Assembly: GCA_963740455.1 (NCBI GenBank)
Contig: CAVUEF010000012.1
Coordinates: forward strand, 148,298 to 212,297
Reading direction: 5' to 3'
Length of the DNA stretch: 64,000 bases
Origin: an uncultured beta proteobacterium
GTDB taxonomy: Bacteria > Pseudomonadota > Gammaproteobacteria > Burkholderiales > Burkholderiaceae_C
Shown here piece by piece: positions 1-64,000 of this stretch. Under the pieces are notes generated by a model. It had not been told where the DNA came from. It made no database searches and worked only from the letters and a program-made list of their open reading frames with translations. A program made the translations under genes and the position numbers. How positions within the stretch are numbered: the stretch's first letter is position 1; each line of letters starts with the position of its first letter.

Positions 1-2
1 TC

Positions 3-335
3 AACGAATGGCTGGTGGCAAACCATTACAAGCAGTTCAAGTCGCCGCCCGACTTCTTCACCGCAGGGGGCATGAGTGCCGCGATTGCGGTGGTCGAGGC
101 GCTGAAGAAGACCGCCGGCGACACGAACACCGAAAAGCTGATCAAGACCATGGAAGGTATGAGCTTCGAGACGCCCAAGGGGCGGATGACCTTCCGCAAG
201 GAAGACCACCAGTCCATGCAGTCGATGTTCCACTTCAAAATCAAGGTGGATCCGGCATTTGCCTGGGGCGTGCCGGAGTTGGTCCACGAGATCAAGCCCG
301 AAGAGATGCACGTGCCGATTCTCAACAAGCGCTGA
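3..335 (+). CDS. ABC transporter substrate-binding protein, C-terminal part (HAAT / branched-chain amino acid family); 5' end outside window
   Basis: Frame open from the window edge to TGA 333-335. Followed by two ABC ATPase and two HAAT-type permease genes. The tail (..MEGMSFETPKGRMTFRKEDHQSMQSMFHFKIKVD..) is typical of periplasmic Leu/Ile/Val-type binding proteins. Confidence 0.7.
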   Translation, partial: NEWLVANHYKQFKSPPDFFTAGGMSAAIAVVEALKKTAGDTNTEKLIKTMEGMSFETPKGRMTFRKEDHQSMQSMFHFKIKVDPAFAWGVPELVHEIKPEEMHVPILNKR

Positions 336-364
336 CCGGGTTTGGCCGCCACAAAGAAGCTGCC

Positions 365-1126
365 GTGCTCGAGACCAAGCATCTGACGATCCGGTTCGGC
401 GGGCATGTGGCGGTCGATCATGTGTCCTGCGCCTTTGCGCCGGGCAGCCTGACCGCCATCGTGGGGCCCAACGGCGCGGGCAAGACGACCTACTTCAACT
501 TGATCTCCGGGCAGTTGCCGGCAAGCGAGGGTCAGGTCTTGCTGAACGGGCAAGAACTGACCCGCATGCCGGCCTCTAGGCGCACCCATCTCGGCATCGG
601 GCGCGCCTTTCAGCTGACCCAGCTGTTCCCGAGACTGAGCGTGCTGGAGAACGTGCGCCTGGCGGTGCAATCGCGCCGCAAACAGGGGCTCAACTGGTGG
701 TCGGTCTGGCTCGACCACAAGGACGTTCTCGACCAGGCGCTGGCCTTGCTCGATCAGGTCCGGTTGGGCGACCAGGCCGACGCGCAAGCCAGCAGCCTGG
801 CGCACGGCGATCAGCGCAAGCTCGAGGTGGCGATACTGATGGCGCTCGATCCGCTGGTCTATATGTTCGACGAGCCGACCGCCGGCATGAGCGTCGATGA
901 GGTGCCGGTCGTGCTCGATCTGATTCGCGCGCTCAAAGGCCGTAAGGACCGCACGATCTTGCTGGTCGAGCACAAGATGGACGTGGTGCGCGAGCTGGCC
1001 GACCGCATCATCGTCCTGCACAACGGCAAGCTGATGGCCGACGGCCTGCCCGAAGACGTGATCGCCTCATCCGTGGTGCAAAACGCCTACCTCGGCGTCG
1101 TCTCCGACGAGGAGGCTGCGGCGTGA
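365..1126 (+). CDS. ABC transporter ATP-binding protein (LivG-like)
   Basis: Walker A GPNGAGKTT, signature LAHGDQRKLEVA, Walker B LVYMFDEP. In-frame GTG at 365 lies just after the upstream stop. The longer ORF from nt 8 overlaps the binding-protein gene and is Arg/Gly-rich junk. Confidence 0.85.
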   Translation: MLETKHLTIRFGGHVAVDHVSCAFAPGSLTAIVGPNGAGKTTYFNLISGQLPASEGQVLLNGQELTRMPASRRTHLGIGRAFQLTQLFPRLSVLENVRLAVQSRRKQGLNWWSVWLDHKDVLDQALALLDQVRLGDQADAQASSLAHGDQRKLEVAILMALDPLVYMFDEPTAGMSVDEVPVVLDLIRALKGRKDRTILLVEHKMDVVRELADRIIVLHNGKLMADGLPEDVIASSVVQNAYLGVVSDEEAAA

Positions 1127-1196
1127 GCGCGCCGGGCCGCCCCAAGCGCGAAAGCTCCCGCTCGGCGGGACCGCGCGCAGCGCGTAGGGTGCACCA
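1127..1196 (+). repeat. REP-like intergenic element (family GCCGGGCCGCCCCAAG..), copy A
   Basis: The first 27 nt match the copy at 49149-49204 with 2 mismatches, and the reverse copy at 7691-7757. It fills exactly the space between stop TGA 1124-1126 and start GTG 1197. It is bracketed by the direct repeat GTGAGCGCG (1123-1131 and 1197-1205). Confidence 0.7.
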
Positions 1197-2006
1197 GTGA
1201 GCGCGGCGCTGCTGACGCTGGAAGGCGTGCACACGCATATCGGCGCGTATCACATCCTGCACGGCGTCGATCTGGTGGTGCCGGCGGGCGAGCTGACCAT
1301 GCTGCTGGGACGCAATGGCGCGGGCAAGTCGACCACGCTGCGTACCATCATGGGCTTGTGGCCCGCCTCGAGCGGGCGCATCGCCTTTGACGGCCAGCCC
1401 ATCGGCGGCGCCGGTGTGAAGGCATCCACTCCCGACATCGCGTGCCGCGGCATCGCCTATGTGCCGGAAAGCATGGGCATCTTCTCCGACCTGACGGTGC
1501 GCGAGAACTTGCTGCTGGCGGCGCGCGGTGCGCGCAGCATCGAGCAGATCGACACGCAGCGACTCGACTGGCTGTTCACGCTGTTTCCGGCGCTGAAGAA
1601 ATTCTGGCTCCATCCGGCCGGCAAGCTCAGCGGCGGGCAGAAGCAGATGCTGGCCATCGCCCGCGCGATGGTCGAGCCGCGCCGCCTGCTTCTGATCGAC
1701 GAACCCAGCAAAGGCCTGGCACCCGCCATCGTGCGCAACATGATCGGCGCGCTGCTTGATCTCAAGCGCACGCAGACCACGGTGTTGCTGGTCGAACAGA
1801 ACTTCATGGTGGCGCGAGAACTCGGCGACCAGGTCGCGGTGATGGACAACGGTCGAATCGTGCACAGCGGCCGCATGGACGAGCTGGCACGCGACGAGGA
1901 CTTGCAGCAAAGGCTGCTGGGTTTGTCATTGACCGCGCACGAAGAAGACCCTGCGCGCCCGACCTCAAGACCGACGCAGCCGAAAACACCGTTCGAGACT
2001 GCCTGA
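1197..2006 (+). CDS. ABC transporter ATP-binding protein (LivF-like)
   Basis: GTG start. Walker A GRNGAGKST, signature LSGGQKQMLAIA, Walker B LLLIDEPS. Confidence 0.9.
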   Translation: MSAALLTLEGVHTHIGAYHILHGVDLVVPAGELTMLLGRNGAGKSTTLRTIMGLWPASSGRIAFDGQPIGGAGVKASTPDIACRGIAYVPESMGIFSDLTVRENLLLAARGARSIEQIDTQRLDWLFTLFPALKKFWLHPAGKLSGGQKQMLAIARAMVEPRRLLLIDEPSKGLAPAIVRNMIGALLDLKRTQTTVLLVEQNFMVARELGDQVAVMDNGRIVHSGRMDELARDEDLQQRLLGLSLTAHEEDPARPTSRPTQPKTPFETA

Positions 2007-2007
2007 A

Positions 2008-3033
2008 ATGACCATGCAACAAACCGCTGTCGCGAGCGCCGCGATCTCGATGCCGAAAGCCACGTTCGACTGGCTGCCGCTGGCCCTCGTGCCATTGCTC
2101 GCCTTGCTGATGTCGCCGCTCGTCGGCTCCGCTTCAAGCTGGATCACGCTCACCGCGGCCGGACTCGCGATGGGCCTGATCATCTTTGTGATCGCCTCGG
2201 GGCTGACGCTGGTGTTCGGGCTGATGGACGTGCTGAACTTCGGTCACGGCGTGTTCATCGCCCTGGGCGCATTCGTGGCGACCACGGTGCTGGGCGGCAT
2301 GACGGGCTGGACCACAGCGCCGTCGGCGCTGCTGAATCTGGCGGCGGTGTTCGTCGCCATGCTGGTGGCCATGAGCGTGGCCGCGGCCGTCGGGCTGGCG
2401 TTCGAGCGCGTGCTGATACGCCCGGTCTATGGCCAGCACCTGAAGCAGATCCTGATCACCATGGGCGGCATGATCATCGGCGAGGAGTTGATCAAGGTCG
2501 TGTGGGGCCCGCAGCAGATTCCGCTGCCGCTGCCCGAAGCCTTGCGCGGCGCCTATCTGTGGGGCGATGCCGCGGTCGAGAAGTACCGCGTGCTGGCTGT
2601 TGCGATCGGACTGGCGGTGCTGGCCGCCATGCTCTTTGTGCTGAATCGCACCAAGATCGGCCTGCTCGTGCGCGCCGGCGTGCAAGATCGCGAGATGGTC
2701 GAGAGCCTGGGCTACCGGATTCGCCGGCTCTTCGTCGGCGTGTTCGTCACCGGCTCGGCCTTGGCGGGTCTGGGCGGCGTGATGTGGGGTCTGTACCAGC
2801 AGAACGTGACGCCGCAAATGGGCGCCCAGGTGAATGTGCTGATCTTCATCGTCATCATCATCGGCGGGCTCGGCTCGACCCTGGGTTGCTTTGTCGGCGC
2901 CTTGCTGGTCGGGCTGCTGGCCAACTACACCGGTTTTTTGGTTCCGAAGCTGGCGATGTTTTCGAATATCGCGCTGATGGTCGCGATCCTGCTGTGGCGG
3001 CCGCAGGGCTTGTACCCGGTCACGAGTAGATAA
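2008..3033 (+). CDS. HAAT-family ABC transporter permease (LivH-like)
   Basis: 341-aa polytopic hydrophobic protein starting 1 nt after the ATPase gene stop. Composition and length fit LivH-type permeases. Confidence 0.85.
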   Translation: MTMQQTAVASAAISMPKATFDWLPLALVPLLALLMSPLVGSASSWITLTAAGLAMGLIIFVIASGLTLVFGLMDVLNFGHGVFIALGAFVATTVLGGMTGWTTAPSALLNLAAVFVAMLVAMSVAAAVGLAFERVLIRPVYGQHLKQILITMGGMIIGEELIKVVWGPQQIPLPLPEALRGAYLWGDAAVEKYRVLAVAIGLAVLAAMLFVLNRTKIGLLVRAGVQDREMVESLGYRIRRLFVGVFVTGSALAGLGGVMWGLYQQNVTPQMGAQVNVLIFIVIIIGGLGSTLGCFVGALLVGLLANYTGFLVPKLAMFSNIALMVAILLWRPQGLYPVTSR

Positions 3034-3035
3034 AA

Positions 3036-3136
3036 CTTGTGGGACAGACCATTGAGCGCAGCGAAAAGCTCTGTCCCCAACTGAAACCTTGTGGGAAAGA
3101 CCTTTGAGCGCAGCGAAAATCTCTGTCCCCAACTGA
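3036..3136 (+). repeat. Tandem pair of 49-bp hairpin-forming intergenic repeats (period 52 bp)
   Basis: Unit 1 is 3036-3084 and unit 2 is 3088-3136 (CTTGTGGGA[C/A]AGACC[A/T]TTGAGCGCAGCGAAAA[G/T]CTCTGTCCCCAACTGA). Each unit carries inverted arms GGGACAGA / TCTGTCCC plus an inner GAGC/GCTC stem. Confidence 0.85.
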
Positions 3137-3144
3137 CTAAAACG

Positions 3145-4200
3145 ATGCTGAACCGACTCCTCTCTCACGACCTGCCGCGCAACCGCTGGCTGGCTTTGCT
3201 GCTGCTGGCCATGGTGCTGGGCCTGGCGCTGGCACCGTTCATTTTTCCCGGCACAAAGGCGCTCGATGTGGCGGCCAAGATCATCGTCTTCACCTTGCTG
3301 GTGGCGAGTTACGACCTGCTGCTGGGCTATACCGGCATCGTCAGCTTCGCGCACACGATGTTCTTCGGCATCGGCGCCTACGGCGTGGCGATTGCCTGCG
3401 GCCGGCTCGGGCCGAGTTGGGCCGCGGTGGCGCTCGGACTGGCGGGCGCATCGGCCCTGTCCGTGCTGCTGTCGACGCTGATCGGCCTGTTCAGCCTGCG
3501 CGTGAAGGCGATCTTTTTCGCGATGATCACCTTGGCCGTCGCCTCGGCCTTCCTGACCCTGGCCTCGCAACTGTCGGCCTGGACCGGCGGCGAGGACGGC
3601 CTGAGCTTCAAGGTTCCCGAGGCCTTGCAACCCGGCACCCAGTACCTTGACGCGCCGCTGCTGGGGGTCACGATCGACGGCCGCCTGCTGAGCTATTACG
3701 TCTTGTTCGGCGTGGCTTGTGCGCTGGTGCTGGCGCTGCTGCGCATTGTCAATTCGCCGTTCGGCAGGGTGCTGCAGGCGATCCGCGAAAACGACTTTCG
3801 CGCCGAAGCGATCGGCTACCGCTTGATCGTCTATCGCACGCTGTCCAACGTCCTGTCCGCGCTGTTCGCCTGCGCGGCGGGCGCCTTGCTGGCCCTCTGG
3901 CTGCGCTACAACGGGCCCGACACCTCGCTGTCGTTCGAGATCATGCTCGACATCTTGCTGATCGTCGTGATCGGCGGCATGGGCACGATTTACGGCGCGC
4001 TGGTGGGCAGCGTGCTGTTCATGCTGGCACAGAGCTATCTGCAGAATTTGATGCAACTCGGCGCGGGCGTCTTCGAAGGCGTGCCGCTGCTGTCGCAGCT
4101 CTTGTCGCCCGACCGCTGGCTGCTCTGGCTGGGCGTGTTGTTCGTGCTGTCGGTCTACCACTTCCCCTCGGGCGTGGTGGGCCGGTTGCGAGGCAAGTGA
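3145..4200 (+). CDS. HAAT-family ABC transporter permease (LivM-like)
   Basis: Polytopic membrane protein. ATG 3145 (MLNRLLSHDL..) is chosen because the track start at 3091 would translate through repeat unit 2. Confidence 0.85.
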   Translation: MLNRLLSHDLPRNRWLALLLLAMVLGLALAPFIFPGTKALDVAAKIIVFTLLVASYDLLLGYTGIVSFAHTMFFGIGAYGVAIACGRLGPSWAAVALGLAGASALSVLLSTLIGLFSLRVKAIFFAMITLAVASAFLTLASQLSAWTGGEDGLSFKVPEALQPGTQYLDAPLLGVTIDGRLLSYYVLFGVACALVLALLRIVNSPFGRVLQAIRENDFRAEAIGYRLIVYRTLSNVLSALFACAAGALLALWLRYNGPDTSLSFEIMLDILLIVVIGGMGTIYGALVGSVLFMLAQSYLQNLMQLGAGVFEGVPLLSQLLSPDRWLLWLGVLFVLSVYHFPSGVVGRLRGK

Positions 4201-4232
4201 AAAGGGTCAGGTCTTGCCCTTGAAAGAATGCC

Positions 4233-5072
4233 ATGAAATTCAGCTCTCATTACCTGACTTGCGAAGGCCGCGAGATCCACTACACGCAGTGGGGCGCCGA
4301 ACACACCGAAACCGTGATCGCCTGGCATGGCCTGGCGCGTACCTGCCGCGACATGGACGACATTGCCGCCCAGCTGGCGAGCCGCTACCGCGTGATCTGC
4401 CCCGACACCCCGGGCCGCGGCCTGTCGCAGTGGAGCCCCGATCCCGCTCGCGAATACTGCCTGGCCTTCTATGTGCGGCAAGCCGCAGCGCTGGTCGACC
4501 AGCTCGGGCTGCAGAGTTTTCACTGGCTGGGCACCTCGATGGGCGGCGCCATCGGCACCCTGGCTGCCGCCACCACGCTGCGCGGACGCATCAAGCGCCT
4601 GGTGCTCAACGACAACGGCCCCCAGCTTGCCCAGGCCGCTATTGCCCGCATCCGCAGCTATGCGGGCAGCCCGCCGTCGTTTGCCACCGTCAGCGAACTC
4701 GAAGCGTATTTCCGAACCGTCTACAAACCTTATGGATTTCTCACCGACGCGCAGTGGCGGCGCCTCACCGAGACCTCGGTGAGGCGCCTGCCCGACGGCC
4801 GCGTGACGCCGCATTACGACCCCGCCATGGTGCAGCAGTTCATCCAGCATCCGAACGACTATGACTTGTGGGACGCCTGGGACCAGCTCGACATTCCGGT
4901 GCTGTGCCTGCGCGGCGAAGACTCCGACCTGCTGCTGGCCGAAACCGCCGAGCAGATGCGTGCGCGCGGTCCGAGGGCCGTCGTGGTCACCGTCGAAGGC
5001 TGCGGCCATGCGCCAGCCCTGAATGTGCCAGCGCAGTTCGAGCTGGTCGAGCGCTTTCTGGCGGGGGCCTGA
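4233..5072 (+). CDS. alpha/beta-fold hydrolase
   Basis: 279 aa. HG motif (WHGLART), nucleophile elbow GTSMGG, C-terminal GCGHAP histidine motif. Confidence 0.8.
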   Translation: MKFSSHYLTCEGREIHYTQWGAEHTETVIAWHGLARTCRDMDDIAAQLASRYRVICPDTPGRGLSQWSPDPAREYCLAFYVRQAAALVDQLGLQSFHWLGTSMGGAIGTLAAATTLRGRIKRLVLNDNGPQLAQAAIARIRSYAGSPPSFATVSELEAYFRTVYKPYGFLTDAQWRRLTETSVRRLPDGRVTPHYDPAMVQQFIQHPNDYDLWDAWDQLDIPVLCLRGEDSDLLLAETAEQMRARGPRAVVVTVEGCGHAPALNVPAQFELVERFLAGA

Positions 5073-5178
5073 AGCAGGCATCAGAAGACAGCCTTCGGCG
5101 CTCTTCCGCGAGTCTTTTCACCTTTCACATTTGATGCGTGATGTATGATGCAGTTCTTCACACACCCTGAAGTCTACG

Positions 5179-5412
5179 ATGCGTACCACCCTCGCAATTG
5201 ACGACGATGTCCTCGCAGCGGCAAAGCACCTCGCAGAGCGCGAGCAAAGAACCGTCGGCGAAGTGATCTCTTCACTAGCTAGGCAGGCGCTCGGCCGCAG
5301 CGGCCGTGGGTCGCGAACCGAACGCAACGGCATCCCACTTCTGCCTAGCAAGAAGAGCGCTTCGCCGGTCACACTAGAACTGGTCAATCGGCTCCGCGAC
5401 GAACAGCCGTGA
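5179..5412 (+). CDS. vapB: type II antitoxin (VapB-like)
   Basis: 77-aa protein (MRTTLAIDDDVLAAAKHLAEREQRTVGEVIS..). Its stop overlaps the GTG start of the downstream PIN gene (GTGA). Confidence 0.7.
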   Translation: MRTTLAIDDDVLAAAKHLAEREQRTVGEVISSLARQALGRSGRGSRTERNGIPLLPSKKSASPVTLELVNRLRDEQP

Positions 5413-5840
5413 TCCGATACCTGCTTGACGTCAACGTCCTCATCGCGCTGGTAGATCCAGCGCATGTTCAGCACGAAGGTGTTCATGAGTGGTTCGGCCG
5501 AATCGGACGCAAGGCGTTTGCCACATGCCCAATCACAGAAAATGGACTCCTGCGAATCGTTGGGCACCCAAAATACCCGAACTCCCCCGGACCACCGAGT
5601 ACTGTCACCGGCGCCCTACTGGCAATACGCGCACTTCCAGGGCATGACTTTTGGTCCGACAGCATCAGTCTGACTGACAGCGCGTTCGTTGATCCTTCGC
5701 TTCTGTCAAGTCACTCCAGAGTCACGGACAGCTACCTGCTTGCACTGGCTCGCGCGAACAAAGGTCAGCTAGCCACGCTGGATCACAAGCTTGCAACAGA
5801 GGTCGTTCCAGAAGGCAAGGCGTCACTCGCGCTCATCTGA
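5409..5840 (+). CDS. vapC: PIN-domain ribonuclease toxin (VapC family)
   Basis: 143 aa. N-terminal YLLDVNVLI acidic motif and C-terminal TDSYLLALA..LATLD motifs typical of PIN domains. Translationally coupled to the antitoxin. Confidence 0.8.
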   Translation: MIRYLLDVNVLIALVDPAHVQHEGVHEWFGRIGRKAFATCPITENGLLRIVGHPKYPNSPGPPSTVTGALLAIRALPGHDFWSDSISLTDSAFVDPSLLSSHSRVTDSYLLALARANKGQLATLDHKLATEVVPEGKASLALI

Positions 5841-6283
5841 TGCTAACCCCCACAGGGACTGCCCGCCGCGTCCTCGCGCCTTCCCAGCCCACCCCATGAC
5901 GGCCCACTCGGGCGTGTCCAACTGCGGTTTCTAGGTTGAATTTCCTCGTCAAGACTGGGTTGATTGCCGTTGCGAAGGTCGACAGGGCGAAGCGCTGAAC
6001 AGAGAACAGACTGCCACCCTACAGACGGCCTTGTTGCAGTGGCCGGCTGTATTGCCAAGTGGGCCGCCCCCATGTCAGACCTTGGCCCCCTGACAAGCAC
6101 TGATGGTCATCTACCTGACCCGCGCAGTTCAGTGCCGGTGGAGCGGTTCAGGGCATGGGCCTGACGCAGGCCTTTCGCGGAACTGCGGCCCGGCTTCGAT
6201 GCAGAACTGGCGCGCGATGCAAGCGCTTCGATCCGCCCCTAGAATGATTCCCCCGCCCCTCAAGCCACAGCTCTCACGCCGCC

Positions 6284-9200
6284 ATGTCCGAAGGCCTCAT
6301 CCGCATCCGCGGCGCTCGTCAGCACAATCTGAAGAATCTGGACCTCGACATCCGCACCGGCGAGATGACGGTGGTCACCGGGCCTTCGGGGTCGGGCAAG
6401 TCGAGCCTGGTGTTCGACACGCTGTATGCCGAGGGCCAGCGCCGCTACGTCGAGACCTTCAGCGCCTATGCGCGCCAGTTTCTGGATCGCATGGACCGCC
6501 CGGCGGTGGACCGGGTCGATGGCGTGCCGCCGGCGATTGCGATCGACCAGACCAATCCGGTGCGCACCTCGCGTTCGACCGTCGGCACGATGACAGAGCT
6601 GAACGACCACCTGAAGCTCTTGTACGCGCGCGCCGCGCAGCTGTTCGACCGCAAGACCGCGCAACCGGTGCGGCACGACACCGCGCAAAGCATTTATGCC
6701 GATCTGGTGGAGCGCGGCGCAAACAGTGGTGATCCAAGACTCATCCTGACCTTTCCGGTCGAATTGCCCGCCAACACCAGCGCCGAGCAGCTTGAGCAAT
6801 GGCTGTCGGCAAGCGGCTTCACGCGCGTGCAGGCCGAGCGCGAGATCGACACTGACCAAGGCAAACATAAGTTGCTGGATGTCGTGGCCGACCGCTTTCG
6901 CATCGCCAACGTCGACAAGCAGCGCGCGATGGAGGCAATCGAGCTCGCGCTCAAGCGCGGCGGCGGACGCCTCAATGTCTATGTGCCGGGGGCCGATGAA
7001 AGCGTGCCACCTGAGCTGTGGCGCTACTCGACCGGACTGCATTGCCCCGACAGCGAGCTGCGCTATCTGGAGCCGCAGCCGGGGCTGTTCTCGTTCAACT
7101 CGGCGATGGGCGCTTGCGAGACCTGCCGCGGCTTCGGCCGCGTCGTCGGCGTCGATCTGGGGCTGGTGATTCCCGACGCGAAGAAGACGCTGCGCGGCGG
7201 CGCCATCAAGACCATACAGACGCCAGCCTGGAAAGAGATCCAGGAAGACTTGCTGAAGCACGCCGGCGACGCCGGAATCCCGCGCGACACGCCGTGGAGT
7301 CAATTGCCGCAGGCGCAGCGCGACTGGGTGCTGAACGGCTCGCCGCATTGGGCCGGCAAGTGGAACAAGCAGTGGTATGGCGTGCACCGCTTCTTCGAAT
7401 ATCTGGAGAGCAAGTCGTACAAGATGCACATCCGCGTGCTCTTGTCCAAGTACCGAAGCTACACGCCTTGCACGGTGTGCGGCGGCGCGCGCCTCAAGTT
7501 GGAGCCACTGCTGTGGCGCGTCGGCGGCAAAGAACAGGCCGACATGGTGCTGCCCGCCGCGCAACGCTTCATGCCGATGGGTGCGGACTGGTCGCGCGAA
7601 CAGCTCGAAGCCCTGCCGGGGCTGAATCTGCACGACTTGATGCGGCTGCCGATCGCGCGCCTGCGCTTGTTCTTCGACGCTGATGATGACCCCCAAGACG
7701 CCGCTGGCGTCGCCCCCCCAGGGGGGAGTCGCCCGCTTGGGGCGGCCCGGCGCGGGCTACAACTGCCCAGCACCCTGCTCGACGATGCGCTGAAATTGCT
7801 GCTCGACGAAATCCGCACCCGGCTCAAATACCTGTGCGAGGTCGGCATCGGCTACTTGACGCTGGATCGCCAGAGCCGCACCTTGAGCGGCGGCGAGGTG
7901 CAGCGTATCAACCTGACGACGGCGCTCGGCACCTCGCTCGTCAACACCTTGTTCGTGCTCGACGAGCCCAGCATCGGCCTGCACCCGCGCGACATGAACC
8001 GCATCGTGCAGGCCATGCACCGGCTGCGCGACGCCGGCAACACGCTGGTGGTGGTCGAGCACGACCCGGCGGTGATGCTGGCCGCGGATCGGCTCATCGA
8101 CATGGGCCCAGGTCCGGGCGAGCGCGGCGGCGCCATCGTGTTCGACGGCACGCCTGAGGCGATCCGCCACGCCGATACGCTGACCGGCAACTACCTGGGC
8201 GCGCGCAAGCATGTGGGCCTGGGGCTGCGCCGCATGATAGAGCCGAGCACGCCGCGGCTGATTCTGGAAGGCGTGCGCGAACACAACGTGAAGAACCTGA
8301 CGGTCGAGTTTCCGCTGCAGCGACTGGTGGTGGTGACCGGCGTGTCGGGATCGGGCAAGTCGACGCTGATGCAGGACGTACTCTATCCGGCGTTGGCGCG
8401 CCATTTCGGCAAGCCGACCGAGACGCCGGGCCTGCACGAGCGGCTGCTCGGCGCCGATTGGTTGAGCGACGCGGTGTTCGTCGACCAGTCGCCAATCGGC
8501 AAGACGGCGCGCTCCAATCCGGCCAGCTATGTCGGCGCCTTCGACGAAATCCGCAAGCTGTTCGCCGACCTGCCCTTGGCAGATCAACGCGGCTACAAGG
8601 CCGGCAGCTTCAGCTTCAACGCGGGGGCAGGGCGCTGCCCGACCTGCGGCGGCTCGGGCTTCGAGCATGTCGAGATGCAGTTTCTGAGCGACGTCTATCT
8701 GCGCTGCCCCGACTGCGACGGCAAGCGCTTCCGCGCCGAGATTCTCGAAGTGAAGTTGTCGCGTGGCGAGCAGGACTTGAGCGTCGCCGAGGTGCTGGAT
8801 TTGACGGTGAGCGAGGCGACGCAGTTCTTCAAACATGACCGCGAGGTGCTGGTCAAATTGCAGCCGCTCAATGATGTCGGGCTTGAATACGTGAAGCTCG
8901 GCCAGCCGGTGCCCACGCTCAGCGGCGGCGAGGCGCAGCGCCTCAAGCTCGCCGGCTTTCTGGCCGAAGCGGCGAGCGGCGCGCGCCAGCCCATCGCCCG
9001 CAAAGGCACTTTGTTCCTGTTTGATGAGCCAACCACCGGCCTGCACTTCGACGACATCGCCAAGCTCATGCGCGCGCTGCGCAAGCTGCTCGCTGCCGGG
9101 CACTCGATGATCATCATCGAGCACAACCTCGACGTGGTGCGATCCGCCGACTGGATTGTCGATCTCGGCCCCGAGGGCGGCGACGCCGGCGGCGAAATCG

Positions 9201-12007
9201 TCTGCGTCGGCACGCCAGAAGACATCAAGGCGCACCCGACCTCGCACACGGGCCTGGCGCTGCGCGAGTATGCCGAGGCGCTGCATGCGCACAAGGTTGA
9301 AGAAGGTGTGCCGCTGCAATCCTTGCTGCGTCGGGTGCGTCAGCCGATCGACGAAAACATCCGCATCGTGAACGCGCGCGAACACAATCTGAAGTCGCTC
9401 GACGTGAGCATTCCGCGCGGTCGCTTCAACGTCATCACCGGCGTCAGCGGTTCGGGCAAATCGACGCTGGCCTTCGACATCCTGTTCAACGAAGGGCAGC
9501 GGCGTTATCTGGAATCGCTGAACGCCTATGCGCGCTCCATCGTCCAACCGGCGGGCCGGCCCGAGGTCGACGCGGTGTACGGCATTCCGCCGACCGTCGC
9601 GATCGAGCAGCGGCTGAGCCGCGGCGGGCGCAAGAGCACGGTCGCCACCGCCACCGAGGTCTGGCACTTTCTGCGCCTGCTGTATGTGAAGCTCGGCATC
9701 CAGCATTGCATCAAGGACGGCACGCCGGTGCGGCCGCAAAGCGTCGAGTCGATTGCCGCGCAATTGCTGCGCGACCACAAAGGCCAGCATGTCGGGCTGC
9801 TCGCGCCGCTGGTGGTGAACCGCAAGGGTCTCTACACCGACCTGGCGCGCTGGGCCAAGGCGCGCGGCCACAGCCACTTGCGCGTGGACGGCGAATTCGT
9901 TCCCGTCAACCCCTGGCCGCGACTCGACCGATTCAAGGAGCACACGCTTGAGCTACCGGTGGGCGACCTGACCGTCAGCGCCGACCATGAGACCGAGCTG
10001 CGCGAACTGCTCGCCAAGACGCTGGAGCTGGGCAAGGGCGTGATGCATCTGCTCAGCCCCCTGACCGGGCTGGGCGCGGCGCTGGCGAGCTTCGAGCCCA
10101 CCACCGGCATCGGCGATGTGAAGGTGTTCTCGACCAAGCGCGCCTGCCCGACCTGCGGCACCAGCTACGCCGAGCTCGACCCGCGCATGTTCTCGTACAA
10201 CAGCAAGCATGGCTGGTGCACCACCTGCGTGGGGACAGGTCTTGCCCTGACGCGCGAACAGCGCAAGGCGCTCGACGACACGCTCAAGGACGACGACAAC
10301 CGCGGCCGCGAGCAGAGCTTTCCGTCCGAAGAGCCCGAGGTCGAAGGCCTGGTCGATCTGCCCTGTCCGGACTGCCATGGCGCGCGCCTGAACCCGAGTG
10401 CGCTGGGCGTGAGCTTCGAGAACAAGAACATCAGCGAAGTCGCGAGCTGGTCGGTGCTGGACGCGCGCGCCTGGGTGAACGGCTTGCAACTGCTGGGCCG
10501 CGACGCCGAGATCGCGCGCGACGTGGTCAGCGAGATCAAGAGCCGGCTCAGCTTTCTCGAGGAAGTGGGCCTGGGCTACCTGACGTTGGACCGCGCCGCG
10601 CCGACGCTGAGCGGCGGCGAGGCCCAGCGCATCCGCCTGGCCGCGCAACTGGGCAGCAATCTGCAGGGCGTCTGCTATGTGCTCGACGAGCCGACCATCG
10701 GCCTTCACCCGCGCGACAACCAGATCCTGCTGGGCGCGCTGCAGACCTTGAGCGACAAGGGCAACACGCTGGTGGTGGTCGAGCACGACGAAGACACGAT
10801 ACGCCGCGCCGACCACATCATCGACATCGGCCCCGGCGCGGGCAAGCGCGGCGGCCGCCTGGTGGCCGAGGGCACGGTGGCCGACCTGGCGAATGCGCCC
10901 GACTCGGTCACCGGCCGCTTGCTGGCGCACCCGATGCGCCACCCGCAGCAGCCGCGCCGCGCCGTGAGCGAGAACGACCCGCATCTGCTCGTTGTCGACG
11001 CCACGCTGCACAACTTGCAAAAGCTCACCGTGCCGGTGCCTTTGCAACGGCTGGTCGGCGTGAGCGGCGTCAGCGGTTCGGGCAAGTCGACGCTGGCGCG
11101 CGACGTGCTGCTGAGCAATCTGCTGCAGGTGGTGGGACAGCGCCATCCGAAGCCGGTGTGGCGCGGTTGCGCCGAAGTGCTCGGTTGGGAGGCGGTCGAC
11201 CGCGTGCTCGAAGTCGACCAGACGCCGATCGGCAAGACGCCACGCTCCTGCCCGGCCACCTACATCGGCTTCTGGGACCCGATACGCAAGCTGTTTGCCG
11301 AGACGCTGGAGGCCAAGGCGCGCGGCTACGCGCCGTCGCGCTTCTCGTTCAACACCGGCCAGGGCCGCTGCCCGGGTTGCGAAGGTCAGGGCCTGAAGAC
11401 CATCGCGATGAGCTTTCTGCCCGACGTGAAAATCCTCTGCGACCAATGCCATGGCCAGCGCTTCAACCCCGAGACGCTGGCGGTGAGTTGGCGCGGACGC
11501 AGCATCGGCGACGTGCTGCGCATGGAGGTCGACGAGGCGGTCGAATTCTTCGCGCCCATGCCTGCCATCGCGCACCCGCTGCAATTGCTGAAGGACGTCG
11601 GCCTCGGTTATCTGACGCTGGGCCAGCCGTCGCCGACCTTGTCGGGCGGCGAGGCGCAACGCATCAAGCTGGTGAGCGAACTCGTCAAGGTGCGCGACGA
11701 CGTGACGCGGCGCGGGCAAAAGCCGCCGCACACGCTGTATGTGCTCGACGAGCCGACCGTGGGCCTGCACATGGCCGACGTGAGCAAGCTCATCCAGGTG
11801 CTGCACCGCCTGGTGAGCGGCGGCCACTCGGTGATCGTGATCGAGCACGATCTGGATGTGATGGCCGAATGCGACTGGGTCGTCGACTTGGGGCCCGAGG
11901 GCGGCCACGGCGGCGGGCGCATCGTCGCCGCAGGCACGCCCGAACAAGTGATGATGAGCGGCAACCACACCGGCGTGGCGCTGGCGCCGGTGCTGGCGCG
12001 CGGGTGA
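6284..12007 (+). CDS. tandem-duplicated UvrA-like excinuclease ATPase (two complete UvrA units in one 1907-aa polypeptide)
   Basis: Four Walker A loops (GPSGSGKSS, then GVSGSGKST three times). Four signature motifs (TLSGGEVQR, then TLSGGEAQR three times). Four Cys-rich zinc modules (e.g. [17 protein letters not shown]; [17 protein letters not shown]). The second unit begins near nt 9350 ([16 protein letters not shown]..). Confidence 0.9.
7691..7757 (-). repeat. REP-like element (same family as 1127-1196), copy B, embedded in-frame in the uvrA-like ORF
   Basis: The reverse complement reads GCCCGCGCCGGGCCGCCCCAAGCGGGCGA.., matching copies A and C. Internal C7/G6 palindrome, terminal CCCCAAG / CTTGGGG inverted repeat. 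Encodes the low-complexity stretch [22 protein letters not shown]. Confidence 0.6.
11843..12007 (+). repeat. 165-bp direct repeat, copy 1 (functional 3' end of the uvrA-like gene)
   Basis: 158 of 165 nt identical to 14507-14671. Confidence 0.9.
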
Positions 12008-12360
12008 ACGCTGCGCGGCGGGCGCCAGGGTTCAGGCGGCAAGAGAATCGAGCGGACTTGCCGCGCCGCCCGCCGCCACCTTGAGCTCCTGCGTGTCAAT
12101 CATGCGGGTGCTGGCATCGCGTGGCAGGGCAACTCCAGCACTGTGCGTATGTCGTCACTTTACCCACCTGTTGCTGGCTCCATTACGATCACAAAATGAA
12201 TCCTATATATCCTATATGCCGGTCTGTGACGAAATTCACAGAAGGCAATAAAACAGTCGATCGTATATGCGCAAGTCCCTGGTAATGAAATCCTGTTAAG
12301 CATATATTTTCCACGTCTCTAGCAAAGAATTTGGGGTGTCTTAATCAACAGGAGTTCCAC

Positions 12361-14241
12361 ATGTCTTCACGCAATTTCGGAAAGATCGCATTGGTCAGCA
12401 CAATCGCGGGCCTCTTTTTGGTCGGTTGTGGGGGTGGAAGTGGAGGTGGCAGCGTCCCACCGCCCGCGGCTTCGACGATTCTTTCCGGCACTGTTGCCGG
12501 GGGCGCAGCAGTGGTCGGCAACGTGATCGTCACTGACAGCAAGGGCGCTATCAAAACGGTAGAGATAGGAACTAACGGTCAGTATTCAATTGATGTGGTC
12601 GGCATGACCGGACCCTTCGTGCTCAAGGCTTCAGGTACGGTGGGCAACACCACGGTCACCTACTTTTCGGCAGCCACGACGGCAGATCTTGGCGGAACCG
12701 TCAACGTCACGCCTTTCACAGACCTGATCGTGTCAAACATTGCGGCGCAACTGGCTGTGAACTATTTCAGCGATCCCGCCAATGTCGCCAAGATTGGAAC
12801 CCTGATTACGCCAACCAGTTTGGCCGCAGCTGAAACGGCAATGCAGGCCAAATTGCAGCCTGTTCTTACAGCCATGAACCTTGGCACCAGCGTCGATCTG
12901 CTGCATCAGGCATTTACTGCTGATCACTCAGGTCTGGATGCAGTGCTTGATTTGGTCAAAGTGACGACGAATACGTCAACCAATATGGCGACGCTGACCA
13001 ACGCTCTGACTCAGGTCGTTATCGGCACCAACAATTCTGCCGCAGCCACGCTCGATGCCGCGCCGGTAGATAGCACCAAAATCACAGGCATCGACACCAC
13101 CACTGCGACCGACTTGCAGACGGTCGTCACCAAGCTCAATGCCTTTGCTGCCTTGTTTACGAGTGGCCTGCCGAGTATGGCGACACTGCAAAGCAGTGGC
13201 GTCTTTGATACGTCCAGCAATTTCATGATGGGGGGAAAGGCGTTTACCCAGTTTGCCACTGAACTGTCGACTGAGCAAAAAGCCATAGGCATGAAGTTCA
13301 GCAACGTGGCCATTGCACTTGACCCGTCGGGAACCTCGGGCACGTTGACAGCCACCATTTCCTCGAATGACAGTGGTTTTGGCGACGTCATTCAACTGAA
13401 GATGATCAAGGATGCAACTAAGGGCTGGTTGATCGAAGGAGATGGCCGCATTGCTGATTTCACAATCGCCGCCCGGGCGCAACTTGACCAATGGTCGCGT
13501 TTGTCTTCTGCTGGCATACCGGCGGGGTCCGGTACATCGATGTCGAACGGCATCTGGATCAATATTGACCCATTCGCCTACAACAGCAATCACGCGAGTG
13601 CAATGGCAGTGTCTGCGGTGATTACCGGCCCAGGGTTGCCTGTTGGCGGCATCAACATGGTGCAAGACTCCCAGAACACCTGGTTCGACGTGGCTGCATA
13701 CGGCAACAACAACCTGATACCGGAATGCGGTACACCAGTGAACACTCCAACTGGACCAGCGACCGCCACAGGTCAGTGTGTGAACGTGGCACAAGCACTC
13801 GACAACAGTATCTATACGGTAGTTTTGAAGGACAGCGGTGGGAACTCTCTCAACGGCGCGGGGTACCCGCTAACGCTGCCCAAACAGCCTTACAGCTACA
13901 GCGCGTTGGGCGCAGCCATGTTTCCGACCTTTACCGCCATTACCATTGGAGGTCAACCGATTACCCCGAGCACGGTGATCGCCAACTCGAATGTCGCCAT
14001 CAGCTGGACCATGCCATCAGGGGTTACAGCCAGGCATCTAAATGTCTGGGCAAATATCTCGACGGGTCAGTCATACTTCAATGTGCAGCAAAATCTTCTG
14101 AGTACCGCTACTCAAACCTTGGTCGCAATGGGAGCGCCGATGATGTCAAGCGGAACAGTTACCAATGCTGGAGTTTGGCTTGAGGGTGTCGATGCCTACG
14201 GGCGTAGATTTTCCACGTCCAAGTCGGTGCAGGCTCAGTAA
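12361..14241 (+). CDS. large secreted lipoprotein of unknown function
   Basis: ATG 12361 is preceded by AGGAG. Signal peptide plus lipobox (GLFLVGC) followed by a Gly/Ser linker. The N-terminal segment resembles a carboxypeptidase-regulatory-like beta-sandwich (ILSGTVAGGAAVVGNVIVTDSKG..). Thr/Ser/Asn-rich. GC is clearly below the flanks. Confidence 0.8.
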   Translation: MSSRNFGKIALVSTIAGLFLVGCGGGSGGGSVPPPAASTILSGTVAGGAAVVGNVIVTDSKGAIKTVEIGTNGQYSIDVVGMTGPFVLKASGTVGNTTVTYFSAATTADLGGTVNVTPFTDLIVSNIAAQLAVNYFSDPANVAKIGTLITPTSLAAAETAMQAKLQPVLTAMNLGTSVDLLHQAFTADHSGLDAVLDLVKVTTNTSTNMATLTNALTQVVIGTNNSAAATLDAAPVDSTKITGIDTTTATDLQTVVTKLNAFAALFTSGLPSMATLQSSGVFDTSSNFMMGGKAFTQFATELSTEQKAIGMKFSNVAIALDPSGTSGTLTATISSNDSGFGDVIQLKMIKDATKGWLIEGDGRIADFTIAARAQLDQWSRLSSAGIPAGSGTSMSNGIWINIDPFAYNSNHASAMAVSAVITGPGLPVGGINMVQDSQNTWFDVAAYGNNNLIPECGTPVNTPTGPATATGQCVNVAQALDNSIYTVVLKDSGGNSLNGAGYPLTLPKQPYSYSALGAAMFPTFTAITIGGQPITPSTVIANSNVAISWTMPSGVTARHLNVWANISTGQSYFNVQQNLLSTATQTLVAMGAPMMSSGTVTNAGVWLEGVDAYGRRFSTSKSVQAQ

Positions 14242-14271
14242 TACTAGGCGTGTAGCCTAGGTATTTGCCTA

Positions 14272-14313
14272 GCCCGTATTTGCCATTCTCATGGCAAATA
14301 CGGGCATTTTCTT
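14272..14313 (+). terminator. rho-independent terminator of the lipoprotein gene
   Basis: Perfect 14-bp stem GCCCGTATTTGCCA / TGGCAAATACGGGC with a 6-nt loop, followed by ATTTTCTT. Confidence 0.8.
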
Positions 14314-14506
14314 GTCGGTGGATTTGATATTTGCAAGCGGAGGCCACAAACAGGCAGTCACTCTGGACGATGCATATCCGCCGCCATGCAGCATCTGTGC
14401 GCTTGTCTGGACGCCGGTTCAGCGGCAGATAATCGCGTCCCGTCAGGCAGCGCCAATCCAGTCTGTGGCGGGCCAATGGTGAGTCTCGCTGCGGTTTGAA
14501 GGGGTT

Positions 14507-14671
14507 GAGCACGATCTGGATGTGATGGCGGAATGCGACTGGGTCGTCGACCTAGGGCCCGAGGGCGGCCATGGCGGCGGGCGCATCGTCGCCGCAGGCA
14601 CGCCCGAACAAGTGATGATGAGCGGCAGCCATACCGGCGTGGCGCTGGGGCCGGTGCTGGCGCGCGGGTGA
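14507..14671 (+). pseudogene. orphan 3'-terminal fragment of a uvrA-like gene (direct repeat copy 2)
   Basis: Encodes [54 protein letters not shown]-stop with no upstream gene body. There are 7 differences from copy 1: 5 nt in 4 synonymous codons and 2 non-synonymous. Confidence 0.85.
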
Positions 14672-14732
14672 GCGCGGCGCGACAAGAGCGGGCCACCTTT
14701 TCAAGTCCACACAACCAAGCTCGGAGGCTATC

Positions 14733-14817
14733 GTGGCAAATTCCAAACAAGTCGGCAGTCTCGTGGGCCCCGTTCTTGTCGCAATGCTCGTCTCAGAGTT
14801 CCCGCTTGTTCAGCCCC
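14733..14817 (+). pseudogene. 5' fragment of a small membrane-protein gene interrupted by the IS element
   Basis: GGAGG followed by GTG 14733. Reads MANSKQVGSLVGPVLVAMLVSEFPLVQP up to the IS end. Continues in-frame at 16734 once the IS and one TSD copy are removed. Confidence 0.7.
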
Positions 14818-16728
14818 CCCGAGTTCGACACCAAACGCTGTAAGTGGTTGATTTGTATAGAGGTGGCCTTGTCGGCTGCCACTACAGCAAGGACATCTGG
14901 GGGTTATGGATTGGTTTCTTGATGCTCAGAGCGGCCAGCACGGTGGTCTGCTGGGCGTTGATGGTGGAGATGCCCGAGAGGGGCGGCGCCTGGTTGATGC
15001 GCACGCTGTGCCGCTGAATTCGCCGCAACTGCGCCAACGCCCTCTCGGGGCTCAGCTCGCTCTTGGCCAGCTTCAAACGGTGGCGCATCACGCGGTAGAC
15101 GATCAGCGCCATGAAGCAAAGCATCGCGTGCGCGCGGATGCGTTCGGGCAGGCGGTGGTAGACGGGGGCGATGTCGATCTCGGACTTCAGCACCCTGAAG
15201 CCGCGCTCGATGTCGGCCAGCGCCTTGTAGCGCTGCACCACCTCTTGCGGCGTCAAGTCGGGCACGTTGGTCACGAGCAGCAGCTTGCCGTCCATCAGCT
15301 CGGCCTGCGCCTTGGCCGCCTCATCCACGGTATAGGTGAACAGCTCGCTCTTGAGGTCCACCTTCACAATCTTGGCCAGGTGGGCCTCGCAGACCTCGTG
15401 ATACAGACGCGCCTTGGCGCCGCTGTCAGAGAGCTTGCGGCCACGTGCGGTGACGCCGGCGTCCTGACCGTCAAGCTTGCCCGCCCACGCCTGCGCCTTG
15501 TTCTTCAGCGCCGCGATGCGCTCACTGCGCAACTGCGTCTGCTCACGAGCTCGCTCAGGGTGATGTGCCACGACCAGGCGCAGTTCGCGCCAGCGTGTCT
15601 CGTCGATGATCTCTTGCGTGGCCGCTCCAGCCTTGGCGTGAATGGCCTGCAACACGTCGGTGAACTCGCCGTAGCGCCGGCCTGGCACTGCCAGAATGAA
15701 TTCCAGCGCTTGCCCACTGGGCAGCTTGATCTTGCCCAACTCGTCCATATTGTCCAGCGACAGGAGCCCGCGGTCGGCCACTACCACCAGCCGCTTGATG
15801 TGCGCGAAGCGCGCCAGCACCTTCCTGAGCGTGGGCAGCAAGGTCGGCGACTCGGCCTGGTTGCCATCGAACACCTCGTGGTAGATCGGCAGACCCTCTG
15901 CCGTCTGCACCACGCCGAGCATGAACTGGCGTGCAATCACGCCCTCCTTGGCCATGCCGTAGCGGCGCACATCGCCACCCTGCTCACTCAGGCCCGCCGC
16001 GCGAATGGTCGTCAGGTCGTAGAACACCAACGAGAGGTCTTGATCGACCAAGGGACGCAACAGATCCGCGACCACCGCATCGACGCCGGCCTGATGGTCC
16101 ATGAGTGCATCCATGGCGCGAAGCAATTGCTGGTGCGTCAGGGCGGCCGAATCCACCTCGGGAATGCTCACCGTCTCCAGCCAGCGCAGCACGCCGAGCT
16201 TGGAGTCCGCGTCACACAGGCGGTTGAAGACCATCACCCGCAGCGCATGCTCCACAGGCGTGGTGTACCGTGCCTTGCGGAACACACCGGCCAGTCTGTC
16301 AAAGCCCAATTCGCGCCAGAGTTGATCGAGCGCCCAGACGTCACCCAAGGCAAGAGCGGATTCGAACTCGACCTGAGGAGGCGTGGCAGTGGCGGCCGGC
16401 AGGCCCTTGGCACGCAGCAAGCCGCCGAGCAAAGCATCAACGCCACCGCCGGATTCATCAAGTCGGCCAATCGTGGCGACGGTGCGCTGCCGGGGTTTGC
16501 CTTCCTCGTTGCGATAAGACTCAACGAGCTGAAGATAGCTGTGGCCGCCTGAACGAGTGAGCTTGATGAACATGCGGCAAGTGTAGCAACATGTTCAACA
16601 CTTGCCAACACGCAATACAACAGACATTGCCACTACACCAAAATTCAGGCACCAGATGCAAGTTGTTGATTTGATTGGGACCAAGCGTTCCAAATCAACG
16701 AAAAATGGGGTTTGGTGTCGAACTCGGG
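14818..16728 (-). mobile_element. IS1634-family (IS4 superfamily) insertion sequence, about 1.9 kb
   Basis: Perfect 19-bp terminal inverted repeats CCCGAGTTCGACACCAAAC (14818-14836) and GTTTGGTGTCGAACTCGGG (16710-16728). 6-bp target-site duplication AGCCCC (14812-14817 and 16729-16734). Single transposase ORF inside. Confidence 0.9.
14882..16573 (-). CDS. IS1634-family transposase
   Basis: 563 aa. The N-terminus MFIKLTRSGGHSYLQLVESYRNEEGKPRQRTVATIGRLD is the characteristic start of IS1634-type DDE transposases. Fills the IS. Confidence 0.85.
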   Translation of the reverse strand: MFIKLTRSGGHSYLQLVESYRNEEGKPRQRTVATIGRLDESGGGVDALLGGLLRAKGLPAATATPPQVEFESALALGDVWALDQLWRELGFDRLAGVFRKARYTTPVEHALRVMVFNRLCDADSKLGVLRWLETVSIPEVDSAALTHQQLLRAMDALMDHQAGVDAVVADLLRPLVDQDLSLVFYDLTTIRAAGLSEQGGDVRRYGMAKEGVIARQFMLGVVQTAEGLPIYHEVFDGNQAESPTLLPTLRKVLARFAHIKRLVVVADRGLLSLDNMDELGKIKLPSGQALEFILAVPGRRYGEFTDVLQAIHAKAGAATQEIIDETRWRELRLVVAHHPERAREQTQLRSERIAALKNKAQAWAGKLDGQDAGVTARGRKLSDSGAKARLYHEVCEAHLAKIVKVDLKSELFTYTVDEAAKAQAELMDGKLLLVTNVPDLTPQEVVQRYKALADIERGFRVLKSEIDIAPVYHRLPERIRAHAMLCFMALIVYRVMRHRLKLAKSELSPERALAQLRRIQRHSVRINQAPPLSGISTINAQQTTVLAALSIKKPIHNPQMSLL

Positions 16729-17027
16729 AGCCCCACCTTTACGACGCCCAGATTCCACCGGTCATCTATCTCTCTGGCGTCCTCATGTTTGTCGCCGGCT
16801 TGGTTGTGGTGAGAGTGCACAACACATGGGCACGCAACTGGACCGTTCTGATCACCCTGTCGGGTTGGTTTTTCCTCCTCCTGGGTCTTGTTCGCATGTT
16901 CGCGGCAAGCCAGTATCGGCAGGCAACGCAGGACGCAAGCTCGGTGATGTTCATGGTTCTCGAAGGCTGCCTCTTGGTCGTTGCCCTGACCATCACATTC
17001 AAATCGTACAGCCGGAGCACACCTTGA
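16729..17027 (+). pseudogene. 3' fragment of the IS-interrupted small membrane-protein gene
   Basis: Reads (Q)PHLYDAQIPPVIYLSGVLMFVAGLVVVRVHNTW..TITFKSYSRSTP-stop. The upstream part of track ORF 16602-17027 lies inside the IS right end. The reconstructed gene encodes about 125 aa with 3-4 TM helices. Confidence 0.7.
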
Positions 17028-17235
17028 ACCATCCGCTACGGGCACGAGAGCGGCCTCGACAAGCACTCCCGAAGTGATTGATACGTAGTGAAGGCTTCCC
17101 TTGCTTGGCGACAGCTGTCGAGCGGACGGCAAACTTCAAACGCACAACGCGCCGTCGGTTTGACGCGAGGAGTGCAACAAGAGAGGCCCGGGCTGCGCTT
17201 GACAGATCGACAGCCGGGCCCGTTGGCAGACAGCG

Positions 17236-19290
17236 CTACTTGGAGAGATCGATGGCGTACACGCCCTGGCCCTTGCCGCTGCCGTCATCAATGCTCACCA
17301 CGCTGACGTTGGTAAAGCCATCAGCCTGCGCCACCGTCAGCTTGCCACTGGCCGAGGTAAACGTCACTGGACCGGCAGTCGTCACCTTGGTGAAGCGCCA
17401 GCTACGTGCCGAGCCGTCGGCGGCCAGTGTCAGGTTCTTGCGCGCCTTGATGTAATTGATCAGCACATCGCGATTGGCATCGGGCGATGCGTAGATGGTG
17501 TTGACCGCGGTCAGCCCAAACTGGGTACCACTGGAGGCGCGGTAGTTGTTGGTCGCGATGATGAACTCGGCCGTGGTGCTGATGGGTACGCCCTTGTAGT
17601 TGAGGTTCTTGATACGGCTGCCCTTGGGCTGGGTCACGTCAATCTCATAGGTCAAGTCGAGTGACGTGAACATGTCAAAGTTGTAACCGGGGAAGCTTGA
17701 TATCAGCGCCTGCGCCGTGGTCAAGGCGGGGTCTATCTGGTTGAAGCGTTCGGCCGCCTTCTCCAGCCAGGTCTTGATACCTGCGCCATTGACTTTCACC
17801 GCATACACCGTGTTGGGGTACAGGTACAGGTCGGCGGCATTGTTGATGGCAATGGGGCCTTGCTTTACGTCGGTGAAATCGGTGCCGCCGGCAAACCCGC
17901 TCTTGAACGGCGCACTGACCGACAGCACTGGCAAGTCTTTGTACTGCGGCATGTTGGCGGCCACGTACTTGGCCACGTAGTCGGCCTGGGCGGCGTTCAC
18001 CACTTGGATGGCAGTGACATCGCCAATGTCAGCAAAGTAGGATGACAGGGGAAAATCAGACTGGCCGATAGGCGTCTTCACGTAGGCAATGGCGGCCTCA
18101 TGTTCGGTCTTCACGGTAGCGGCAATGGCGGGGTCCACTGCCACATAGGTTTTGGCCACCGCATCCAGCAAAGTCTTGCGAATACTGACGGCTGTTTTGC
18201 TTGTGTCGATGGTCCACTTGCCATTCTTCACCACCAAGCTGTAGTTGATGACCCCAATGGCCTTGCCCCAAAAGCTGGGCATCACAGCGGGCACACCGTT
18301 GAAGGTTCCCTTGACCTTGTCCACGCCGGGGGCGCCGCAGGCGGTGCTTGTGCAGGCGGCGTTCGGGAACTCGCTGTGCGAATGGCCCATCAGAATGCCG
18401 TCAATGCCAGCCACTTTGGCCAAGTGGTAGTTGGCGTTTTCCATGGTGGGGGTGTAGGTGCCGGTGTCCCAGCCGCCGTGCGATGCGGCGATGACGATGT
18501 CAGCACCTTCGGCACGGGCCATGGGCACGTACTTGGTGGCAGCTTCCACCACGCCCTGCACGTCAACCTTGCCGTCGAGCCAACGCTTGTCCCATAGCAG
18601 GAGGGGCGGAGGCGCAAAGCCAATCACAGCCACCTTGACGGTGCTTTCAATGGTGTTGCCGTCTTTGTCTTTGGCGACCACCTTCTTCTTGATGATGGTG
18701 TACGGCTTGTACAGCGGTGCACCGTCTTTCTTGCTGCTGACGTTGGCCAGCACCTGAGGGAATGACGGGCCTACACAAGTGGGTTGGCTGGCCACTGCCG
18801 CCATGCCGTCCACATTGAACTTGGTGGCCGTCACCTGCGACAAGTAGGGCAGGCCGTAGTTGAATTCATGATTACCCAGCGAACCAGCGTCAAATCCGAT
18901 CGCATCCATGGCCTTGTAGGTGGCCAACTCTTGGTTGCAAGCCAACGGGGTCACCAAGGCTTGGTAGTCAGCAAGGGCAGTGCCCTGGATGGTGTCGCCG
19001 TTGTCGATCAGCAAGTTATTGGGAAAGTCGGCACGGGCCTGCTTGATCAGCGTGGCTGTGCGCTCCAATCCCACACTCTTATCTTCTGCGAGTTTGAAGT
19101 AGTCGTAGCTGACCACATTGGCATGGAGATCGGTGGTCTCCAAAATGGTGAGCTGGGCAGTGGCCGAGTCAGGCAGGGTGCCAAGGTTATCCGCGCCGCC
19201 ACATGCGGCAAGACTGGCAGCTAAGGCTGCAACAAGTGCAACGGCCAAACCTGGCCGCGACAATGATCTAGATTGAGCGAACGGAACCAC
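17236..19290 (-). CDS. cpdB: bifunctional 2',3'-cyclic-nucleotide 2'-phosphodiesterase / 3'-nucleotidase (lipoprotein form)
   Basis: 684 aa. Lipobox LAAC. Metallophosphoesterase motifs ETTDLHANV, DNGDTIQG, GNHEFN and GHSH, plus a C-terminal 5'-nucleotidase domain. Confidence 0.85.
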   Translation of the reverse strand: MVPFAQSRSLSRPGLAVALVAALAASLAACGGADNLGTLPDSATAQLTILETTDLHANVVSYDYFKLAEDKSVGLERTATLIKQARADFPNNLLIDNGDTIQGTALADYQALVTPLACNQELATYKAMDAIGFDAGSLGNHEFNYGLPYLSQVTATKFNVDGMAAVASQPTCVGPSFPQVLANVSSKKDGAPLYKPYTIIKKKVVAKDKDGNTIESTVKVAVIGFAPPPLLLWDKRWLDGKVDVQGVVEAATKYVPMARAEGADIVIAASHGGWDTGTYTPTMENANYHLAKVAGIDGILMGHSHSEFPNAACTSTACGAPGVDKVKGTFNGVPAVMPSFWGKAIGVINYSLVVKNGKWTIDTSKTAVSIRKTLLDAVAKTYVAVDPAIAATVKTEHEAAIAYVKTPIGQSDFPLSSYFADIGDVTAIQVVNAAQADYVAKYVAANMPQYKDLPVLSVSAPFKSGFAGGTDFTDVKQGPIAINNAADLYLYPNTVYAVKVNGAGIKTWLEKAAERFNQIDPALTTAQALISSFPGYNFDMFTSLDLTYEIDVTQPKGSRIKNLNYKGVPISTTAEFIIATNNYRASSGTQFGLTAVNTIYASPDANRDVLINYIKARKNLTLAADGSARSWRFTKVTTAGPVTFTSASGKLTVAQADGFTNVSVVSIDDGSGKGQGVYAIDLSK

Positions 19291-19642
19291 AACAACTCCT
19301 GATAGTGAACGGCCAGTGCAATGTATCGGGACAATGTGACGAACAGGTGAACCTCTGCGTCGCTGCGCTGTCTTGCAGCGTTGCGTGCACGGTCCAGCCC
19401 CTGTGACACACTACAGTCCAGTAGCAAAATAGAAGTGCGGTGGGCAATGACCGAGAGGATCTTATGGTTGCGAACACGACAAGCGGTTCAATGAAGGTCA
19501 CATGCCTGAGCCGCATGTCTCATCACTCCGACGGACCCGCGCGACAAGCCGCGCCGGCCGGTGCGTTGCAAGGTCACGGCCGAGCACTCGGGCGGTCGTG
19601 CGAACTTGTGGGTAGCGTCCAGACTTTGCTGGAAGGCCGATC

Positions 19643-20056
19643 ATGACCATTGCCTGGCGCCCCTTGATGGCGGTGGGCGACGCGACCGTCGACGCTGACC
19701 ACCAGACGCTCATTGAGCTCATCAATGCAGTGGAGTTGATATTGCTCGCCGGTGGCGGTCGAGCCAAGCTGGCCACATCGCTGGACCAGTTGAGCACGTA
19801 TGCGAAAGAACACTTCGAACGCGAGGAGGGCCTGATGCGGCACACTGGCTTTGGCGGCCTGGAGCATCATCACCAAGCTCATCGGGGACTGCGCTCGCAG
19901 CTGGTGACACTTCGGACCAGCATCGAGGCTGCGGCGGATGATGCCCTTCCGCCCGAGGAGGTTGAGCGCCTGGCTGCGCTCTTGCGCCATTGGCTGCTGG
20001 ATCATGTCTTCAAGGAAGACATGTTGCTCAAGCCGTTTCTCAAAAGCCTCTCGTAG
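19643..20056 (+). CDS. hemerythrin-like metal-binding protein (bacteriohemerythrin)
   Basis: 137 aa. Di-iron ligand pattern DADHQTL, HFEREE, HHQAH, HWLLDHVFKED. Confidence 0.85.
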   Translation: MTIAWRPLMAVGDATVDADHQTLIELINAVELILLAGGGRAKLATSLDQLSTYAKEHFEREEGLMRHTGFGGLEHHHQAHRGLRSQLVTLRTSIEAAADDALPPEEVERLAALLRHWLLDHVFKEDMLLKPFLKSLS

Positions 20057-20163
20057 CCCACCCCGATCTTGAGCAGGCAACGCCAAGTTCGCTTGGTGGC
20101 CGACGGACCTCAAGCGTGCGACGCGTTGATCGGGCGTCTTGGCTGCTCGGCTTTGGCCACAGG

Positions 20164-20281
20164 TTCAAAGCTTGAAGTCGTAATCAATCGTCAGCGGCGC
20201 ATGGTCGCTGAAGCGCCGGTCGAGATAGATGGACTCGCGCCTGGCCAGCGCCGCGAGGCCGGACGTCGCCAAGTGGTAGTC
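20164..20281 (-). pseudogene. orphan 3'-terminal fragment of xthA (direct repeat copy)
   Basis: 116 of 118 nt identical to 21798-21915, the 3' end of the intact xthA gene. No gene body attached. Confidence 0.85.
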
Positions 20282-20743
20282 AATTGCACAAAAAACCGAA
20301 AGCGATGCCGGGATTTGACAGGTGCCGGTCAAGCGCCATCGGGGTCGTATCTCTTGCCCCGTGCATCAAGGTGGCTGAGTGCCAGCGCTGCGCAGCGAAA
20401 GTCGGCAGTCTGATTGAGACCGTCACTGATCGCGCCGAGTCAGTCGACGGCCCACGACCCAAAGTCGTCGCCCACCACGTTGTTTTTGGCACCCGAAAGA
20501 TCCCGTTCGATCGGCAGCAGCACATGCGAACGCCTCAAAGCGGCCATTTTCCTTATGGCGACAACCGAAAGACACACGACCAACACATTACCCGGCAAAA
20601 TCGATCAAGTGCTCTTGTGACGTTCGGGCCTTTGCCTATACAAACTAGGGAAGTGAATACCCCGTGTCGATGCGCTTTACACATGAATTGCGAGACCGCT
20701 CAACAAATCTTGTAAGTTGTTGAAGTTGCTGAGAAATTCTTTT

Positions 20744-20758
20744 TGGCATAGAAAGTGC
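20744..20758 (+). promoter_or_regulatory. candidate sigma-54 (-24/-12) promoter upstream of the PEP-CTERM gene
   Basis: TGGCAT-AGAAA-GTGC against consensus TGGCAC-N5-TTGC, with correct GG/GC spacing, about 40 nt upstream of ATG 20799. Confidence 0.35.
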
Positions 20759-20798
20759 GTGTAGATGCGCGTAACCAAGTCTATGAGGGGATCAGATA

Positions 20799-21419
20799 AT
20801 GAAACTCACTTTATCCGCCATTTTGCGGTCTTTTGCCGAAGCGGCCCTGTTGCTTGGCTTGCTGGCGGGAGCCACGTCTGGTTCAGCCACCGTGCTGACT
20901 GCGACAGACTCATCCTGGAAAATAACGCCGTCCGCGCCAGCTGCTGGCTGGAACAGCAACACAGTCTTCAATGATTCCGGGTGGCAATCCGCCACCGTGC
21001 TCGCTATTCCACCTTATTTAAGCGGAAATTACATCTGGAGTTCTGGCGGGCAGTTTTCCACAACCGAGACGCAGGTTTGGGCCAGGTCTGTTTTTAATCT
21101 CAGCACGCTTCCGTCGTCCGCCGTTCTCGACAGCGCCTTCGATGACGATGGCGATATCTTCATAAATGGGACTCAGGTGGTCAGCGATCACAATGGCGTG
21201 GCCAACGCCAATGCCTCCGTCTCCATCGCCTCGTACCTGACCCTTGGTGACAATTTGATCGCGTTTACCGCCACGGACAACTATCGGACATACGGCTACA
21301 ACCACGCTGCTGCCGCAGTAATTAACGCCACTTTCGCGCAGGTACCCGAACCTGCCACCCTCGCCCTGCTGGGGTTGGGACTCGCCGGCCTGGGGCTGAT
21401 GCGTCGCCGCGCAGCGTGA
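20799..21419 (+). CDS. PEP-CTERM sorting-domain secreted protein
   Basis: Signal peptide, then the C-terminal VPEPATLALLGLGLAGLGLMRRRAA (PEP motif, TM helix, Arg cluster). Lower GC than the flanks. Confidence 0.85.
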   Translation: MKLTLSAILRSFAEAALLLGLLAGATSGSATVLTATDSSWKITPSAPAAGWNSNTVFNDSGWQSATVLAIPPYLSGNYIWSSGGQFSTTETQVWARSVFNLSTLPSSAVLDSAFDDDGDIFINGTQVVSDHNGVANANASVSIASYLTLGDNLIAFTATDNYRTYGYNHAAAAVINATFAQVPEPATLALLGLGLAGLGLMRRRAA

Positions 21420-21797
21420 TATTGCCGCTACGACGCCCTGAACGTCGTCAATGTTTTGACTGGCATGCCAAACAGGTCTGCGAACTCCCCCGGGGGGGGT
21501 AAACCCAGACCTTGTTTTCCTTGCAAAACGCTTGGTCAACCAAGGCTTGGTTGATTTCGTACGGCTGCGATAGCCGATTCCGCGGTAGCGCGCTGGCGAC
21601 CCGACGACGGCGACGAGTGTCGGCACCCAGTCTTGCAGCGACATTCACCTTGCCGGTGCGAATGTCGGAATTGGCCGCGCGCTGACCCACGGCGCCACAG
21701 GCCCAAGGTCGGTTGCACACCACATTGCAGACCCCGAGCCGACCGCCTCTGAGCACTCGACGCGAAAGCTCAGCCGCGCCGGCCTTGGATTGATCGC

Positions 21798-21915
21798 TTC
21801 AAAGCTTGAAGTCGTAATCAATCGTCAGCGGCGCATGGTCGCTGAAGCGCCGGTCGAGATAGATGGACTCGCGCCTGGCCAGCGCCGCGAGGCCGGGCGT
21901 CGCCAAGTGATAGTC
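21798..21915 (-). repeat. 118-bp direct repeat copy inside the intact xthA 3' end
   Basis: Pairs with 20164-20281 (2 mismatches). Confidence 0.9.
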
Positions 21916-22602
21916 CAGACGCCAGCCCACATTGTTTGTGCGCGCTTGGCCGCGATTGCTCCACCAGGTGTATTGCTCGGCCCTGTCGTTGAGGGTGCGG
22001 AACACGTCGACCAGGCCGCCTTCGCCCAGCAGTCGGGTCATCCAGTCGCGCTCCTCGGGCAGGAAGCCGCTGTTCTTCAGATTGCCCTTCCAGTTCTTCA
22101 GATCTATCTCCTTGTGCGCGATGTTCACGTCGCCCACCAGAATGAATTCGCGCTCGGCCTTCAATTCCATCAGGTGGTCGTAGATCGCCTCCAGAAAGCG
22201 AAACTTTGCCTGCTGGCGTTCCTCGCCGCTGGAGCCGCTCGGGAAGTAGCAGCTGATCAAGCTGAGCTTGCGGCCCGGCTTGTCGTAGCGGGTCTCTATC
22301 CAGCGTCCCTCCAAGTCGAATTCGGCCACGCCGATGCCGCTGCGCACATCGCTGGGCGCGTGGCGCACATACAGACCGACGCCTGAATAGCCCTTCTTCT
22401 GCGCGAAGTGAAAGTGGCCTTGGTGATGGTGCGTGGCCTCGAACTTTCCGCTCACGTCGGAGGCCTGAGCCTTGACTTCTTGCACGCCCACTGCATCGGC
22501 GTCCTGCTGGACGAGCCAGTCAAAGAAGCCTTTCGTCGAGGCGGATCGGATGCCGTTGAGGTTGGCGGTAATGAGGCGCACGTTGGAAATCCCAAGTTTC
22601 AA
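21799..22602 (-). CDS. xthA: exodeoxyribonuclease III
   Basis: EEP-fold motifs: ANLNGIR, QEVK, GDVNIAH, WWSNRG, FSDHAPL. The real start may be GTG 22581 (VRLITANLNGIR). Confidence 0.9.
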   Translation of the reverse strand: MKLGISNVRLITANLNGIRSASTKGFFDWLVQQDADAVGVQEVKAQASDVSGKFEATHHHQGHFHFAQKKGYSGVGLYVRHAPSDVRSGIGVAEFDLEGRWIETRYDKPGRKLSLISCYFPSGSSGEERQQAKFRFLEAIYDHLMELKAEREFILVGDVNIAHKEIDLKNWKGNLKNSGFLPEERDWMTRLLGEGGLVDVFRTLNDRAEQYTWWSNRGQARTNNVGWRLDYHLATPGLAALARRESIYLDRRFSDHAPLTIDYDFKL

Positions 22603-22880
22603 ATTTCCAGTATCGCAGCTGTCGAGTCATCGCCTGTGGCGCGTCATTTTGACAACACAAGCGGACTCTCAGGGATTTACCAGGGTTCGCGGTTCCCGCG
22701 AATTGATACAGTCGCTCCGGCGATGAGCCAAACGTTTTCGCGCAAACGTTTGGCTTGAGTGCAGTGCCTAATAAGGCACTCGGGCTGCCGCGCACGACGC
22801 ACGAAGCGCGTCACAAGTACATGCCGCTGCCCTGCCCACCTGTCTATCTGACGCGGAAATCAACCAACCCTGGGGAAAAA

Positions 22881-25190
22881 ATGCATATGACTCGAAATTC
22901 CATCCGACCAAGCTTGCTGGCGCTCGCTGTAATTGCCGCTTTTCCCATGCAGGCGGTTCAGGCACAGGCCGCCGACCCGTCCGCCGCAGAAGCAAAAAGA
23001 GATCCGACCAAGCTCGAAGCCGTCATCGTGACGGCGAGCCGGCGCACCGAGAACCTGAAGGACGTGCCGATGTCGATTTCGACCATCAAGGCCGACGACC
23101 TGGATACCTACAACGCCAGCGGTCAGGATGTCCGCGCCTTGTCGGCGCGTGTGCCCAGCCTGAACATCGAATCCGACTTCGGTCGCTCGTTCCCGCGCTT
23201 CTATATCCGCGGCCTGGGCAATACCGATTTCGACCTGAACGCCTCGCAGCCGGTCGGCTTGGTCTATGACGACGTGGTGCAGGAAAGCCCGATGCTCAAG
23301 GGCTTTCCGGTGTTTGACGTGGCGCAGGTGGAAGTGCTGCGTGGCCCGCAGGGAACGCTGTTCGGCCGCAATTCGCCGGCGGGCGTCTTGAAGTTCGATT
23401 CGGCCAAGCCGGTCAAGCACCTCGAGGGTTATGCCTCGCTCGGCTTTGGCCGCTACCGCGCCGTCAACCTCGAAGCCATGATCAACGTGCCGCTGAACGA
23501 CGACTGGCAGGTGCGCATGGCTGGCATATCGCAAACCGCCAACGACCGCGTGCACAACCCGCTGCCCACCGGTACGCAAAATCTGGAAGGCTATGCGGAC
23601 CGCGCGGCGCGCGTTCAGGCCGCCTACAAGAACGGCAGCTTCAACGCACTGTTCAACTTGCATGGACGTGACTACAAGGGCAACGCCACGACTTTCCGCG
23701 CCAACATCATGAAGCGCGGCACCAACGATCTGGTCGATGGCTTCAACTATTCCAGCTATCCGTCCGATGGACTGAATTCGCAGACCCTCACCTCCACCGG
23801 CGCGAGCGCGCGCCTGCGCTGGGATCTGGTCGGCGTGACGATCAACTCGATCACCGCCTACGACCGCGCCACGTTCTACAGCCGCGGCGACGTCGATGGC
23901 GGTTTTGGCGGCGTATTCAACGGTCACCCTGTCGTGGGCCCCAACTATCCGGGGCAGCAGGCCTTGATTCCGTTCGCCGCGGAAACCGCCGACGGCCTGC
24001 CCTACCTGAGGCAGATGACGCAGGAACTGCGCGTCTCGTCCAATACCAAGGACGCCCTGCAATGGATTGGCGGCCTGTACTTCTTCAACGAGAAGATCCA
24101 GGTCGACAGCTTCAACTTCGACTCGTTCGCCCCTGGCAATCCGCAGAACGGTTACGCCGTCCAGCATCAGGAAGCGAAATCGTGGGCCGCCTTCGGCACG
24201 CTCAACTACGCCGTATCGGACCGGCTGAAACTGCGCGGCGGCCTGCGCTATACGGATGACAAGAAGGACTTCGACGCCTCGCGCACGACCACTCCAGGCG
24301 GCGGCGCCAACGTCGGCCCGCTGACGGCAAACCCGAAGTCGACCAACTGGAGCTGGGATGTCGGCGCCAACTACCTGCTCGACAAATCGACCACCCTGTT
24401 TGCGCGCGTCGCCACCGGCTACCGCGCACCGAGCATTCAGGGCCGCGTGCTGTTCGGCGATACGATTTCGGTGGCAAATTCAGAAAAGGCTTTGTCGTTT
24501 GAAGCCGGTTTCAAGGCCGATGTGCTGGACGACACCGCACGCCTGAGCGGCTCGGTATTCAGTTATCAAGTCAAGGATCTGCAACTGACTGCGGGCAGCG
24601 GCAGCGTCAACCAGAACCGGCTGGTGAACGCCAAGAAAGCCGTGGGCAGCGGCTTTGAGCTAGACGCGCAGGCCATCCTCAGCCGCGCGTGGAAGACCTC
24701 GCTGGGCCTGAGCTACAACGACACGCAGATCAAGGACCCCGACTTGTTTGTCGCGCCTTGCGGCAACGCCACGTTCCAGTTCTTGCTGGCCAACACTGGC
24801 TGCACCGTCACCAGCAAGCCGGGCCCGGTGGCAGGCACGGTCCTGATCGGTGGCAATCCCTTGCCGCGCGCACCCAAGTGGGTGGCCAACTGGACGCTCA
24901 AGTACAGCACCGAGGTGGCTGGCGGAGATCTGTATGTGGTCACCGATTGGGCTTACAAGGACTCGTACAACATGTTTCTGTACGAAGCCAAGGAGTACCG
25001 CGCCAAGGCCTCGCTGGAAGGCGGGCTGCGTGTCGGGTACAGCTTCAACGCCGGCAGGTATGAGGTCGCGGCCTATGTTCGCAACCTGACCAACCGCCAG
25101 CAACTGATCGCCGCCATCGACTTCAACAATCTGACCGGCATCGTGAACGAGCCGCGCAACTTTGGCGTTCAGTTCAAGGCGAACTTCTGA
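22881..25190 (+). CDS. TonB-dependent outer-membrane receptor
   Basis: ATG 22881 gives a signal peptide (..AAFPMQAVQAQA). TonB-box-like LEAVIVTASR, plug region, long beta-barrel, terminal ..FGVQFKANF. Confidence 0.9.
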   Translation: MHMTRNSIRPSLLALAVIAAFPMQAVQAQAADPSAAEAKRDPTKLEAVIVTASRRTENLKDVPMSISTIKADDLDTYNASGQDVRALSARVPSLNIESDFGRSFPRFYIRGLGNTDFDLNASQPVGLVYDDVVQESPMLKGFPVFDVAQVEVLRGPQGTLFGRNSPAGVLKFDSAKPVKHLEGYASLGFGRYRAVNLEAMINVPLNDDWQVRMAGISQTANDRVHNPLPTGTQNLEGYADRAARVQAAYKNGSFNALFNLHGRDYKGNATTFRANIMKRGTNDLVDGFNYSSYPSDGLNSQTLTSTGASARLRWDLVGVTINSITAYDRATFYSRGDVDGGFGGVFNGHPVVGPNYPGQQALIPFAAETADGLPYLRQMTQELRVSSNTKDALQWIGGLYFFNEKIQVDSFNFDSFAPGNPQNGYAVQHQEAKSWAAFGTLNYAVSDRLKLRGGLRYTDDKKDFDASRTTTPGGGANVGPLTANPKSTNWSWDVGANYLLDKSTTLFARVATGYRAPSIQGRVLFGDTISVANSEKALSFEAGFKADVLDDTARLSGSVFSYQVKDLQLTAGSGSVNQNRLVNAKKAVGSGFELDAQAILSRAWKTSLGLSYNDTQIKDPDLFVAPCGNATFQFLLANTGCTVTSKPGPVAGTVLIGGNPLPRAPKWVANWTLKYSTEVAGGDLYVVTDWAYKDSYNMFLYEAKEYRAKASLEGGLRVGYSFNAGRYEVAAYVRNLTNRQQLIAAIDFNNLTGIVNEPRNFGVQFKANF

Positions 25191-25273
25191 CGCTTGAGGT
25201 CTGGTGCCGGCCCGTCGCCGCAGTTTGACTGCGCGGCGGGCCTTTACGCTTGGGGATCAGCAGTCGTAAAGAC

Positions 25274-25400
25274 GCTTGCAGGCGGTCAGGCCTTCGTCAG
25301 GCGTCGCTCAAGCCGCAGGGCTTGAGCCCGTCGACTCAGCCTGCCCGCTTGCAGGCGGTCAGGCCTTCGTCAGGCGTCGCTCAAGCCGCAGGGCTTGAGC
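25274..25400. repeat. two 54-bp hairpin repeats (REP-like) in a convergent intergenic region
   Basis: Identical units at 25274-25327 and 25347-25400 (GCTTGCAGGCGGTCAGGCCTTCGTCAGGCGTCGCTCAAGCCGCAGGGCTTGAGC). Each has the 9-bp stem GCTCAAGCC/GGCTTGAGC. Located between the 3' ends of the TBDR gene and nirN. Confidence 0.85.
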
Positions 25401-25411
25401 TCGGTCCTGAC

Positions 25412-26968
25412 TCAGTGCGAGGTGCCTTCGGAGCGGGAGATCTTGTTCCAGACGTTGTACTTGCCCACCGGCTTGCTCATCGGCAGGCGCTTGACTTCCT
25501 TGAAAGTGGCCGCGTCATAGACGATCAGCGCGCCGTTCATTTCCCACAGGCTCGCCAGCGCGTAGCGGCCGTCCTTGGTGAACTCGATGTGGGCCAGCGT
25601 CTTGCCGGGCTCCTTGACTTGTGCCACGACTTTGAGCGTGCGCTTGTCGAAGATGGTGAGCGTGTCGTGGGCGGTCGGGCTCATCATCGAATCGGTCCAG
25701 GCATAGGGCGTGGCCTCGTGGCTGCGCACGAAAAAACCCGGCCCCGGTGTGGCGATGCTGGCCAGGTGCTTCCAGGTGCCCATGTCGATGACGTCGAGCA
25801 TGGCGCCCTTCAGGTTCGGGCTGACCAGCACGCGTCGCCCCTGGTAGCTGAAGGTGATGCCCGATCCCAGATGCGGCATGCCCGCAATCGGCAGCTCGGC
25901 AATTTTGCGCCGCACGTCCAGATTCACCACCTGGGCGCTGGGCTGGCCGTCGGCGTGCGGCCGTGTGGCGCCGAGCACATTGCGGTAGCTCTGGTCGAAG
26001 AAGAAGTCGTCGAGCGGCTCGTCGAGCAGGGTGCGGCGCACGCCGAAGTAGCCGGGCTTGGCAATGCCCTCGCCCATTTTGTAGTCGTGCACATAGCCGT
26101 CGAAAATCGGTTCGGCCTTGGGATCGTAGGAGATCTCCCACAGCTCGGCGATGTCCTTCATCGCCACGACGAAACTGTGGCGCGGCGCGGCGTCGTAGAC
26201 GGCCGAGACGCGCGAGCTCTGCTTGCCGTCGAGCGTCGCAGCCGGATAGATTCTCTGCAGCTTCAGGTCGGCGTCGAACAGCACCACCGTGTGCGGCAGA
26301 TAGTTGGCCGCCATCACCCAGCGCCCGTCGTCGCTGACCGCCACATTGCGCATATTCAACCCGGCGCGCACCTCGGCCACGATGGTCAGGTTCCACAGGT
26401 CGTACTTGGTGATCCAGCCGTCGCGCGAGCCAAAGAACACATAGCGTCCGTCGGGCGTGAACTTCGGTCCGCCGTGCAACGCGTAGCGGCTCTCGAAACG
26501 GTGGAAGACCTCGAAGCGGTCGCCGTCGACCAGCGAGACATGGTGGTCGCCGCCTTCGACGACGACGAACAAATTCATCGGATCGGCCCGCCACTGCGGC
26601 TTGGCCGGCAGTGTCTTGGCGTCAGCACGCTCGGTGTGCGAAGCGCGAATGTCGGCCTCGCTCCAGTGCGGCGCCGGGTTGACCGGCGTGTAGATGTACT
26701 GCACCAGGGCGGCGATCTCTTCGGCCTTGAGCTTGGCAGCAAAGCCTGCCATCTGCGTGGCCGGTCGGCCATTCGTGATGACTTTTTGCGCCTCGGGACG
26801 ACGCAAGCGCTCCAGGCTTTCAGGCAACAGCGCCGGGCCCATCAGGCCGAAGCGCTGCGGGCCGTGACAGCTGGCGCAATGCTCGGCGAACAGCGCCGGC
26901 GCATCGATGGCCTGCGCATGCACGGCACCCACCAGCAGGCCGGCCGCAATCACCCACCAGCGCTTCAT
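25412..26968 (-). CDS. nirN: cytochrome cd1-like heme d1 maturation protein NirN (dihydro-heme d1 dehydrogenase family)
   Basis: Start MKRWWVIAAG (ATGA overlap with the nirJ stop). Signal peptide, heme c site CASCHG, d1-type beta-propeller paralogous to NirS and NirF. Confidence 0.85.
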   Translation of the reverse strand: MKRWWVIAAGLLVGAVHAQAIDAPALFAEHCASCHGPQRFGLMGPALLPESLERLRRPEAQKVITNGRPATQMAGFAAKLKAEEIAALVQYIYTPVNPAPHWSEADIRASHTERADAKTLPAKPQWRADPMNLFVVVEGGDHHVSLVDGDRFEVFHRFESRYALHGGPKFTPDGRYVFFGSRDGWITKYDLWNLTIVAEVRAGLNMRNVAVSDDGRWVMAANYLPHTVVLFDADLKLQRIYPAATLDGKQSSRVSAVYDAAPRHSFVVAMKDIAELWEISYDPKAEPIFDGYVHDYKMGEGIAKPGYFGVRRTLLDEPLDDFFFDQSYRNVLGATRPHADGQPSAQVVNLDVRRKIAELPIAGMPHLGSGITFSYQGRRVLVSPNLKGAMLDVIDMGTWKHLASIATPGPGFFVRSHEATPYAWTDSMMSPTAHDTLTIFDKRTLKVVAQVKEPGKTLAHIEFTKDGRYALASLWEMNGALIVYDAATFKEVKRLPMSKPVGKYNVWNKISRSEGTSH

Positions 26969-28206
26969 GACTCGACCGCAGCGATGGGCACGCGGCGTTT
27001 TGTCTTGAACGGCGTGACCGCAAGCCGCGCGGCGCCGTCCGCCAGGCCGATCTCGGCATCGTCCAGGTAGCAGCCCGGGTCTTCGGCCCAGGGATTGCCG
27101 CTGACCTGCTCGGCGCGCACGCGCGTATTGCCGCCGCAGATGTCGAGATGCACGCAGCTGGCGCAGCGCCCTTCGACCGGTCGCGGCTGCGCCTTGAGCC
27201 CTGCCATCAAAGGCTCGCTGGTGTCGCTCCAGATCAAAGAGAAGGGCCGCTCGCGCACATTGCCCAAGGTGTGGTGCCACCACATCGTGTCGGGATGCAC
27301 CTGACCCAGGTTGTCGATATTGGCGACATTCACGCCCGACGAGTTGCCACCCCAGGCGACCAGGTGCTCGCGCAAGGCGGCGCCGAAACGCGCGTGCAGG
27401 TCGGGGTGGCGGCGCGCCAGCCAGTGCAGCAGCCAGGGGCCGTCGGCATCGTTGTTGCCGGTCACATATTCTTCGTCCAGGCCGTCGCGAGCCGCCTGCC
27501 AGGCGCGGTCGAACAGCAGGTCCAGGGTATCGCGCGTGGCCGCGAACTGCGCGTCCTTGGCGCGATGGATGTTGCCGCGGCCGGCGTAATTCAGGTGCGA
27601 GAAATAGAACTTGTCGACCTGTTCGTCGCGCATCAGTTGCAGCAAGGCCGGCAGGTCATGGGCGTTGAGCGCCGTCATCGTGAAGCGCAGCCCCACCTTC
27701 ACGCCACGCGCATGCAGATGGCGCACCGCGGCCAGACTGCGATCGAAGGCGCCTTCGAGGCGGCGGAATTTGTCGTGCGTTTCGCGCAAACCATCCAGGC
27801 TGATGCCGACATAGTCGAAGCCGGTGGCGGCAACCCGGTCGGCCATCGACTCATCGATCAAAGTGCCGTTGGTCGACAGACCCACATAGAAGCGCATGGC
27901 CTTGGCGCGGTCGGCGATCTCGAACAGGTCGGGCCGCATCAAGGGCTCTCCGCCGGACAAAATCAACACCGGCACCTTGTAGGCCTTCAGGTCGTCCATC
28001 ACGCCGAACACTTCGGCCGTGTTCAGCTCGCCCTCGTAGTCGTGGTCGGCCGACAGCGCGTAGCAGTGCTTGCAGGTGAGATTGCAGCGGCGTATCAGGT
28101 TCCAGATCACCACCGGACCGGGCGGCTGGTGCGCGCGCGCAACCGCCATCGCACCGCTGGCTTGAGCGTCGGCCAGCAGGCGCATGAATTGTGAGATACG
28201 GAACAT
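26965..28206 (-). CDS. nirJ: radical SAM heme d1 biosynthesis protein NirJ
   Basis: CNLTCKHC radical-SAM motif. C-terminal Cys cluster (CASCVHLDICGG). Position within the nir cluster. Confidence 0.9.
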   Translation of the reverse strand: MFRISQFMRLLADAQASGAMAVARAHQPPGPVVIWNLIRRCNLTCKHCYALSADHDYEGELNTAEVFGVMDDLKAYKVPVLILSGGEPLMRPDLFEIADRAKAMRFYVGLSTNGTLIDESMADRVAATGFDYVGISLDGLRETHDKFRRLEGAFDRSLAAVRHLHARGVKVGLRFTMTALNAHDLPALLQLMRDEQVDKFYFSHLNYAGRGNIHRAKDAQFAATRDTLDLLFDRAWQAARDGLDEEYVTGNNDADGPWLLHWLARRHPDLHARFGAALREHLVAWGGNSSGVNVANIDNLGQVHPDTMWWHHTLGNVRERPFSLIWSDTSEPLMAGLKAQPRPVEGRCASCVHLDICGGNTRVRAEQVSGNPWAEDPGCYLDDAEIGLADGAARLAVTPFKTKRRVPIAAVES

Positions 28207-28207
28207 G

Positions 28208-29233
28208 TCAGCTTTCTTTCAGGCGCAGACCGGTTTTCTTGAGGATGGCGCTGGAGTAAAGGATATCGTGCGCGCGGCAGGCGTCGCCGAGCAGGGCGCG
28301 AATCTGCATTGCCGCGATCTCGACTTCCTCGCGGCTGCGGCCGTGCAGCATCGCGAACAGGTTGTAGCGCCACTGCGGCAGTCTGCGTGGGCGTCGATAA
28401 CAGTGGCTCACCCCCGGCAGCGCGCCGACCTGCTCGCCCAAGGCATCGACCTGCGTGTCGTCGACATCCCATACCGTCATGCCGTTGGCGCTGAAGCCGA
28501 GCCGGTAATGGTTGGGCACGGCGCCGATGCGCCGCACCACGCCCTCGGCCAGCAGGCGTGCAAGACTCTCACGCACCACCGTGCCCGACACCCCGAGCAT
28601 GGCGCCGACCGCCTCGAAAGGACGCTCGACGAGCGGCAGTCCGCCTTGCGTGGTGGCGATCAAAGCACGCTCGAATTCACTGAGCGAGAAAGTGGTTTCA
28701 ACCCTGGGCCGGGCCAAGGCGGGGGCGGGTTGCTGCGCGCGCAGCTGCGGCGCAGGCGCCCCGTCCACCGGCAAGCGCAACTCGACAAAGAATTCGCGCT
28801 CCTTCGGGAACGCCAGCACCGGCAGGCCGATTTCGACCTCGATCGCGGCAAGCACCGCGTCGACTTCGTCCGCGCGCTCGGTGGCAAGCACAAACCACAT
28901 GTTCAGCTCGTGTTCGCGCCGGTAGTTGTGGGCCACCTCGGGCCAGGCATTGACGCGACGGGTGACGTCATCGAAGCGTGCTTCGGGCACGGCCACGGCG
29001 GCCAGCACGAAGCGTCCGCCCGCACGTTCGATCTGGTAGAGCGGGCCGAAGCGCGACAGCATGCCGCTCGCCACCAGGCCGTGCAGACGCCCGATCAGCA
29101 TCTCCTCGCTCAGGCCCAATGCGTCTGCCATGTCGGCAAACGGCCGGTCGCTCAGCGGCAAGCCGCCGTGCAGCGCGTCAATCAGCTGCGCGTCGCTCAG
29201 TGGTGGCGCCAGGTCGGCGTCAACTCGCAGCAT
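28208..29233 (-). CDS. nirGH: fused NirG-NirH siroheme decarboxylase subunits (AsnC/Lrp-like)
   Basis: 342 aa starting MLRVDADL. Two tandem Lrp/AsnC-like halves (..HNYRREHELNMWFVL.. and ..HCYRRPRRLPQWRYNLFAMLH..). Confidence 0.8.
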   Translation of the reverse strand: MLRVDADLAPPLSDAQLIDALHGGLPLSDRPFADMADALGLSEEMLIGRLHGLVASGMLSRFGPLYQIERAGGRFVLAAVAVPEARFDDVTRRVNAWPEVAHNYRREHELNMWFVLATERADEVDAVLAAIEVEIGLPVLAFPKEREFFVELRLPVDGAPAPQLRAQQPAPALARPRVETTFSLSEFERALIATTQGGLPLVERPFEAVGAMLGVSGTVVRESLARLLAEGVVRRIGAVPNHYRLGFSANGMTVWDVDDTQVDALGEQVGALPGVSHCYRRPRRLPQWRYNLFAMLHGRSREEVEIAAMQIRALLGDACRAHDILYSSAILKKTGLRLKES

Positions 29234-30257
29234 GCGACAACTCCTGAGCGAGCGACTCGCCCTGCCCCGCCGACGCAGACCAGGCGTCGGGCAGTTCGCG
29301 AAAGCGCCGCCCGCCGATCTGCTTGAAGCGTTTACGCGAGAACAGCATGGCACGCGGATGGTCTTGCAGCCCGCAGCCCGGGATGGCGCGCTCGAGCACG
29401 GCGCGCACGCTGTCGCGGTCGCGGCCATGCACCATGCAATAGAGGTTGTACGGCCAGCCAGGGGCGCGCTCGCGCCGGTAGGCCAGCGTGACGCCGGCTT
29501 CGCGTGCCAGCGCCATGCCGCAGGCATCGACGCGTGCGTCGGGCACATCGAATACCGTCATCGCATTCGCGGCAAAACCGAGCTCATGGTGGCGCACGAT
29601 GGCGCCAAAGCGGCGCAGCGTGCCGTGCTCGAGCCAGCGCTCGAGCGTGCGCATGACGGCGTCGGAGCTGCTGCCCAGTGCTTGCGCCCAGGCATCGAAA
29701 GGCCGCGCTATCAGCGGCAAGCCCTCTTCCACCAAGGCCGCCAGCGCCCATTCTTCGTCGGCCACCGGTGCCGGCGCGGCCGAGTGCGCAGCGCCTTGCC
29801 CGGCCGTGCTGTGGCGCAGGTCGAAACCGAGGTCGATGCGATAGGCGCGCTCCATGCGCAGCCGCAAGGCGGGCAGCCCGGTCGTCGCTTCGAGCTGCCG
29901 CATGGCTGCCTCGACGCACTGGGCATCGCGTCCGGTCATGACAAACCAGAGATTGAAATGATGTTCGCGTTCGTAGTTGTGGTTCACGCCAGGATGCAAG
30001 GACACCATGGCGGCCACCGCGTCCAGACGATCGACCGGCACCGCCATGGCCGACAGCAGCGCCGCGCCGCCCGTGCCCGCGCCGAATACGCCGCCGATGC
30101 GGCTCAAGGCGCCCTCGGCCAGCAGCTCGCGATAGGCTGCCATCACTTGCTGCGCAGGCATTGCCTGCACTGCAGCGATGTGCTCGAACGGTTCGCGCAG
30201 CAGCGGAAAGTCGCGCTGCCAGTTGTTGAGCAGTGCCAGGCGGGCAGCGTGGTGCAT
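29220..30257 (-). CDS. nirDL: fused NirD-NirL siroheme decarboxylase subunits (AsnC/Lrp-like)
   Basis: 345 aa starting MHHAARLALLNNWQRDFPL. Two tandem halves (..NHNYEREHHFNLWFVM.. and ..LAYRRERAPGWPYNLYCMVH..). 14-nt overlap with nirGH. Confidence 0.8.
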   Translation of the reverse strand: MHHAARLALLNNWQRDFPLLREPFEHIAAVQAMPAQQVMAAYRELLAEGALSRIGGVFGAGTGGAALLSAMAVPVDRLDAVAAMVSLHPGVNHNYEREHHFNLWFVMTGRDAQCVEAAMRQLEATTGLPALRLRMERAYRIDLGFDLRHSTAGQGAAHSAAPAPVADEEWALAALVEEGLPLIARPFDAWAQALGSSSDAVMRTLERWLEHGTLRRFGAIVRHHELGFAANAMTVFDVPDARVDACGMALAREAGVTLAYRRERAPGWPYNLYCMVHGRDRDSVRAVLERAIPGCGLQDHPRAMLFSRKRFKQIGGRRFRELPDAWSASAGQGESLAQELSHAAS

Positions 30258-30261
30258 GTGC

Positions 30262-31446
30262 CTAGAACCCGATGCGCGCGGCGCGCGAGGTAAGGAAGAT
30301 GCCGCTGGGCCCGGCCACCAGCAGCGTCGCCAGGGTCTGGAAGTTGCGCGTGTCGATCGCAACAATGTGGTCGGCGTCGCGTGCGCTGATCCATACCGCT
30401 TCGCCACGCGGCGTGAACTCCATGTGCAGCACCGCCTTGCCCGGCGACAGCGTGCGCACAACCTGGTGCGTCAAGGTGTCGATGACTTGCACGCGGTCGT
30501 AGTCGGGTACCGCGAAATTGACCCAGACTTGCCGCCCGTCGGGCTGCGCCATCACGAACACCGGCTGGCCGGCGACCTTAATGCGGGCCACTTCAAGCCA
30601 GGTCTGCGTGTCCACCACCAGCACTTCATGGTGACCGATGGCCGGCAGATAGACATAGCGCCCTGCCACCGACCAGCCACGCAGATGCGGCATCTTGAAC
30701 ACCGGCAAAGCCACCTCGCCCTTGCCATAACCGTCCAGGATGCGGCGCGCCTTGGGCACTGGCGCCCACAGGTCGACCAGCGCCAGGCCGTCCTCGCCGA
30801 ACAGTCCGGCGATGTAGTAGCGCCCATCGGGCGTGACCAGCGCGTCGTACGGCTGGCGGCCGATGTCGCTCAGTCGCGTGATCTTGGGCGCGCTCACATC
30901 CGACAGATCGGCGATCCAGATCGCGTTGCCATCGAACAGGCTGAATGCAAAACGCTGGCCCGGCAGATCGACCAGACCGACCACGCGCGACAACTTGCCC
31001 GGTGCGTACTCGGCGGGAATGTCTGCCACCAGTGCGAGTGTCTTGGCGTCAAACACCTTGACACCACCGGGCTGGTAATTCTGTGCAGCCACCAGCGTGC
31101 CGTCCGACGAGATCGCACCGCCGATAGAGTTGCCGGCCTGCATGATGCGTGCCTCGATGCGGCGCGTCAGCAAATTCACCTTGGTGAGACCTCCATCGCG
31201 GCCAAAGACATAGGCGACCGCGCCATCGCGCGAAAACACCACCGACGCGTGCGACAAGTCGCCCAGGCCGGTGACTTCGCCCAGCAGCGCGCGCGAACTG
31301 GTGTTGATCAGCGCCAGCGTGCCGCTGCCTCGTTCGATCACGACGCCCAGGTCGCCGGTGCCCACCGGCGACACCGTCATGCAGCCGGGCAGCAAGGCCG
31401 CGGTCGTCGATGCCGCCAGCAATGTCAGCAGTTCACGGCGCTTCAT
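30262..31446 (-). CDS. nirF: heme d1 biosynthesis protein NirF (cd1-propeller-like lipoprotein)
   Basis: Start MKRRELLTLL. Lipobox LLPGC. d1-type propeller without a heme c motif. ATGA overlap with the nirC stop. Confidence 0.85.
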   Translation of the reverse strand: MKRRELLTLLAASTTAALLPGCMTVSPVGTGDLGVVIERGSGTLALINTSSRALLGEVTGLGDLSHASVVFSRDGAVAYVFGRDGGLTKVNLLTRRIEARIMQAGNSIGGAISSDGTLVAAQNYQPGGVKVFDAKTLALVADIPAEYAPGKLSRVVGLVDLPGQRFAFSLFDGNAIWIADLSDVSAPKITRLSDIGRQPYDALVTPDGRYYIAGLFGEDGLALVDLWAPVPKARRILDGYGKGEVALPVFKMPHLRGWSVAGRYVYLPAIGHHEVLVVDTQTWLEVARIKVAGQPVFVMAQPDGRQVWVNFAVPDYDRVQVIDTLTHQVVRTLSPGKAVLHMEFTPRGEAVWISARDADHIVAIDTRNFQTLATLLVAGPSGIFLTSRAARIGF

Positions 31447-31784
31447 GGTCTTGCCCTCATCGGTTCTTCGGGAAAGCCCAGGGCGAGTTGCTGTGCAATC
31501 CACTGGGCGTCGGCCTGGCTGAGCAATGTGCGCCAGGGCGGCATCGGCGTGCCCGGCCGACCATGGTAAATCGTCGCAGCCAGCGACTCGACGGGTTTGT
31601 CTGCCAGCGCCTCGCGCGTCAGCGCGGGTCCGAGTCCCCCCGTCAGCCGCATGCCGTGGCAGGCGCCACAGTCCTGCCGCACCATGCGCGTCAACGTGCG
31701 TTGGCGCTCGACGGCGGGCGCACTGTCGGCGGCGTGCGCAACTGCGACGCCAAGCAAGAGCAGCGCCGCGAGCTTGCGCATCAT
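31443..31784 (-). CDS. nirC: cytochrome c55X NirC
   Basis: 113 aa starting MMRKLAALLLL. Signal peptide, CGACHG heme c motif, position between nirM and nirF. Confidence 0.8.
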   Translation of the reverse strand: MMRKLAALLLLGVAVAHAADSAPAVERQRTLTRMVRQDCGACHGMRLTGGLGPALTREALADKPVESLAATIYHGRPGTPMPPWRTLLSQADAQWIAQQLALGFPEEPMRARP

Positions 31785-31786
31785 GG

Positions 31787-32098
31787 TTAGGATTTGAGAA
31801 TCAGCTCGATCGCGGCTTTCAGATCGGCATCGCTGATCTTGTCGACCGGATTGGGCGCCATCGGAATCGGGCCGAACGTGCCCGAGCCGCCCGAGCGGAC
31901 CTTGGCCATCAGCTTGGCCATCACGTCCTGGCCCTTGTACTTGGCGGCAATGTCCTTGAACGCCGGGCCGACAATTTTCTTGTCCTTTGAATGGCAGGCC
32001 ATGCAGCCGGCCTTGGTCATGGCTTCTTCGGTGCTGGCCCAGGCGCCGGCGCTTGCCAGCGCCAGCGACGCGGCGATGATCAGAGAGGTCTTCTTCAT
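31787..32098 (-). CDS. nirM: cytochrome c551/c552 (class I c-type), NirM
   Basis: 103 aa. Signal peptide, CMACHS motif, distal Met region (GPIPMAPN). Confidence 0.85.
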   Translation of the reverse strand: MKKTSLIIAASLALASAGAWASTEEAMTKAGCMACHSKDKKIVGPAFKDIAAKYKGQDVMAKLMAKVRSGGSGTFGPIPMAPNPVDKISDADLKAAIELILKS

Positions 32099-32168
32099 GC
32101 GGAAATCCTTTGAAAATCCAGTCAGGGGAGCAGGGCGTGCCGAGTGTAGCGGCGAAGCACTTGCGTTC

Positions 32169-32213
32169 GCCCGACCGACTCGAGTCCGTGGCAGTCACGG
32201 CCTCAAGTCGGGC
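32169..32213 (-). terminator. intercistronic stem-loop between nirS and nirM (possible attenuator or mRNA-stabilising hairpin)
   Basis: Outer stem GCCCGAC/GTCGGGC enclosing CCGTG..CACGG and the GACTCGAGTC palindrome. No clear U-tract. Confidence 0.3.
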
Positions 32214-32228
32214 TGAGCTTCAGCAATC

Positions 32229-33992
<1,764 letters not shown>

Positions 33993-34036
33993 TCAATACT
34001 GGCTGCGATGGTCAGCCAGACACGGCATCGCCGTCC

Positions 34037-34050
34037 TTGAACCAGTTCAA
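34037..34050. promoter_or_regulatory. FNR/Dnr/NnrR-type binding site in the nirS-nirE divergent promoter region
   Basis: Perfect palindrome TTGAACCAGTTCAA (TTGA-N6-TCAA). Centred 84 nt upstream of the nirS ATG and 65 nt upstream of the nirE ATG. Confidence 0.75.
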
Positions 34051-34108
34051 GGACCCATGCACCTTAGGCCTGAACAATGCGCCAATGCCATCAGAAGGAC
34101 TCGAGCGA

Positions 34109-34933
34109 ATGAGTGTGATCAACGAACCGCTGCGCTTTGATGCGCCAACGCTCATGCCGCGCCCGGCCAAGGTGACGCTGGTGGGCGCCGGGCCGGGCGA
34201 TCCCGAGCTCTTGACGATCAAGGCCGCCAAGGCGCTGGAAGCGGCGACGCTGGTGCTGATCGACCATTTGGTGGGACCGGAGGTGCTGGAGCTCGTCCCT
34301 GCGTCGGCCCGGCGCATCTATGTCGGCAAGGAGTCCGGCCACCACAGCATGCCGCAGCAGGCCATCATCGAGCTGATGATAGATCTCGCCCGCAGCGGCA
34401 AGCCGGTGTTGCGGCTCAAAGGAGGTGACCCCTACATCTTTGGCCGCGGCGGTGAAGAGGCCCAGGCGCTGGCCGGCGCCGGCGTGCCGTTCGAAGTGAT
34501 CCCCGGCATCAGCGCGGCGCAGGGCGCTGCGGCGCTCGCCGGCATACCGCTGACGCACCGCGACCATGCCTGCTCGCTGGTGCTGACGACCGGGCATTTG
34601 CGCGGCGAAGGCGCCAAGCGCGGCGTCGATCTCGACTGGGGGCTGTTGGCCCGCCCCAACCAGACGGTGGTGGTCTATATGGGTGTGGCCACGCTGCCGG
34701 TGATCTGCCGCGAACTGGTCGCGCATGGCTTGCCCGCCGCCACACCGGCAGCGACCGTGGAGCGCGCCACGCGCGCCGACCAACGCACGGTGGTGGGCAC
34801 CCTGGCCACGCTGCCCGGGCTGGCTCTCGCGCATGACGTGAAGTCACCGGCGCTGATCATCATCGGCGGCGTGGTGTCGCTGCACGCGACGCTGGGATCA
34901 TCTGCTGTCGAGCAGCGACTGGCCGCGCCCTGA
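34109..34933 (+). CDS. nirE: uroporphyrinogen-III C-methyltransferase (NirE/CobA)
   Basis: GAGPGDPELLT motif and RLKGGDPYIFGRGGEE. Start ATG 34109 is preceded by GAAGGA (alternative ATG 34085). Divergent from nirS. Confidence 0.9.
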   Translation: MSVINEPLRFDAPTLMPRPAKVTLVGAGPGDPELLTIKAAKALEAATLVLIDHLVGPEVLELVPASARRIYVGKESGHHSMPQQAIIELMIDLARSGKPVLRLKGGDPYIFGRGGEEAQALAGAGVPFEVIPGISAAQGAAALAGIPLTHRDHACSLVLTTGHLRGEGAKRGVDLDWGLLARPNQTVVVYMGVATLPVICRELVAHGLPAATPAATVERATRADQRTVVGTLATLPGLALAHDVKSPALIIIGGVVSLHATLGSSAVEQRLAAP

Positions 34934-34942
34934 GGCGATGAC

Positions 34943-36850
34943 TCAGCCTTGAGGCGGCGCAGCCGACGGCAAGAACGCATCCGAAAAGCACATGTCGTCG
35001 CCGAGCCCGTGCGCGATGAAGGTCGGCACCGCCGCCTCGACCATCTTGACTGAGCCGCACACATAGACCTCGAACCCGCGCATGTCGGGAAAGTCGGCCA
35101 GCATGGCCTCGTGGACCAACCCGCGCCGTCCGGTCCATGCATCAAGCGGTTCGGCATCCGAGAGCACCGGCACGAAATGGAAGTTGGCATGCTCGCGCTG
35201 CCACTGTTCGGCAAGTTCGACCATGTACAGATCTTGCGGACGACGCGCGCCCCAGTAGAGCCACATCGGCCGCGTCAAGCCGCGCTGGAACGCGTCTTCG
35301 ACAATGCTCTTGACCGGCGCAAAGCCGGTCGCACCCGCCACGAACAGGATAGTCCGCTCGCTCTCGCGCAAGGTGAAGTTGCCCAGCGGCCCTTCGAAGT
35401 GAAGCGCGTCGCCCACCTTCATGTCGGTGAACACATGGCCGGTGAACCGACCGCCCGGAATGCGCCGCACATGCAGCTCGATGCGATCATTGTGATGCGG
35501 CGCATTGGCGAACGAGAATGCGCGTCGCCGGCCGTCGTCGGGAACGATGTTGATGTACTGGCCGGCGACAAAATCAATGCGCTCGGCGCCGGGCAGCACA
35601 ACGGTGAGCCGGGTCAGATCTTCGGTGAGGCGCTCAATTCTCTCGATGCGCCCGACATGGGCGCGCGGCGTCTCCCGCACCGCGTCCATCTCGCCCGCCA
35701 CCTCGATTTCGAGGTCCGACAAAGGCGTGGCGCAGCACATCAAGGCCTTGCCTTGGGCGCGCTGACTGTCTGGCAAGGCAGCACGCTGGTAGGCGCCATG
35801 GTCGACGCTGCCGTGCGACACCGTGCACAGACACACGCCGCAGCCGCCGTTGCGGCACTCATAGGGCAGGTTCAGGCCTTCGCGCAAGCCGGCCTCGAGC
35901 AAGGTCTCGCCGGCGCGGATGGCGACGGGGTCTTGCCGGCCTTGCACCGTCATGCGGAACTCCCCTGCCTTGGCGCGCCTGAATTTCGGCGGAAGCCAGG
36001 GCAGCGCCGCGATCAGCAAGGTCGCTGCGCCGAGCAGCGCCCATACGTTTGCCAGCGGCCACACATAGAGCAGCGGAAACACCGTCAGGTAGAACCAGTC
36101 GAGTTGCAGCAGCGCCGGCGCGATGTCGAGCTGCGCCGCGCCGCCCTGGCTCAGCGCGGGCTTGATCAGCGACAGTGCCAGCAGCGTCAACGCCACGCTG
36201 ATCAGAATCGGTCGCGGCGGGAGCGTCTTGGCTTTGGGAACGCGCTGCACATGGATCCACATCAGCAGCAGCACGAGCAGCGGAATGCCGATATGCATGA
36301 ACGACAGCAGCGAGAAGAAGCGGTCGTTGACGCTGGTCGTGTAGATGAAGTTGCGCACCAAGCTGCCACCAAAACCGGGCAGCCAGTCGAGCCACTCGAA
36401 GCTGGCCACAATGACGAACTGCGCCAGCTGATCCCAGGGCAGCATATAGCCGTTGATGCCCGATATATAGACGCCCCAGATCAGCGCCACGCCGCTGACC
36501 CACGAGAACCAGCGAAAGCCGCGCATGCGGTTGAAGGCAAAGTGGCGCAGCATGTGCAGCAGCATCGTCAGCACCATCGCGTCCGAGGCATAGCGATGCA
36601 GGCTGCGCAAAATGCCGCCCGCGAACCACTGGCCGTGCGTCAAGGCCTCGACCGAGCCGTACGCGCCGGCCACACCGGTCTCGAAAAACGCATACAGGTA
36701 CAGCCCGCTGCCGGCCACCAGCCAGAACAGCGCAAAGCTGATCTCGCCCAGGTGGTACAGGGGATTGAGCCGGTCGCCAAAGGCGCGGTTGAAGAGCGCC
36801 TCGACACGCATGAAACACCACTGCAACAGCGACTGAAGGCGCGTCATCAT
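34943..36850 (-). CDS. fusion protein: diheme cytochrome b (bc1-type N-terminal domain) + [2Fe-2S] ferredoxin + FAD/NAD(P)H ferredoxin-reductase module
   Basis: 635 aa. Two bis-His pairs spaced 14 residues apart (RSLHRYASDAMVLTMLLHMLR; FMHIGIPLLVLLLMWIHVQR). Plant-type cluster motif CRNGGCGVC..CC. FNR motifs RAFSFAN, GPLGNF, AGATGFAP, YVCGS. ATGA overlap with the upstream gene. Confidence 0.8.
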   Translation of the reverse strand: MMTRLQSLLQWCFMRVEALFNRAFGDRLNPLYHLGEISFALFWLVAGSGLYLYAFFETGVAGAYGSVEALTHGQWFAGGILRSLHRYASDAMVLTMLLHMLRHFAFNRMRGFRWFSWVSGVALIWGVYISGINGYMLPWDQLAQFVIVASFEWLDWLPGFGGSLVRNFIYTTSVNDRFFSLLSFMHIGIPLLVLLLMWIHVQRVPKAKTLPPRPILISVALTLLALSLIKPALSQGGAAQLDIAPALLQLDWFYLTVFPLLYVWPLANVWALLGAATLLIAALPWLPPKFRRAKAGEFRMTVQGRQDPVAIRAGETLLEAGLREGLNLPYECRNGGCGVCLCTVSHGSVDHGAYQRAALPDSQRAQGKALMCCATPLSDLEIEVAGEMDAVRETPRAHVGRIERIERLTEDLTRLTVVLPGAERIDFVAGQYINIVPDDGRRRAFSFANAPHHNDRIELHVRRIPGGRFTGHVFTDMKVGDALHFEGPLGNFTLRESERTILFVAGATGFAPVKSIVEDAFQRGLTRPMWLYWGARRPQDLYMVELAEQWQREHANFHFVPVLSDAEPLDAWTGRRGLVHEAMLADFPDMRGFEVYVCGSVKMVEAAVPTFIAHGLGDDMCFSDAFLPSAAPPQG

Positions 36851-38250
36851 GGCAAGTTCCGGGTCGCAGCCGGGCGCCGCATCGCGCGAATCATGACGAC
36901 CACAAACAGCAGCCCGCCAACAATGGCCACCAGGCCGCCCAGGCCCATCAACCCCATGCCGGCGATCTCACCGAAGCCGCGCAGCACCTGCTCGGCGCCG
37001 GCCACCTTGCGCTGCACGCCATAGCCCCCCGACCAGACCAGGCCGGTGATATGCATCAGCTGGCCCACGCCGTAGACGCCGGGCTGCAAGGCCGCGAGGC
37101 GGCCGCTCGGCGCGGCGTAACCCAATTGCGGCAGCAAGTGATAAGCCAGGCCCATCAGCGCCAGCGTGACCCCGACGATGCAGCCGTGGTAATGCGCCGG
37201 AATGCGCACGTCGGCACCATTGATGAAGACGCCGATCAGCCCGCCCGACGCGAACAGCACGATGGACCAGATGAGTGCTGCGCGCAAGGCGCGGGTCGTC
37301 GTCTCGCTGCGCGGCATGGACGGCAGTGCCAGCACCACCGCCAAGGCAATCGGCACGATCGCCACGCCGCCGCCCAGGCGCATCGCCCAGGTCAGCAGAT
37401 TGCGGTGCTCGACCGACGCGATCGGGTAGGCGAGATAGGCGTAAGGCGTGACGAATACGCCCACCAGCGCCAGCACGAACATCAGCAAGGCGATGCGGGG
37501 GCTCAGCAGCAGCTTGGCGCCACACGCGCTGGCCAGCCACAGCCAGGCCACCAGCATCAGCAAGGTCCAGGTGAACTGGAGCGCATGCCCGCCGCCCCAG
37601 AACAGGACTTCGTAGTACATCTTGCCGACCAGCATCGGCGGCGTTGTCGCGAACGACCAGGCAAAGGCCAGCAAAGCCACCGCTGCCGAGACGGCGGCGG
37701 CATTCAGCCCGAAGTGCAGCACACCATCGCCGCCGAAGCCCAGGCCGAGCTTGGGCGCAGTGAACAAGCTGCGCAGCACGAGCACACCGGCGCCGAGCGC
37801 AAAAATCAGCAGGCCGGCCATGAACAGCGGGCGCTCAAGCACCGGGATGTAATTGGCCATGATGGGGTCGCCGTGCCCGATGAACGCCGCCAGCGCCATC
37901 AGGCTGGCACCCGTCCCGCTCAAGCCCAGAGCCGCCCAGCCCCAGGCCAGGCCGCGCGTCGATCCGTTCAGACTCCAGAGCAGCCCCGCCAGCGCCACAA
38001 ACCACACCAGCACCGACAGATCGACATGCACGACCAGCGCGACGCGAAAGAAATCCGCGCCGGGCAGGATCTGGTTGATGAGCGGCGTGCGCGACGCCAC
38101 CAGCAGCACCGAGAACAAGCCCGCGCCGATCAGCGCAATCAGTCCGAGCCACAACCAGGCGCGCGCCAGTTGACGCTGCGTGTCGCGCGGTACCGCCAGC
38201 GTGTACGGGTGGCCGTCGGCCAGTGAAGGGTCGAATGGAGTGGATGTCAT
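36847..38250 (-). CDS. highly divergent heme-copper-oxidase subunit-I-like 12-TM protein (stand-alone; NnrS-like alternative not excluded)
   Basis: 467 aa. Histidines at HCO-like spacing: H75 (VVHVD), H222 (FWGGGHALQF, compare cbb3 WWYGHNAVGF), E281-H282 where HCOs have HH, H353/H355 (AHYHG). ATGA overlaps at both ends. Confidence 0.5.
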   Translation of the reverse strand: MTSTPFDPSLADGHPYTLAVPRDTQRQLARAWLWLGLIALIGAGLFSVLLVASRTPLINQILPGADFFRVALVVHVDLSVLVWFVALAGLLWSLNGSTRGLAWGWAALGLSGTGASLMALAAFIGHGDPIMANYIPVLERPLFMAGLLIFALGAGVLVLRSLFTAPKLGLGFGGDGVLHFGLNAAAVSAAVALLAFAWSFATTPPMLVGKMYYEVLFWGGGHALQFTWTLLMLVAWLWLASACGAKLLLSPRIALLMFVLALVGVFVTPYAYLAYPIASVEHRNLLTWAMRLGGGVAIVPIALAVVLALPSMPRSETTTRALRAALIWSIVLFASGGLIGVFINGADVRIPAHYHGCIVGVTLALMGLAYHLLPQLGYAAPSGRLAALQPGVYGVGQLMHITGLVWSGGYGVQRKVAGAEQVLRGFGEIAGMGLMGLGGLVAIVGGLLFVVVMIRAMRRPAATRNLP

Positions 38251-38765
38251 CGCAGTGTGATCCCGCCCTTGGCCGGATCGAAGTCGATCACCAGAATTTG
38301 CGCCGGTTTCAATGTCACGCTGGCTTCGCGCACAAAGTCGAAGCCTGGCGTGCGCACATCGTTCTTCAGCCGGATCGCCAGCTGATGGGTGCCGGCGCTG
38401 ACCTGCAGGCGCTGGTAGAAGGCCGATGCACCGTCGCGCGACAGGCCCGAAGGCATCGCTACATGGTGCAGCACGCGCTTGCCATCGAGGTCGAGCTCCA
38501 CCGTGATCGGCGAGCGCTCGCGCGGACACACCACCGGCGCGCGCATATTGGGCGGCAGCTTGGCCAGCTCTTGCGGCGTCGCCTTGTGGCACGCCGACAC
38601 CGGCAAGCCCTGGTGGTTGAAGCTGAACTTGATCAAGGCCTGGTCGGGCGCCAGGTGGCGGTACGGCGGCCAGTTGGAGAACGCGCCAATGAACAGCGCG
38701 AACAATCCGTACAGCAGCGCCTGCGCGATCCAGGCCTTCGGGGTGAATGGGGTCTTGTCAGTCAT
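38247..38765 (-). CDS. membrane-anchored periplasmic protein of unknown function (single N-terminal TM helix plus a beta-rich domain of about 130 aa)
   Basis: 172 aa starting MTDKTPFTPKAWIAQALLYGLFALFIGAF. No CXXCH and no CuA motif. 8-nt overlap upstream and ATGA overlap downstream. Confidence 0.6.
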   Translation of the reverse strand: MTDKTPFTPKAWIAQALLYGLFALFIGAFSNWPPYRHLAPDQALIKFSFNHQGLPVSACHKATPQELAKLPPNMRAPVVCPRERSPITVELDLDGKRVLHHVAMPSGLSRDGASAFYQRLQVSAGTHQLAIRLKNDVRTPGFDFVREASVTLKPAQILVIDFDPAKGGITLR

Positions 38766-40296
38766 GGGATGGGGTAAGGCATTGTGCCCGCAAGGCAAGC
38801 CGCTGGCGCAAGCGCAGCAAGGCCGCTTGCAAGGTGGACTCTGCGCCCGCATCGGCCCAGGCCAGTTCGAGTTGATCAAGTGGCACCGAGTCGCGCAGGT
38901 GGGGCTCACGCAGCCCTTTCAGCCGCTCGGCGGTCCAGCGTTGGCCGAGCCGGAATTCGCAGCCGCCTTGCGAGCAGCCGCTGACCAGCACGCCGTCGGC
39001 ACCGTCGCGCAACGCGTACTCGATGAACGAGGGCGGCAGCTGGCCGGCGCACATCAGGCTGAAGACAACAACATCGGGGGCTTCGAGCGCGCTGACCTTG
39101 GCACCGCAATCGCAGCCAAACACGACGATCTTGTGCGGCGCATCGGCCAGTCCTTGCGAGAGGCGCCGGCGCAGTGCGCCGATGGGGGCGGACGGCATGT
39201 CGATGCCGGTGACAAGTTCCGCCGCGCCGCGAAACGGTGTGGACGAGGGGCAGGCGCCAACGCAGATGCCGCAGCTCGCGCACAGGTCGGCGTCGACCTG
39301 TGCCATCTGGCGGATGCTGCGCACGGGATGCGCCACCATCGTCACCGCGGCATACGGGCAGTCGTCGAAGCAGCGACGGCAGCCGTTGCAATTGGCCGCG
39401 TCGACCACGGCAATCGGCGCCACCGCAGCTTGCGGCAGATAGGGCAGCGCGAACAGCAGCAAGAGCGCCGCCGACAGCAGCGTCCAGACGAAACCGGGCG
39501 AGGTCGCGTAGACGAGCGGATGCACAAACAGGAGCAGCCAATCAAAGCTCAGCGCGCCGGGCACGCTCGCCAGATCGGCTGGTGCCTGACTCATCACCGG
39601 CGCGACCAGCGCCAATCCGAGCAGGGTCAAACCGGTACCGATGGCCAGCGGGCGCGGCGGAAACACCGCCGCGCGGCTGATGCGCTGAATATGGAACCAC
39701 AGCGCGAACACCGACAGCAGCGGCACGCCCAGGTGCACGAACACCAGCAGCGAGAAGAGGCGGTCGCTCAGCGACGCCGCGTTGAGAAAGTTGCGCGTCA
39801 ACGGCGCGGCAAAGAGCGGCAGCCGGTCCAGCCACTCGGCCGTGGCGAGCGCCGAGAACTGGCCGAGCTGGTCCCAGTTCAACCAGAAGCCGCCAATCGC
39901 GCTGATGAAAACCAGCAGCAGCAAGGGCACGCCGGTGAGCCACGAGAAGCGGCGAAAACCGCGGTAGCGGCCGAACAGCGCCTCGCGCAGCAGATGGCCG
40001 AGCATCAGCACGACAAAGGCATCGGCCGCATAGCGGTGCAGGCTGCGCAGCACGCCGCCCAAATACCACTGTTGACGTGAGAGCTGGTCAATTGATCGAT
40101 ACGCGTCGGCCACCGAGGTATCGAGCGCCGCATACAGGTAGATGCCGCTCAAACCCAGCAACCAGAACATCATGAAGGCCAGCGTGCCCAGGTGCCGCAG
40201 GGGATTGAGGCCGGAGCCGAACGCGCCATCGAAACCGTGCTCGCAGCGCCGGTAGCCGGCCAGCGCCAGCAGGCGGATCGATCGCAGCGGGTGCAT
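38758..40296 (-). CDS. fusion protein: diheme cytochrome b (paralog of the 34943-36850 N-domain) + 2x[4Fe-4S] ferredoxin + MvhD/FlpD-like domain
   Basis: 512 aa. Bis-His pairs RSLHRYAADAFVVLMLGHLLR and FVHLGVPLLSVFALWFHIQR. Cluster motifs CNGCRRCFDDCP and CASCGICVGACP. MvhD-like segment VVFGCDCGAKV..MCAGQLPPSFIEYALRDGADGVLVSGCSQGGCEF. Confidence 0.75.
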   Translation of the reverse strand: MHPLRSIRLLALAGYRRCEHGFDGAFGSGLNPLRHLGTLAFMMFWLLGLSGIYLYAALDTSVADAYRSIDQLSRQQWYLGGVLRSLHRYAADAFVVLMLGHLLREALFGRYRGFRRFSWLTGVPLLLLVFISAIGGFWLNWDQLGQFSALATAEWLDRLPLFAAPLTRNFLNAASLSDRLFSLLVFVHLGVPLLSVFALWFHIQRISRAAVFPPRPLAIGTGLTLLGLALVAPVMSQAPADLASVPGALSFDWLLLFVHPLVYATSPGFVWTLLSAALLLLFALPYLPQAAVAPIAVVDAANCNGCRRCFDDCPYAAVTMVAHPVRSIRQMAQVDADLCASCGICVGACPSSTPFRGAAELVTGIDMPSAPIGALRRRLSQGLADAPHKIVVFGCDCGAKVSALEAPDVVVFSLMCAGQLPPSFIEYALRDGADGVLVSGCSQGGCEFRLGQRWTAERLKGLREPHLRDSVPLDQLELAWADAGAESTLQAALLRLRQRLALRAQCLTPSHD

Positions 40297-40302
40297 CAGG
40301 AC

Positions 40303-41130
40303 TCAGCTCGGCCGCGCTGCGCGCCGCAGGCGCCGCTGGTTGCGCCATTCGAGCAGAAAGAACCAGACCATGGCCAGCGCGAAGGTCACGCCGCCAGCGA
40401 TCTCGATGACCAATCCGTAATTCGTTCGGTAGGTGCCGGTCACCGGGTCGTACACGGTGCACAGAATGCGCACGCGGTCAATCAGCTCGGACAGCGGCAG
40501 GCCGGCCGGCATCGGCTGGTCGCGCAGCAGCAGCCGCATCGGCTCGCCGAGCTTGTCGCGCGACAGGTTTTCGCCATACACCTGGGCATAGACGCGACCG
40601 CGCGGGTCGAGCACCGACACCGCCAGCAAGTGATCGAAACCGGCCGGCGTGGCCACATAGCTGAAGCCGAAGTCGCGCGTCAAGGCGTCGACCGAGGCCT
40701 GCGGCGGGCTCAGAAACTGCCAGTTCGGCGCCTTGATGCGCATTTGCGCCGCAAACGAGCGCATCGCCGCCGGCGAATCGGACGGCTGGTTGAAACCGAT
40801 GCTGACGACGCTGAACTTGTCGGCACCGAACACCTGGCTCAATTGGTCGACGGCCTCGGCCAGCGACTTGGTGGTGGTCGGACAGACCTGGAAGCAACCC
40901 GTGTAGATGAAGCTCACCAACAGCGGCTTGCCGCGATAGTCGGCGAGCCGCACCAAGCGACCTTGCGTGTCGAGCAGTTGATGCGCGCCCACGTCGCGGC
41001 CGATGGCGGCCTGGCTGTCGCGCAGGGCGCTCGCCGCGTCAAGCGCGGGCGTGGCGCTACCGGCCGGTTGCGCAGCGAGCGGCGCGACCAGCACGGCCCA
41101 CAGCAGTGCCAGCGCAGCGCGGGAGTTCAT
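40303..41130 (-). CDS. senC: SCO1/SenC copper chaperone with a C-terminal membrane extension
   Basis: Start MNSRAALALL (ATGA overlap with the ctaB stop). CFQVCP (CxxxC) motif and conserved His (FDHLLAVS). C-terminal TM helix. Confidence 0.85.
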   Translation of the reverse strand: MNSRAALALLWAVLVAPLAAQPAGSATPALDAASALRDSQAAIGRDVGAHQLLDTQGRLVRLADYRGKPLLVSFIYTGCFQVCPTTTKSLAEAVDQLSQVFGADKFSVVSIGFNQPSDSPAAMRSFAAQMRIKAPNWQFLSPPQASVDALTRDFGFSYVATPAGFDHLLAVSVLDPRGRVYAQVYGENLSRDKLGEPMRLLLRDQPMPAGLPLSELIDRVRILCTVYDPVTGTYRTNYGLVIEIAGGVTFALAMVWFFLLEWRNQRRLRRAARPS

Positions 41131-42026
41131 CGCAACAGACCGTCGAGCGTCGCTGCCGCAAGCACCATGCTCAGCTGCACCAGCGACGCGAAGAACGCGC
41201 CCATCGCCGTCTTGCGATTGGTGTCGCGCAACAGCTGCCAGGTCTTGTGCACGAAGTGCGCGCCGCCCGTGGCAGCGCCCATCAAGTAGATCGGGCCGGC
41301 GCCAAAAAACGCTGGCAACAACGACGCGCCAACCAGTGCCAGGGTGCTGTAAAAAACAATCTGCGCCGCACGCTGCGGCCCCACCACGACGGGCAGCATG
41401 GGCACACCTGCGGCCGCATAGTCGGCCTGATTGGCGATGGCCAGGCTCCAGAAATGCGGTGGCGTCCAGAGGAACAGCACGCATGCCAGCAGCAGCGGCA
41501 GCGCGCTGATCTGGGGGTTGACCGCGGCCGCGCCGGCCAGCACGGCAAAACTACCGGCCAGGCCGCCGATCACGATATTCAGCGAGCTGCGCCGCTTCAG
41601 CCACAAGGTGTAGACCACGCCATAGAAGAACGCACCCAGAAACGTGTACAGCGCGGCCATACCGTTCAACACCAGCCAGGCGGCGGCCACCGCACCTGCC
41701 AGTAGCAGGGCGATCAGCACCAGCCAGGCCGGCGAATGCGGCAACGCGCCGGTCACGAAAGCCCGACCGCGCGTGCGCGCCATCAGGCGATCGGTGTCGG
41801 CCTCGGCGTACTGGTTGAACGCGCCGGCCGCGGCCGACGACACCAGTACCGACAGGGCCAGCACCACCACTTGCCAGACAGCGGGCGCAGGGCCCGGCGT
41901 GACCGCCAGCCCGACCAGCGCGGTGATCATGATCATCACGCCGATGCGCAGTTTGAACAGGCCGAGCACCTCGCGGACGAGGCCGACGGCAGATCGTTGC
42001 GCGGGATGTGCCGCGGTCGTGCTCAT
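41127..42026 (-). CDS. ctaB: protoheme IX farnesyltransferase (heme O synthase)
   Basis: 299-aa UbiA-family polytopic protein (..NQYAEADTDRLMARTRGR.., ..WTPPHFWSLA..). Confidence 0.9.
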   Translation of the reverse strand: MSTTAAHPAQRSAVGLVREVLGLFKLRIGVMIMITALVGLAVTPGPAPAVWQVVVLALSVLVSSAAAGAFNQYAEADTDRLMARTRGRAFVTGALPHSPAWLVLIALLLAGAVAAAWLVLNGMAALYTFLGAFFYGVVYTLWLKRRSSLNIVIGGLAGSFAVLAGAAAVNPQISALPLLLACVLFLWTPPHFWSLAIANQADYAAAGVPMLPVVVGPQRAAQIVFYSTLALVGASLLPAFFGAGPIYLMGAATGGAHFVHKTWQLLRDTNRKTAMGAFFASLVQLSMVLAAATLDGLLR

Positions 42027-42030
42027 GACA

Positions 42031-43731
42031 TCAGCTCAGTCCCCAGACCTGGGACAGGTACTTCCAGTTGATGAAGTAGTACAGCACGAAGGACACCAGG
42101 AACACCATCGCCAGCGCGAAGGTACCCGGCGCGGCAAACCCGGCCGAACCGTAGGTCTGTGCCGCGATGGTCGGCGCCGTGGGTGGAATCGGTGTGAACT
42201 TCGGGCTCACCGTGCCGCTGTCGAGCTTCTTGCCCCACAACAGCGAACCGACGGTCACAAAGATGTAGATCCCCCCGCCGACAATGGCGGCAATGCCGAA
42301 GATGCCGACCAGACCCATCATCAGGTAGGCGGCGCCCGGCCATTCATAGGCCATCGGCGAGCCGTTGAAGGCCAGGTCCCAGTGGCGGCGCGGAACACCC
42401 AGCGTGCCCGCACCCATCATGACCAGCACGAAGCCGTACATCGACAGGCCGAACAGATAGGGCTGCCACTGTGCCAGCTTGGGCGCGATCATCTCGCGCT
42501 TGAACAGCACCGGGATCAGAAAGTAGGTCAGCGCCATGAAGGTCAGGGTGGTCCCGATCACCACCGTGGCGTGGAAATGGCCCGGCACGTAGATGGTGTT
42601 GTGGATGATCATGTTGAGCTGTTCTGTGCCCATCATGACGCCCGAGATGCCGCCCAGGAAACCGAAGCCGATGATCGAGATGAACACGCCCGAGAACACC
42701 GGGTTGCCCCAGGGCGCCTTGCGCAGCCATTCGAACAGGCCCTTGTTGTAGCCCTTGGCGCGCTGCGCGACTTCGATCGCGCCGGGGATGGTGAGTCCGT
42801 GGATCATCGAGGCCAGCACCGCGAAATACATGAAGTAGCTGGTGTTGACGACCTTCCACGCGGTCGACATGCCGGGGTCGGCGAGCAGGTGGTGTGCGCT
42901 GGCGAGTTGCAGGAACAGGATGTAGAGCAGGAAGGCGCCGCGGCTGACGCGCTCGCTCATCGGCTTGGCGCCGAACGCGATGGCCGCCACCGCGTACCAG
43001 ATCGAGATGTGCGCGGCCACGTTGATCTGCTGCGACGAGTGGCCGAAGGCCCACCAGATGGTGCGGTACATGAGCGGATCAACCGCCTTGATGACGCCCA
43101 CCGACAGCAAGAAGGTGGGGATCAGGATGATGGCGCCCGACGCGATCGTGAACACGGCGATGATCGCCGCGGTGATGGCACCGAACGTGACCAGCGGCAC
43201 CGAGCCCTGGTAGGTCTTTTCGCGCTTGGCCACGACCAGCGTGCCGAAGAAGACAAAGCACGCGATAAGCGCGCCGACGGCGAACAGAATCAGTCCGAGG
43301 TAGAAATGCGGCGCGGCCATCATCGGCACGTACGACGTCATCATGACACTGGAGCCGCCCTGGAACACGGCGACATTGTTCATGATCCCGCCGATCAGCA
43401 TCAAGGCGAAGGCCAGCCACGCCATCTTGGGCGTCGCGAGCCGACAGCGCAACAGCGTTGACGACGCGAAATACAGGACGGCGATCTCGAAGAAGATGAC
43501 CCAGAAAATCAGCATGTCGATGCCGTGCGCGGTGAGCACCTGGTAGAAGGTGTCGGCCGCGAGCCAATGCACGGCGGGCCAGCGAGTCAACGCCACGCCG
43601 ATGGCCAGGATGCCACCGATGAGCAGGAACACGACCGCGACGAACGCGTTGGCCTTCATCAATTTTTCGGCATTGGCCTCGAATTGCAGTCCCGAGCGCG
43701 GGCAGGTTCGATAAGTTGTTGTTACGGACAT
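42031..43731 (-). CDS. heme-copper oxidase subunit I, B-family-like, lacking the cross-link tyrosine (candidate NO reductase of the sNOR/eNOR type)
   Basis: All six His ligands are present (LTAHG; WWAFGHSSQQ; ASAHHLL; PGHFHAT). Helix VI reads GHSSQQ instead of GHP(E/I)VY. ATG 43731 is preceded by GGAGG (alternative ATG 43755). Confidence 0.8.
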   Translation of the reverse strand: MSVTTTYRTCPRSGLQFEANAEKLMKANAFVAVVFLLIGGILAIGVALTRWPAVHWLAADTFYQVLTAHGIDMLIFWVIFFEIAVLYFASSTLLRCRLATPKMAWLAFALMLIGGIMNNVAVFQGGSSVMMTSYVPMMAAPHFYLGLILFAVGALIACFVFFGTLVVAKREKTYQGSVPLVTFGAITAAIIAVFTIASGAIILIPTFLLSVGVIKAVDPLMYRTIWWAFGHSSQQINVAAHISIWYAVAAIAFGAKPMSERVSRGAFLLYILFLQLASAHHLLADPGMSTAWKVVNTSYFMYFAVLASMIHGLTIPGAIEVAQRAKGYNKGLFEWLRKAPWGNPVFSGVFISIIGFGFLGGISGVMMGTEQLNMIIHNTIYVPGHFHATVVIGTTLTFMALTYFLIPVLFKREMIAPKLAQWQPYLFGLSMYGFVLVMMGAGTLGVPRRHWDLAFNGSPMAYEWPGAAYLMMGLVGIFGIAAIVGGGIYIFVTVGSLLWGKKLDSGTVSPKFTPIPPTAPTIAAQTYGSAGFAAPGTFALAMVFLVSFVLYYFINWKYLSQVWGLS

Positions 43732-43744
43732 GGTGCCCTCCGCC

Positions 43745-44284
43745 TTACTTGACATAGATGCGGCCCACCATCGTGTGATGGCCGATGCCGCAGTATTCGT
43801 TGCAGACTACCGAGAAGGTACCGGCCTGGTTGGGCGTGACGGTGACCACATGCTCGTAGCCCGGCACGATCTGGATATTGATATTGGCCGGCTGCAGCGA
43901 GAAGCCGTGGTTGTAGTCCATCGACGTCAGGTGCAAGCGATAGGTCTTGTCCTTCTCGAACTCGACGATGGGCCAGAATTTCCAGAGGCTTGCGACGATG
44001 TAGACATCACTGCCGGGCGGCGGCGCAACAACCGGAATCTTGTCGGCGGTCTCGGTGCGCACCGTGTACTTGTCGACCACCGCCTGGGCCTTGGCGGTGA
44101 ACATCGCCGAGGTGGTCTTGTAGGTCTCGGTGGAGAGATTCTGTTTGCCGTAGACATGCCAGCCGACCATCATGGCGAACATGATCAGACACCAGATCAG
44201 GGCAATCACGATCCAGGTGCCTTCGACACGGTCCAGCGGGTGTTTCCACCAAAGTCGTTCTGCGGGGGGCAGGATAGCGCTCAT
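43745..44284 (-). CDS. heme-copper oxidase subunit II with an intact CuA site
   Basis: 179 aa. One TM helix and a cupredoxin domain with DYNHGF and CNEYCGIGHHTM (H..CxExCGxxHxxM). Confidence 0.85.
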   Translation of the reverse strand: MSAILPPAERLWWKHPLDRVEGTWIVIALIWCLIMFAMMVGWHVYGKQNLSTETYKTTSAMFTAKAQAVVDKYTVRTETADKIPVVAPPPGSDVYIVASLWKFWPIVEFEKDKTYRLHLTSMDYNHGFSLQPANINIQIVPGYEHVVTVTPNQAGTFSVVCNEYCGIGHHTMVGRIYVK

Positions 44285-44308
44285 ATTGCTCGTCCTCGTG
44301 ATGGTTGT

Positions 44309-44464
44309 TTACTTGGCCAAAGGCACGGTGAGGATGTCGATGACGCCCCACAACGTGTAAACAACCATCGGCACCATCACGCCCAGAAAGAGCAGCAGAA
44401 ACGGGTTGTCGAGCAATTGCTGCATCATCGGAATCTTCTCGTCGGGGTTATTCGTGTCGCTCAT
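44309..44464 (-). CDS. small single-TM oxidase-associated subunit
   Basis: 51 aa (MSDTNNPDEKIPMMQQLLDNPFLLLFLGVMVPMVVYTLWGVIDILTVPLAK). AGGAGA lies before the ATG. 24 nt upstream of subunit II. First gene of the operon. Confidence 0.6.
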   Translation of the reverse strand: MSDTNNPDEKIPMMQQLLDNPFLLLFLGVMVPMVVYTLWGVIDILTVPLAK

Positions 44465-44522
44465 GGTGTCTCCTCTGGATACTCGATAGAACCGGCGCAA
44501 TTCTGGAACCGGCCGACGCCGA

Positions 44523-44536
44523 TTGACTTGAACCAA
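44523..44536. promoter_or_regulatory. imperfect FNR/Dnr-like box upstream of the oxidase operon
   Basis: TTGACTTGAACCAA (TTGA-N6-CCAA, one mismatch in the right half), about 65 nt upstream of ATG 44464, in the divergent region shared with ctaA. Confidence 0.3.
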
Positions 44537-44618
44537 GATAAGAATGCGCGATGTTGACATCAATGTTCCACGCTGTGCTCGCTCATATCTACGGGTTAGA
44601 CCTATCAGGGAATTCCGC

Positions 44619-45581
44619 ATGAACATGACCCAGCGTCGACAAACCTGGCTGCGACGTGCGGCCCTGTTGTGTGCGGCACTGGTGCTGGCCATCACCAGTC
44701 TGAGCGCCTTCATTCGGCTCTCGCAAGCGGGCTTGGGTTGCAGCGAATGGCCGCAGTGTTATGGCAGCCGCTTGCGTGACGCACAGCATGGCCGCGTGGC
44801 CAGCGTCACGGACAGCGCTGCGGTCGTCGCCGCGCGGCTCACGCATCGCGTGGTGGCGGTGACCGCCTTGCTGCTCGTGATTGCGATGGTGGTGCTGTGC
44901 TTCGGCAATCGGCCCTTCCTGCTGCGTGAGGGCATGCTGGCGTTGGCCTTGCTCGCCTTGGCGCTGGGATTGGCGGTACTCGGCCGCTGGACCGCAGGGA
45001 CGCGCGTGCCGGCGGTGGCGATCGGCAACTTGCTGGGCGGTCTGCTGATGCTGGCGCTGAGCTGGCGGTTGGCAGCCCGCGCGGCGCCGCGGCTCGACTC
45101 GCGATTGCGCTTCTGGGCAAGGATGGGGGCGGCAGTGTTGCTCATCCAGGTGACTGCGGGGGCACTGCTCAGCGCATCGTATGCGGGTCTGAGCTGTGCC
45201 GGAGCGCTGGATTGCCTGCGCACGGCGCAAGCCGCGCAGTGGCCTTGGCACGCCTTGAACCCGTGGCGCGAACCGGTGTTCGACGCCATGCAAAGCGCGC
45301 CGAACCCCGCGGGCGCACTCGTCCAACTGGTGCACCGCGGCGGCGCGCTGCTGACCTTGCTGGTGTTGGCCCCGCTGGGCGTGGCGGTGCTGCGTGGCGC
45401 GCACCAACGCGAGGGCGCGGCACTGCTGGCGCTGCTGGTCATCCAGATCGGCGTGGGCGTGCTCATGCCGATCGCGTCCCTGCCGCTGGGCTTGGCGCTG
45501 GCTCACAACATCGTTGCCGCATTGTTGCTGGCGACACTGGTCCGCCTAGAATGCGCTTCCATGAGTCAGGAGAAGCCCTAG
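44619..45581 (+). CDS. ctaA: heme A synthase (COX15/CtaA family)
   Basis: Start MNMTQRRQTW. GLGCSEWPQCYG motif, conserved His in TM helices (LTHRV, LVHRG, LAHNI), 8 TM helices. Confidence 0.85.
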   Translation: MNMTQRRQTWLRRAALLCAALVLAITSLSAFIRLSQAGLGCSEWPQCYGSRLRDAQHGRVASVTDSAAVVAARLTHRVVAVTALLLVIAMVVLCFGNRPFLLREGMLALALLALALGLAVLGRWTAGTRVPAVAIGNLLGGLLMLALSWRLAARAAPRLDSRLRFWARMGAAVLLIQVTAGALLSASYAGLSCAGALDCLRTAQAAQWPWHALNPWREPVFDAMQSAPNPAGALVQLVHRGGALLTLLVLAPLGVAVLRGAHQREGAALLALLVIQIGVGVLMPIASLPLGLALAHNIVAALLLATLVRLECASMSQEKP

Positions 45582-45596
45582 TGGAAATGCGCCAAT

Positions 45597-46279
45597 TCGA
45601 CGTGCCGCGCTACCTGTCGGTGCTGCCGCTGTTCAACGACATGAGCCCGACCGAGTTGGAAGGCCTGGCCAGCGGCTGCACGCTGCGCCGGTTGGCGCGC
45701 GGCGACGCGGTATTTCGCGTGGGCGAACCCTGCGAAGCATTCCACGTCACCGTGATGGGCCAGGTCAAGCTGTTCGCGATTTCGCCCGCGGGTCAGGAAA
45801 AAGTCATCGAGCTGGTCGGCCCCGGCCAGAGCTTTGCCGAGGCGCTGATGTTCACCGACAAGCCCTACATCATCAATGCGCAGGCGCTCACCGACACGTT
45901 GCTGCTGACTGTGCAAAAGAGCGCCGTGCTGGCCGAAATCGACCGGGACAGGCGCTTCGCGCTGCGCATGCTGGCGGGCATTTCGCGCCGTCTGCACGCG
46001 CTGGTGGGCGACGTCGAAGCCTATGCGCTGCACAGCGGTTTGCAGCGCGTGATCGGCTACCTGCTGCGCGACCAGGCGCCCGAAGATGAAAGCTCGAATG
46101 GCGAGGTCACCGTGTCGCTGCCGGTGAGCAAGGCCACCATCGCGTCGCGCTTGTCGCTGACGCCCGAATACTTTTCGCGCGTGCTGCACGAGCTGGAAGC
46201 CAAAGGCTTTATCGAGGTCGACAAGCGCGACATACGGATTCGCGACCCGCAGGCGCTGGCACGCTACCAGGCGTCCTGA
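45597..46279 (+). CDS. Crp/Fnr-family transcriptional regulator, Dnr/NnrR type
   Basis: cNMP-binding-like fold and a C-terminal HTH with the E--SR recognition motif (TPEYFSRVL). No N-terminal FNR Cys cluster. Sits beside the nir and oxidase genes. GTG 45591 is an alternative start. Confidence 0.85.
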
Positions 46280-46353
46280 ACCGGCCGTGCCGGCTCTTTC
46301 TGGGTGGGTCTGCGGGCCTTGCCGGTGAGGGCAAGGCGTGGCGCTGTCAGGGG

Positions 46354-46728
46354 CTATTCGGTGACGATGTGCCACACCGTCCTGAAATTGTCGCCGCTGC
46401 GGTCGCCGGCTTTCTGGTCGGCCTGATAGAGGTACAGCGGCTTGCCTTTGTAGGCCCACTGCTTGGCGCCATCGTCGCGCGTGATGATCGAATAGGCGCC
46501 TGTCGGTGCATCGCCGTCAGCCGCCATCAAGGGTGGCCAGAGCGTGGCGCAAGGTCCGTTGCACATGCTTTTGCCGCTGTTCGCCGCGTCCTTGTCGAAG
46601 CTGTAGAGCGTCATGCCGTTGGGCGCGACCAGCACGCCTTGGGCCACTGTGGGCGCTGCTGCGCTGGCGACGCCGACCGCAAGCATCAGGGCGGCGGTGA
46701 TGGCGCCGAGGGAGAATATTTTGGACAT
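46354..46728 (-). CDS. secreted protein with repeated Y-x-[FY]-x-x-D motif (Lipoprotein_15-like family)
   Basis: 124 aa. Signal peptide and two repeats (MTLYSFDKD, KPLYLYQADQ). Confidence 0.75.
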   Translation of the reverse strand: MSKIFSLGAITAALMLAVGVASAAAPTVAQGVLVAPNGMTLYSFDKDAANSGKSMCNGPCATLWPPLMAADGDAPTGAYSIITRDDGAKQWAYKGKPLYLYQADQKAGDRSGDNFRTVWHIVTE

Positions 46729-46915
46729 GGACGACTCCGCAAAGGTTGATCAGGTGGACAGGCAGGCTTGAACAGTCTTGTCAGCGCTGCGGCAAGACGG
46801 CGCTGACAAGGACGTAGACGCCCGCGCGTCCGACCTTATTCCTGCGCCAGTCAAAAATAGTCGATGGGTCGGGTCGAGCGGCATCGTCCCGACTGCCGCT
46901 CGATATACTGCCCGC

Positions 46916-47905
46916 ATGAATGCTTCCCCTGGTATCGACGCGCCTCGGGTGCTGCAAGTGGCGCGTGAGGCCCTGGCCATCGAGGCAGGCGCCCTCAACA
47001 GCATGATGTTGAACCTGGGCGACGAGATTGCACAAGCGGTGGCGACCGTGCTGTCATGTCGCGGTCGCGTGGTGGTGATGGGTATGGGCAAGAGCGGTCA
47101 TGTGGGGCGCAAGATCGCCGCCACGCTGGCCTCCACCGGTACGCCGGCCATGTTCGTGCACCCCGGCGAAGCCAGCCACGGCGACCTCGGCATGGTCACG
47201 CCGCAAGACCTTGTACTGGCCTTGTCCAATTCGGGCGAGAGCGACGAGCTCAACGCCATTCTGCCGGTGCTCAAACGGCTTGGCGTCAAGCTCATCGCGA
47301 TGACCGGCGGCGCCGAATCCGCGCTGGCCCGCCATGCCGACGTGGTGTTGAACAGCCATGTCGACAAGGAAGCCTGCCCGCTGAATCTGGCACCCACGGC
47401 CAGCACGACGGCGCAGATGGCCCTTGGCGATGCGCTGGCCGTCGCCTTGCTCGACGCGCGCGGCTTTCGTGCCGAAGACTTTGCACGCTCGCATCCCGGC
47501 GGCTCGCTGGGCCGCAAGCTGCTCACCCATGTGCATGATCTGATGCGCAGCGGCGAGGCGCTGCCGCGCGTTGCGCCAGACGCTTCATTCACCGACATGA
47601 TGCGCGAGATGTCGGCCAAGAGCCTCGGCCTGGCCGTGGTGGTGGGTGCGCAAGACCAGGTGCTGGGCGTGTTCACCGACGGCGACCTGCGCCGCCTGAT
47701 CGAGGCGGGCCGCGACTTGCGTGGCTTGCGCGCGCACGAAGTGATGAACCCGCGCCCGCGCACCGTACTGCCGCAGGCGCTCGCGGTCGATGCCGCCGAT
47801 CTGATGGAAGAGGCACGCATCACCGTGGTGTTGGTGGTGAACGCGGCCCATCAGTTGCTGGGCGCGCTGAGCATCAATGACTTGATGCGCGCCAAGGTCA
47901 TTTGA
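46916..47905 (+). CDS. kdsD: arabinose-5-phosphate isomerase (KdsD/KpsF)
   Basis: SIS domain (GMGKSGHVGRKIAATLASTG) plus two C-terminal CBS repeats. Followed by kdsC and lptC. Confidence 0.9.
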   Translation: MNASPGIDAPRVLQVAREALAIEAGALNSMMLNLGDEIAQAVATVLSCRGRVVVMGMGKSGHVGRKIAATLASTGTPAMFVHPGEASHGDLGMVTPQDLVLALSNSGESDELNAILPVLKRLGVKLIAMTGGAESALARHADVVLNSHVDKEACPLNLAPTASTTAQMALGDALAVALLDARGFRAEDFARSHPGGSLGRKLLTHVHDLMRSGEALPRVAPDASFTDMMREMSAKSLGLAVVVGAQDQVLGVFTDGDLRRLIEAGRDLRGLRAHEVMNPRPRTVLPQALAVDAADLMEEARITVVLVVNAAHQLLGALSINDLMRAKVI

Positions 47906-48483
47906 TGCTGCCGCGTCTGCAGTTTCCGCCCGAGCTCCTGCTCAAGGCCCAGGGTGACGGCCTTGGCCTCAAGGCTGCCATCTTCGACGTGGACGGCGTG
48001 CTCACCGACGGCCGCATCTACGTCGGCGAGCAAGGCGAAATCTTCAAGGCCTTTTCGACGCTGGACGGCCATGGCCTGAAGCTGCTGGTGCAGGCCGGCA
48101 TCACTCCCATCATCATCACCGGACGCGACTCGCCCGCGGTGCGTCGCCGCATCGCTGATCTGGGCCTGCCCCATGCCTTGTATGGCATCAAGGACAAGCT
48201 CGCGGCGGCCGAGCCGCTGCTGGCGCAGTTGGGTCTGCGCTGGTCGGAGGTCGCGGCCCTGGGCGACGACTGGCCGGATCTGCCGCTGATGGTGCGCGCC
48301 GCGTTCGCGTGCGCGCCGCCACAGGCCCATGCCGAGGTGCGTGCCGTGGCGCAACACCTGACCCTCGCCGCGGCAGGACATGGCGCGGCGCGCGAGTTCT
48401 GCGACATCTTGTTGATGGCTTGCGGACGTTATGCCGCCTTGCTGGCCGCTCAGCTCGATACGCTGGACCAGGATCCGCGCTGA
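47905..48483 (+). CDS. kdsC: 3-deoxy-D-manno-octulosonate 8-phosphate phosphatase
   Basis: HAD-IIIA motifs IFDVDGVLTDG and GDDWPD. TGATG overlap with kdsD (TTG 47902 is an alternative start). Confidence 0.9.
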   Translation: MLPRLQFPPELLLKAQGDGLGLKAAIFDVDGVLTDGRIYVGEQGEIFKAFSTLDGHGLKLLVQAGITPIIITGRDSPAVRRRIADLGLPHALYGIKDKLAAAEPLLAQLGLRWSEVAALGDDWPDLPLMVRAAFACAPPQAHAEVRAVAQHLTLAAAGHGAAREFCDILLMACGRYAALLAAQLDTLDQDPR

Positions 48484-49148
48484 TGGCAGGCCAGCCGTTT
48501 GCACGTCAACGCGCACCCGGCTGGCTGTACGGCGTGCAAGAGCTCCTGTCGGCCTATTTGCCGATGCTTCTGATGAGCGTGCTGGCGCTGGGCACCTGGT
48601 GGCTGGTCAAAAACACGCCGGTGCCGCTGAGCCCCACCCAGGACGCGCCCAAGCGCCACGAACCCGACTACCAGATGCAGGGATTTGATGTGCAGCGTTT
48701 TGACGCCAAGGGCGCGCTGCGCGTGCGTGTTTCGGGACGGGAAATGCGCCACTACCCCGACACCAATACGCTGGAGATTGACGACGTGCGGGTGCACGCG
48801 ACCGGCGCCGACGGTGCCGTCCTGATCGCCAAGGCCGCACGCGGTGTGAGCAACGCCGACGGTAGCGAAGTGCAATTGCTGGGCGCGGCACGCGTGCAGC
48901 GCTTTGTGCGCGACGCGAGCGGCCTGCTGGCTAGCGCGCCGCAGGTCGACATCCAGGGCGAGTTTGTGCAGGTCTTTGTCGCGCTCGAGCGGCTGCGTTC
49001 CGACCGGCCCGTGCGCGTCAGCTACCCGGGCGGCGAATTGCATGCCCAGTCGCTGGATTACGACAATCTCAAGGGTCTGCTCGAAGTCACCGGACGCAGC
49101 CGGCTGCAACTGTCGCCGCCGCGTTCAGGCAGACGATCTGCGCCATGA
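48483..49148 (+). CDS. lptC: LPS export system protein LptC
   Basis: ATG overlaps the kdsC stop. N-terminal TM anchor followed by an OstA-like beta-jellyroll sequence. Conserved kdsD-kdsC-lptC order. Confidence 0.8.
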   Translation: MAGQPFARQRAPGWLYGVQELLSAYLPMLLMSVLALGTWWLVKNTPVPLSPTQDAPKRHEPDYQMQGFDVQRFDAKGALRVRVSGREMRHYPDTNTLEIDDVRVHATGADGAVLIAKAARGVSNADGSEVQLLGAARVQRFVRDASGLLASAPQVDIQGEFVQVFVALERLRSDRPVRVSYPGGELHAQSLDYDNLKGLLEVTGRSRLQLSPPRSGRRSAP

Positions 49149-49204
49149 GCCCGCCGGGCCGCCCCAAGGGCGAATTCCGAGGGGCGCCGCCCGAAGGCAG
49201 TCCA
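49149..49204 (+). repeat. REP-like intergenic element (family GCCGGGCCGCCCCAAG..), copy C
   Basis: GCCCGCCGGGCCGCCCCAAGGGCGAATTCCGAGGGGCGCCGCCCGAAGGCAGTCCA. Fills exactly the gap between the lptC stop (49146-49148) and GTG 49205. Internal stem CGCCCC/GGGGCG. Confidence 0.7.
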
Positions 49205-49984
49205 GTGAACGCTCTGGCGCCGCTCGTTTACATCACCGGCGCGTCCAGCGGCATAGGCCAGGCCTTGGCTCAAGCCTACTACCGCGCCGGTTGGCGCCTG
49301 GCATTGGTCGCGCGGCGCAGCGCTGAGCTGCTTGAGTGGGCCCGGGTCGCGGGCTTCGAGCCGTCACGCTGCCAAGTGTATGGCGCCGATGTGCGCAACA
49401 TCTCCGCCATCACGCAGGCAGGCCGGGACTGCCTTGCCAGCCAGGGACTGCCTGACGTCGTGGTCGCCAACGCCGGCATCAGCCTCGCCATGGACAGCGC
49501 CGACATCGATGATCTGGACGTGATGCGAGCCACCTTGGAGACCAATGTCCTGGGCATGGCGGCGACCTTTCAGCCCTTCGTGGCACCGCTGCGCAAGCGC
49601 GGGGCTGGCACCCTCGTCGGCATTGCCAGCGTGGCCGCCATACGCGGCCTGCCCGGCCACGCCGCCTACTGCGCCAGCAAGGCGGCCGTGGTCAGTTATT
49701 GCGAAAGCCTGCGAGGCGAATGCCGGGCCTCGGGCGTCAAGGTGGTGACCTTGCTGCCGGGCTTTGTCGCCACGCCGTTGACCAGCAAGAACCGCTACCC
49801 GATGCCGTTCCTGATGTCGGCCGACGTGTTTGCCGAACATGCTTTGCAGGCCATCAGTGCGGGCGTCAGTTACCGAGTGATTCCTTGGCAGATGAGCATC
49901 GTGGCCAAGCTGATGAGCCTGCTGCCCAATGCCGTGTTTGACCGTCTGCTGGTCGGACGACCGCGCAAACACAAGCAAGTTTGA
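49205..49984 (+). CDS. SDR-family oxidoreductase
   Basis: GTG 49205 gives VNALAPLVYITGASSGIGQ (TGxxxGxG close to the N-terminus). Catalytic YCASK. The track start at 49145 would translate the repeat element. Confidence 0.85.
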   Translation: MNALAPLVYITGASSGIGQALAQAYYRAGWRLALVARRSAELLEWARVAGFEPSRCQVYGADVRNISAITQAGRDCLASQGLPDVVVANAGISLAMDSADIDDLDVMRATLETNVLGMAATFQPFVAPLRKRGAGTLVGIASVAAIRGLPGHAAYCASKAAVVSYCESLRGECRASGVKVVTLLPGFVATPLTSKNRYPMPFLMSADVFAEHALQAISAGVSYRVIPWQMSIVAKLMSLLPNAVFDRLLVGRPRKHKQV

Positions 49985-50075
49985 CGCGTGGGGCCAGGTC
50001 TTGTCCTTCTCGCTGAGCTGACCTCAACAGACCAGAAACCTTGCGGGATGGGTCTTCCCGTCGCTGCGGAAATTG

Positions 50076-50098
50076 AAAAGGGCGCCAGTGGCGCCCTT
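50076..50098 (-). terminator. rho-independent terminator of the RNA-binding protein gene
   Basis: Stem AAGGGCGCC / GGCGCCCTT with a 3-nt loop. On the minus strand it is followed by TTTTCAATTT. Confidence 0.75.
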
Positions 50099-50139
50099 GC
50101 TTGCAATCGATGTGTGGTTGAACGCGCAGCGATTGGCTT

Positions 50140-50625
50140 TCAGTAACCGCCGCGGCTACCGCCGCCGCCGCCAAAGCCGCCACCACCGCTGCGGCCACCA
50201 CCACCACCGCCGCTGCCGCCGCCGAAGCCGCCGCCACCGCTGCGACCACCACCGCCGCCGCCGCCACCGCCGCCGAAGCCGCCACCACCGCTGCGACCAC
50301 CACCGCCACCGCCGCCGCCGAAGCCGCCACCGCCGCTGCGGCCACCACCGCCGCCACCGAAGCCGCCCGGACGCTCTTCACGTGGGCGGGCCTCGTTCAC
50401 GACAATAGCGCGACCTTCCAGCGCTTGGCCGTTCATGCCGTTGACAGCGGCTTGCGCCTCAGCGTCAGAACTCATTTCGACAAAGCCGAAACCTTTTGAG
50501 CGACCGGTGTCGCGATCCATCATGACCTTTGCGGAGGTCACAGTGCCGAATTGGCTGAAAGACTCTTGCAGAGACTCATCACGCACGCTGTAAGCGAGGT
50601 TGCCGACGTAAAGCTTGTTTCCCAT
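50140..50625 (-). CDS. RRM (RNP-1) RNA-binding protein with a glycine/arginine-rich tail
   Basis: RNP-2 LYVGNL and RNP-1 KGFGFVEM. C-terminal RSGGGGFGGGGGG repeats. Confidence 0.9.
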   Translation of the reverse strand: MGNKLYVGNLAYSVRDESLQESFSQFGTVTSAKVMMDRDTGRSKGFGFVEMSSDAEAQAAVNGMNGQALEGRAIVVNEARPREERPGGFGGGGGGRSGGGGFGGGGGGGGRSGGGGFGGGGGGGGGGRSGGGGFGGGSGGGGGGRSGGGGFGGGGGSRGGY

Positions 50626-50874
50626 GGGGAAGCCCTTTCAATTCCAGATAACCATGTGGAGCTTCAACCCATCGTGAACCATTCAGGCGACGGCGCGGCG
50701 TCCATACACAGACCTTTGATTATCAGTACGCTGTCTGGCCTGTGCAAAGCGATGTGGTCCCAAGTGTTGTTTTTCAGTCGCGCGGTCGAATCAGTCGTCG
50801 CACGAAAATTGCACGGCAGCGTCGAAAGCAGCCTCCCGCATGAGTGGTGGTAGACAAGGCCGTCACAATGCGGC

Positions 50875-51513
50875 ATGGACTTATACAAGCCCCTGGTTGC
50901 GTTGTTGGCCATCGTCAATCCGGTGGGTGTGGTGCCGTTCTTCATCCACTTCACGCAGAACTTCAGCCGCCAGCAGCGCCAGCGCACGATACGTGTGAGT
51001 GCCTTCACGGCTTTTTGCGTGATTGCCCTGAGCGCCTTGATGGGCTTGAGGTTGATCGAGTTCTTCGGCATCTCGCTGGCGTCGTTCCAGGTAGGCGGCG
51101 GCACGCTGCTCCTGATCAGCTCGTTGCAAATGCTGAACGCCCATCCGGCGGACAGCAGCAAGGAGGACGTTGACGAAGGCGCAAGCAAGGCTGACGCGGG
51201 GGCCAGCATCGCCGTGGTCCCGCTGACCATTCCGCTACTCACCGGTCCGGCCACCATCTCGACCATGGTGATCTACGCCCAAAAAACGCGCCACTGGTGG
51301 GAGATCGCGGTGCTGGTGGGCTATGGCGTGGTGGTGGCGCTGGTCACTTATGCGGTCTTCAGCGCATCGGGCCGCATCGCCCGCGTGCTGGGCCAGACCG
51401 GCATCAACATCATGACGCGGCTGATGGGCTTGATTCTGGCTGCGTTAGCTGTAGAACTGCTGGCCGATGGCCTGATCAAGCTGTTTCCGGTGCTGGCCAC
51501 CCATATCAATTGA
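50875..51513 (+). CDS. MarC-family (UPF0056) integral membrane protein
   Basis: 212 aa, 6 TM helices. N-terminal LLAIVNPVGVVPFF motif. Confidence 0.8.
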   Translation: MDLYKPLVALLAIVNPVGVVPFFIHFTQNFSRQQRQRTIRVSAFTAFCVIALSALMGLRLIEFFGISLASFQVGGGTLLLISSLQMLNAHPADSSKEDVDEGASKADAGASIAVVPLTIPLLTGPATISTMVIYAQKTRHWWEIAVLVGYGVVVALVTYAVFSASGRIARVLGQTGINIMTRLMGLILAALAVELLADGLIKLFPVLATHIN

Positions 51514-51524
51514 CCGAGGCGCTT

Positions 51525-53180
51525 GTGAGTACTCCCGAGTTCGACTACATCATCGTGGGCGCCGGCACGGCCGGCTGTCTGCTTGCCAACCGGCTCAGCG
51601 CTGACGCCGGCAAGCGCGTTTTGCTGATCGAGGCCGGTGGCAAGGACGACTACCACTGGATCCATATCCCGGTCGGCTATCTGCACTGCATAGGCAATCC
51701 GCGCACCGATTGGCTCTACAACACCGAGCCCGATGCCGGACTGAACGGACGCAGCCTGCGCTATCCGCGTGGCAAGGTGCTCGGCGGCAGCTCCAGCATC
51801 AACGGCATGATTTACATGCGGGGCCAAGCGCGCGATTACGACGACTGGGCGCAAGCGACGGGCGACGCCAGTTGGCAATGGCAGCACTGCCTGCCGGCCT
51901 TCAAGCAGCATGAAAACCATTGGCGACTCGACGCCCCCCAAGGCCAGCAGGCGTTTGCCGCCAGCCATGGGCATGGTGGCGAATGGCGCGTGGAAAAGCA
52001 GCGTCTGCGCTGGGACATTCTCGACGCCTTCGCGCGCGCCGCCCAAGAAGCCGGCATACCGGCCACCGACGACTTCAACAGCGGCAACAATGAAGGCGTC
52101 GGCTATTTCGAAGTGAATCAGAAAAGCGGCTGGCGCTGGAACACCACCAAGGCGTTCTTGCGCCCCACCAGCATGGCCCGGTTCAATTTCGAGTTGTGGT
52201 CGGGTACGCAAGTGACCCTCCTGATGCTGGAGCGCGACGCGAGCGGCGCGCTGCGCTGCAGCGGCGTGCAAGCGCACACGCCGGAAGGTGCCGAGGAAGC
52301 CAGGCTCAAACCGGGCGGTGAAATGCTGCTCGCGGCGGGGTCGATAGGCTCGCCGCAAATCCTGCAGCTCTCCGGGATCGGGCCTGCCGCGCACCTGCAA
52401 AGCTTGGGGATTGAGGTCAAGCACGACTTGCCCGGTGTCGGCGCCAATCTGCAAGACCATTTGCAGATACGCGCAGTCTTCAAGGTGCAGGGTGCCAAGA
52501 CCCTGAACACCTTGGCCGCCCACTGGTGGGGCAAGGCCGCGATCGGTCTGGAATACCTGCTCAAGCGCAGCGGCCCGATGAGCATGGCGCCTTCGCAACT
52601 CGGCGCCTTCACGCGCAGCAGCCCGGACAAGACCTGGCCCGACCTCGAATATCACGTCCAGCCGCTCTCGCTCGACGCGTTCGGCGAGCCGCTGCACGGC
52701 TTCAATGCGTTCACCGCCAGCGTCTGCAATCTCAACCCGACCAGCCGCGGCAGCGTGATGCTGCGATCACCCAGATTTGACGACGCGCCGGCCATCGCAC
52801 CCAACTACCTGAGCACGCCCGAGGACCGGAAAATCGCCGCCGAAAGCCTGCGCCTGACACGGCGCATCGTCGCGCAGCCCGCACTCAAGCGCTATCAGCC
52901 CGAAGAATTCAAGCCCGGCCTGCAGTACCAGAGCGACGAAGAGCTGGCGCGCCTGGCCGGCGATATCGCCACCACCATCTTCCACCCGGTGGGCACCTGC
53001 AAGATGGGACGCGCCGATGAACTGATGGCCGTCGTCGACAGCCATTTGCGCGTGCGCGGTGTGTCAGGCTTGCGCGTGGTCGACGCCAGCGTCATGCCCG
53101 CCATCACCAGCGGCAACACCAACTCGCCGACGCTAATGATTGCCGAACGCGCTGCGGCGTGGATACGGGCGGGCGAGTAG
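51525..53180 (+). CDS. GMC-family FAD oxidoreductase (choline dehydrogenase-like)
   Basis: GTG 51525 gives VSTPEFDYIIVGAGTAGCLLANRLS. GMC signatures (GGSSSINGM; HPVGTCKMG). The upstream part of the track ORF overlaps the MarC gene. Confidence 0.85.
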   Translation: MSTPEFDYIIVGAGTAGCLLANRLSADAGKRVLLIEAGGKDDYHWIHIPVGYLHCIGNPRTDWLYNTEPDAGLNGRSLRYPRGKVLGGSSSINGMIYMRGQARDYDDWAQATGDASWQWQHCLPAFKQHENHWRLDAPQGQQAFAASHGHGGEWRVEKQRLRWDILDAFARAAQEAGIPATDDFNSGNNEGVGYFEVNQKSGWRWNTTKAFLRPTSMARFNFELWSGTQVTLLMLERDASGALRCSGVQAHTPEGAEEARLKPGGEMLLAAGSIGSPQILQLSGIGPAAHLQSLGIEVKHDLPGVGANLQDHLQIRAVFKVQGAKTLNTLAAHWWGKAAIGLEYLLKRSGPMSMAPSQLGAFTRSSPDKTWPDLEYHVQPLSLDAFGEPLHGFNAFTASVCNLNPTSRGSVMLRSPRFDDAPAIAPNYLSTPEDRKIAAESLRLTRRIVAQPALKRYQPEEFKPGLQYQSDEELARLAGDIATTIFHPVGTCKMGRADELMAVVDSHLRVRGVSGLRVVDASVMPAITSGNTNSPTLMIAERAAAWIRAGE

Positions 53181-53190
53181 GGCTGTTTGC

Positions 53191-54567
53191 TCAGCGCGCG
53201 AAGCGCGCTTCCAGATAAGCCAGCAGCGTGCGTATCGTCTGCGCCTCGCCGCCGATCGGCCGGCCGGGACGCGCCACATCGTTCCACGCAAACAGGTCGA
53301 TGTGCAGCCAGTCCTGCTGCTCGGGCACGAAGTATTCGAGGAAGAGCGCTGCGTTGATCGCGCCGGCCAGCGCATTGCGGCCGGTGTTGACGATGTCGCC
53401 GATGCTCGATGCGATGCCTTCCTGATACGGCGCCCACAGCGGCATATGCCAGAGCGGGTCATCGAGCTTCAAGCCCAGATCCACCAGTGCGCGCGCCGTA
53501 TCGACGTGCCTGGCGAACAGCGCCGGCAACTGCGCGCCCAAGGCCACGCGGGCGGCACCGGTCAAGGTGGCCAGGTCGATGATGAGTTCGGGCTTTCCTT
53601 CAGCAGCGTAGGCCAAGGCATCGCTGAGTACCACGCGCCCTTCGGCATCGGTGTTGCCGATCTCGATGTGCAGGCCCTTGCGGGTCTTGATCACATCGCC
53701 GGGACGGTAGGCATTGCCGGCCACGGCGTTCTCGACGGCCGGGATCAGGAGCTGCAAACGCACCGGCAGCTTGAACGCCATGATGAGCGTGGCCAGGCCC
53801 AGGGCATTGGCGGCGCCGCCCATGTCCTTCTTCATCTGCCGCATGCCGTCGGCGCTCTTCAGATCCAGCCCGCCCGAGTCGAAACAGACGCCCTTGCCGA
53901 CCAGGCTGATGAGCGGGTCGCCCGCCTTGCCCCAGTTCAGTTCGATCAGGCGCGGCGCGCGCGTGGCGGCCCGCCCCACGGCGTGGATGGCCGGAAAATT
54001 CTGCTGCAACAGGGCGTCGCCGACCACCTGTTTGAACTTGGCACCATGCTGCTTGGCGACCAGCGCGACGGCCTTGGCAAGTTCCAGCGGGCCCATGTGT
54101 TCGGCCGGCGTGTTGACCAGGTCGCGCGTAGCGCAGATCGCGGTGGCCAAGGCCACACCGCGCTGCGCCTGCTGGCTCGATGCCAGCTGCAATTGCGCGC
54201 TGGCGCGTTGGCGCGGCTTGTACAAATCGAACTGATAGCTGCCCAGCTCCCACGCCATGGCAGCCAGCTCGGGGTCGAGCTGCAAGCCCTCGGACGACAG
54301 CTTGTAGCTGCCTTCGGGCAGCGTGGCGGGCAGGCTCGCCAGCGCAAACGGATGCGCGTCGTGGGCAACGCCGGCCAGCACTGCGGCCAGGCGGCCATCG
54401 GCGCCGGGCAGCAGGGCATGGGTGTCGGGCGCGCCCTTGAAACCCAGCGCAGCCAGCCAGTTGCGGGTCGGTTTGGGCAGTCGGGCGGCCAGCGCCGCAA
54501 AGCCGGCGCGGTCCACCAAGCTGATGGGAATGGTGGCCGCGGCGGGCTTCTTGAGCAGAACAGTCAT
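53191..54567 (-). CDS. M17-family leucyl aminopeptidase
   Basis: Start MTVLLKKP. VGKGVCFDSGG and the NTDAEGR signature. Confidence 0.85.
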   Translation of the reverse strand: MTVLLKKPAAATIPISLVDRAGFAALAARLPKPTRNWLAALGFKGAPDTHALLPGADGRLAAVLAGVAHDAHPFALASLPATLPEGSYKLSSEGLQLDPELAAMAWELGSYQFDLYKPRQRASAQLQLASSQQAQRGVALATAICATRDLVNTPAEHMGPLELAKAVALVAKQHGAKFKQVVGDALLQQNFPAIHAVGRAATRAPRLIELNWGKAGDPLISLVGKGVCFDSGGLDLKSADGMRQMKKDMGGAANALGLATLIMAFKLPVRLQLLIPAVENAVAGNAYRPGDVIKTRKGLHIEIGNTDAEGRVVLSDALAYAAEGKPELIIDLATLTGAARVALGAQLPALFARHVDTARALVDLGLKLDDPLWHMPLWAPYQEGIASSIGDIVNTGRNALAGAINAALFLEYFVPEQQDWLHIDLFAWNDVARPGRPIGGEAQTIRTLLAYLEARFAR

Positions 54568-54649
54568 GGAGGGTCCTTGAGAGCGATGAGGGATGGGCGC
54601 GCGCCCGTCATTTTGCTCCGCGTGCCAGCTTCGCCCTGGCCGCAGCAGC

Positions 54650-54994
54650 TCAATCGGCTTGGCACAAGCGCTGCCACAAGGTCTGCGTCTGTGCGTCTTG
54701 CACCGCCACTGCGGCACTCACGCGCAGCGCTCTGAGCAGGCGCGCCAAGGTTTCGGGCTGGGGCGTCAGCGGGCCGGCAAAACGCAGCGTCGGGCCCTGC
54801 CCGATCAACAGCGCCGGGAATGTCTCGACGTCGAAGTCGCCGATCAGCTCGCTCTGATCCTCGATGTCGATCCAAGTGAAGCGCGCGTCGGCGAACTCAA
54901 GCGCCAGCGCATCGAACACGGGCCGGTACTCGTCGCAGGTGCGGCACCAGGCGGCGCACAGGCACACCACAAGCCAGGAGTTTTCTGGGCTCAA
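54650..54994 (-). CDS. thioredoxin-fold protein
   Basis: 114 aa with a WCRTC (WCxxC) active-site motif near the N-terminus. 9 nt downstream of the FGE-like gene. Confidence 0.7.
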   Translation of the reverse strand: MSPENSWLVVCLCAAWCRTCDEYRPVFDALALEFADARFTWIDIEDQSELIGDFDVETFPALLIGQGPTLRFAGPLTPQPETLARLLRALRVSAAVAVQDAQTQTLWQRLCQAD

Positions 54995-55003
54995 GGGCAG
55001 CTT

Positions 55004-55999
55004 TCAGTCGGCCTCGCGCAGCAGCCGCATGCCCACCAAGGTGTAGCGCGTGGACATGGTGTTCCAGTTGCGGTACGAGGCGCGCGCATAAAACGCCCAG
55101 GTATGCCAAGAGCCGCCACGGCGCACGCGCACCTCACCATCGGGGGGACCTTTCGGATCATCGACCGGCGAGCGGGCGTAATAGTCTTCGCCATACCAGT
55201 CGGCGACCCATTCCCAGGCGTTGCCATGCATGTCGTACAGACCCCAGGCATTCGGCGCGAAGCTGCCGACCGGCGCGGTGAAGGCAAAACCGTCGGCGCC
55301 CTTCAGCGCAAATGCCTGCCACTTGGGCCAGTTCTTGGCCGAGTCGGCGTCGAACACATTGGCCACACCCAGCAGCGATTTCGGGTCATCGCCGCTGGAG
55401 TAGCGCGTGCGGCTGCCAGCGCGGGCCGCATATTCCCACTCGGCCTCGGTGGGCAAGCGGTAGGTCTTGCCCTCGCTCTTGCTGAGCCATTGCGCCATCG
55501 CCACGGCGTCGTTCCAGGTCACATTCAGCACCGGATGCGCGTCGCTCTGGGGAAACCCGGGGTTTTGCCAGGAATATCGGGGGTCGCGGCCCTCGAAGGC
55601 GTCGCCACGCCGGGTCGCGGCCGGATCGTACTTCGGGTTGTAGCCATAGCCGCCCGTGCCATCGGCAATCGATTCCGGCACATAGCCCGATGCCGCCAGA
55701 AAGCGCCGGAACTGACCCACCGTGACCTCGAACTGCCCGAGGTAGAAGGGGCGCGTGATGCGCACCCGGTGCACCGGTGCCTCGTCGGCCAGCAGCTCGA
55801 AACGCTTGACATCGTATTGTGGATAGGCCTGTGCCAATTGCGCCGGGCTTGCGTCGCTGCCCATCAAGAACTCGCCGGCCGGTATGCGCACAAACCTCAT
55901 GCCCAGCGAGTTCTCGAGGGTCACGCCAGTTGCCGTCGCGGCGCAGCCGACGAGCAGCAGCGCCATCAACAGGGTCAGTGAAATACGTGCATACATCAA
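55004..55999 (-). CDS. formylglycine-generating-enzyme-family (SUMF1/EgtB-like) lipoprotein
   Basis: Lipobox LLVGC. FGE-sulfatase domain motifs RLPTEAEWEYAAR, GNAWEWVADW, RVRRGGSW. Confidence 0.8.
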   Translation of the reverse strand: MMYARISLTLLMALLLVGCAATATGVTLENSLGMRFVRIPAGEFLMGSDASPAQLAQAYPQYDVKRFELLADEAPVHRVRITRPFYLGQFEVTVGQFRRFLAASGYVPESIADGTGGYGYNPKYDPAATRRGDAFEGRDPRYSWQNPGFPQSDAHPVLNVTWNDAVAMAQWLSKSEGKTYRLPTEAEWEYAARAGSRTRYSSGDDPKSLLGVANVFDADSAKNWPKWQAFALKGADGFAFTAPVGSFAPNAWGLYDMHGNAWEWVADWYGEDYYARSPVDDPKGPPDGEVRVRRGGSWHTWAFYARASYRNWNTMSTRYTLVGMRLLREAD

Positions 56000-56472
56000 G
56001 AATTCCTCAGTAGACAGCCGGGCGGCTCGCTGCTTGACGCCCGGGCAAGTGCCGGTCCGGTGGCTGGCTCAAAGATTTGTGACTTTGTGTCAACCATTGT
56101 CACTTGACTTGCGTTTGGGTCTGAGAAGCCCGCTCGTCAAGTGTCCGGGCTGCATCAAGAAGGCACGTCATGAATCTCGCACCGCAGAGCCACCAAATCC
56201 CCGTCAAGCGCACAAACACCGAGTCTCCTCAGGAGAAAGGCCGCAAGTACGAGCCTTTCGATGGCGGCAGGGTCACCGGCGACCAGCGCAGCGTGACACG
56301 CGCCCGGCGCATGGATAGCAAGCGCTGACCGACCTGAGGCGTCAAGGCCTCGGTACCGCAAAACAGGCTCACCTCGGTGGGCCTGAGTCATTTCAGGGGC
56401 GCTGCTGAAAGCGTCATGCCCGGCGTCCCGCATCGGTTACGCTGTGAGCCCGACAGAAAAGGATGATCTCTC

Positions 56473-57453
56473 ATGCAATATCGACGTCTGGGCCGTAGCG
56501 GCCTGCAGTTGAGCGAGTTGTCGCTCGGGTCCTGGGTGACCTATCACAACCAGGTCGACACCAAAGCGGCCACCGAAATGCTGGCCGCGGCGTTTGACGC
56601 CGGCATCAACTTCTTTGACAACGCCGAGGTCTATGCCAAGGGTCAGAGCGAAGTCGTGATGGGCGAGGCCTTCAAGGCTCTGAAATGGCCGCGGCTGAAT
56701 TTCGTGGTGTCGACCAAGTTCTTCTGGGGGCTTGAGCGCGAAGGCATGGCGGTCAACCGCCGCGACACCTTGAACCGCAAGTACCTGATGCAGGCCATCG
56801 ACGGCTCGCTCAAGCGCATGCAGCTCGACTTCATCGACCTGATTTATTGCCATCGCGCCGACCCGCACACACCGGTCGAAGAAACCGTGCGGGCCATGAG
56901 CGACATCATCGACCAGGGCAAGGCCTTGTACTGGGGCACCAGCGAATGGAGCGCCGACGAAATACGCGCCGCCTACGAGGTTGCCGAGCGGCATCATCTG
57001 CACAAGCCGGTGATGGAGCAGCCGCAATACCATCTGTTCCACCGCCAGCGCGTCGAGCAGGAATACGCGCGGCTTTACGAGGACATCGGCCTGGGTCTGA
57101 CCACCTGGAGTCCGCTGGCCTCGGGCCTGTTGACCGGCAAATACCAGGCCGGCATACCCGAGGGCAGCCGCGGCGCACTGGAGAGCATGGCCTTCTTGCG
57201 CGACGGCCTGACCGATCCGACGAAGAATGCCGCCGTTGCGAAGCTCGCCGAAATTGCCGCCGAGCTTGGCGGCAATGTGGCGCAGCTGGCGATTGCCTGG
57301 GTCAACAAGAACCCGCGCGTCTCGACCGTGATTCTGGGCGCCAGCAAGCTCAGCCAGTTGCAGGACAACCTGGGCGCCTTGGCCATCACACCCAAGCTCA
57401 CGCCCGAGGTGGTGGCACGCATCGACGCCATCGCCAAGCCGCTCGCCGTTTAA
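56473..57453 (+). CDS. aldo/keto reductase (Kv-beta-like subfamily)
   Basis: 326 aa. [22 protein letters not shown]-terminus, [19 protein letters not shown] motifs. Confidence 0.85.
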
Positions 57454-58263
57454 GCCTGCGACTCGCCCGCGTCTTGCTCGAAGCCCTGGGCTTTGAGCAG
57501 GGCGCGCAGCTGCCCGGAAATCCTGCCCATCGCAATCGGGCTGTACTTCAGCTCGCTCGTATAGAACTGCGCCAAAGTCTTGATGCCATGCGCTTCGAAC
57601 TGGGCCGCCATATCGGGACCCATGTCGAGATAGCGCTTCCAGCCGCTGGCTTCGCGCGCCTGGTACAGCGCCGTGATCTCCGCGTCGCTGTGCGCCCGAT
57701 AGACCTCGTCGTGCACATAGGCGCGCAGCGGCAGGCGCTCGCGCGCCGCCGGAGCCTCGTCCGGATAGCCGACCACCAGGCTGGTGACCGGAAACACGGT
57801 CTCGGGCAGCTCCAGAAATTCGGCAATCGCGGGCGCTTCGTTGAGCGTCGTGCCCATATAGCAAATCCCGAGACCGCGCGCTTCGAACGCCAGCGCAACG
57901 GTTTGCGACAGGATGATGGCGTCGAACGCTGCGACCAGGAAGCCGTGGAAGTTGTTGAAGTTGTCGCGCGCGCCGTGCATGCGCAGCCAGTGGCGCGTGC
58001 GCTGCGTGTCGGCATTGAAGGTGATGACGAGCGGCGCTTGCCGCACCATGTCCTGCCGAAGATGCAGCTCGTACAGGCGCGCGCGGCGCGCGGCATCGCG
58101 CGTCAGCACCATGCTGAAGGTGTTCAGATTGCCCGAGCTCGAGGCGCCCGCAATCGCATCAGCGCAGCACCTCTTCGATCAGCGCCGGCTCGATCGGTGT
58201 GCTCTGGTACTTGCGTATCGAGCGGTGCGCGCGCAACAGCGCGGAGAGATCGGTAGGGCTCAT
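57450..58263 (-). pseudogene. NfsA-like NADPH nitroreductase gene with a +1 frameshift (or sequencing error) near nt 58160
   Basis: ATG 58263 opens MSPTDLSALLRAHRSIRKYQSTPIEPALIEEVLR and hits TGA at 58161-58159. The homologous continuation (..ADAIAGASSSGNLNTFSMVLTRD..) runs in the adjacent frame to stop 57450. The largest intact ORF (from 58112) lacks the N-terminal FMN-binding segment. Confidence 0.55.
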
Positions 58264-58458
58264 GGGGTATTTCCAGGGTCAGGTGTTGACGACGATGTCA
58301 CGCACGCGGCTGCTTGGACAGGCGATTCGACCAGCGGCCGGCCGCCGCAATGACGGCTCGCATGGGCACCAGTCTAGCGGCGGCGCAAGCGGTTCAAGCG
58401 TGGCTTGGGTCACCAAGTAAAATCCACGGTTTCCCCTCAACGCAAATCCGGACCTCCC

Positions 58459-60519
58459 ATGGGCAACACCGCTGTCAGTTCCACCTCCCTGATGGCCAAC
58501 GCGATTCGCGCATTGGCCATGGACGCCGTACAGCAGGCCAACTCGGGACATCCCGGCGCGCCGATGGGCATGGCCGAGATGGCCGTCGCGCTGTGGCGCC
58601 GCCACCTCAAGCACAATCCGGCCAATCCGCAATGGGCGAATCGCGACCGCTTTGTGCTGAGCAACGGCCACGGCTCGATGCTGATCTACGCCTTGCTGCA
58701 CCTGACCGGCTACGCGATGCCGATGAGTGAGCTGCGCAACTTCCGCACCCTGCACAGCAAGACGCCGGGCCACCCCGAGGCGGGGCTCACGCCCGGCGTC
58801 GAGACCACCACCGGCCCCTTGGGCCAGGGCCTCAGCAATGCGGTGGGCATGGCGCTGGCCGAGAAGCTGCTCGCCCATGAATTCAATCGCGACGGCCACG
58901 CCATCGTCGACCATCACACCTATGTGTTCATGGGTGACGGCTGCCTGATGGAAGGCATCAGCCACGAAGCCTGCGCCCTGGCCGGTGCGTGGAAACTGAG
59001 CAAGCTGATCGCGCTGTACGACGACAACGGCATTTCGATCGACGGCCAGGTCGCGCCCTGGTTCATCGACAACACGCCAAAGCGTTTCGAGGCCTATGGC
59101 TGGAACGTGATCGCCGATGTCGACGGCCAAGACGTGGCTGCGGTCGATGCGGCCATCGCCAAGGCCAAATCAAGCGCGACCCGGCCCACGCTGATCTGCT
59201 GCAAGACCACCATCGGCAAGGGCGCGCCGAACCGCGGCGGCACGGCCAAGGCGCATGGCGAGCCGCTCGGCGCCGACGAGATCAAGCTGACACGCGAGGC
59301 GCTGGCTTGGCCGCACGCACCGTTCGTGATTCCCGAAGAGGTCTATACGTCCTGGGATTGCCGCCACACCGGCCTGGCTGCCGAGAGCGCCTGGGTCGAT
59401 GCGTTCGAAGCCTATGGCAAGGCCTATCCCGACTTGGCGCTCGAACTGAATCGCCGCATGAACGGCACACTGCCCAAGCACTTCGCCCAGGTCGCGGTCG
59501 ACGCCGTGATTGCCGCGCACACTTCGGCGCAGACTGTCGCCAGCCGCAAGGCCAGCCAGATCGCGCTGGAGGCATTCACCGGCGCGCTGCCCGAACTGCT
59601 GGGCGGCAGCGCCGACCTGACCGGCTCGAATCTGACCAACACCAGCCATACGCCGGCGCTGCGCTTCGACGCCGACGGCGCCAGCAACGGTGGCCGCCAC
59701 ATCAACTACGGCGTGCGCGAATTCGGCATGGCCGCCATCATGAACGGCGTCGCCCTGCATGGCGGATTCATTCCCTATGGCGGCACGTTCCTGACCTTCA
59801 GCGACTACAGCCGCAATGCCATCCGCATGGCAGCGCTGATGAAGTTGCGCGTCGTGCACGTGTTCACGCACGACTCGATCGGCCTGGGTGAAGACGGCCC
59901 GACGCACCAGAGCATCGAGCATGCCGCCAGCCTGCGTCTGATCCCGGGGCTGGACGTCTGGCGCCCGGCCGACACGGCCGAGACAGCCGTGGCCTGGACC
60001 ATGGCGATCGCCAACGCCGAGCGCCCCAGCGCGCTGCTGCTGAGCCGGCAGAACCTGCCCTATGCACCCAAGGCGGGCTCGGACGCGGCACCCGATTCGT
60101 CCGGGCTGGACGCCATCGCCAAGGGCGCTTATGTGCTGGCCGAACCCTCCGAGGTGGGGTTGGGCAAGAAGCCGAAAGCCGTCATCATCGCCACCGGCTC
60201 CGAGGTGCAGCTCGCGCTGCATGCGCAGCAGCTGTTGGCCCAAAGCGGCATTGCCGTGCGTGTCGTCTCGATGCCCAGCAACACCGTGTTCGACCGCCAG
60301 TCGGTGGACTACAAGAAAAGCGTGCTGCCGACAGGCGTGCCGCGCATCGCCGTCGAAATGGGTGTCACCGACGGTTGGTGGAAATACGGCTGCGCCGCGG
60401 TGGTCGGTATCGACCGCTACGGCGAATCGGCGCCGGCGCCGGCGCTCTTCAAACACTTCGGCTTCACGGTTGAAAATGTGGTGGACACTGTCAAGGTGGT
60501 GCTTGGCAAAAAGCGTTGA
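58459..60519 (+). CDS. tkt: transketolase
   Basis: Start [29 protein letters not shown] and [15 protein letters not shown] motifs. Confidence 0.95.
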
Positions 60520-60529
60520 TGGGTGTTGA

Positions 60530-61582
<1,053 letters not shown>

Positions 61583-61604
61583 GCAAGTTTCGCAACGAGA
61601 CGAG

Positions 61605-61627
61605 AAGGCCCTGCGGGGCCTTTTTGC
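61605..61627 (+). terminator. rho-independent terminator after gap
   Basis: Stem AAGGCCC / GGGCCTT with loop TGCG, followed by TTTGCGTTT. Confidence 0.7.
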
Positions 61628-61840
61628 GTTTCGGCCGCCTCGGGCCGTGAGTGCCTGGACCGGCCAATTGTTACCCGAGGTAAAGCCGCGCCAGATCGGC
61701 ACACGCCCGCTTCCAATCCAGGCCCATCTGAGGTCTGATGCGGCAGCTGATCTGCTTGTCTTGCCGCCCTTCCTGCGCCCCTGACCGGACACCATGGCCT
61801 GCGTCACCACTGAACTGAAATCGACCGAGAGCATTGCACG

Positions 61841-63925
61841 ATGAAATTCCTTCGTTCCGTATGGCTGATCACGGCGCTCGGCGTCCTGCCGGCCTTGCCC
61901 TCGGGTATCGCTGCTGCTGCGACGAACGCGGCGACCACGCCCGTGGCGGCGGCAGCAAGCGCGCGCCTGATCGTGCGGTTCAAGGCCGGCGCGGCCAGCC
62001 TGCGCGCCAAGGCCCTGTCGGCCAACGCCAGCGCCAGCGACGCGGCCAGCATCACGCAAAGCCGGGCGCAAAACCTGGGTCGCCGCATGGGCCTTGCGCT
62101 GGTGGCCGGACGCGCGCTCGACGAACGCACCCAGGTCGTCACCGCAAGCGGCCAGGACGCCCGCGCGCTGGCGCAAAGCCTGAGCCGCGACGCCGAGGTC
62201 GAATGGGTCGCCATCGACCAGCGCCGCCAGCATTACGCCGTGCCGAGCGACCCGCGATTTCTGAGCTCGGCCGACACGGGCGTGTCGGGCGGGCCGAGCG
62301 TCGGCCAGTGGTATCTGAAAGCGCCCGACCCGGTCGGCTACTCGCCGGTACGGCCCGGCGGCAACATCGTCTCCAGCATCAACGCCGTCGGCGCCTGGGA
62401 TCACACGACCGGCAGCGCCAGCATCGTGGTGGCCGTGCTCGACACCGGCGTGCGCTATGACCACCCTGATCTGACTGACAAGCTGCTGCCCGGCTACGAC
62501 ATGATCAGCCAGGCCGTGATTGCCAATGACGGCGATGCGCGCGACCCCGATGCCAGCGACCCGGGCGATTGGGTCAGCGTCCAAGACACGACCGGCGTCA
62601 ATCAGGCGACCTTCGCGGGCTGCACGATCGGGGACAGCTCCTGGCACGGCACACAGACAGCGGGACTGATCGGCGCGATGAGCAACAATGGCGTTGGCAT
62701 GGCCGGCGTCTCGTGGGGCTCGAAAATCCTGCCGGTGCGGGTGCTGGGCAAATGCGGCGGCTACGACTCCGACATCGTGGCCGGCATGCGGTGGGCGGCC
62801 GGGCTGAGCGTGCCCGGCGAGCCGGTCAACCCGACGCCGGCGCGGGTGTTGAACCTGAGCCTGGGCAGCAACGGCAGTTGCGACACGAATGCCAGCACCA
62901 ACCCCGGAGGAGCGTCCGCTGCCGGCACCGCCACGCTGTACGTCGAGGCCATCAGGGACGTGAATGCGCAGGGCGCGGTCGTGGTGGTGGCGGCCGGCAA
63001 TACCACCGGACACGCCGTCAATCTGCCTGCCAACTGCGCCGGCGTGATTGGCGTGGTGGCGTTGCGCCACGTCGGCACCAAGGTCGGATTTTCGGATATC
63101 GGGCCCGAGATCACCATCGCAGCACCGGGCGGCAACTGCGTCAACGTCGGGCCACACGATCCTTGCCTGTACCCGATGCTCAGCACCAGCAACAGCGGTC
63201 TCACCGGGCCCGCACTGAGCACCTATACCGATGCCTACAACTACGCGGTGGGCACCAGTTTCACGGCGCCTTTGGTCGCCGGCACCGTGGCCTTGATGCT
63301 GTCGCAACGACCAAGCTTGCTGCCCGGCGAAATCATCAAGGTGCTCAAGGGCACGGCGCGCGCCTTCCCCAGCCCGAGCACCAACACCGGCACGCCGGTC
63401 TGCACCGTCCCTACGGCCAGCTCTGTCGACCAGCTCGAATGCCATTGCACCACCAGCACGTGCGGCGCGGGCATGCTCGACGCTTCGGCCGCCGTCGCCG
63501 CCGTGGCGGGTTTGCAGGCCCGCATCACCTCGACCCCGGCGGCGGCGCAAGTCGGCCAAGCGGTGCAACTCAGCGGCGCAGACAGCCAAACCGGCACCGG
63601 CCGGGGCATCAGCACCTATGCGTGGACGCTGGTGGACGGTGGCGGCGTCGTGAGCGGGTTCAGCTCGTCCACCAATGCCAGCACCGCCACGCTGCTGGCC
63701 AGCACGGCGGCAGGCAGCTTCACGGTGCGCTTGACCGTGACCGACGACCTGGGCTTGAGCGCCAGCAGCGACGCCAGCATCACGGTGGTGCCGGTGTCCG
63801 CACCCGCGCCCAGCCCGACACCCAGCGGCAGCGGTGGCGGCGCGGTCAGCCTTGCCTGGCTGCTGGGCTTGGCGCTCGCTGTGGCCGGCCTGGGGCTGGG
63901 TCGCCGCCGGTCTGCGCGGCGCTGA
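61841..63925 (+). CDS. secreted S8 (subtilisin-like) serine peptidase with a GlyGly-CTERM-type sorting tail
   Basis: Signal peptide. Catalytic triad contexts VAVLDTGV, SWHGTQTAG, GTSFTAPLVAG. C-terminus SGGGAVSLAWLLGLALAVAGLGLGRRRSARR. Confidence 0.9.
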   Translation: MKFLRSVWLITALGVLPALPSGIAAAATNAATTPVAAAASARLIVRFKAGAASLRAKALSANASASDAASITQSRAQNLGRRMGLALVAGRALDERTQVVTASGQDARALAQSLSRDAEVEWVAIDQRRQHYAVPSDPRFLSSADTGVSGGPSVGQWYLKAPDPVGYSPVRPGGNIVSSINAVGAWDHTTGSASIVVAVLDTGVRYDHPDLTDKLLPGYDMISQAVIANDGDARDPDASDPGDWVSVQDTTGVNQATFAGCTIGDSSWHGTQTAGLIGAMSNNGVGMAGVSWGSKILPVRVLGKCGGYDSDIVAGMRWAAGLSVPGEPVNPTPARVLNLSLGSNGSCDTNASTNPGGASAAGTATLYVEAIRDVNAQGAVVVVAAGNTTGHAVNLPANCAGVIGVVALRHVGTKVGFSDIGPEITIAAPGGNCVNVGPHDPCLYPMLSTSNSGLTGPALSTYTDAYNYAVGTSFTAPLVAGTVALMLSQRPSLLPGEIIKVLKGTARAFPSPSTNTGTPVCTVPTASSVDQLECHCTTSTCGAGMLDASAAVAAVAGLQARITSTPAAAQVGQAVQLSGADSQTGTGRGISTYAWTLVDGGGVVSGFSSSTNASTATLLASTAAGSFTVRLTVTDDLGLSASSDASITVVPVSAPAPSPTPSGSGGGAVSLAWLLGLALAVAGLGLGRRRSARR

Positions 63926-64000
63926 TCAGCGGCTCGCCGCGCTGGCCGTCGCGCCCGGGGCGGAGGCGGGCGCCGATGCCGACGCCGACGCTTCGGCTGG

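Follow-up and report, generated by a model that had tools for sequence, protein, structure and literature searches.

What does a membrane cytochrome b do in the operon of a denitrifier when it carries a ferredoxin and an MvhD/FlpD-like domain, and which enzyme does it serve? The gene lies in a stretch of 64,000 nucleotides from an uncultured beta proteobacterium, here called the window. The original prediction was that the fusion is unusual, and that it and a nearby paralog bring electrons from two alternative donors to one terminal enzyme. The reading frame starts with ATG and has the following parts.

38758–40296, minus strand: cytochrome b – 2x[4Fe-4S] – MvhD/FlpD fusion, 512 aa (Pfam, NCBIfam and PDB sequence matches)
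39427–40296, minus strand: cytochrome b domain, aa 1–290 (b6 alignment, hydropathy profile)
39241–39414, minus strand: two [4Fe-4S] ferredoxin motifs, aa 295–352 (Fer4 Pfam families, alignment)
38800–39120, minus strand: MvhD/FlpD-like domain, aa 393–499 (PF02662; alignment to 5odc_D and 9sw2_D)

The fusion was confirmed in all its parts. Profile searches with PF00033, Fer4 and PF02662 all gave matches, and every Pfam match exceeds its gathering cut-off. Residues 34–206 match Cytochrome_B (PF00033; E 1.3e-16, 61.4 bits against a cut-off of 27.2), with an additional match to Cytochrom_B_N_2, residues 295–352 match several Fer4 families including Fer4_6, Fer4_7 and Fer4, and residues 400–493 match FlpD (PF02662; E 2.7e-13, 50.5 bits against 22.3). 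In NCBIfam the C-terminal ferredoxin and MvhD part of HdrA2 is matched by residues 295–499 (E 6e-24), and the order Fer4x2 followed by MvhD is common to both proteins. A PDB sequence search aligned residues 36–211 with residues 36–211 of cytochrome b6 without gaps (E 4.6e-16), and residues 399–490 with the MvhD chains 5odc_D and 9sw2_D (E 1e-9 to 1e-7). The predicted motifs are also all present in the translation: RSLHRY...H and FVHLGVPLL....WFHIQR, two CxxCxxCxxxCP motifs (C303/306/309/313 and C339/342/345/349), and the MvhD-type segment MCAGQLPPSFIEYALRDGADGVLVSGCSQGGCEF.

The hydropathy profile gives six predicted transmembrane helices in the cytochrome b domain, and His87, His101, His188 and His202, in helices B and D, align to the haem ligands of b6. 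All four are invariant (29/29) in an alignment of 29 diverse relatives, from which the residue-conservation counts are taken. The b6-type cytochrome b is predicted to span the membrane with two haems. With b6 and the cytochrome b of bc1 it shares the gap-free stretch, the four haem histidines and the WDQ motif, and its ef loop has a putative counterpart of PEWY. At this Qo-loop position the fusion protein has FDWL (aa 251–254) and its family has x-D-W-[FLY], the D (D252) being found in 27/29 relatives, the W in 25/29, and the Pro being absent. Contrary to the cytochromes b of b6f and bc1, the C-terminal part keeps helices E and F only, position 35 has no Cys for haem cn, the protein continues into a cytoplasmic Fe-S tail, and the operon has neither a Rieske protein nor a cytochrome c1/f.

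The tail is placed on the cytoplasmic side since the number of predicted transmembrane helices is even. All eight ferredoxin-motif cysteines are invariant (29/29), and in the MvhD/FlpD-like domain C395, C416 and C441 are found in all 29 relatives and C446 in 25; three of these four align with cysteines of MvhD. The domain is predicted to hold a [2Fe-2S] site, which would lie beside the two [4Fe-4S] clusters on the cytoplasmic side. Compared with the MvhD of Mvh-Hdr, a single Cys is left of the Cys-rich segment at the N-terminus, a membrane cytochrome carries the domain, and there is no hydrogenase or Hdr partner. The bacteria that have the fusion are nitrate-respiring and microaerobic, not strict anaerobes.

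The fusion is unusual only in the sense that the family is uncharacterised; a description of a cytochrome b–MvhD fusion was not found in full-text literature under MvhD/FlpD terms. It is neither rare nor peculiar to the source genome. The homologs form at least 481 clusters of 50% identity at E<=1e-30, from several phyla. The architecture was seen in every homolog checked, and homologs that share it number thousands. They occur in Burkholderiales, Rhodocyclaceae, Gammaproteobacteria, Nitrospinae, Nitrospirae and Aquificae, and the genome-borne carriers are mostly Burkholderiales MAGs and isolates. The database name widespread for the family, "hydrogenase iron-sulfur subunit", is hereby corrected.

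According to the junction sequences the gene belongs to a row of eight (cox2, cox1, ctaB, sco1, the fusion gene, a small partner gene, the HCO-like gene and the FNR-headed paralog), which overlap or lie at most 6 nt apart. The row and its upstream region are made up as follows.

45212–46279, plus strand: Crp/Fnr-family regulator, start codon uncertain (cNMP_binding and HTH_Crp_2)
44544–45581, plus strand: heme a synthase (CtaA/COX15), divergent, true start probably near 44619 (Pfam COX15-CtaA, E 1.7e-30)
44523–44536, no strand assigned: FNR/DNR-type box TTGACTTGAACCAA in the divergent ctaA / HCO-operon promoter region (pattern search)
44309–44464, minus strand: small one-TM ORF of about 51 aa, ahead of cox2 (ORF, TM prediction)
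43745–44284, minus strand: HCO subunit II (cox2) with the CuA motif H...CNEYCGIGHHTM (COX2 and CoxB matches; translation)
42031–43755, minus strand: HCO subunit I (cox1), B-family-related, Gln243 for the cross-link Tyr (Pfam COX1, E 5.7e-66)
41127–42026, minus strand: heme o synthase, CtaB (TIGR01473, E 7e-76, above the curated cut-off)
40303–41130, minus strand: SCO1/SenC copper chaperone (Pfam; ATGA overlap with ctaB, 6-nt gap to the fusion gene)
38247–38765, minus strand: partner, 172 aa, N-terminal TM helix and periplasmic 8-strand beta-sandwich (junction, synteny, AF2)
36847–38250, minus strand: HCO-like protein, 467 aa, subunit-I fold (Pfam COX1, E 4e-11; hhalign, Foldseek), ATGA overlap with the preceding gene
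34943–36850, minus strand: paralog, 635 aa, cytochrome b, plant-type [2Fe-2S] ferredoxin and FAD/NAD(P)H-binding FNR, BenC-like (Pfam, NCBIfam), ATGA overlap with the HCO-like gene

The surroundings are those of a denitrifier, as had been proposed, with nirS, a cytochrome c551-like gene and nirF/DL/GH/J-type genes downstream and the Crp/Fnr-type regulator upstream. An FNR/DNR-type box (at least 8/10 matches) was found upstream of cox2 in 42/60 related loci, compared with 17% of random 420-nt windows, at a distance to cox2 of 137–487 nt, mostly 240–345 nt. The position of ctaA is kept in most close loci, and small ORFs of 51–57 aa stand at the same position ahead of subunit II in loci L161, L163, L164 and L165. 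A scan of the operon for terminators and promoter consensus gave sites no more numerous than in shuffles.

Subunit I of an HCO has a sextet of histidines, of which two bind the low-spin haem, one binds the high-spin haem and three bind CuB/FeB (PMC3475470). The HCO-like protein keeps four of the six, H75, H222, H353 and H355, that is both haem-ligand sets and one CuB His, and has Y270-A271 where helix VII normally supplies a His-His pair to the CuB/FeB site. The pair is missing in all its orthologs, but is kept in every cox1 of the same loci. Against the cox1 of the window the hhalign probability is 98.3, and the Foldseek top match is ba3 subunit I (TM 0.65–0.69); a PDB sequence search with the protein as query found nothing. 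Judged by its ligands, it is not a normal terminal oxidase. A gNOR, where one His is changed to Asp, is not supported either, as two His are gone and no Asp replaces them. An unannotated 413-aa protein of the Hydrogenivirga locus L161 was tried as a homolog of it and rejected (hhalign probability 0.1).

The catalytically complete HCO is the upstream cox2/cox1 pair, which by its motifs is probably a NO reductase of the eNOR type. In an alignment of cox1 with 7deg_A, a PDB entry deposited as cytochrome c oxidase subunit I, FGHPVVY aligns with FGHSSQQ, and this puts Gln243 at the Tyr position. The assignment is based on Gln243, the CuA motif, the adjacent ctaA and ctaB and the operon content. Curated family HMMs and phylogeny reportedly separate eNOR from sNOR, bNOR and others in the work of Murali et al. 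For Ferrigenium straubiae KS a comparable operon is described, with genes for both eNOR subunits (II and I), heme o synthase and sco1, for a "scaffold" protein and for two cytochrome b fusions, 2878407323 (cyt b + [Fe-S]) and 2878407319 (cyt b + [Fe-S] + FAD + NADH); both fusions were seen in its proteome in denitrifying conditions (bioRxiv 10.64898/2026.01.22.701106). By this description the content is the same as in the source operon, and the preprint is silent on an MvhD/FlpD domain, on the periplasmic domain that can be fused to it, on the loss of CuB ligands in the HCO-like protein and on the spread across phyla. An sNOR is judged less probable than an eNOR on account of the Gln at the Tyr position, the ctaA/ctaB linkage and the Ferrigenium operon description. 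In sNOR clusters senC is followed by "orf1" or cbaD, of about 190 aa with six TM, whereas the protein at this position here has 512 aa and Fe-S motifs. It was thus rejected as the "orf1" of the ammonia-oxidiser cluster norSY-senC-orf1, a comparison made via the equivalent Bacillus cbaD1 (570 nt, 190 aa, six TM), nitrifiers being reported with the same cluster organisation.

The proposed tie to HCO genes proved near-universal. A Tyr-less CuA-type B-family HCO with SCO1 stands beside the fusion gene in 60/60 close and 43/50 distant loci. Among the close loci cox1 was counted in 60/60, sco1 in 59/60 (immediately upstream), the small partner gene in 68/68, the HCO-like gene in 67/68 and the FNR-headed paralog in 67/68; among the distant ones, to about 30% identity, cox1 in 43/50, sco1 in 47/50 and the HCO-like gene in 24/50. 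The loci were collected via the fusion protein itself, so these counts give its rate of HCO neighbours and not the share of eNOR operons that contain it. In Aquificae-type loci the homolog lies between the nirS and nos clusters and adjoins COX2-COX1-COX1like-SCO1, and in one Nitrospirae locus there is no HCO within 10 kb. Hydrogenase, Hdr, ferredoxin or formate dehydrogenase partner genes were not found in the operon of the window or in the examined neighbourhoods, and neither Rieske nor cytochrome c domains were found among the operon proteins or the called genes beside the homologs in L161 and L163–L165. The best reading makes the protein part of a conserved accessory redox module of eNOR-type operons.

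The unit exceeds the fusion protein and includes the 172-aa partner, as the partner is fused onto its C-terminus in most of the distant lineages (e.g. P0244, P0294 and P0321); in these fused homologs a TM helix comes after the FlpD domain. In the window the partner start and the fusion gene stop overlap by 8 nt, and the partner gene is found in 68/68 close and 48/50 distant loci. The partner would supply a seventh TM helix and a periplasmic beta-sandwich. Its structure was predicted with a pLDDT of 92 (AF2), and Foldseek against PDB folds gave no match at E<=1e-3, only generic Ig/CBM-like sandwiches above that value. The periplasmic domain has no Pfam match even at E 10. Two Cys, one Met and one His are conserved in it; no conserved Cu-binding motif was recognised, and no Rieske or cupredoxin ligands are conserved. 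A cupredoxin or subunit II-like, a Rieske-like and a PCuAC-like copper chaperone identity were each tried for the partner and found no support, with no Pfam match, generic folds and no conservation of the His adjacent to the first Cys.

The membrane part of the FNR-headed protein is paralogous to the N-terminal 290 or so residues of the fusion protein, as had been predicted, with 52% identity over 275 aa (E 1e-90). In the tree its cytochrome b sequences group as one monophyletic clade, whose sister group is the Fe-S-headed clade of Burkholderiales. It is a lineage-specific addition, since only 1/50 distant loci have it. The cytochrome b was duplicated at least three times in the family, and in five loci of a Nitrospinae-type lineage a NuoF-like flavoprotein gene lies between two duplicated cyt b-FeS-FlpD genes. 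A NAD(P)H flavoprotein has been recruited twice, independently, once as an FNR head on a duplicated cytochrome b and once as a NuoF-like gene.

The sequences suggest that the fusion protein probably connects cytoplasmic NAD(P)H to the neighbouring NO-reductase-type enzyme. The best reading, to which we give a probability of about 0.45, is a single NOR-associated transmembrane electron conduit from NAD(P)H to NO, with a cytochrome b heterodimer and MvhD as connector. The fusion protein and the FNR-headed paralog would form the heterodimer in the source organism, and the CuB-less HCO-like protein would be part of the assembly; in the solved bc1 and b6f complexes cytochrome b is dimeric. Electrons would pass from NAD(P)H to FAD and [2Fe-2S], then along the MvhD [2Fe-2S] and the 2x[4Fe-4S] chain to haem bH and haem bL, and from there to an acceptor on the P-side, which may be a Qo-like quinone pocket, the low-spin haem of the HCO-like protein or the CuA of the NOR, to end at NO. 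The MvhD domain would be a flavoprotein docking and connector site, and not a second, alternative donor head. The lineage-specific FNR paralog, the repeated duplication and the NuoF-like gene between paralogs fit one complex with one NAD(P)H input. What the sequences show are the domains and cofactor ligands, the predicted topology, the operon structure, the synteny across phyla and the repeated recruitment of flavoproteins; we infer from them that there is a heterodimer, which way the electrons flow, what accepts them and what the physiological role is. The FNR/DNR-type box ahead of the operon, the proteome data from Ferrigenium and the precedent of QmoABC also count in favour of the conduit. 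For the eNOR of R. marinus, NO reduction was measured with TMPD/ascorbate as electron donor and a module of this kind is not mentioned, and two cyt b genes are called "rather unusual" among eNOR operons (bioRxiv 10.64898/2026.01.22.701106), which together imply that the module is dispensable for catalysis. Outward flow from NADH would cost membrane potential unless the NOR conserves energy, and the conserved Qo-like D-W motif hints at a quinone site for which the path of the conduit has no need.

The two heads on the paralogous anchors could also be read in the sense of the original prediction, with separate homodimers that would serve one terminal enzyme, NAD(P)H entering via FNR and ferredoxin or an Hdr/Mvh-like partner via MvhD. 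The heads do differ on anchors that are 52% identical, and lineages that have the Fe-S/FlpD form alone must use a donor other than a fused FNR. But both genes have been kept in 67/68 close loci and share an operon with translational coupling, the examined neighbourhoods lack hydrogenase, Hdr and ferredoxin genes, and the single NuoF-like gene between two Fe-S/FlpD paralogs in Nitrospinae-type loci suggests that one flavoprotein serves a pair, which together make this reading improbable.

We also find it unlikely that the electrons run the other way, as proposed explicitly for Ferrigenium, where the module would be a reverse or bifurcating quinol:NAD+ oxidoreductase coupled to NO reduction, with proteome detection of its proteins (bioRxiv 10.64898/2026.01.22.701106). 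Quinol would be oxidised at the Qo-like site, one electron going to the very high-potential NOR and the other via haems b, Fe-S and flavoprotein to NAD(P)H. The conserved D-W motif (D 27/29, W 25/29) fits such a site, the family often occurs in lithoautotrophs dependent on reverse electron flow (Nitrospinae, Nitrospirae and Aquificae, and Ferrigenium by description), and QmoABC is discussed in similar confurcation/bifurcation terms. Against this, the operon encodes no Rieske-type or obvious first-electron acceptor, the partner domain being an Ig-like sandwich with no Rieske/cupredoxin ligands, inward flow to about -320 mV is opposed by redox potential and membrane potential, and most genome carriers are Burkholderiales, many genera of which are heterotrophs with no shortage of NADH. 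The near-constant SCO1 neighbour, and often ctaB and ctaA, would instead suit a NOR biogenesis factor, a transmembrane metalloreductase or chaperone like CcoG or eukaryotic FRE/STEAP, which would give periplasmic reducing power for Cu(II) reduction or SCO1-dependent CuA/CuB assembly, with the HCO-like protein as scaffold. The CcoG-like layout of membrane domain, 2x[4Fe-4S], TM helix and periplasmic Ig-like domain, the in-vitro activity of NOR independent of the module and the "eNOR scaffold protein of unknown function" described in such operons (bioRxiv 10.64898/2026.01.22.701106) are all consistent with it. The sequence kinship to CcoG is however limited to generic Fer4 motifs, the partner domain has no recognised conserved Cu-binding motif, and coupled translation of four large cofactor-rich proteins and repeated acquisition of NAD(P)H dehydrogenase modules fit a stoichiometric respiratory complex better; this too has a low probability.

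It was fair to call MvhD domains electron connectors, and the closest functional precedent is QmoABC of sulfate reducers and sulfur oxidisers, in which the di-haem cytochrome b/Fe-S fusion QmoC and QmoB, with an MvhD-like domain, link the quinone pool and cytoplasmic partners. Di-haem b, Fe-S and MvhD are common to both. The Qmo cytochrome b is however of the HdrE/NarI type and that of the fusion protein of the bc1/b6 type (PF00033), the Qmo MvhD domain sits on a separate HdrA-like flavoprotein, and the Qmo partner is APS reductase and not an HCO. NOX, FRE/STEAP and MsrQ are transmembrane electron exporters, FRE/STEAP being a di-haem b with FNR. In NOX/FRE as in the paralog an FNR module is joined to a di-haem b membrane domain, but the membrane domains are not homologous. 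CcoG, a membrane-bound cupric reductase that has 2x[4Fe-4S] and an Ig-like domain in the periplasm, resembles the fusion protein and partner together in architecture, with no homology of the membrane domain; FixG/FixG_C homology was found neither in the fusion protein (Pfam, generic Fer4 apart) nor in the partner (no Pfam match).

NO reductases of the eNOR type reportedly rank among nature's most abundant NORs, and a cytochrome b/Fe-S/NAD(P)H module that accompanies them across phyla is a candidate electron-supply or coupling device. Such a module would alter estimates of the energy conserved in denitrification, and it bears on NADH formation by Fe(II) and nitrite oxidisers. It is a doubtful but conceivable proposition that the eNOR, the HCO-like protein, the NAD(P)H head, the MvhD connector and a Rieske-less bc-type cytochrome b heterodimer form a previously unrecognised assembly. 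If true, it would either be a quinone- and cytochrome-c-independent NAD(P)H:NO oxidoreductase, or the very exergonic NO reduction would drive NAD+ reduction via Qo-site bifurcation and so give Fe(II)- and nitrite-oxidising lithoautotrophs a new route of reverse electron transport. In the fusion protein itself a bc-type cytochrome b is reused, with no Rieske protein, to anchor an Fe-S module of the Hdr/Mvh style.

The ORF at 38758..40296 (minus strand, ATG start, 512 aa) encodes, with high confidence, an electron-transfer module that is functionally tied to an eNOR-type NO reductase. Its product reads in every detail as the original prediction described it, a fusion of cytochrome b, Fe-S and MvhD/FlpD parts, and this is seen in Pfam, in NCBIfam and in alignments to solved structures. 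The Pfam matches above the curated cut-offs are to cytochrome b (Cytochrome_B at residues 34-206, E 1.3e-16, and Cytochrom_B_N_2), to several Fer4 families (residues 295-352) and to FlpD (PF02662, residues 400-493, E 2.7e-13), and residues 295-499 resemble the C-terminal ferredoxin and MvhD region of HdrA2 (NCBIfam, E 6e-24). Residues 36-211 align to residues 36-211 of cytochrome b6 without a gap, and residues 399-490 to the MvhD chains 5odc_D and 9sw2_D.

The fusion protein has all the predicted ligands of two haems within the membrane and of three Fe-S clusters on the cytoplasmic side. His87, His101, His188 and His202 coincide with the four residues that bind haem in b6 and are invariant in an alignment of 29 relatives, reaching down to 27-31% identity, and there is no Cys at the position of the b6 haem cn. 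All eight Cys of the two [4Fe-4S] motifs are invariant in the same alignment, as are C395, C416 and C441 of the FlpD part, with C446 found in 25/29 and C397 not conserved. Hydropathy gives six TM segments, b6 helices A-D and two corresponding to E and F, and the even number places the Fe-S C-terminal part in the cytoplasm. Between helices five and six, where PEWY would form the Qo motif, the family has x-D-W-[F/Y/L] (consensus DWFYLF, D in 27/29 and W in 25/29), and this conserved D-W loop suggests that a P-side quinone-type pocket persists. Pfam found a Rieske or c-type cytochrome domain in no protein of the operon.

The functional unit is larger than the ORF itself, as can be seen from the fused relatives and from a model of the protein encoded next to it. 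A small gene, 38247..38765, starts 8 nt ahead of the stop codon of the fusion gene, and Pfam gives nothing for its product up to E 10. Many relatives of the fusion protein are 650-750 aa long, and their additional C-terminal 170-190 aa are clearly homologous to the small protein, with the common motif ...LPxNMR...CPRERS..., so that by sequence the two genes are a Rosetta-stone fusion in the long relatives. In its AlphaFold2 model (pLDDT 92) the small protein starts with a TM helix, after which comes a beta-sandwich of eight strands. Foldseek returned generic Ig/CBM20-like sandwiches for it, none at E <= 1e-3, and neither a cupredoxin nor a Rieske fold. The predicted unit is then a 6-TM di-haem b, a cytoplasmic 2x[4Fe-4S] and MvhD part, a seventh TM helix and a periplasmic Ig-like domain.

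The junction sequences show an eight-gene, tightly packed unit on the minus strand, in which a NOR-type haem-copper oxidoreductase (HCO), an HCO-like protein without CuB and an NAD(P)H-FNR cytochrome b are translationally coupled.

Genes of the operon (all minus strand) and their junctions
43745..44284, cox2, HCO subunit II; 11-nt overlap with cox1
42031..43755, cox1, HCO subunit I; 4-nt gap to ctaB
ctaB; ATGA overlap with sco1
sco1; 6-nt gap to the fusion gene
38758..40296, cytochrome b–2x[4Fe-4S]–MvhD/FlpD fusion gene; 8-nt overlap with the small gene
38247..38765, small gene; ATGA overlap with the HCO-like gene
36847..38250, HCO-like gene; ATGA overlap with the cyt b-FNR gene
34943..36850, cyt b-FNR paralog

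Flanks of the operon
Upstream, divergent: ctaA and a Crp/Fnr-type regulator
44523-44536, divergent ctaA/HCO-operon promoter region: FNR/DNR-type box TTGACTTGAACCAA (TTGA-N6-TCAA), from a pattern search
34037-34050, ahead of nirS: similar FNR/DNR-type box (TTGA-N6-TCAA)
Downstream: SUMT/cobA-like ORF, named from sequence
Downstream: nirS
Downstream: cytochrome c551-like ORF, by sequence
Downstream: genes with Cytochrom_D1, NirDL-like and radical-SAM domains, by these domains nirF, nirDL/GH and nirJ

A small one-TM ORF lies ahead of the unit, and a terminator consensus scan of the operon gave sites no more numerous than in shuffled sequence. In 42/60 related loci a box with at least 8/10 matches precedes cox2, mostly by 240-345 nt, as compared to an equally good box in only 17% of random windows.

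Among solved structures the cox1 product (574 aa) aligns to 7deg_A and to the Thermus ba3 oxidase (E 1e-43 to 1e-47), and a complete CuA motif can be read in the translated subunit II. Where 7deg_A has FGHPVVY, with the cross-link Tyr, cox1 reads FGHSSQQ, giving Gln243; in published work (PMC3475470) NOR function is predicted from an exchange of this Tyr for Glu, Gln, Asp or Asn. The pair probably belongs to the eNOR family, judging from the linkage to ctaA/ctaB, the occurrence in relatives of Accumulibacter and Gallionellaceae, and an operon content identical to that described for the eNOR operon of Ferrigenium straubiae KS (bioRxiv 10.64898/2026.01.22.701106). An sNOR, our first guess, is less likely in view of Gln243, the ctaA/ctaB linkage and the Ferrigenium operon content.

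The HCO-like protein is widespread and has the subunit-I fold (Pfam COX1, E 4e-11; best Foldseek match ba3 subunit I, TM 0.65-0.69), and its orthologs carry the NCBI name 'cbb3-type cytochrome c oxidase subunit I'. It retains H75, H222, H353, H355, W218, Q225 and R414. Its four His make up both haem-ligand sets and one of the CuB ligands, two short of the six that define the superfamily. The helix-VII His-His pair aligns to Y270-A271; in 73 aligned sequences from the fetched loci the pair is present in every cox1 and absent from every HCO-like ortholog. From these residues, the protein probably binds two haems without a canonical CuB/FeB, and it may be the 'eNOR scaffold protein' of the Ferrigenium preprint. 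Orthologs were found in L001-L080 and about 25 of L081-L165 of the fetched homologous loci, and in L083, L091 and L165 the gene directly follows NOR subunit I. CbbQ/NorQ-like AAA ATPase genes were observed a few kb from the HCO-like gene (L164:13821-15402, L097:15584-16357), in L164 with an extra SCO1 copy after it, which hints at a NorQ-type maturation system for a non-haem metal site.

The fusion protein and the 635-aa product of 34943..36850 share 52% identity over 275 aa of their membrane parts (E 1e-90), as expected from the paralogy first proposed. After its cytochrome b, the paralog carries a ferredoxin of the plant [2Fe-2S] type and then a BenC-like module for FAD and NAD(P)H. In five Nitrospinae-type loci (L163:7725-9050, L164:7684-8985, and also L084, L088 and L089) a NuoF-like gene (Complex1_51K, SLBB and NADH_4Fe-4S) adjoins the cyt b–FeS–FlpD gene, lying between two paralogous copies wherever the sequence is long enough, and L164 continues with the HCO-like gene, the CbbQ/NorQ-like gene and the second SCO1. 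The NuoF-like gene would give the family another NAD(P)H input, independent of the first. The cyt b domains were compared in a rough NJ tree with midpoint rooting. In it the FNR-headed paralogs group together, with the Fe-S-headed clade of Burkholderiales as their sister, and they arose by a single duplication with head replacement. The Nitrospinae-type pairs are an independent, older duplication, and L095 has a third, recent one. Cytochrome b is a dimer in the solved bc1 and b6f complexes. Since paralog pairs were repeatedly fixed, twice with one NAD(P)H flavoprotein, we infer a cyt b heterodimer that NAD(P)H electrons enter at one point only.

A word-indexed search gave more than 5000 matches, the best 120 of which (67-100% identity) all have the same architecture; those with a name are entered as 'hydrogenase iron-sulfur subunit' or as 'cytochrome b N-terminal domain-containing protein'. 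An exhaustive search of 50%-identity representatives gave 481 clusters at E <= 1e-30, with named members from Burkholderiales, Rhodocyclaceae, Gammaproteobacteria and Lysobacterales, Deltaproteobacteria, Nitrospira and Nitrospirae, Nitrospinae, and Aquificae, including isolates of Hydrogenivirga and Hydrogenobacter. The family is common and mis-named in databases.

Neighbours of the fusion gene, conditional on its presence and not the share of eNOR operons carrying it. Close set: 80 species-representative genome loci, 62-75% identity, denominators being loci with enough flank. Distant set: 80 metagenome loci, mostly of the fused form, found with the 32%-identical relative P0294 as reference and counted on contigs >= 8 kb (n=50)
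Close, upstream: cox1 60/60, sco1 59/60, ctaB 59/60
Close, downstream: small gene 68/68, HCO-like 67/68, cyt b-FNR 67/68
Distant: eNOR-like cox1 (48-70% identical to that of the window) 43/50, sco1 47/50, HCO-like protein 24/50, ctaB 23/50, nirS 11/50, FNR head 1/50

This near-constant synteny supports the tie to the HCO genes put forward in the original prediction, whereas its model of two alternative donors is not favoured. In Aquificae-type loci the homolog is divergent from small-COX2-COX1-(COX1-like)-SCO1-nirS-nirS, L165 has a nos cluster on its other side, and in one Nitrospirae locus it stands alone. In Hydrogenivirga (L161:12345-14411) the genes after it encode a hemerythrin-domain protein, a protein of 413 aa without a Pfam match and unrelated to the HCO-like one, and a regulator of the Rrf2 family; such a set is typical of NO-stress regulons.

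The path that we infer as a whole, from NAD(P)H to NO, would begin at the FAD and [2Fe-2S] of the paralog, or at NuoF-like proteins in other lineages. By way of the MvhD-type connector and then both [4Fe-4S] clusters the electrons would reach haem bH, and from there haem bL on the other side of the membrane. Their P-side acceptor would be the Qo-like pocket, the HCO-like protein at its low-spin haem, or the NOR at CuA, and they would finally end on NO. Outward flow from NADH is thermodynamically easy, and NOX/FRE and MsrQ export electrons in a similar way, although the fusion protein is not of those families; QmoABC likewise combines a di-haem b, Fe-S and MvhD, but the protein is not a Qmo member. 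The reverse route, a quinol:NAD+ oxidoreductase, is the idea of the Ferrigenium preprint (bioRxiv 10.64898/2026.01.22.701106), but it requires bifurcation at the Qo-like site, and no first-electron acceptor was found for it. A serious rival is a role in NOR biogenesis, by analogy to CcoG, a membrane 2x[4Fe-4S] cupric reductase whose periplasmic Ig-like domain likens it to the fusion protein and its partner. The constant linkage to SCO1 would fit such a role, as would the isolated R. marinus eNOR reducing NO with artificial donors. Our confidence in the electron direction, the acceptor and a catalytic rather than an assembly role is moderate to low.

Full-text literature searches gave no description of an MvhD/FlpD fusion with cytochrome b, and a survey of new NOR families does not mention the cyt b–FeS–MvhD fusion. 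The only mention found is the May 2026 F. straubiae preprint, which reports two 'rather unusual' genes in the eNOR operon (cyt b with Fe-S, and cyt b with Fe-S, FAD and NADH), both proteins in the proteome, and speculates on a supercomplex coupling NO reduction to NAD+ reduction (bioRxiv 10.64898/2026.01.22.701106). All parts of the module are of known kinds. New here, as far as can be told, are the presence of the MvhD domain, a periplasmic partner that occurs fused to the protein, the missing ligands of the HCO-like protein, a variant with a NuoF-like gene, the repeated duplication and the wide spread of the family.

It was also possible to observe, at 6284-12007 (plus strand), a 1907-aa ORF whose product combines the interaction and DNA-binding domains of UvrA with several P-loops of the ABC ATPase type, about twice the normal UvrA size, which looks like a tandem-duplicated UvrA paralog. 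The G+C content at 12001-22000 is 0.55-0.62, as compared to about 0.65 elsewhere, and this block beside the denitrification island, with a DDE transposase gene at 14882-16573 (minus strand), may be a mobile or recently acquired segment.

What the first reader, a model, noticed from the sequence alone, without database searches (positions are those of the whole stretch)
42031..44464. CuA-containing B-family-like oxidase lacking the His-Tyr cross-link, linked to senC, ctaB and ctaA: candidate alternative NO reductase
Subunit I keeps all six canonical His ligands, but helix VI reads WWAFGHSSQQ instead of W..GHP(E/I)VY. The cross-linked catalytic Tyr of O2 reductases is therefore missing from its usual position. 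Subunit II retains a full CuA site. The genes sit with a copper chaperone (senC) and heme O and heme A synthases, beside nirS and a Dnr-type regulator. No norCB or qnor is nearby. From memory, this combination matches the proposed CuA-type NOR families related to B-type oxidases (sNOR/eNOR; norSY-senC-type loci). I cannot assign the family without an alignment.
Basis: partly seen in the sequence, partly recalled or inferred. Interest (0 to 1): 0.7.

Follow-up and report, generated by a model that had tools for sequence, protein, structure and literature searches.

The report
eNOR-type nitric oxide reductase operon

Summary
ORF 42031-43755(-) is a heme-copper oxidoreductase subunit I. Its closest solved relative is Thermus ba3 oxidase. 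All six His ligands are present (H77, H239, H288, H289, H393, H395). The cross-link Tyr (ba3 Y237) is Gln243, in the motif WWAFGHSSQQ. Subunit II (43745-44284) keeps every CuA ligand.

Published tables give Gln at this position as the eNOR signature (sNOR has Asn, cNOR/qNOR Glu, gNOR Asp). So this is eNOR, not sNOR. The GHxxQQ motif is invariant in 81 orthologs and in 37 distant relatives, including haloarchaeal and Thermus sequences.

Purified Rhodothermus marinus eNOR reduces NO and not O2, and it uses heme A. That fits the adjacent ctaB and ctaA.

The unit is larger than reported. It is a nine-gene operon (34943-44464, minus strand):
- a conserved 51-aa membrane peptide
- subunits II and I
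- ctaB
- SCO1
- two di-heme cytochrome b fusion proteins
- a small beta-sandwich protein
- a second, degenerate HCO-fold protein

An FNR/Dnr-type box precedes it. The same operon was described in Ferrigenium straubiae in 2026. Verdict: a new member of a known kind. Only the accessory module remains mechanistically open.

The parts
44523..44536 (-). FNR/Dnr-type box TTGGTTCAAGTCAA, 59-72 nt upstream of the first operon gene
   Evidence: It matches TTGAT-N4-ATCAA at 8 of 10 positions. A box scoring at least 8/10 occurs in 53 of 79 orthologous upstream regions, against 4.9% of shuffles and 7 of 80 coding controls. Its function is inferred.
44309..44464 (-). 51-aa single-helix membrane peptide, a probable third eNOR subunit (analogous in placement to ba3 subunit IIa)
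   Evidence: It is found upstream of subunit II in 78 of 80 loci. The motif LLDNP[FW]LLL is also present in the peptides upstream of the Thermus and Defluviimonas homologs. One TM helix is predicted. It has no Pfam or NCBIfam family.
43745..44284 (-). eNOR subunit II, with one TM helix and a CuA cupredoxin domain
   Evidence: Pfam COX2. It aligns to ba3 subunit II at E 7e-16. CuA ligands H126, C161, E163, C165, H169 and M172, and E21 (equivalent to ba3 II E15), are invariant in 80 sequences.
42031..43731 (-). eNOR subunit I (the ORF extends to 43755); 13 TM helices, six His ligands, Gln243 in place of the cross-link Tyr
   Evidence: It is 100% identical to database protein P0001 (566 aa).
41127..42026 (-). 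ctaB / cyoE heme O synthase
   Evidence: NCBIfam TIGR01473 at 255.7 bits, above the cut-off of 210.3. It is syntenic in nearly all loci.
40303..41130 (-). SCO1/SenC copper chaperone with a C-terminal TM extension
   Evidence: Pfam SCO1-SenC at 55.8 bits. The CxxxC motif and His are conserved. Its start overlaps the ctaB stop by 4 nt.
38758..40296 (-). Fusion of di-heme cytochrome b, 2x[4Fe-4S] ferredoxin and an FlpD/MvhD-like domain
   Evidence: Pfam Cytochrome_B, Fer4 families and FlpD. The four heme His residues H87, H101, H188 and H202 are present. It is syntenic in 61 loci and in the distant P0121 locus.
38247..38765 (-). 172-aa membrane-anchored beta-sandwich protein of unknown function
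   Evidence: It has no family. The AF2 model has pLDDT 89.7 and shows one TM helix plus a beta-sandwich. Foldseek finds no PDB match at E<=0.001. C59, C80 and PRERSP are invariant.
36847..38250 (-). Second HCO-fold protein (HCO2), equivalent to the 'eNOR scaffold protein' of the Ferrigenium preprint. Heme ligands are kept and the helix-VII His pair is lost.
   Evidence: Pfam COX1 at only 42.6 bits. A profile search finds no PDB sequence hit. hhalign to eNOR I gives 99.6% probability. The AF2 model has pTM 0.85 and the best Foldseek hit is ba3 subunit I at TM 0.69.
34943..36850 (-). Fusion of di-heme cytochrome b, plant-type 2Fe-2S ferredoxin and an FAD/NAD(P)H reductase
   Evidence: Pfam Cytochrome_B, Fer2, FAD_binding_6 and NAD_binding_1. 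It is BenC-like at 211 bits. Heme His residues H85, H99, H186 and H200 are present. It is syntenic in 55 loci.
44619..45581 (+). ctaA heme A synthase, divergently transcribed
   Evidence: Pfam COX15-CtaA at 106.6 bits. It is adjacent in about half of the related loci.
45587..46279 (+). Crp/Fnr-family (Dnr-type) regulator
   Evidence: Pfam cNMP_binding and HTH_Crp_2. It is frequently adjacent in related loci.
32229..33959 (-). nirS cytochrome cd1 nitrite reductase, the source of NO (context only; the rest of the nir cluster lies at 25412-31850)
   Evidence: Pfam Cytochrom_D1 at 488 bits.

Best explanation
The region encodes an eNOR-family nitric oxide reductase, a B-family-derived heme-copper oxidoreductase. 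It is the first part of a nine-gene, translationally coupled operon (34943-44464, minus strand).

Proposed mechanism. Electrons from a periplasmic carrier (for example the NirC-type cytochrome c of the neighbouring nir cluster) enter at CuA of subunit II. They pass to the low-spin heme (H77/H395) and then to the binuclear site. That site is the high-spin heme (H393) plus a metal held by H239, H288 and H289. There, two NO are reduced to N2O and water. This is a two-electron reaction and needs no His-Tyr radical cofactor, so the Tyr is replaced by Gln243. Protons probably arrive from the cytoplasm through a K-channel analogue: subunit II E21, then S267, Y254, Y278, S316, H319 and T322. That would make the step electrogenic. 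Both hemes are probably A-type, made by the linked ctaB and the O2-dependent ctaA. SCO1 loads CuA. A Dnr/FNR-type box and the adjacent dnr gene place expression under low-O2/NO control together with nirS.

Shown here: the sequence anatomy, family placement, conservation and synteny. Inferred from the literature: NO reductase activity, heme A content and proton uptake. Unknown: the identity of the non-heme metal (Fe or Cu), and the roles of the four accessory genes.
For: - Fold and ligands: ba3-like subunit I with all six His; Tyr237 replaced by Gln243.
- Family signature: Gln at this position is the published eNOR diagnostic (PMC8756737 section 2.7.1 and Table A4).
- Conservation: Q242 and Q243 occur in 37 of 37 sequences (36 distant representatives plus the window protein) and 81 of 81 aligned orthologs.
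- Placement: in an NJ tree the protein sits in the GHxxQQ clade with the haloarchaeal (Natrarchaeobius) and Thermus megaplasmid homologs, apart from GHPxVY B-family oxidases.
- The Thermus homolog reads GHFK, so its low-spin heme would have a His/Lys ligand pair. One representative has Lys at the H77 position. Both match the variant Murali et al. describe for some eNORs.
- CuA site: complete.
- K-channel: ba3 Y248, S261, S309 and T315 are conserved, and subunit II E15 has an equivalent. Murali et al. report the same for eNOR.
- Biochemistry of the family: purified R. marinus eNOR reduces NO, does not reduce O2, contains heme A(s) in both sites, and many operons carry ctaA (PMC11214002).
- Same operon elsewhere: the order II, I, heme O synthase, Sco1, two cytochrome b fusions and an HCO-like 'scaffold' protein is described for Ferrigenium straubiae. 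Its products were detected in the proteome (except heme O synthase and PerM), and eNOR I/II transcripts were the most abundant of its heme-copper oxidoreductases under denitrifying Fe(II) oxidation (bioRxiv 10.64898/2026.01.22.701106).
- Context: a full nirS cluster and dnr lie alongside, and an FNR-type box is enriched upstream.
Against: - No activity data exist for this protein or for any Burkholderiales ortholog.
- I could not obtain the R. marinus reference sequence or the published eNOR alignment, so family placement rests on the diagnostic residue, motif conservation and a rough NJ tree without bootstrap.
- The measured turnover of R. marinus eNOR is low (0.68 NO per second).
- Two ba3 K-channel positions differ (Y244->I250, T312->H319).
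- A conserved Tyr (Y278) exists on helix VII. Without model coordinates, its distance from H239 could not be measured.
- The rest of the genome could not be searched for cNOR or qNOR.
Confidence: 0.82

Rival explanations
1. It is an sNOR (norSY-senC type), the family found in ammonia oxidisers, rather than an eNOR.
For: A CuA subunit, loss of the Tyr and a linked senC/SCO1 gene are shared with sNOR loci. Murali et al. group sNOR with the B-family-derived NORs.
Against: sNOR (like bNOR) has Asn at the Tyr position, whereas this protein has Gln (Table A4). Murali et al. state that sNOR lacks the serine equivalent to ba3 S309; here S316 is invariant. The protein clusters with GHxxQQ sequences. 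The heme A genes fit eNOR.
Confidence: 0.02
2. It is a terminal O2 reductase, an unusual B- or K-family-like cytochrome oxidase that works without the canonical Tyr or with a relocated one.
For: The closest solved structures are O2 reductases. Databases name it cytochrome c oxidase subunit I. The nearest Tyr-containing relatives (GHxxQY, archaeal) are only 35-45% identical. Y278 on helix VII is conserved. The heme A requirement implies that some O2 is present.
Against: The Tyr at +4 from the CuB His is absent in every family member. Y278 lies 10 residues before the His pair, compared with about 6 for the relocated Tyr of cbb3 oxidases (the cbb3 figure is from my own knowledge of its structure). 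Y278 more plausibly replaces the lost K-channel Tyr (ba3 Y244 is I250 here). R. marinus eNOR showed no O2 reduction with several donors. Murali et al. found no migrated Tyr in models of these families. The nir/dnr context and the FNR box also argue against it.
Confidence: 0.06
3. It is a real eNOR-family enzyme, but its physiological role is NO detoxification or some other chemistry rather than respiratory, energy-conserving NO reduction. The organism's main NOR would be a cNOR or qNOR elsewhere in the genome.
For: Many organisms carry several NOR families. The in vitro rate of eNOR is low. Only 64 kb of the genome is visible.
Against: The operon sits directly beside a full nirS cluster with a shared type of regulator. 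No nor gene occurs in the window. In R. marinus and Ferrigenium, eNOR is the only recognisable NOR and is highly expressed under denitrifying conditions.
Confidence: 0.1

Closest known systems
eNOR family of heme-copper oxidoreductases (Hemp & Gennis 2008; Murali et al. 2024 PNAS; type enzyme from Rhodothermus marinus DSM 4252)
   Same: - B-family-like subunit I with six His ligands
- Gln at the cross-link Tyr position
- CuA subunit II
- K-channel-like residues
- Linked heme O and heme A synthase genes
- Co-location with nir genes
   Different: Nothing defining differs. This Burkholderiales-type operon carries four extra genes (two cytochrome b fusions, a beta-sandwich protein and a degenerate HCO paralog). 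The haloarchaeal locus and the Thermus locus lack them.
eNOR operon of Ferrigenium straubiae strain KS (bioRxiv 10.64898/2026.01.22.701106)
   Same: The gene set matches: eNOR II, eNOR I, heme O synthase, Sco1, cytochrome b-FeS-FAD-NADH fusion, a hypothetical protein, the HCO-like 'eNOR scaffold protein', and the cytochrome b-FeS-FlpD fusion.
   Different: - The order of the accessory genes differs. The window has the FlpD fusion first; Ferrigenium has the FNR fusion first. Both orders occur among the 80 loci.
- Ferrigenium has an extra PerM gene and no ctaA in the operon.
- The preprint calls the cytochrome b fusions 'rather unusual' and proposes them as Ferrigenium marker genes. Here they occur in 55-61 of 80 Burkholderiales, Lysobacterales and other loci.
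Thermus thermophilus cytochrome ba3 oxidase (B-family O2 reductase; PDB 1EHK)
   Same: It is among the best solved-structure matches (7deg_A, also an O2 reductase, scores slightly higher). It shares 13 TM helices, all metal ligands, the CuA subunit II, a single K-type channel and a small extra one-helix subunit.
   Different: - ba3 has the H233-Y237 cross-link and reduces O2; here Y237 is Gln.
- GHPIVY is replaced by GHSSQQ.
- Identity is roughly 30%, as for other B-family oxidases.
sNOR and bNOR (CuANOR)
   Same: They are also CuA-containing, B-family-derived NORs that lack the Tyr.
   Different: They have Asn, not Gln, at the Tyr position. sNOR lacks the S309 equivalent.

Membership tests
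eNOR | HCO subunit I fold with the six canonical His ligands (two for the low-spin heme, one for the high-spin heme, three for the B-site metal) | tested here: met
   H77, H239, H288, H289, H393 and H395 map onto ba3 H72, H233, H282, H283, H384 and H386. All are invariant in 81 orthologs.
eNOR | Gln at the position of the cross-linked Tyr, four residues after the first B-site His (PMC8756737 section 2.7.1 and Table A4) | tested here: met
   Q243 aligns with ba3 Y237. Gln occurs here in 37 of 37 sequences (36 distant representatives plus the window protein) and 81 of 81 aligned orthologs.
eNOR | Groups phylogenetically with eNOR sequences, apart from B-family O2 reductases and the other NOR families | tested here: inconclusive
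   In an NJ tree the protein falls in a GHxxQQ clade with haloarchaeal and Thermus homologs. The literature names these as lineages carrying eNOR. GHPxVY oxidases are separate. There was no bootstrap, and the R. marinus reference and the published alignment could not be obtained.
eNOR | Subunit II with a CuA-binding cupredoxin domain | tested here: met
   H126, C161, E163, C165, H169 and M172 align to the ba3 CuA ligands and are invariant.
eNOR | Conserved K-channel-like polar residues as in B-family oxidases | tested here: met
   Y254, S267, S316 and T322 correspond to ba3 Y248, S261, S309 and T315. Subunit II E21 corresponds to ba3 II E15. Two positions differ (I250, H319). Y278 is a conserved extra Tyr.
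eNOR | Heme A (heme As) in both heme sites | not testable with these tools
   Only indirect support: ctaB lies in the operon and ctaA is adjacent.
eNOR | Catalyses NO reduction to N2O and does not reduce O2 | not testable with these tools
   Shown for the R. marinus enzyme only (PMC11214002).
sNOR | Asn at the cross-link Tyr position, giving the same active site as bNOR | tested here: not met
   The residue is Gln243. Table A4 is quoted.
sNOR | Lacks the serine equivalent to ba3 S309 | tested here: not met
   S316 is present and invariant.
B-family O2 reductase | His-Tyr cross-link, with the motif GHP(x)VY on helix VI | tested here: not met
   The motif is GHSSQQ. B-family representatives with GHPxVY are at most 34% identical.
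gNOR | One B-site His replaced by Asp, and a subunit II without CuA ligands | tested here: not met
   All three B-site His residues and the full CuA site are present.
cNOR / qNOR | Glu at +4 from the first B-site His (HLWVEG), with a cytochrome c subunit or a fused N-terminal domain | tested here: not met
   The +4 residue is Gln and the partner subunit carries CuA. The HLWVEG motif occurs nowhere in the window.

The most novel reading that the evidence does not exclude
The four accessory genes always found downstream of this type of eNOR may not be mere assembly factors. They are two di-heme cytochromes b fused to cytoplasmic Fe-S/MvhD-like and 2Fe-2S/FAD/NAD(P)H modules, a membrane-anchored beta-sandwich protein, and a two-heme HCO-fold protein that has lost the helix-VII His pair. 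The most novel reading is that they form, together with eNOR, a dedicated transmembrane electron pathway. It would connect cytoplasmic NAD(P)H (or the quinol pool) directly to NO reduction. That would give an NAD(P)H-linked NO reductase supercomplex independent of bc1 and cytochrome c. Run in reverse, it would be the NAD+-reducing device proposed for Ferrigenium.
Probability: 0.2. Interest if true: 0.6.

Novelty: new member of a known kind. Interest (0 to 1): 0.3.

Why it matters
[quoted passage not shown] Genomes like this one are therefore scored as nirS-positive but nor-negative, that is, as incomplete denitrifiers or NO producers. Recognising the cluster as eNOR changes the predicted nitrogen metabolism: N2O becomes a product, and the NO step may conserve energy. 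The heme A requirement also implies micro-oxic ('aerobic') denitrification.

The family is very common in freshwater, soil and wastewater Burkholderiales. This matters for N2O budgets but is not new in kind. The open question worth pursuing is the conserved accessory module, whose function is unknown. Its products are made in Ferrigenium.

Tried and rejected
- R. marinus reference. I tried to obtain the R. marinus eNOR sequence or the published alignments. The supplements of PMC11214002 are not held. The single genome-contig scan returned only close relatives at 85-90% identity. Haloarchaeal, Thermus and Defluviimonas homologs were used instead.
- Source organism. It is Burkholderiales by nearest relatives.
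- FNR box. A search for TTGATN4ATCAA with at most one mismatch found only one unrelated site, at 16671. The operon's box has two mismatches and was supported by comparison across loci instead.
- HCO2 as a gNOR-like enzyme. At first I read its invariant E-H as a replacement for the His pair. hhalign and MAFFT both place the His pair opposite Y-A-Y. The E-H pair sits at the start of helix VIII and is not conserved in more distant homologs. I rejected the His-Glu-His site idea as unsupported.
- HCO2 against solved structures. A profile search of PDB sequences found no hit. Only the fold comparison links it to ba3.
- The 172-aa protein as a CuA-less cupredoxin subunit II. Foldseek gave no significant match, only generic beta-sandwiches at TM about 0.3. 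This is not supported.
- sNOR, gNOR, cNOR/qNOR and O2 reductase assignments were rejected on their defining residues (see the membership tests).
Full report
**Observation**

The reported interval lies on the minus strand and holds three ORFs:
- a 574-aa subunit I ORF (42031-43755)
- a 179-aa subunit II ORF (43745-44284)
- a 51-aa membrane peptide (44309-44464)

Subunit I scores 223.6 bits on Pfam COX1. It reaches only 80 bits on the NCBIfam CtaD model, whose cut-off is 670, so it is a divergent heme-copper oxidoreductase. Against all PDB sequences the best matches are B-family O2 reductases: 7deg_A (E 2e-47) and T. thermophilus ba3 (E about 5e-43), aligned over about 440 residues.

Transferring ba3 numbering through that alignment gives the following:
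- H72->H77
- H233->H239
- H282/H283->H288/H289
- H384->H393
- H386->H395
- Y237->Q243

Subunit II aligns to ba3 subunit II (E 7e-16) and keeps every CuA ligand: H126, C161, E163, C165, H169 and M172.

Three small corrections apply. The true start of subunit I is probably 43731, giving 566 aa like the 100% identical database protein P0001 and all close homologs. nirS is about 8 kb away, with four more operon genes in between.

**Which family**

Two papers give the rule.
- PMC8756737 identifies eNOR subunit I by a conserved Gln at the position of the cross-linked Tyr. Its Table A4 lists Y for O2 reductases, E for cNOR and qNOR, N for sNOR and CuANOR, Q for eNOR and D for gNOR.
- Murali et al. 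2024 (PMC11214002) define eNOR, sNOR, gNOR and nNOR as B-family-related families that lack the Tyr. They report that eNOR keeps a B-type K-channel and that many eNOR operons carry ctaA. They purified the Rhodothermus marinus enzyme: it reduces NO (0.68 per second), does not reduce O2, and has heme A(s) in both heme sites.

The window protein has Gln243 at the Tyr position, so it carries the eNOR signature and not the sNOR one.

A search of 1.84 billion representative proteins returned 1434 relatives. Every close representative covering helix VI has W..GHxxQQ(I/V)N. B-family oxidases with GHP(L/I/V)VY appear only at 34% identity or less. Gln242 and Gln243 occur in 37 of 37 sequences (36 distant representatives plus the window protein) and in 81 of 81 aligned orthologs.

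The GHxxQQ group includes a haloarchaeal protein from Natrarchaeobius. It also includes Thermus thermophilus megaplasmid proteins at 45-48% identity. The Thermus sequence reads GHFK at the helix X site, which would give a His/Lys pair on the low-spin heme. Murali et al. describe exactly this variant for some eNORs.

In a neighbour-joining tree the window protein sits inside this clade. Its sister is an archaeal GHxxQY group. That group may be the 'K family' that the FIND preprint places next to eNOR. The B family is separate. The tree has no support values, and I could not obtain the R. marinus reference. I therefore score the phylogenetic criterion as inconclusive and the residue-based criteria as met.

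**Is a Tyr hiding elsewhere?**

The eNOR-specific conserved tyrosines are these:
- Y142 (helix III-IV loop; also present in ba3)
- Y230 (nine residues before H239, toward the periplasmic side)
- Y254 (equivalent to ba3 K-channel Y248)
- Y278 on helix VII

Y278 lies ten residues before H288. The relocated cross-link Tyr of cbb3 oxidases lies about six residues before the His pair; that figure is from my own knowledge of the cbb3 structure. Y278 coincides with loss of the ba3 K-channel residue Y244 (I250 here), so it is more plausibly a channel residue. The tools return no model coordinates, so no distance could be measured. Murali et al. report no migrated Tyr in their models.

**The unit is a nine-gene operon**

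Downstream of subunit I, stops and starts overlap or lie within a few bases of each other. In order, the genes are:
- ctaB (41127-42026; TIGR01473 at 255.7 bits)
- SCO1/SenC (40303-41130)
- a cytochrome b + 2x[4Fe-4S] + FlpD/MvhD-like fusion (38758-40296)
- a 172-aa protein (38247-38765)
- a second HCO-fold protein, HCO2 (36847-38250)
- a cytochrome b + 2Fe-2S + FAD + NAD(P)H reductase fusion (34943-36850)

ctaA and a Crp/Fnr (Dnr-type) gene are transcribed divergently upstream. A complete nirS-C-F-D/L-G/H-J-N cluster plus cobA/nirE lies beyond the operon.

tblastn of all these proteins against 80 related genome loci shows the same gene set in nearly every locus long enough to hold it. The accessory genes occur in two alternative orders. 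ctaA, dnr and nirS are often adjacent. A metagenomic relative only 53% identical has a similar layout next to napA: nirS | HCO2-like, a 36-aa peptide, II, I, SCO1, cytochrome b-Fer4-FlpD, ctaB. The haloarchaeal locus has only ctaB, II and I.

The small peptide carries the motif LLDNP(F/W)LLL. The same motif is found upstream of subunit II in Thermus and in a Defluviimonas plasmid. The peptide is therefore a conserved third component.

A box TTGGTTCAAGTCAA lies 59-72 nt upstream of the first gene (44523-44536). Boxes matching TTGAT-N4-ATCAA at 8 of 10 positions or better occur in 53 of 79 orthologous upstream regions. The rate is 4.9% in shuffles and 7 of 80 in coding controls.

**Already described**

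A 2026 preprint on Ferrigenium straubiae KS lists the same operon: eNOR II, eNOR I, heme O synthase, Sco1, 'cytochrome bc1-like protein 1' (cytochrome b, Fe-S, FAD, NADH), a hypothetical protein, an 'eNOR scaffold protein' (KEGG coxI), PerM, and 'cytochrome bc1-like protein 2'. It detects all of these products except heme O synthase and PerM in the proteome. It finds eNOR I/II transcripts to be the most abundant of that organism's heme-copper oxidoreductases under denitrifying Fe(II) oxidation.

The preprint calls the cytochrome b fusions unusual and proposes them as Ferrigenium marker genes. My synteny table shows them in 55-61 of 80 loci. Most of those are MAGs, named Burkholderiales, Lysobacterales, Usitatibacteraceae or simply beta proteobacterium. 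That proposal therefore looks too narrow.

**Accessory proteins**

HCO2 has a confident 12-helix model (pTM 0.85). Its best fold match is ba3 subunit I (TM 0.69). A profile of it finds nothing in PDB by sequence. hhalign to the eNOR I profile gives 99.6% probability.

HCO2 keeps the heme ligands (H74, H352, H354) and one B-site His (GGGH221). Phe occupies the Tyr position. Both hhalign and MAFFT place the helix-VII His pair opposite Y-A-Y. A Glu-His pair at the start of helix VIII is invariant among close orthologs but not in more distant homologs. HCO2 is thus a two-heme HCO-fold protein without a three-His metal site. It is unlikely to be a conventional catalytic subunit.

The 172-aa protein models as one TM helix plus a beta-sandwich (pLDDT 89.7). 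It has no significant structural match and is not recognisably a cupredoxin.

Both cytochrome b fusions keep the four His of a di-heme cytochrome b. What this module does is not known. A transmembrane electron route between NAD(P)H or quinol and eNOR is the most interesting reading the data allow, but it is only an inference.

**Verdict**

The mechanism in the best explanation combines shown and inferred elements.
- Shown here: the ligand set, the Gln, the CuA site, the channel residues, the synteny and the regulatory box.
- Inferred from the family: NO reductase activity, heme A and electrogenic proton uptake.

No canonical nor gene lies in the 64-kb window, but the rest of the genome is unseen.

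The family is published, biochemically validated, very abundant and already described with this operon structure. This is therefore a new member of a known kind, of modest interest. Its practical value is in correcting 'cytochrome oxidase' annotations in denitrifier genomes. The uncharacterised accessory module is the part worth further work.

Noticed in passing
window 36847-38250 (-): This is a second HCO-fold protein (HCO2), about 25% identical to eNOR subunit I. It keeps the heme ligands and one B-site His but has lost the helix-VII His pair (Y-A-Y instead). It is conserved in 57 of 80 related loci. It corresponds to the 'eNOR scaffold protein' of the Ferrigenium preprint, and its function is unknown.
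   Followed up: yes
window 34943-36850 (-) and 38758-40296 (-): Two di-heme cytochrome b proteins are fused to cytoplasmic redox modules. One carries 2Fe-2S, FAD and NAD(P)H domains; the other carries 2x[4Fe-4S] and an FlpD/MvhD-like domain. Both lie inside the eNOR operon and are far more widespread (55-61 of 80 loci) than the Ferrigenium preprint's 'marker gene' proposal implies.
   Followed up: partly
window 38247-38765 (-): This is a 172-aa protein with one TM helix and a beta-sandwich domain (AF2 pLDDT 89.7). It has invariant C59, C80 and a PRERSP motif, no Pfam or NCBIfam family, and no significant Foldseek match in PDB.
   Followed up: yes
window 44309-44464 (-): This 51-aa one-helix peptide carries the motif LLDNPFLLL. 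The motif is conserved upstream of eNOR subunit II from Thermus to Proteobacteria. It is a probable unrecognised third eNOR subunit and has no family assigned in Pfam or NCBIfam.
   Followed up: partly
P0130, P0132, P0134, P0149 (representatives; P0132 and P0134 traced to Hodarchaeales/Thermoproteota, P0130 and P0149 unnamed): The closest Tyr-containing relatives of eNOR carry GHxxQY: Gln at +3 as in eNOR, with the Tyr retained at +4. Two of the four were traced to archaea (Hodarchaeales, Thermoproteota). They may be the 'K family' O2 reductases that the FIND preprint places next to eNOR.
   Followed up: no
L084 (Thermus thermophilus HB5018 plasmid pHB5018d) 8307-10665: This Thermus megaplasmid carries a three-gene eNOR-type cluster (41-aa peptide, subunit II, subunit I with GHGAQQ and GHFK). 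It lies beside a multicopper oxidase (nirK-like), a cytochrome c and an Rrf2 regulator. The subunits are annotated only as hypothetical or cbb3-type oxidase.
   Followed up: partly
window 14882-16573 (-), within the lower-GC stretch at about 12000-22000: An IS4-family transposase ORF (563 aa) lies in a region of 55-62% GC, against about 65% elsewhere. The neighbouring ORFs are secreted or repeat-rich. This may be horizontally acquired DNA.
   Followed up: no
window 6284-12007 (+): A 1907-aa ORF is made of two tandem UvrA-like ABC ATPase units, that is, a double-length UvrA paralog.
   Followed up: no
window 25412-34933: A complete cytochrome cd1 nitrite reductase cluster is present on the minus strand: nirN, nirJ, nirH/G, nirL/D, nirF, nirC and nirS. 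A uroporphyrinogen-III C-methyltransferase gene (cobA/nirE) is on the plus strand.
   Followed up: partly
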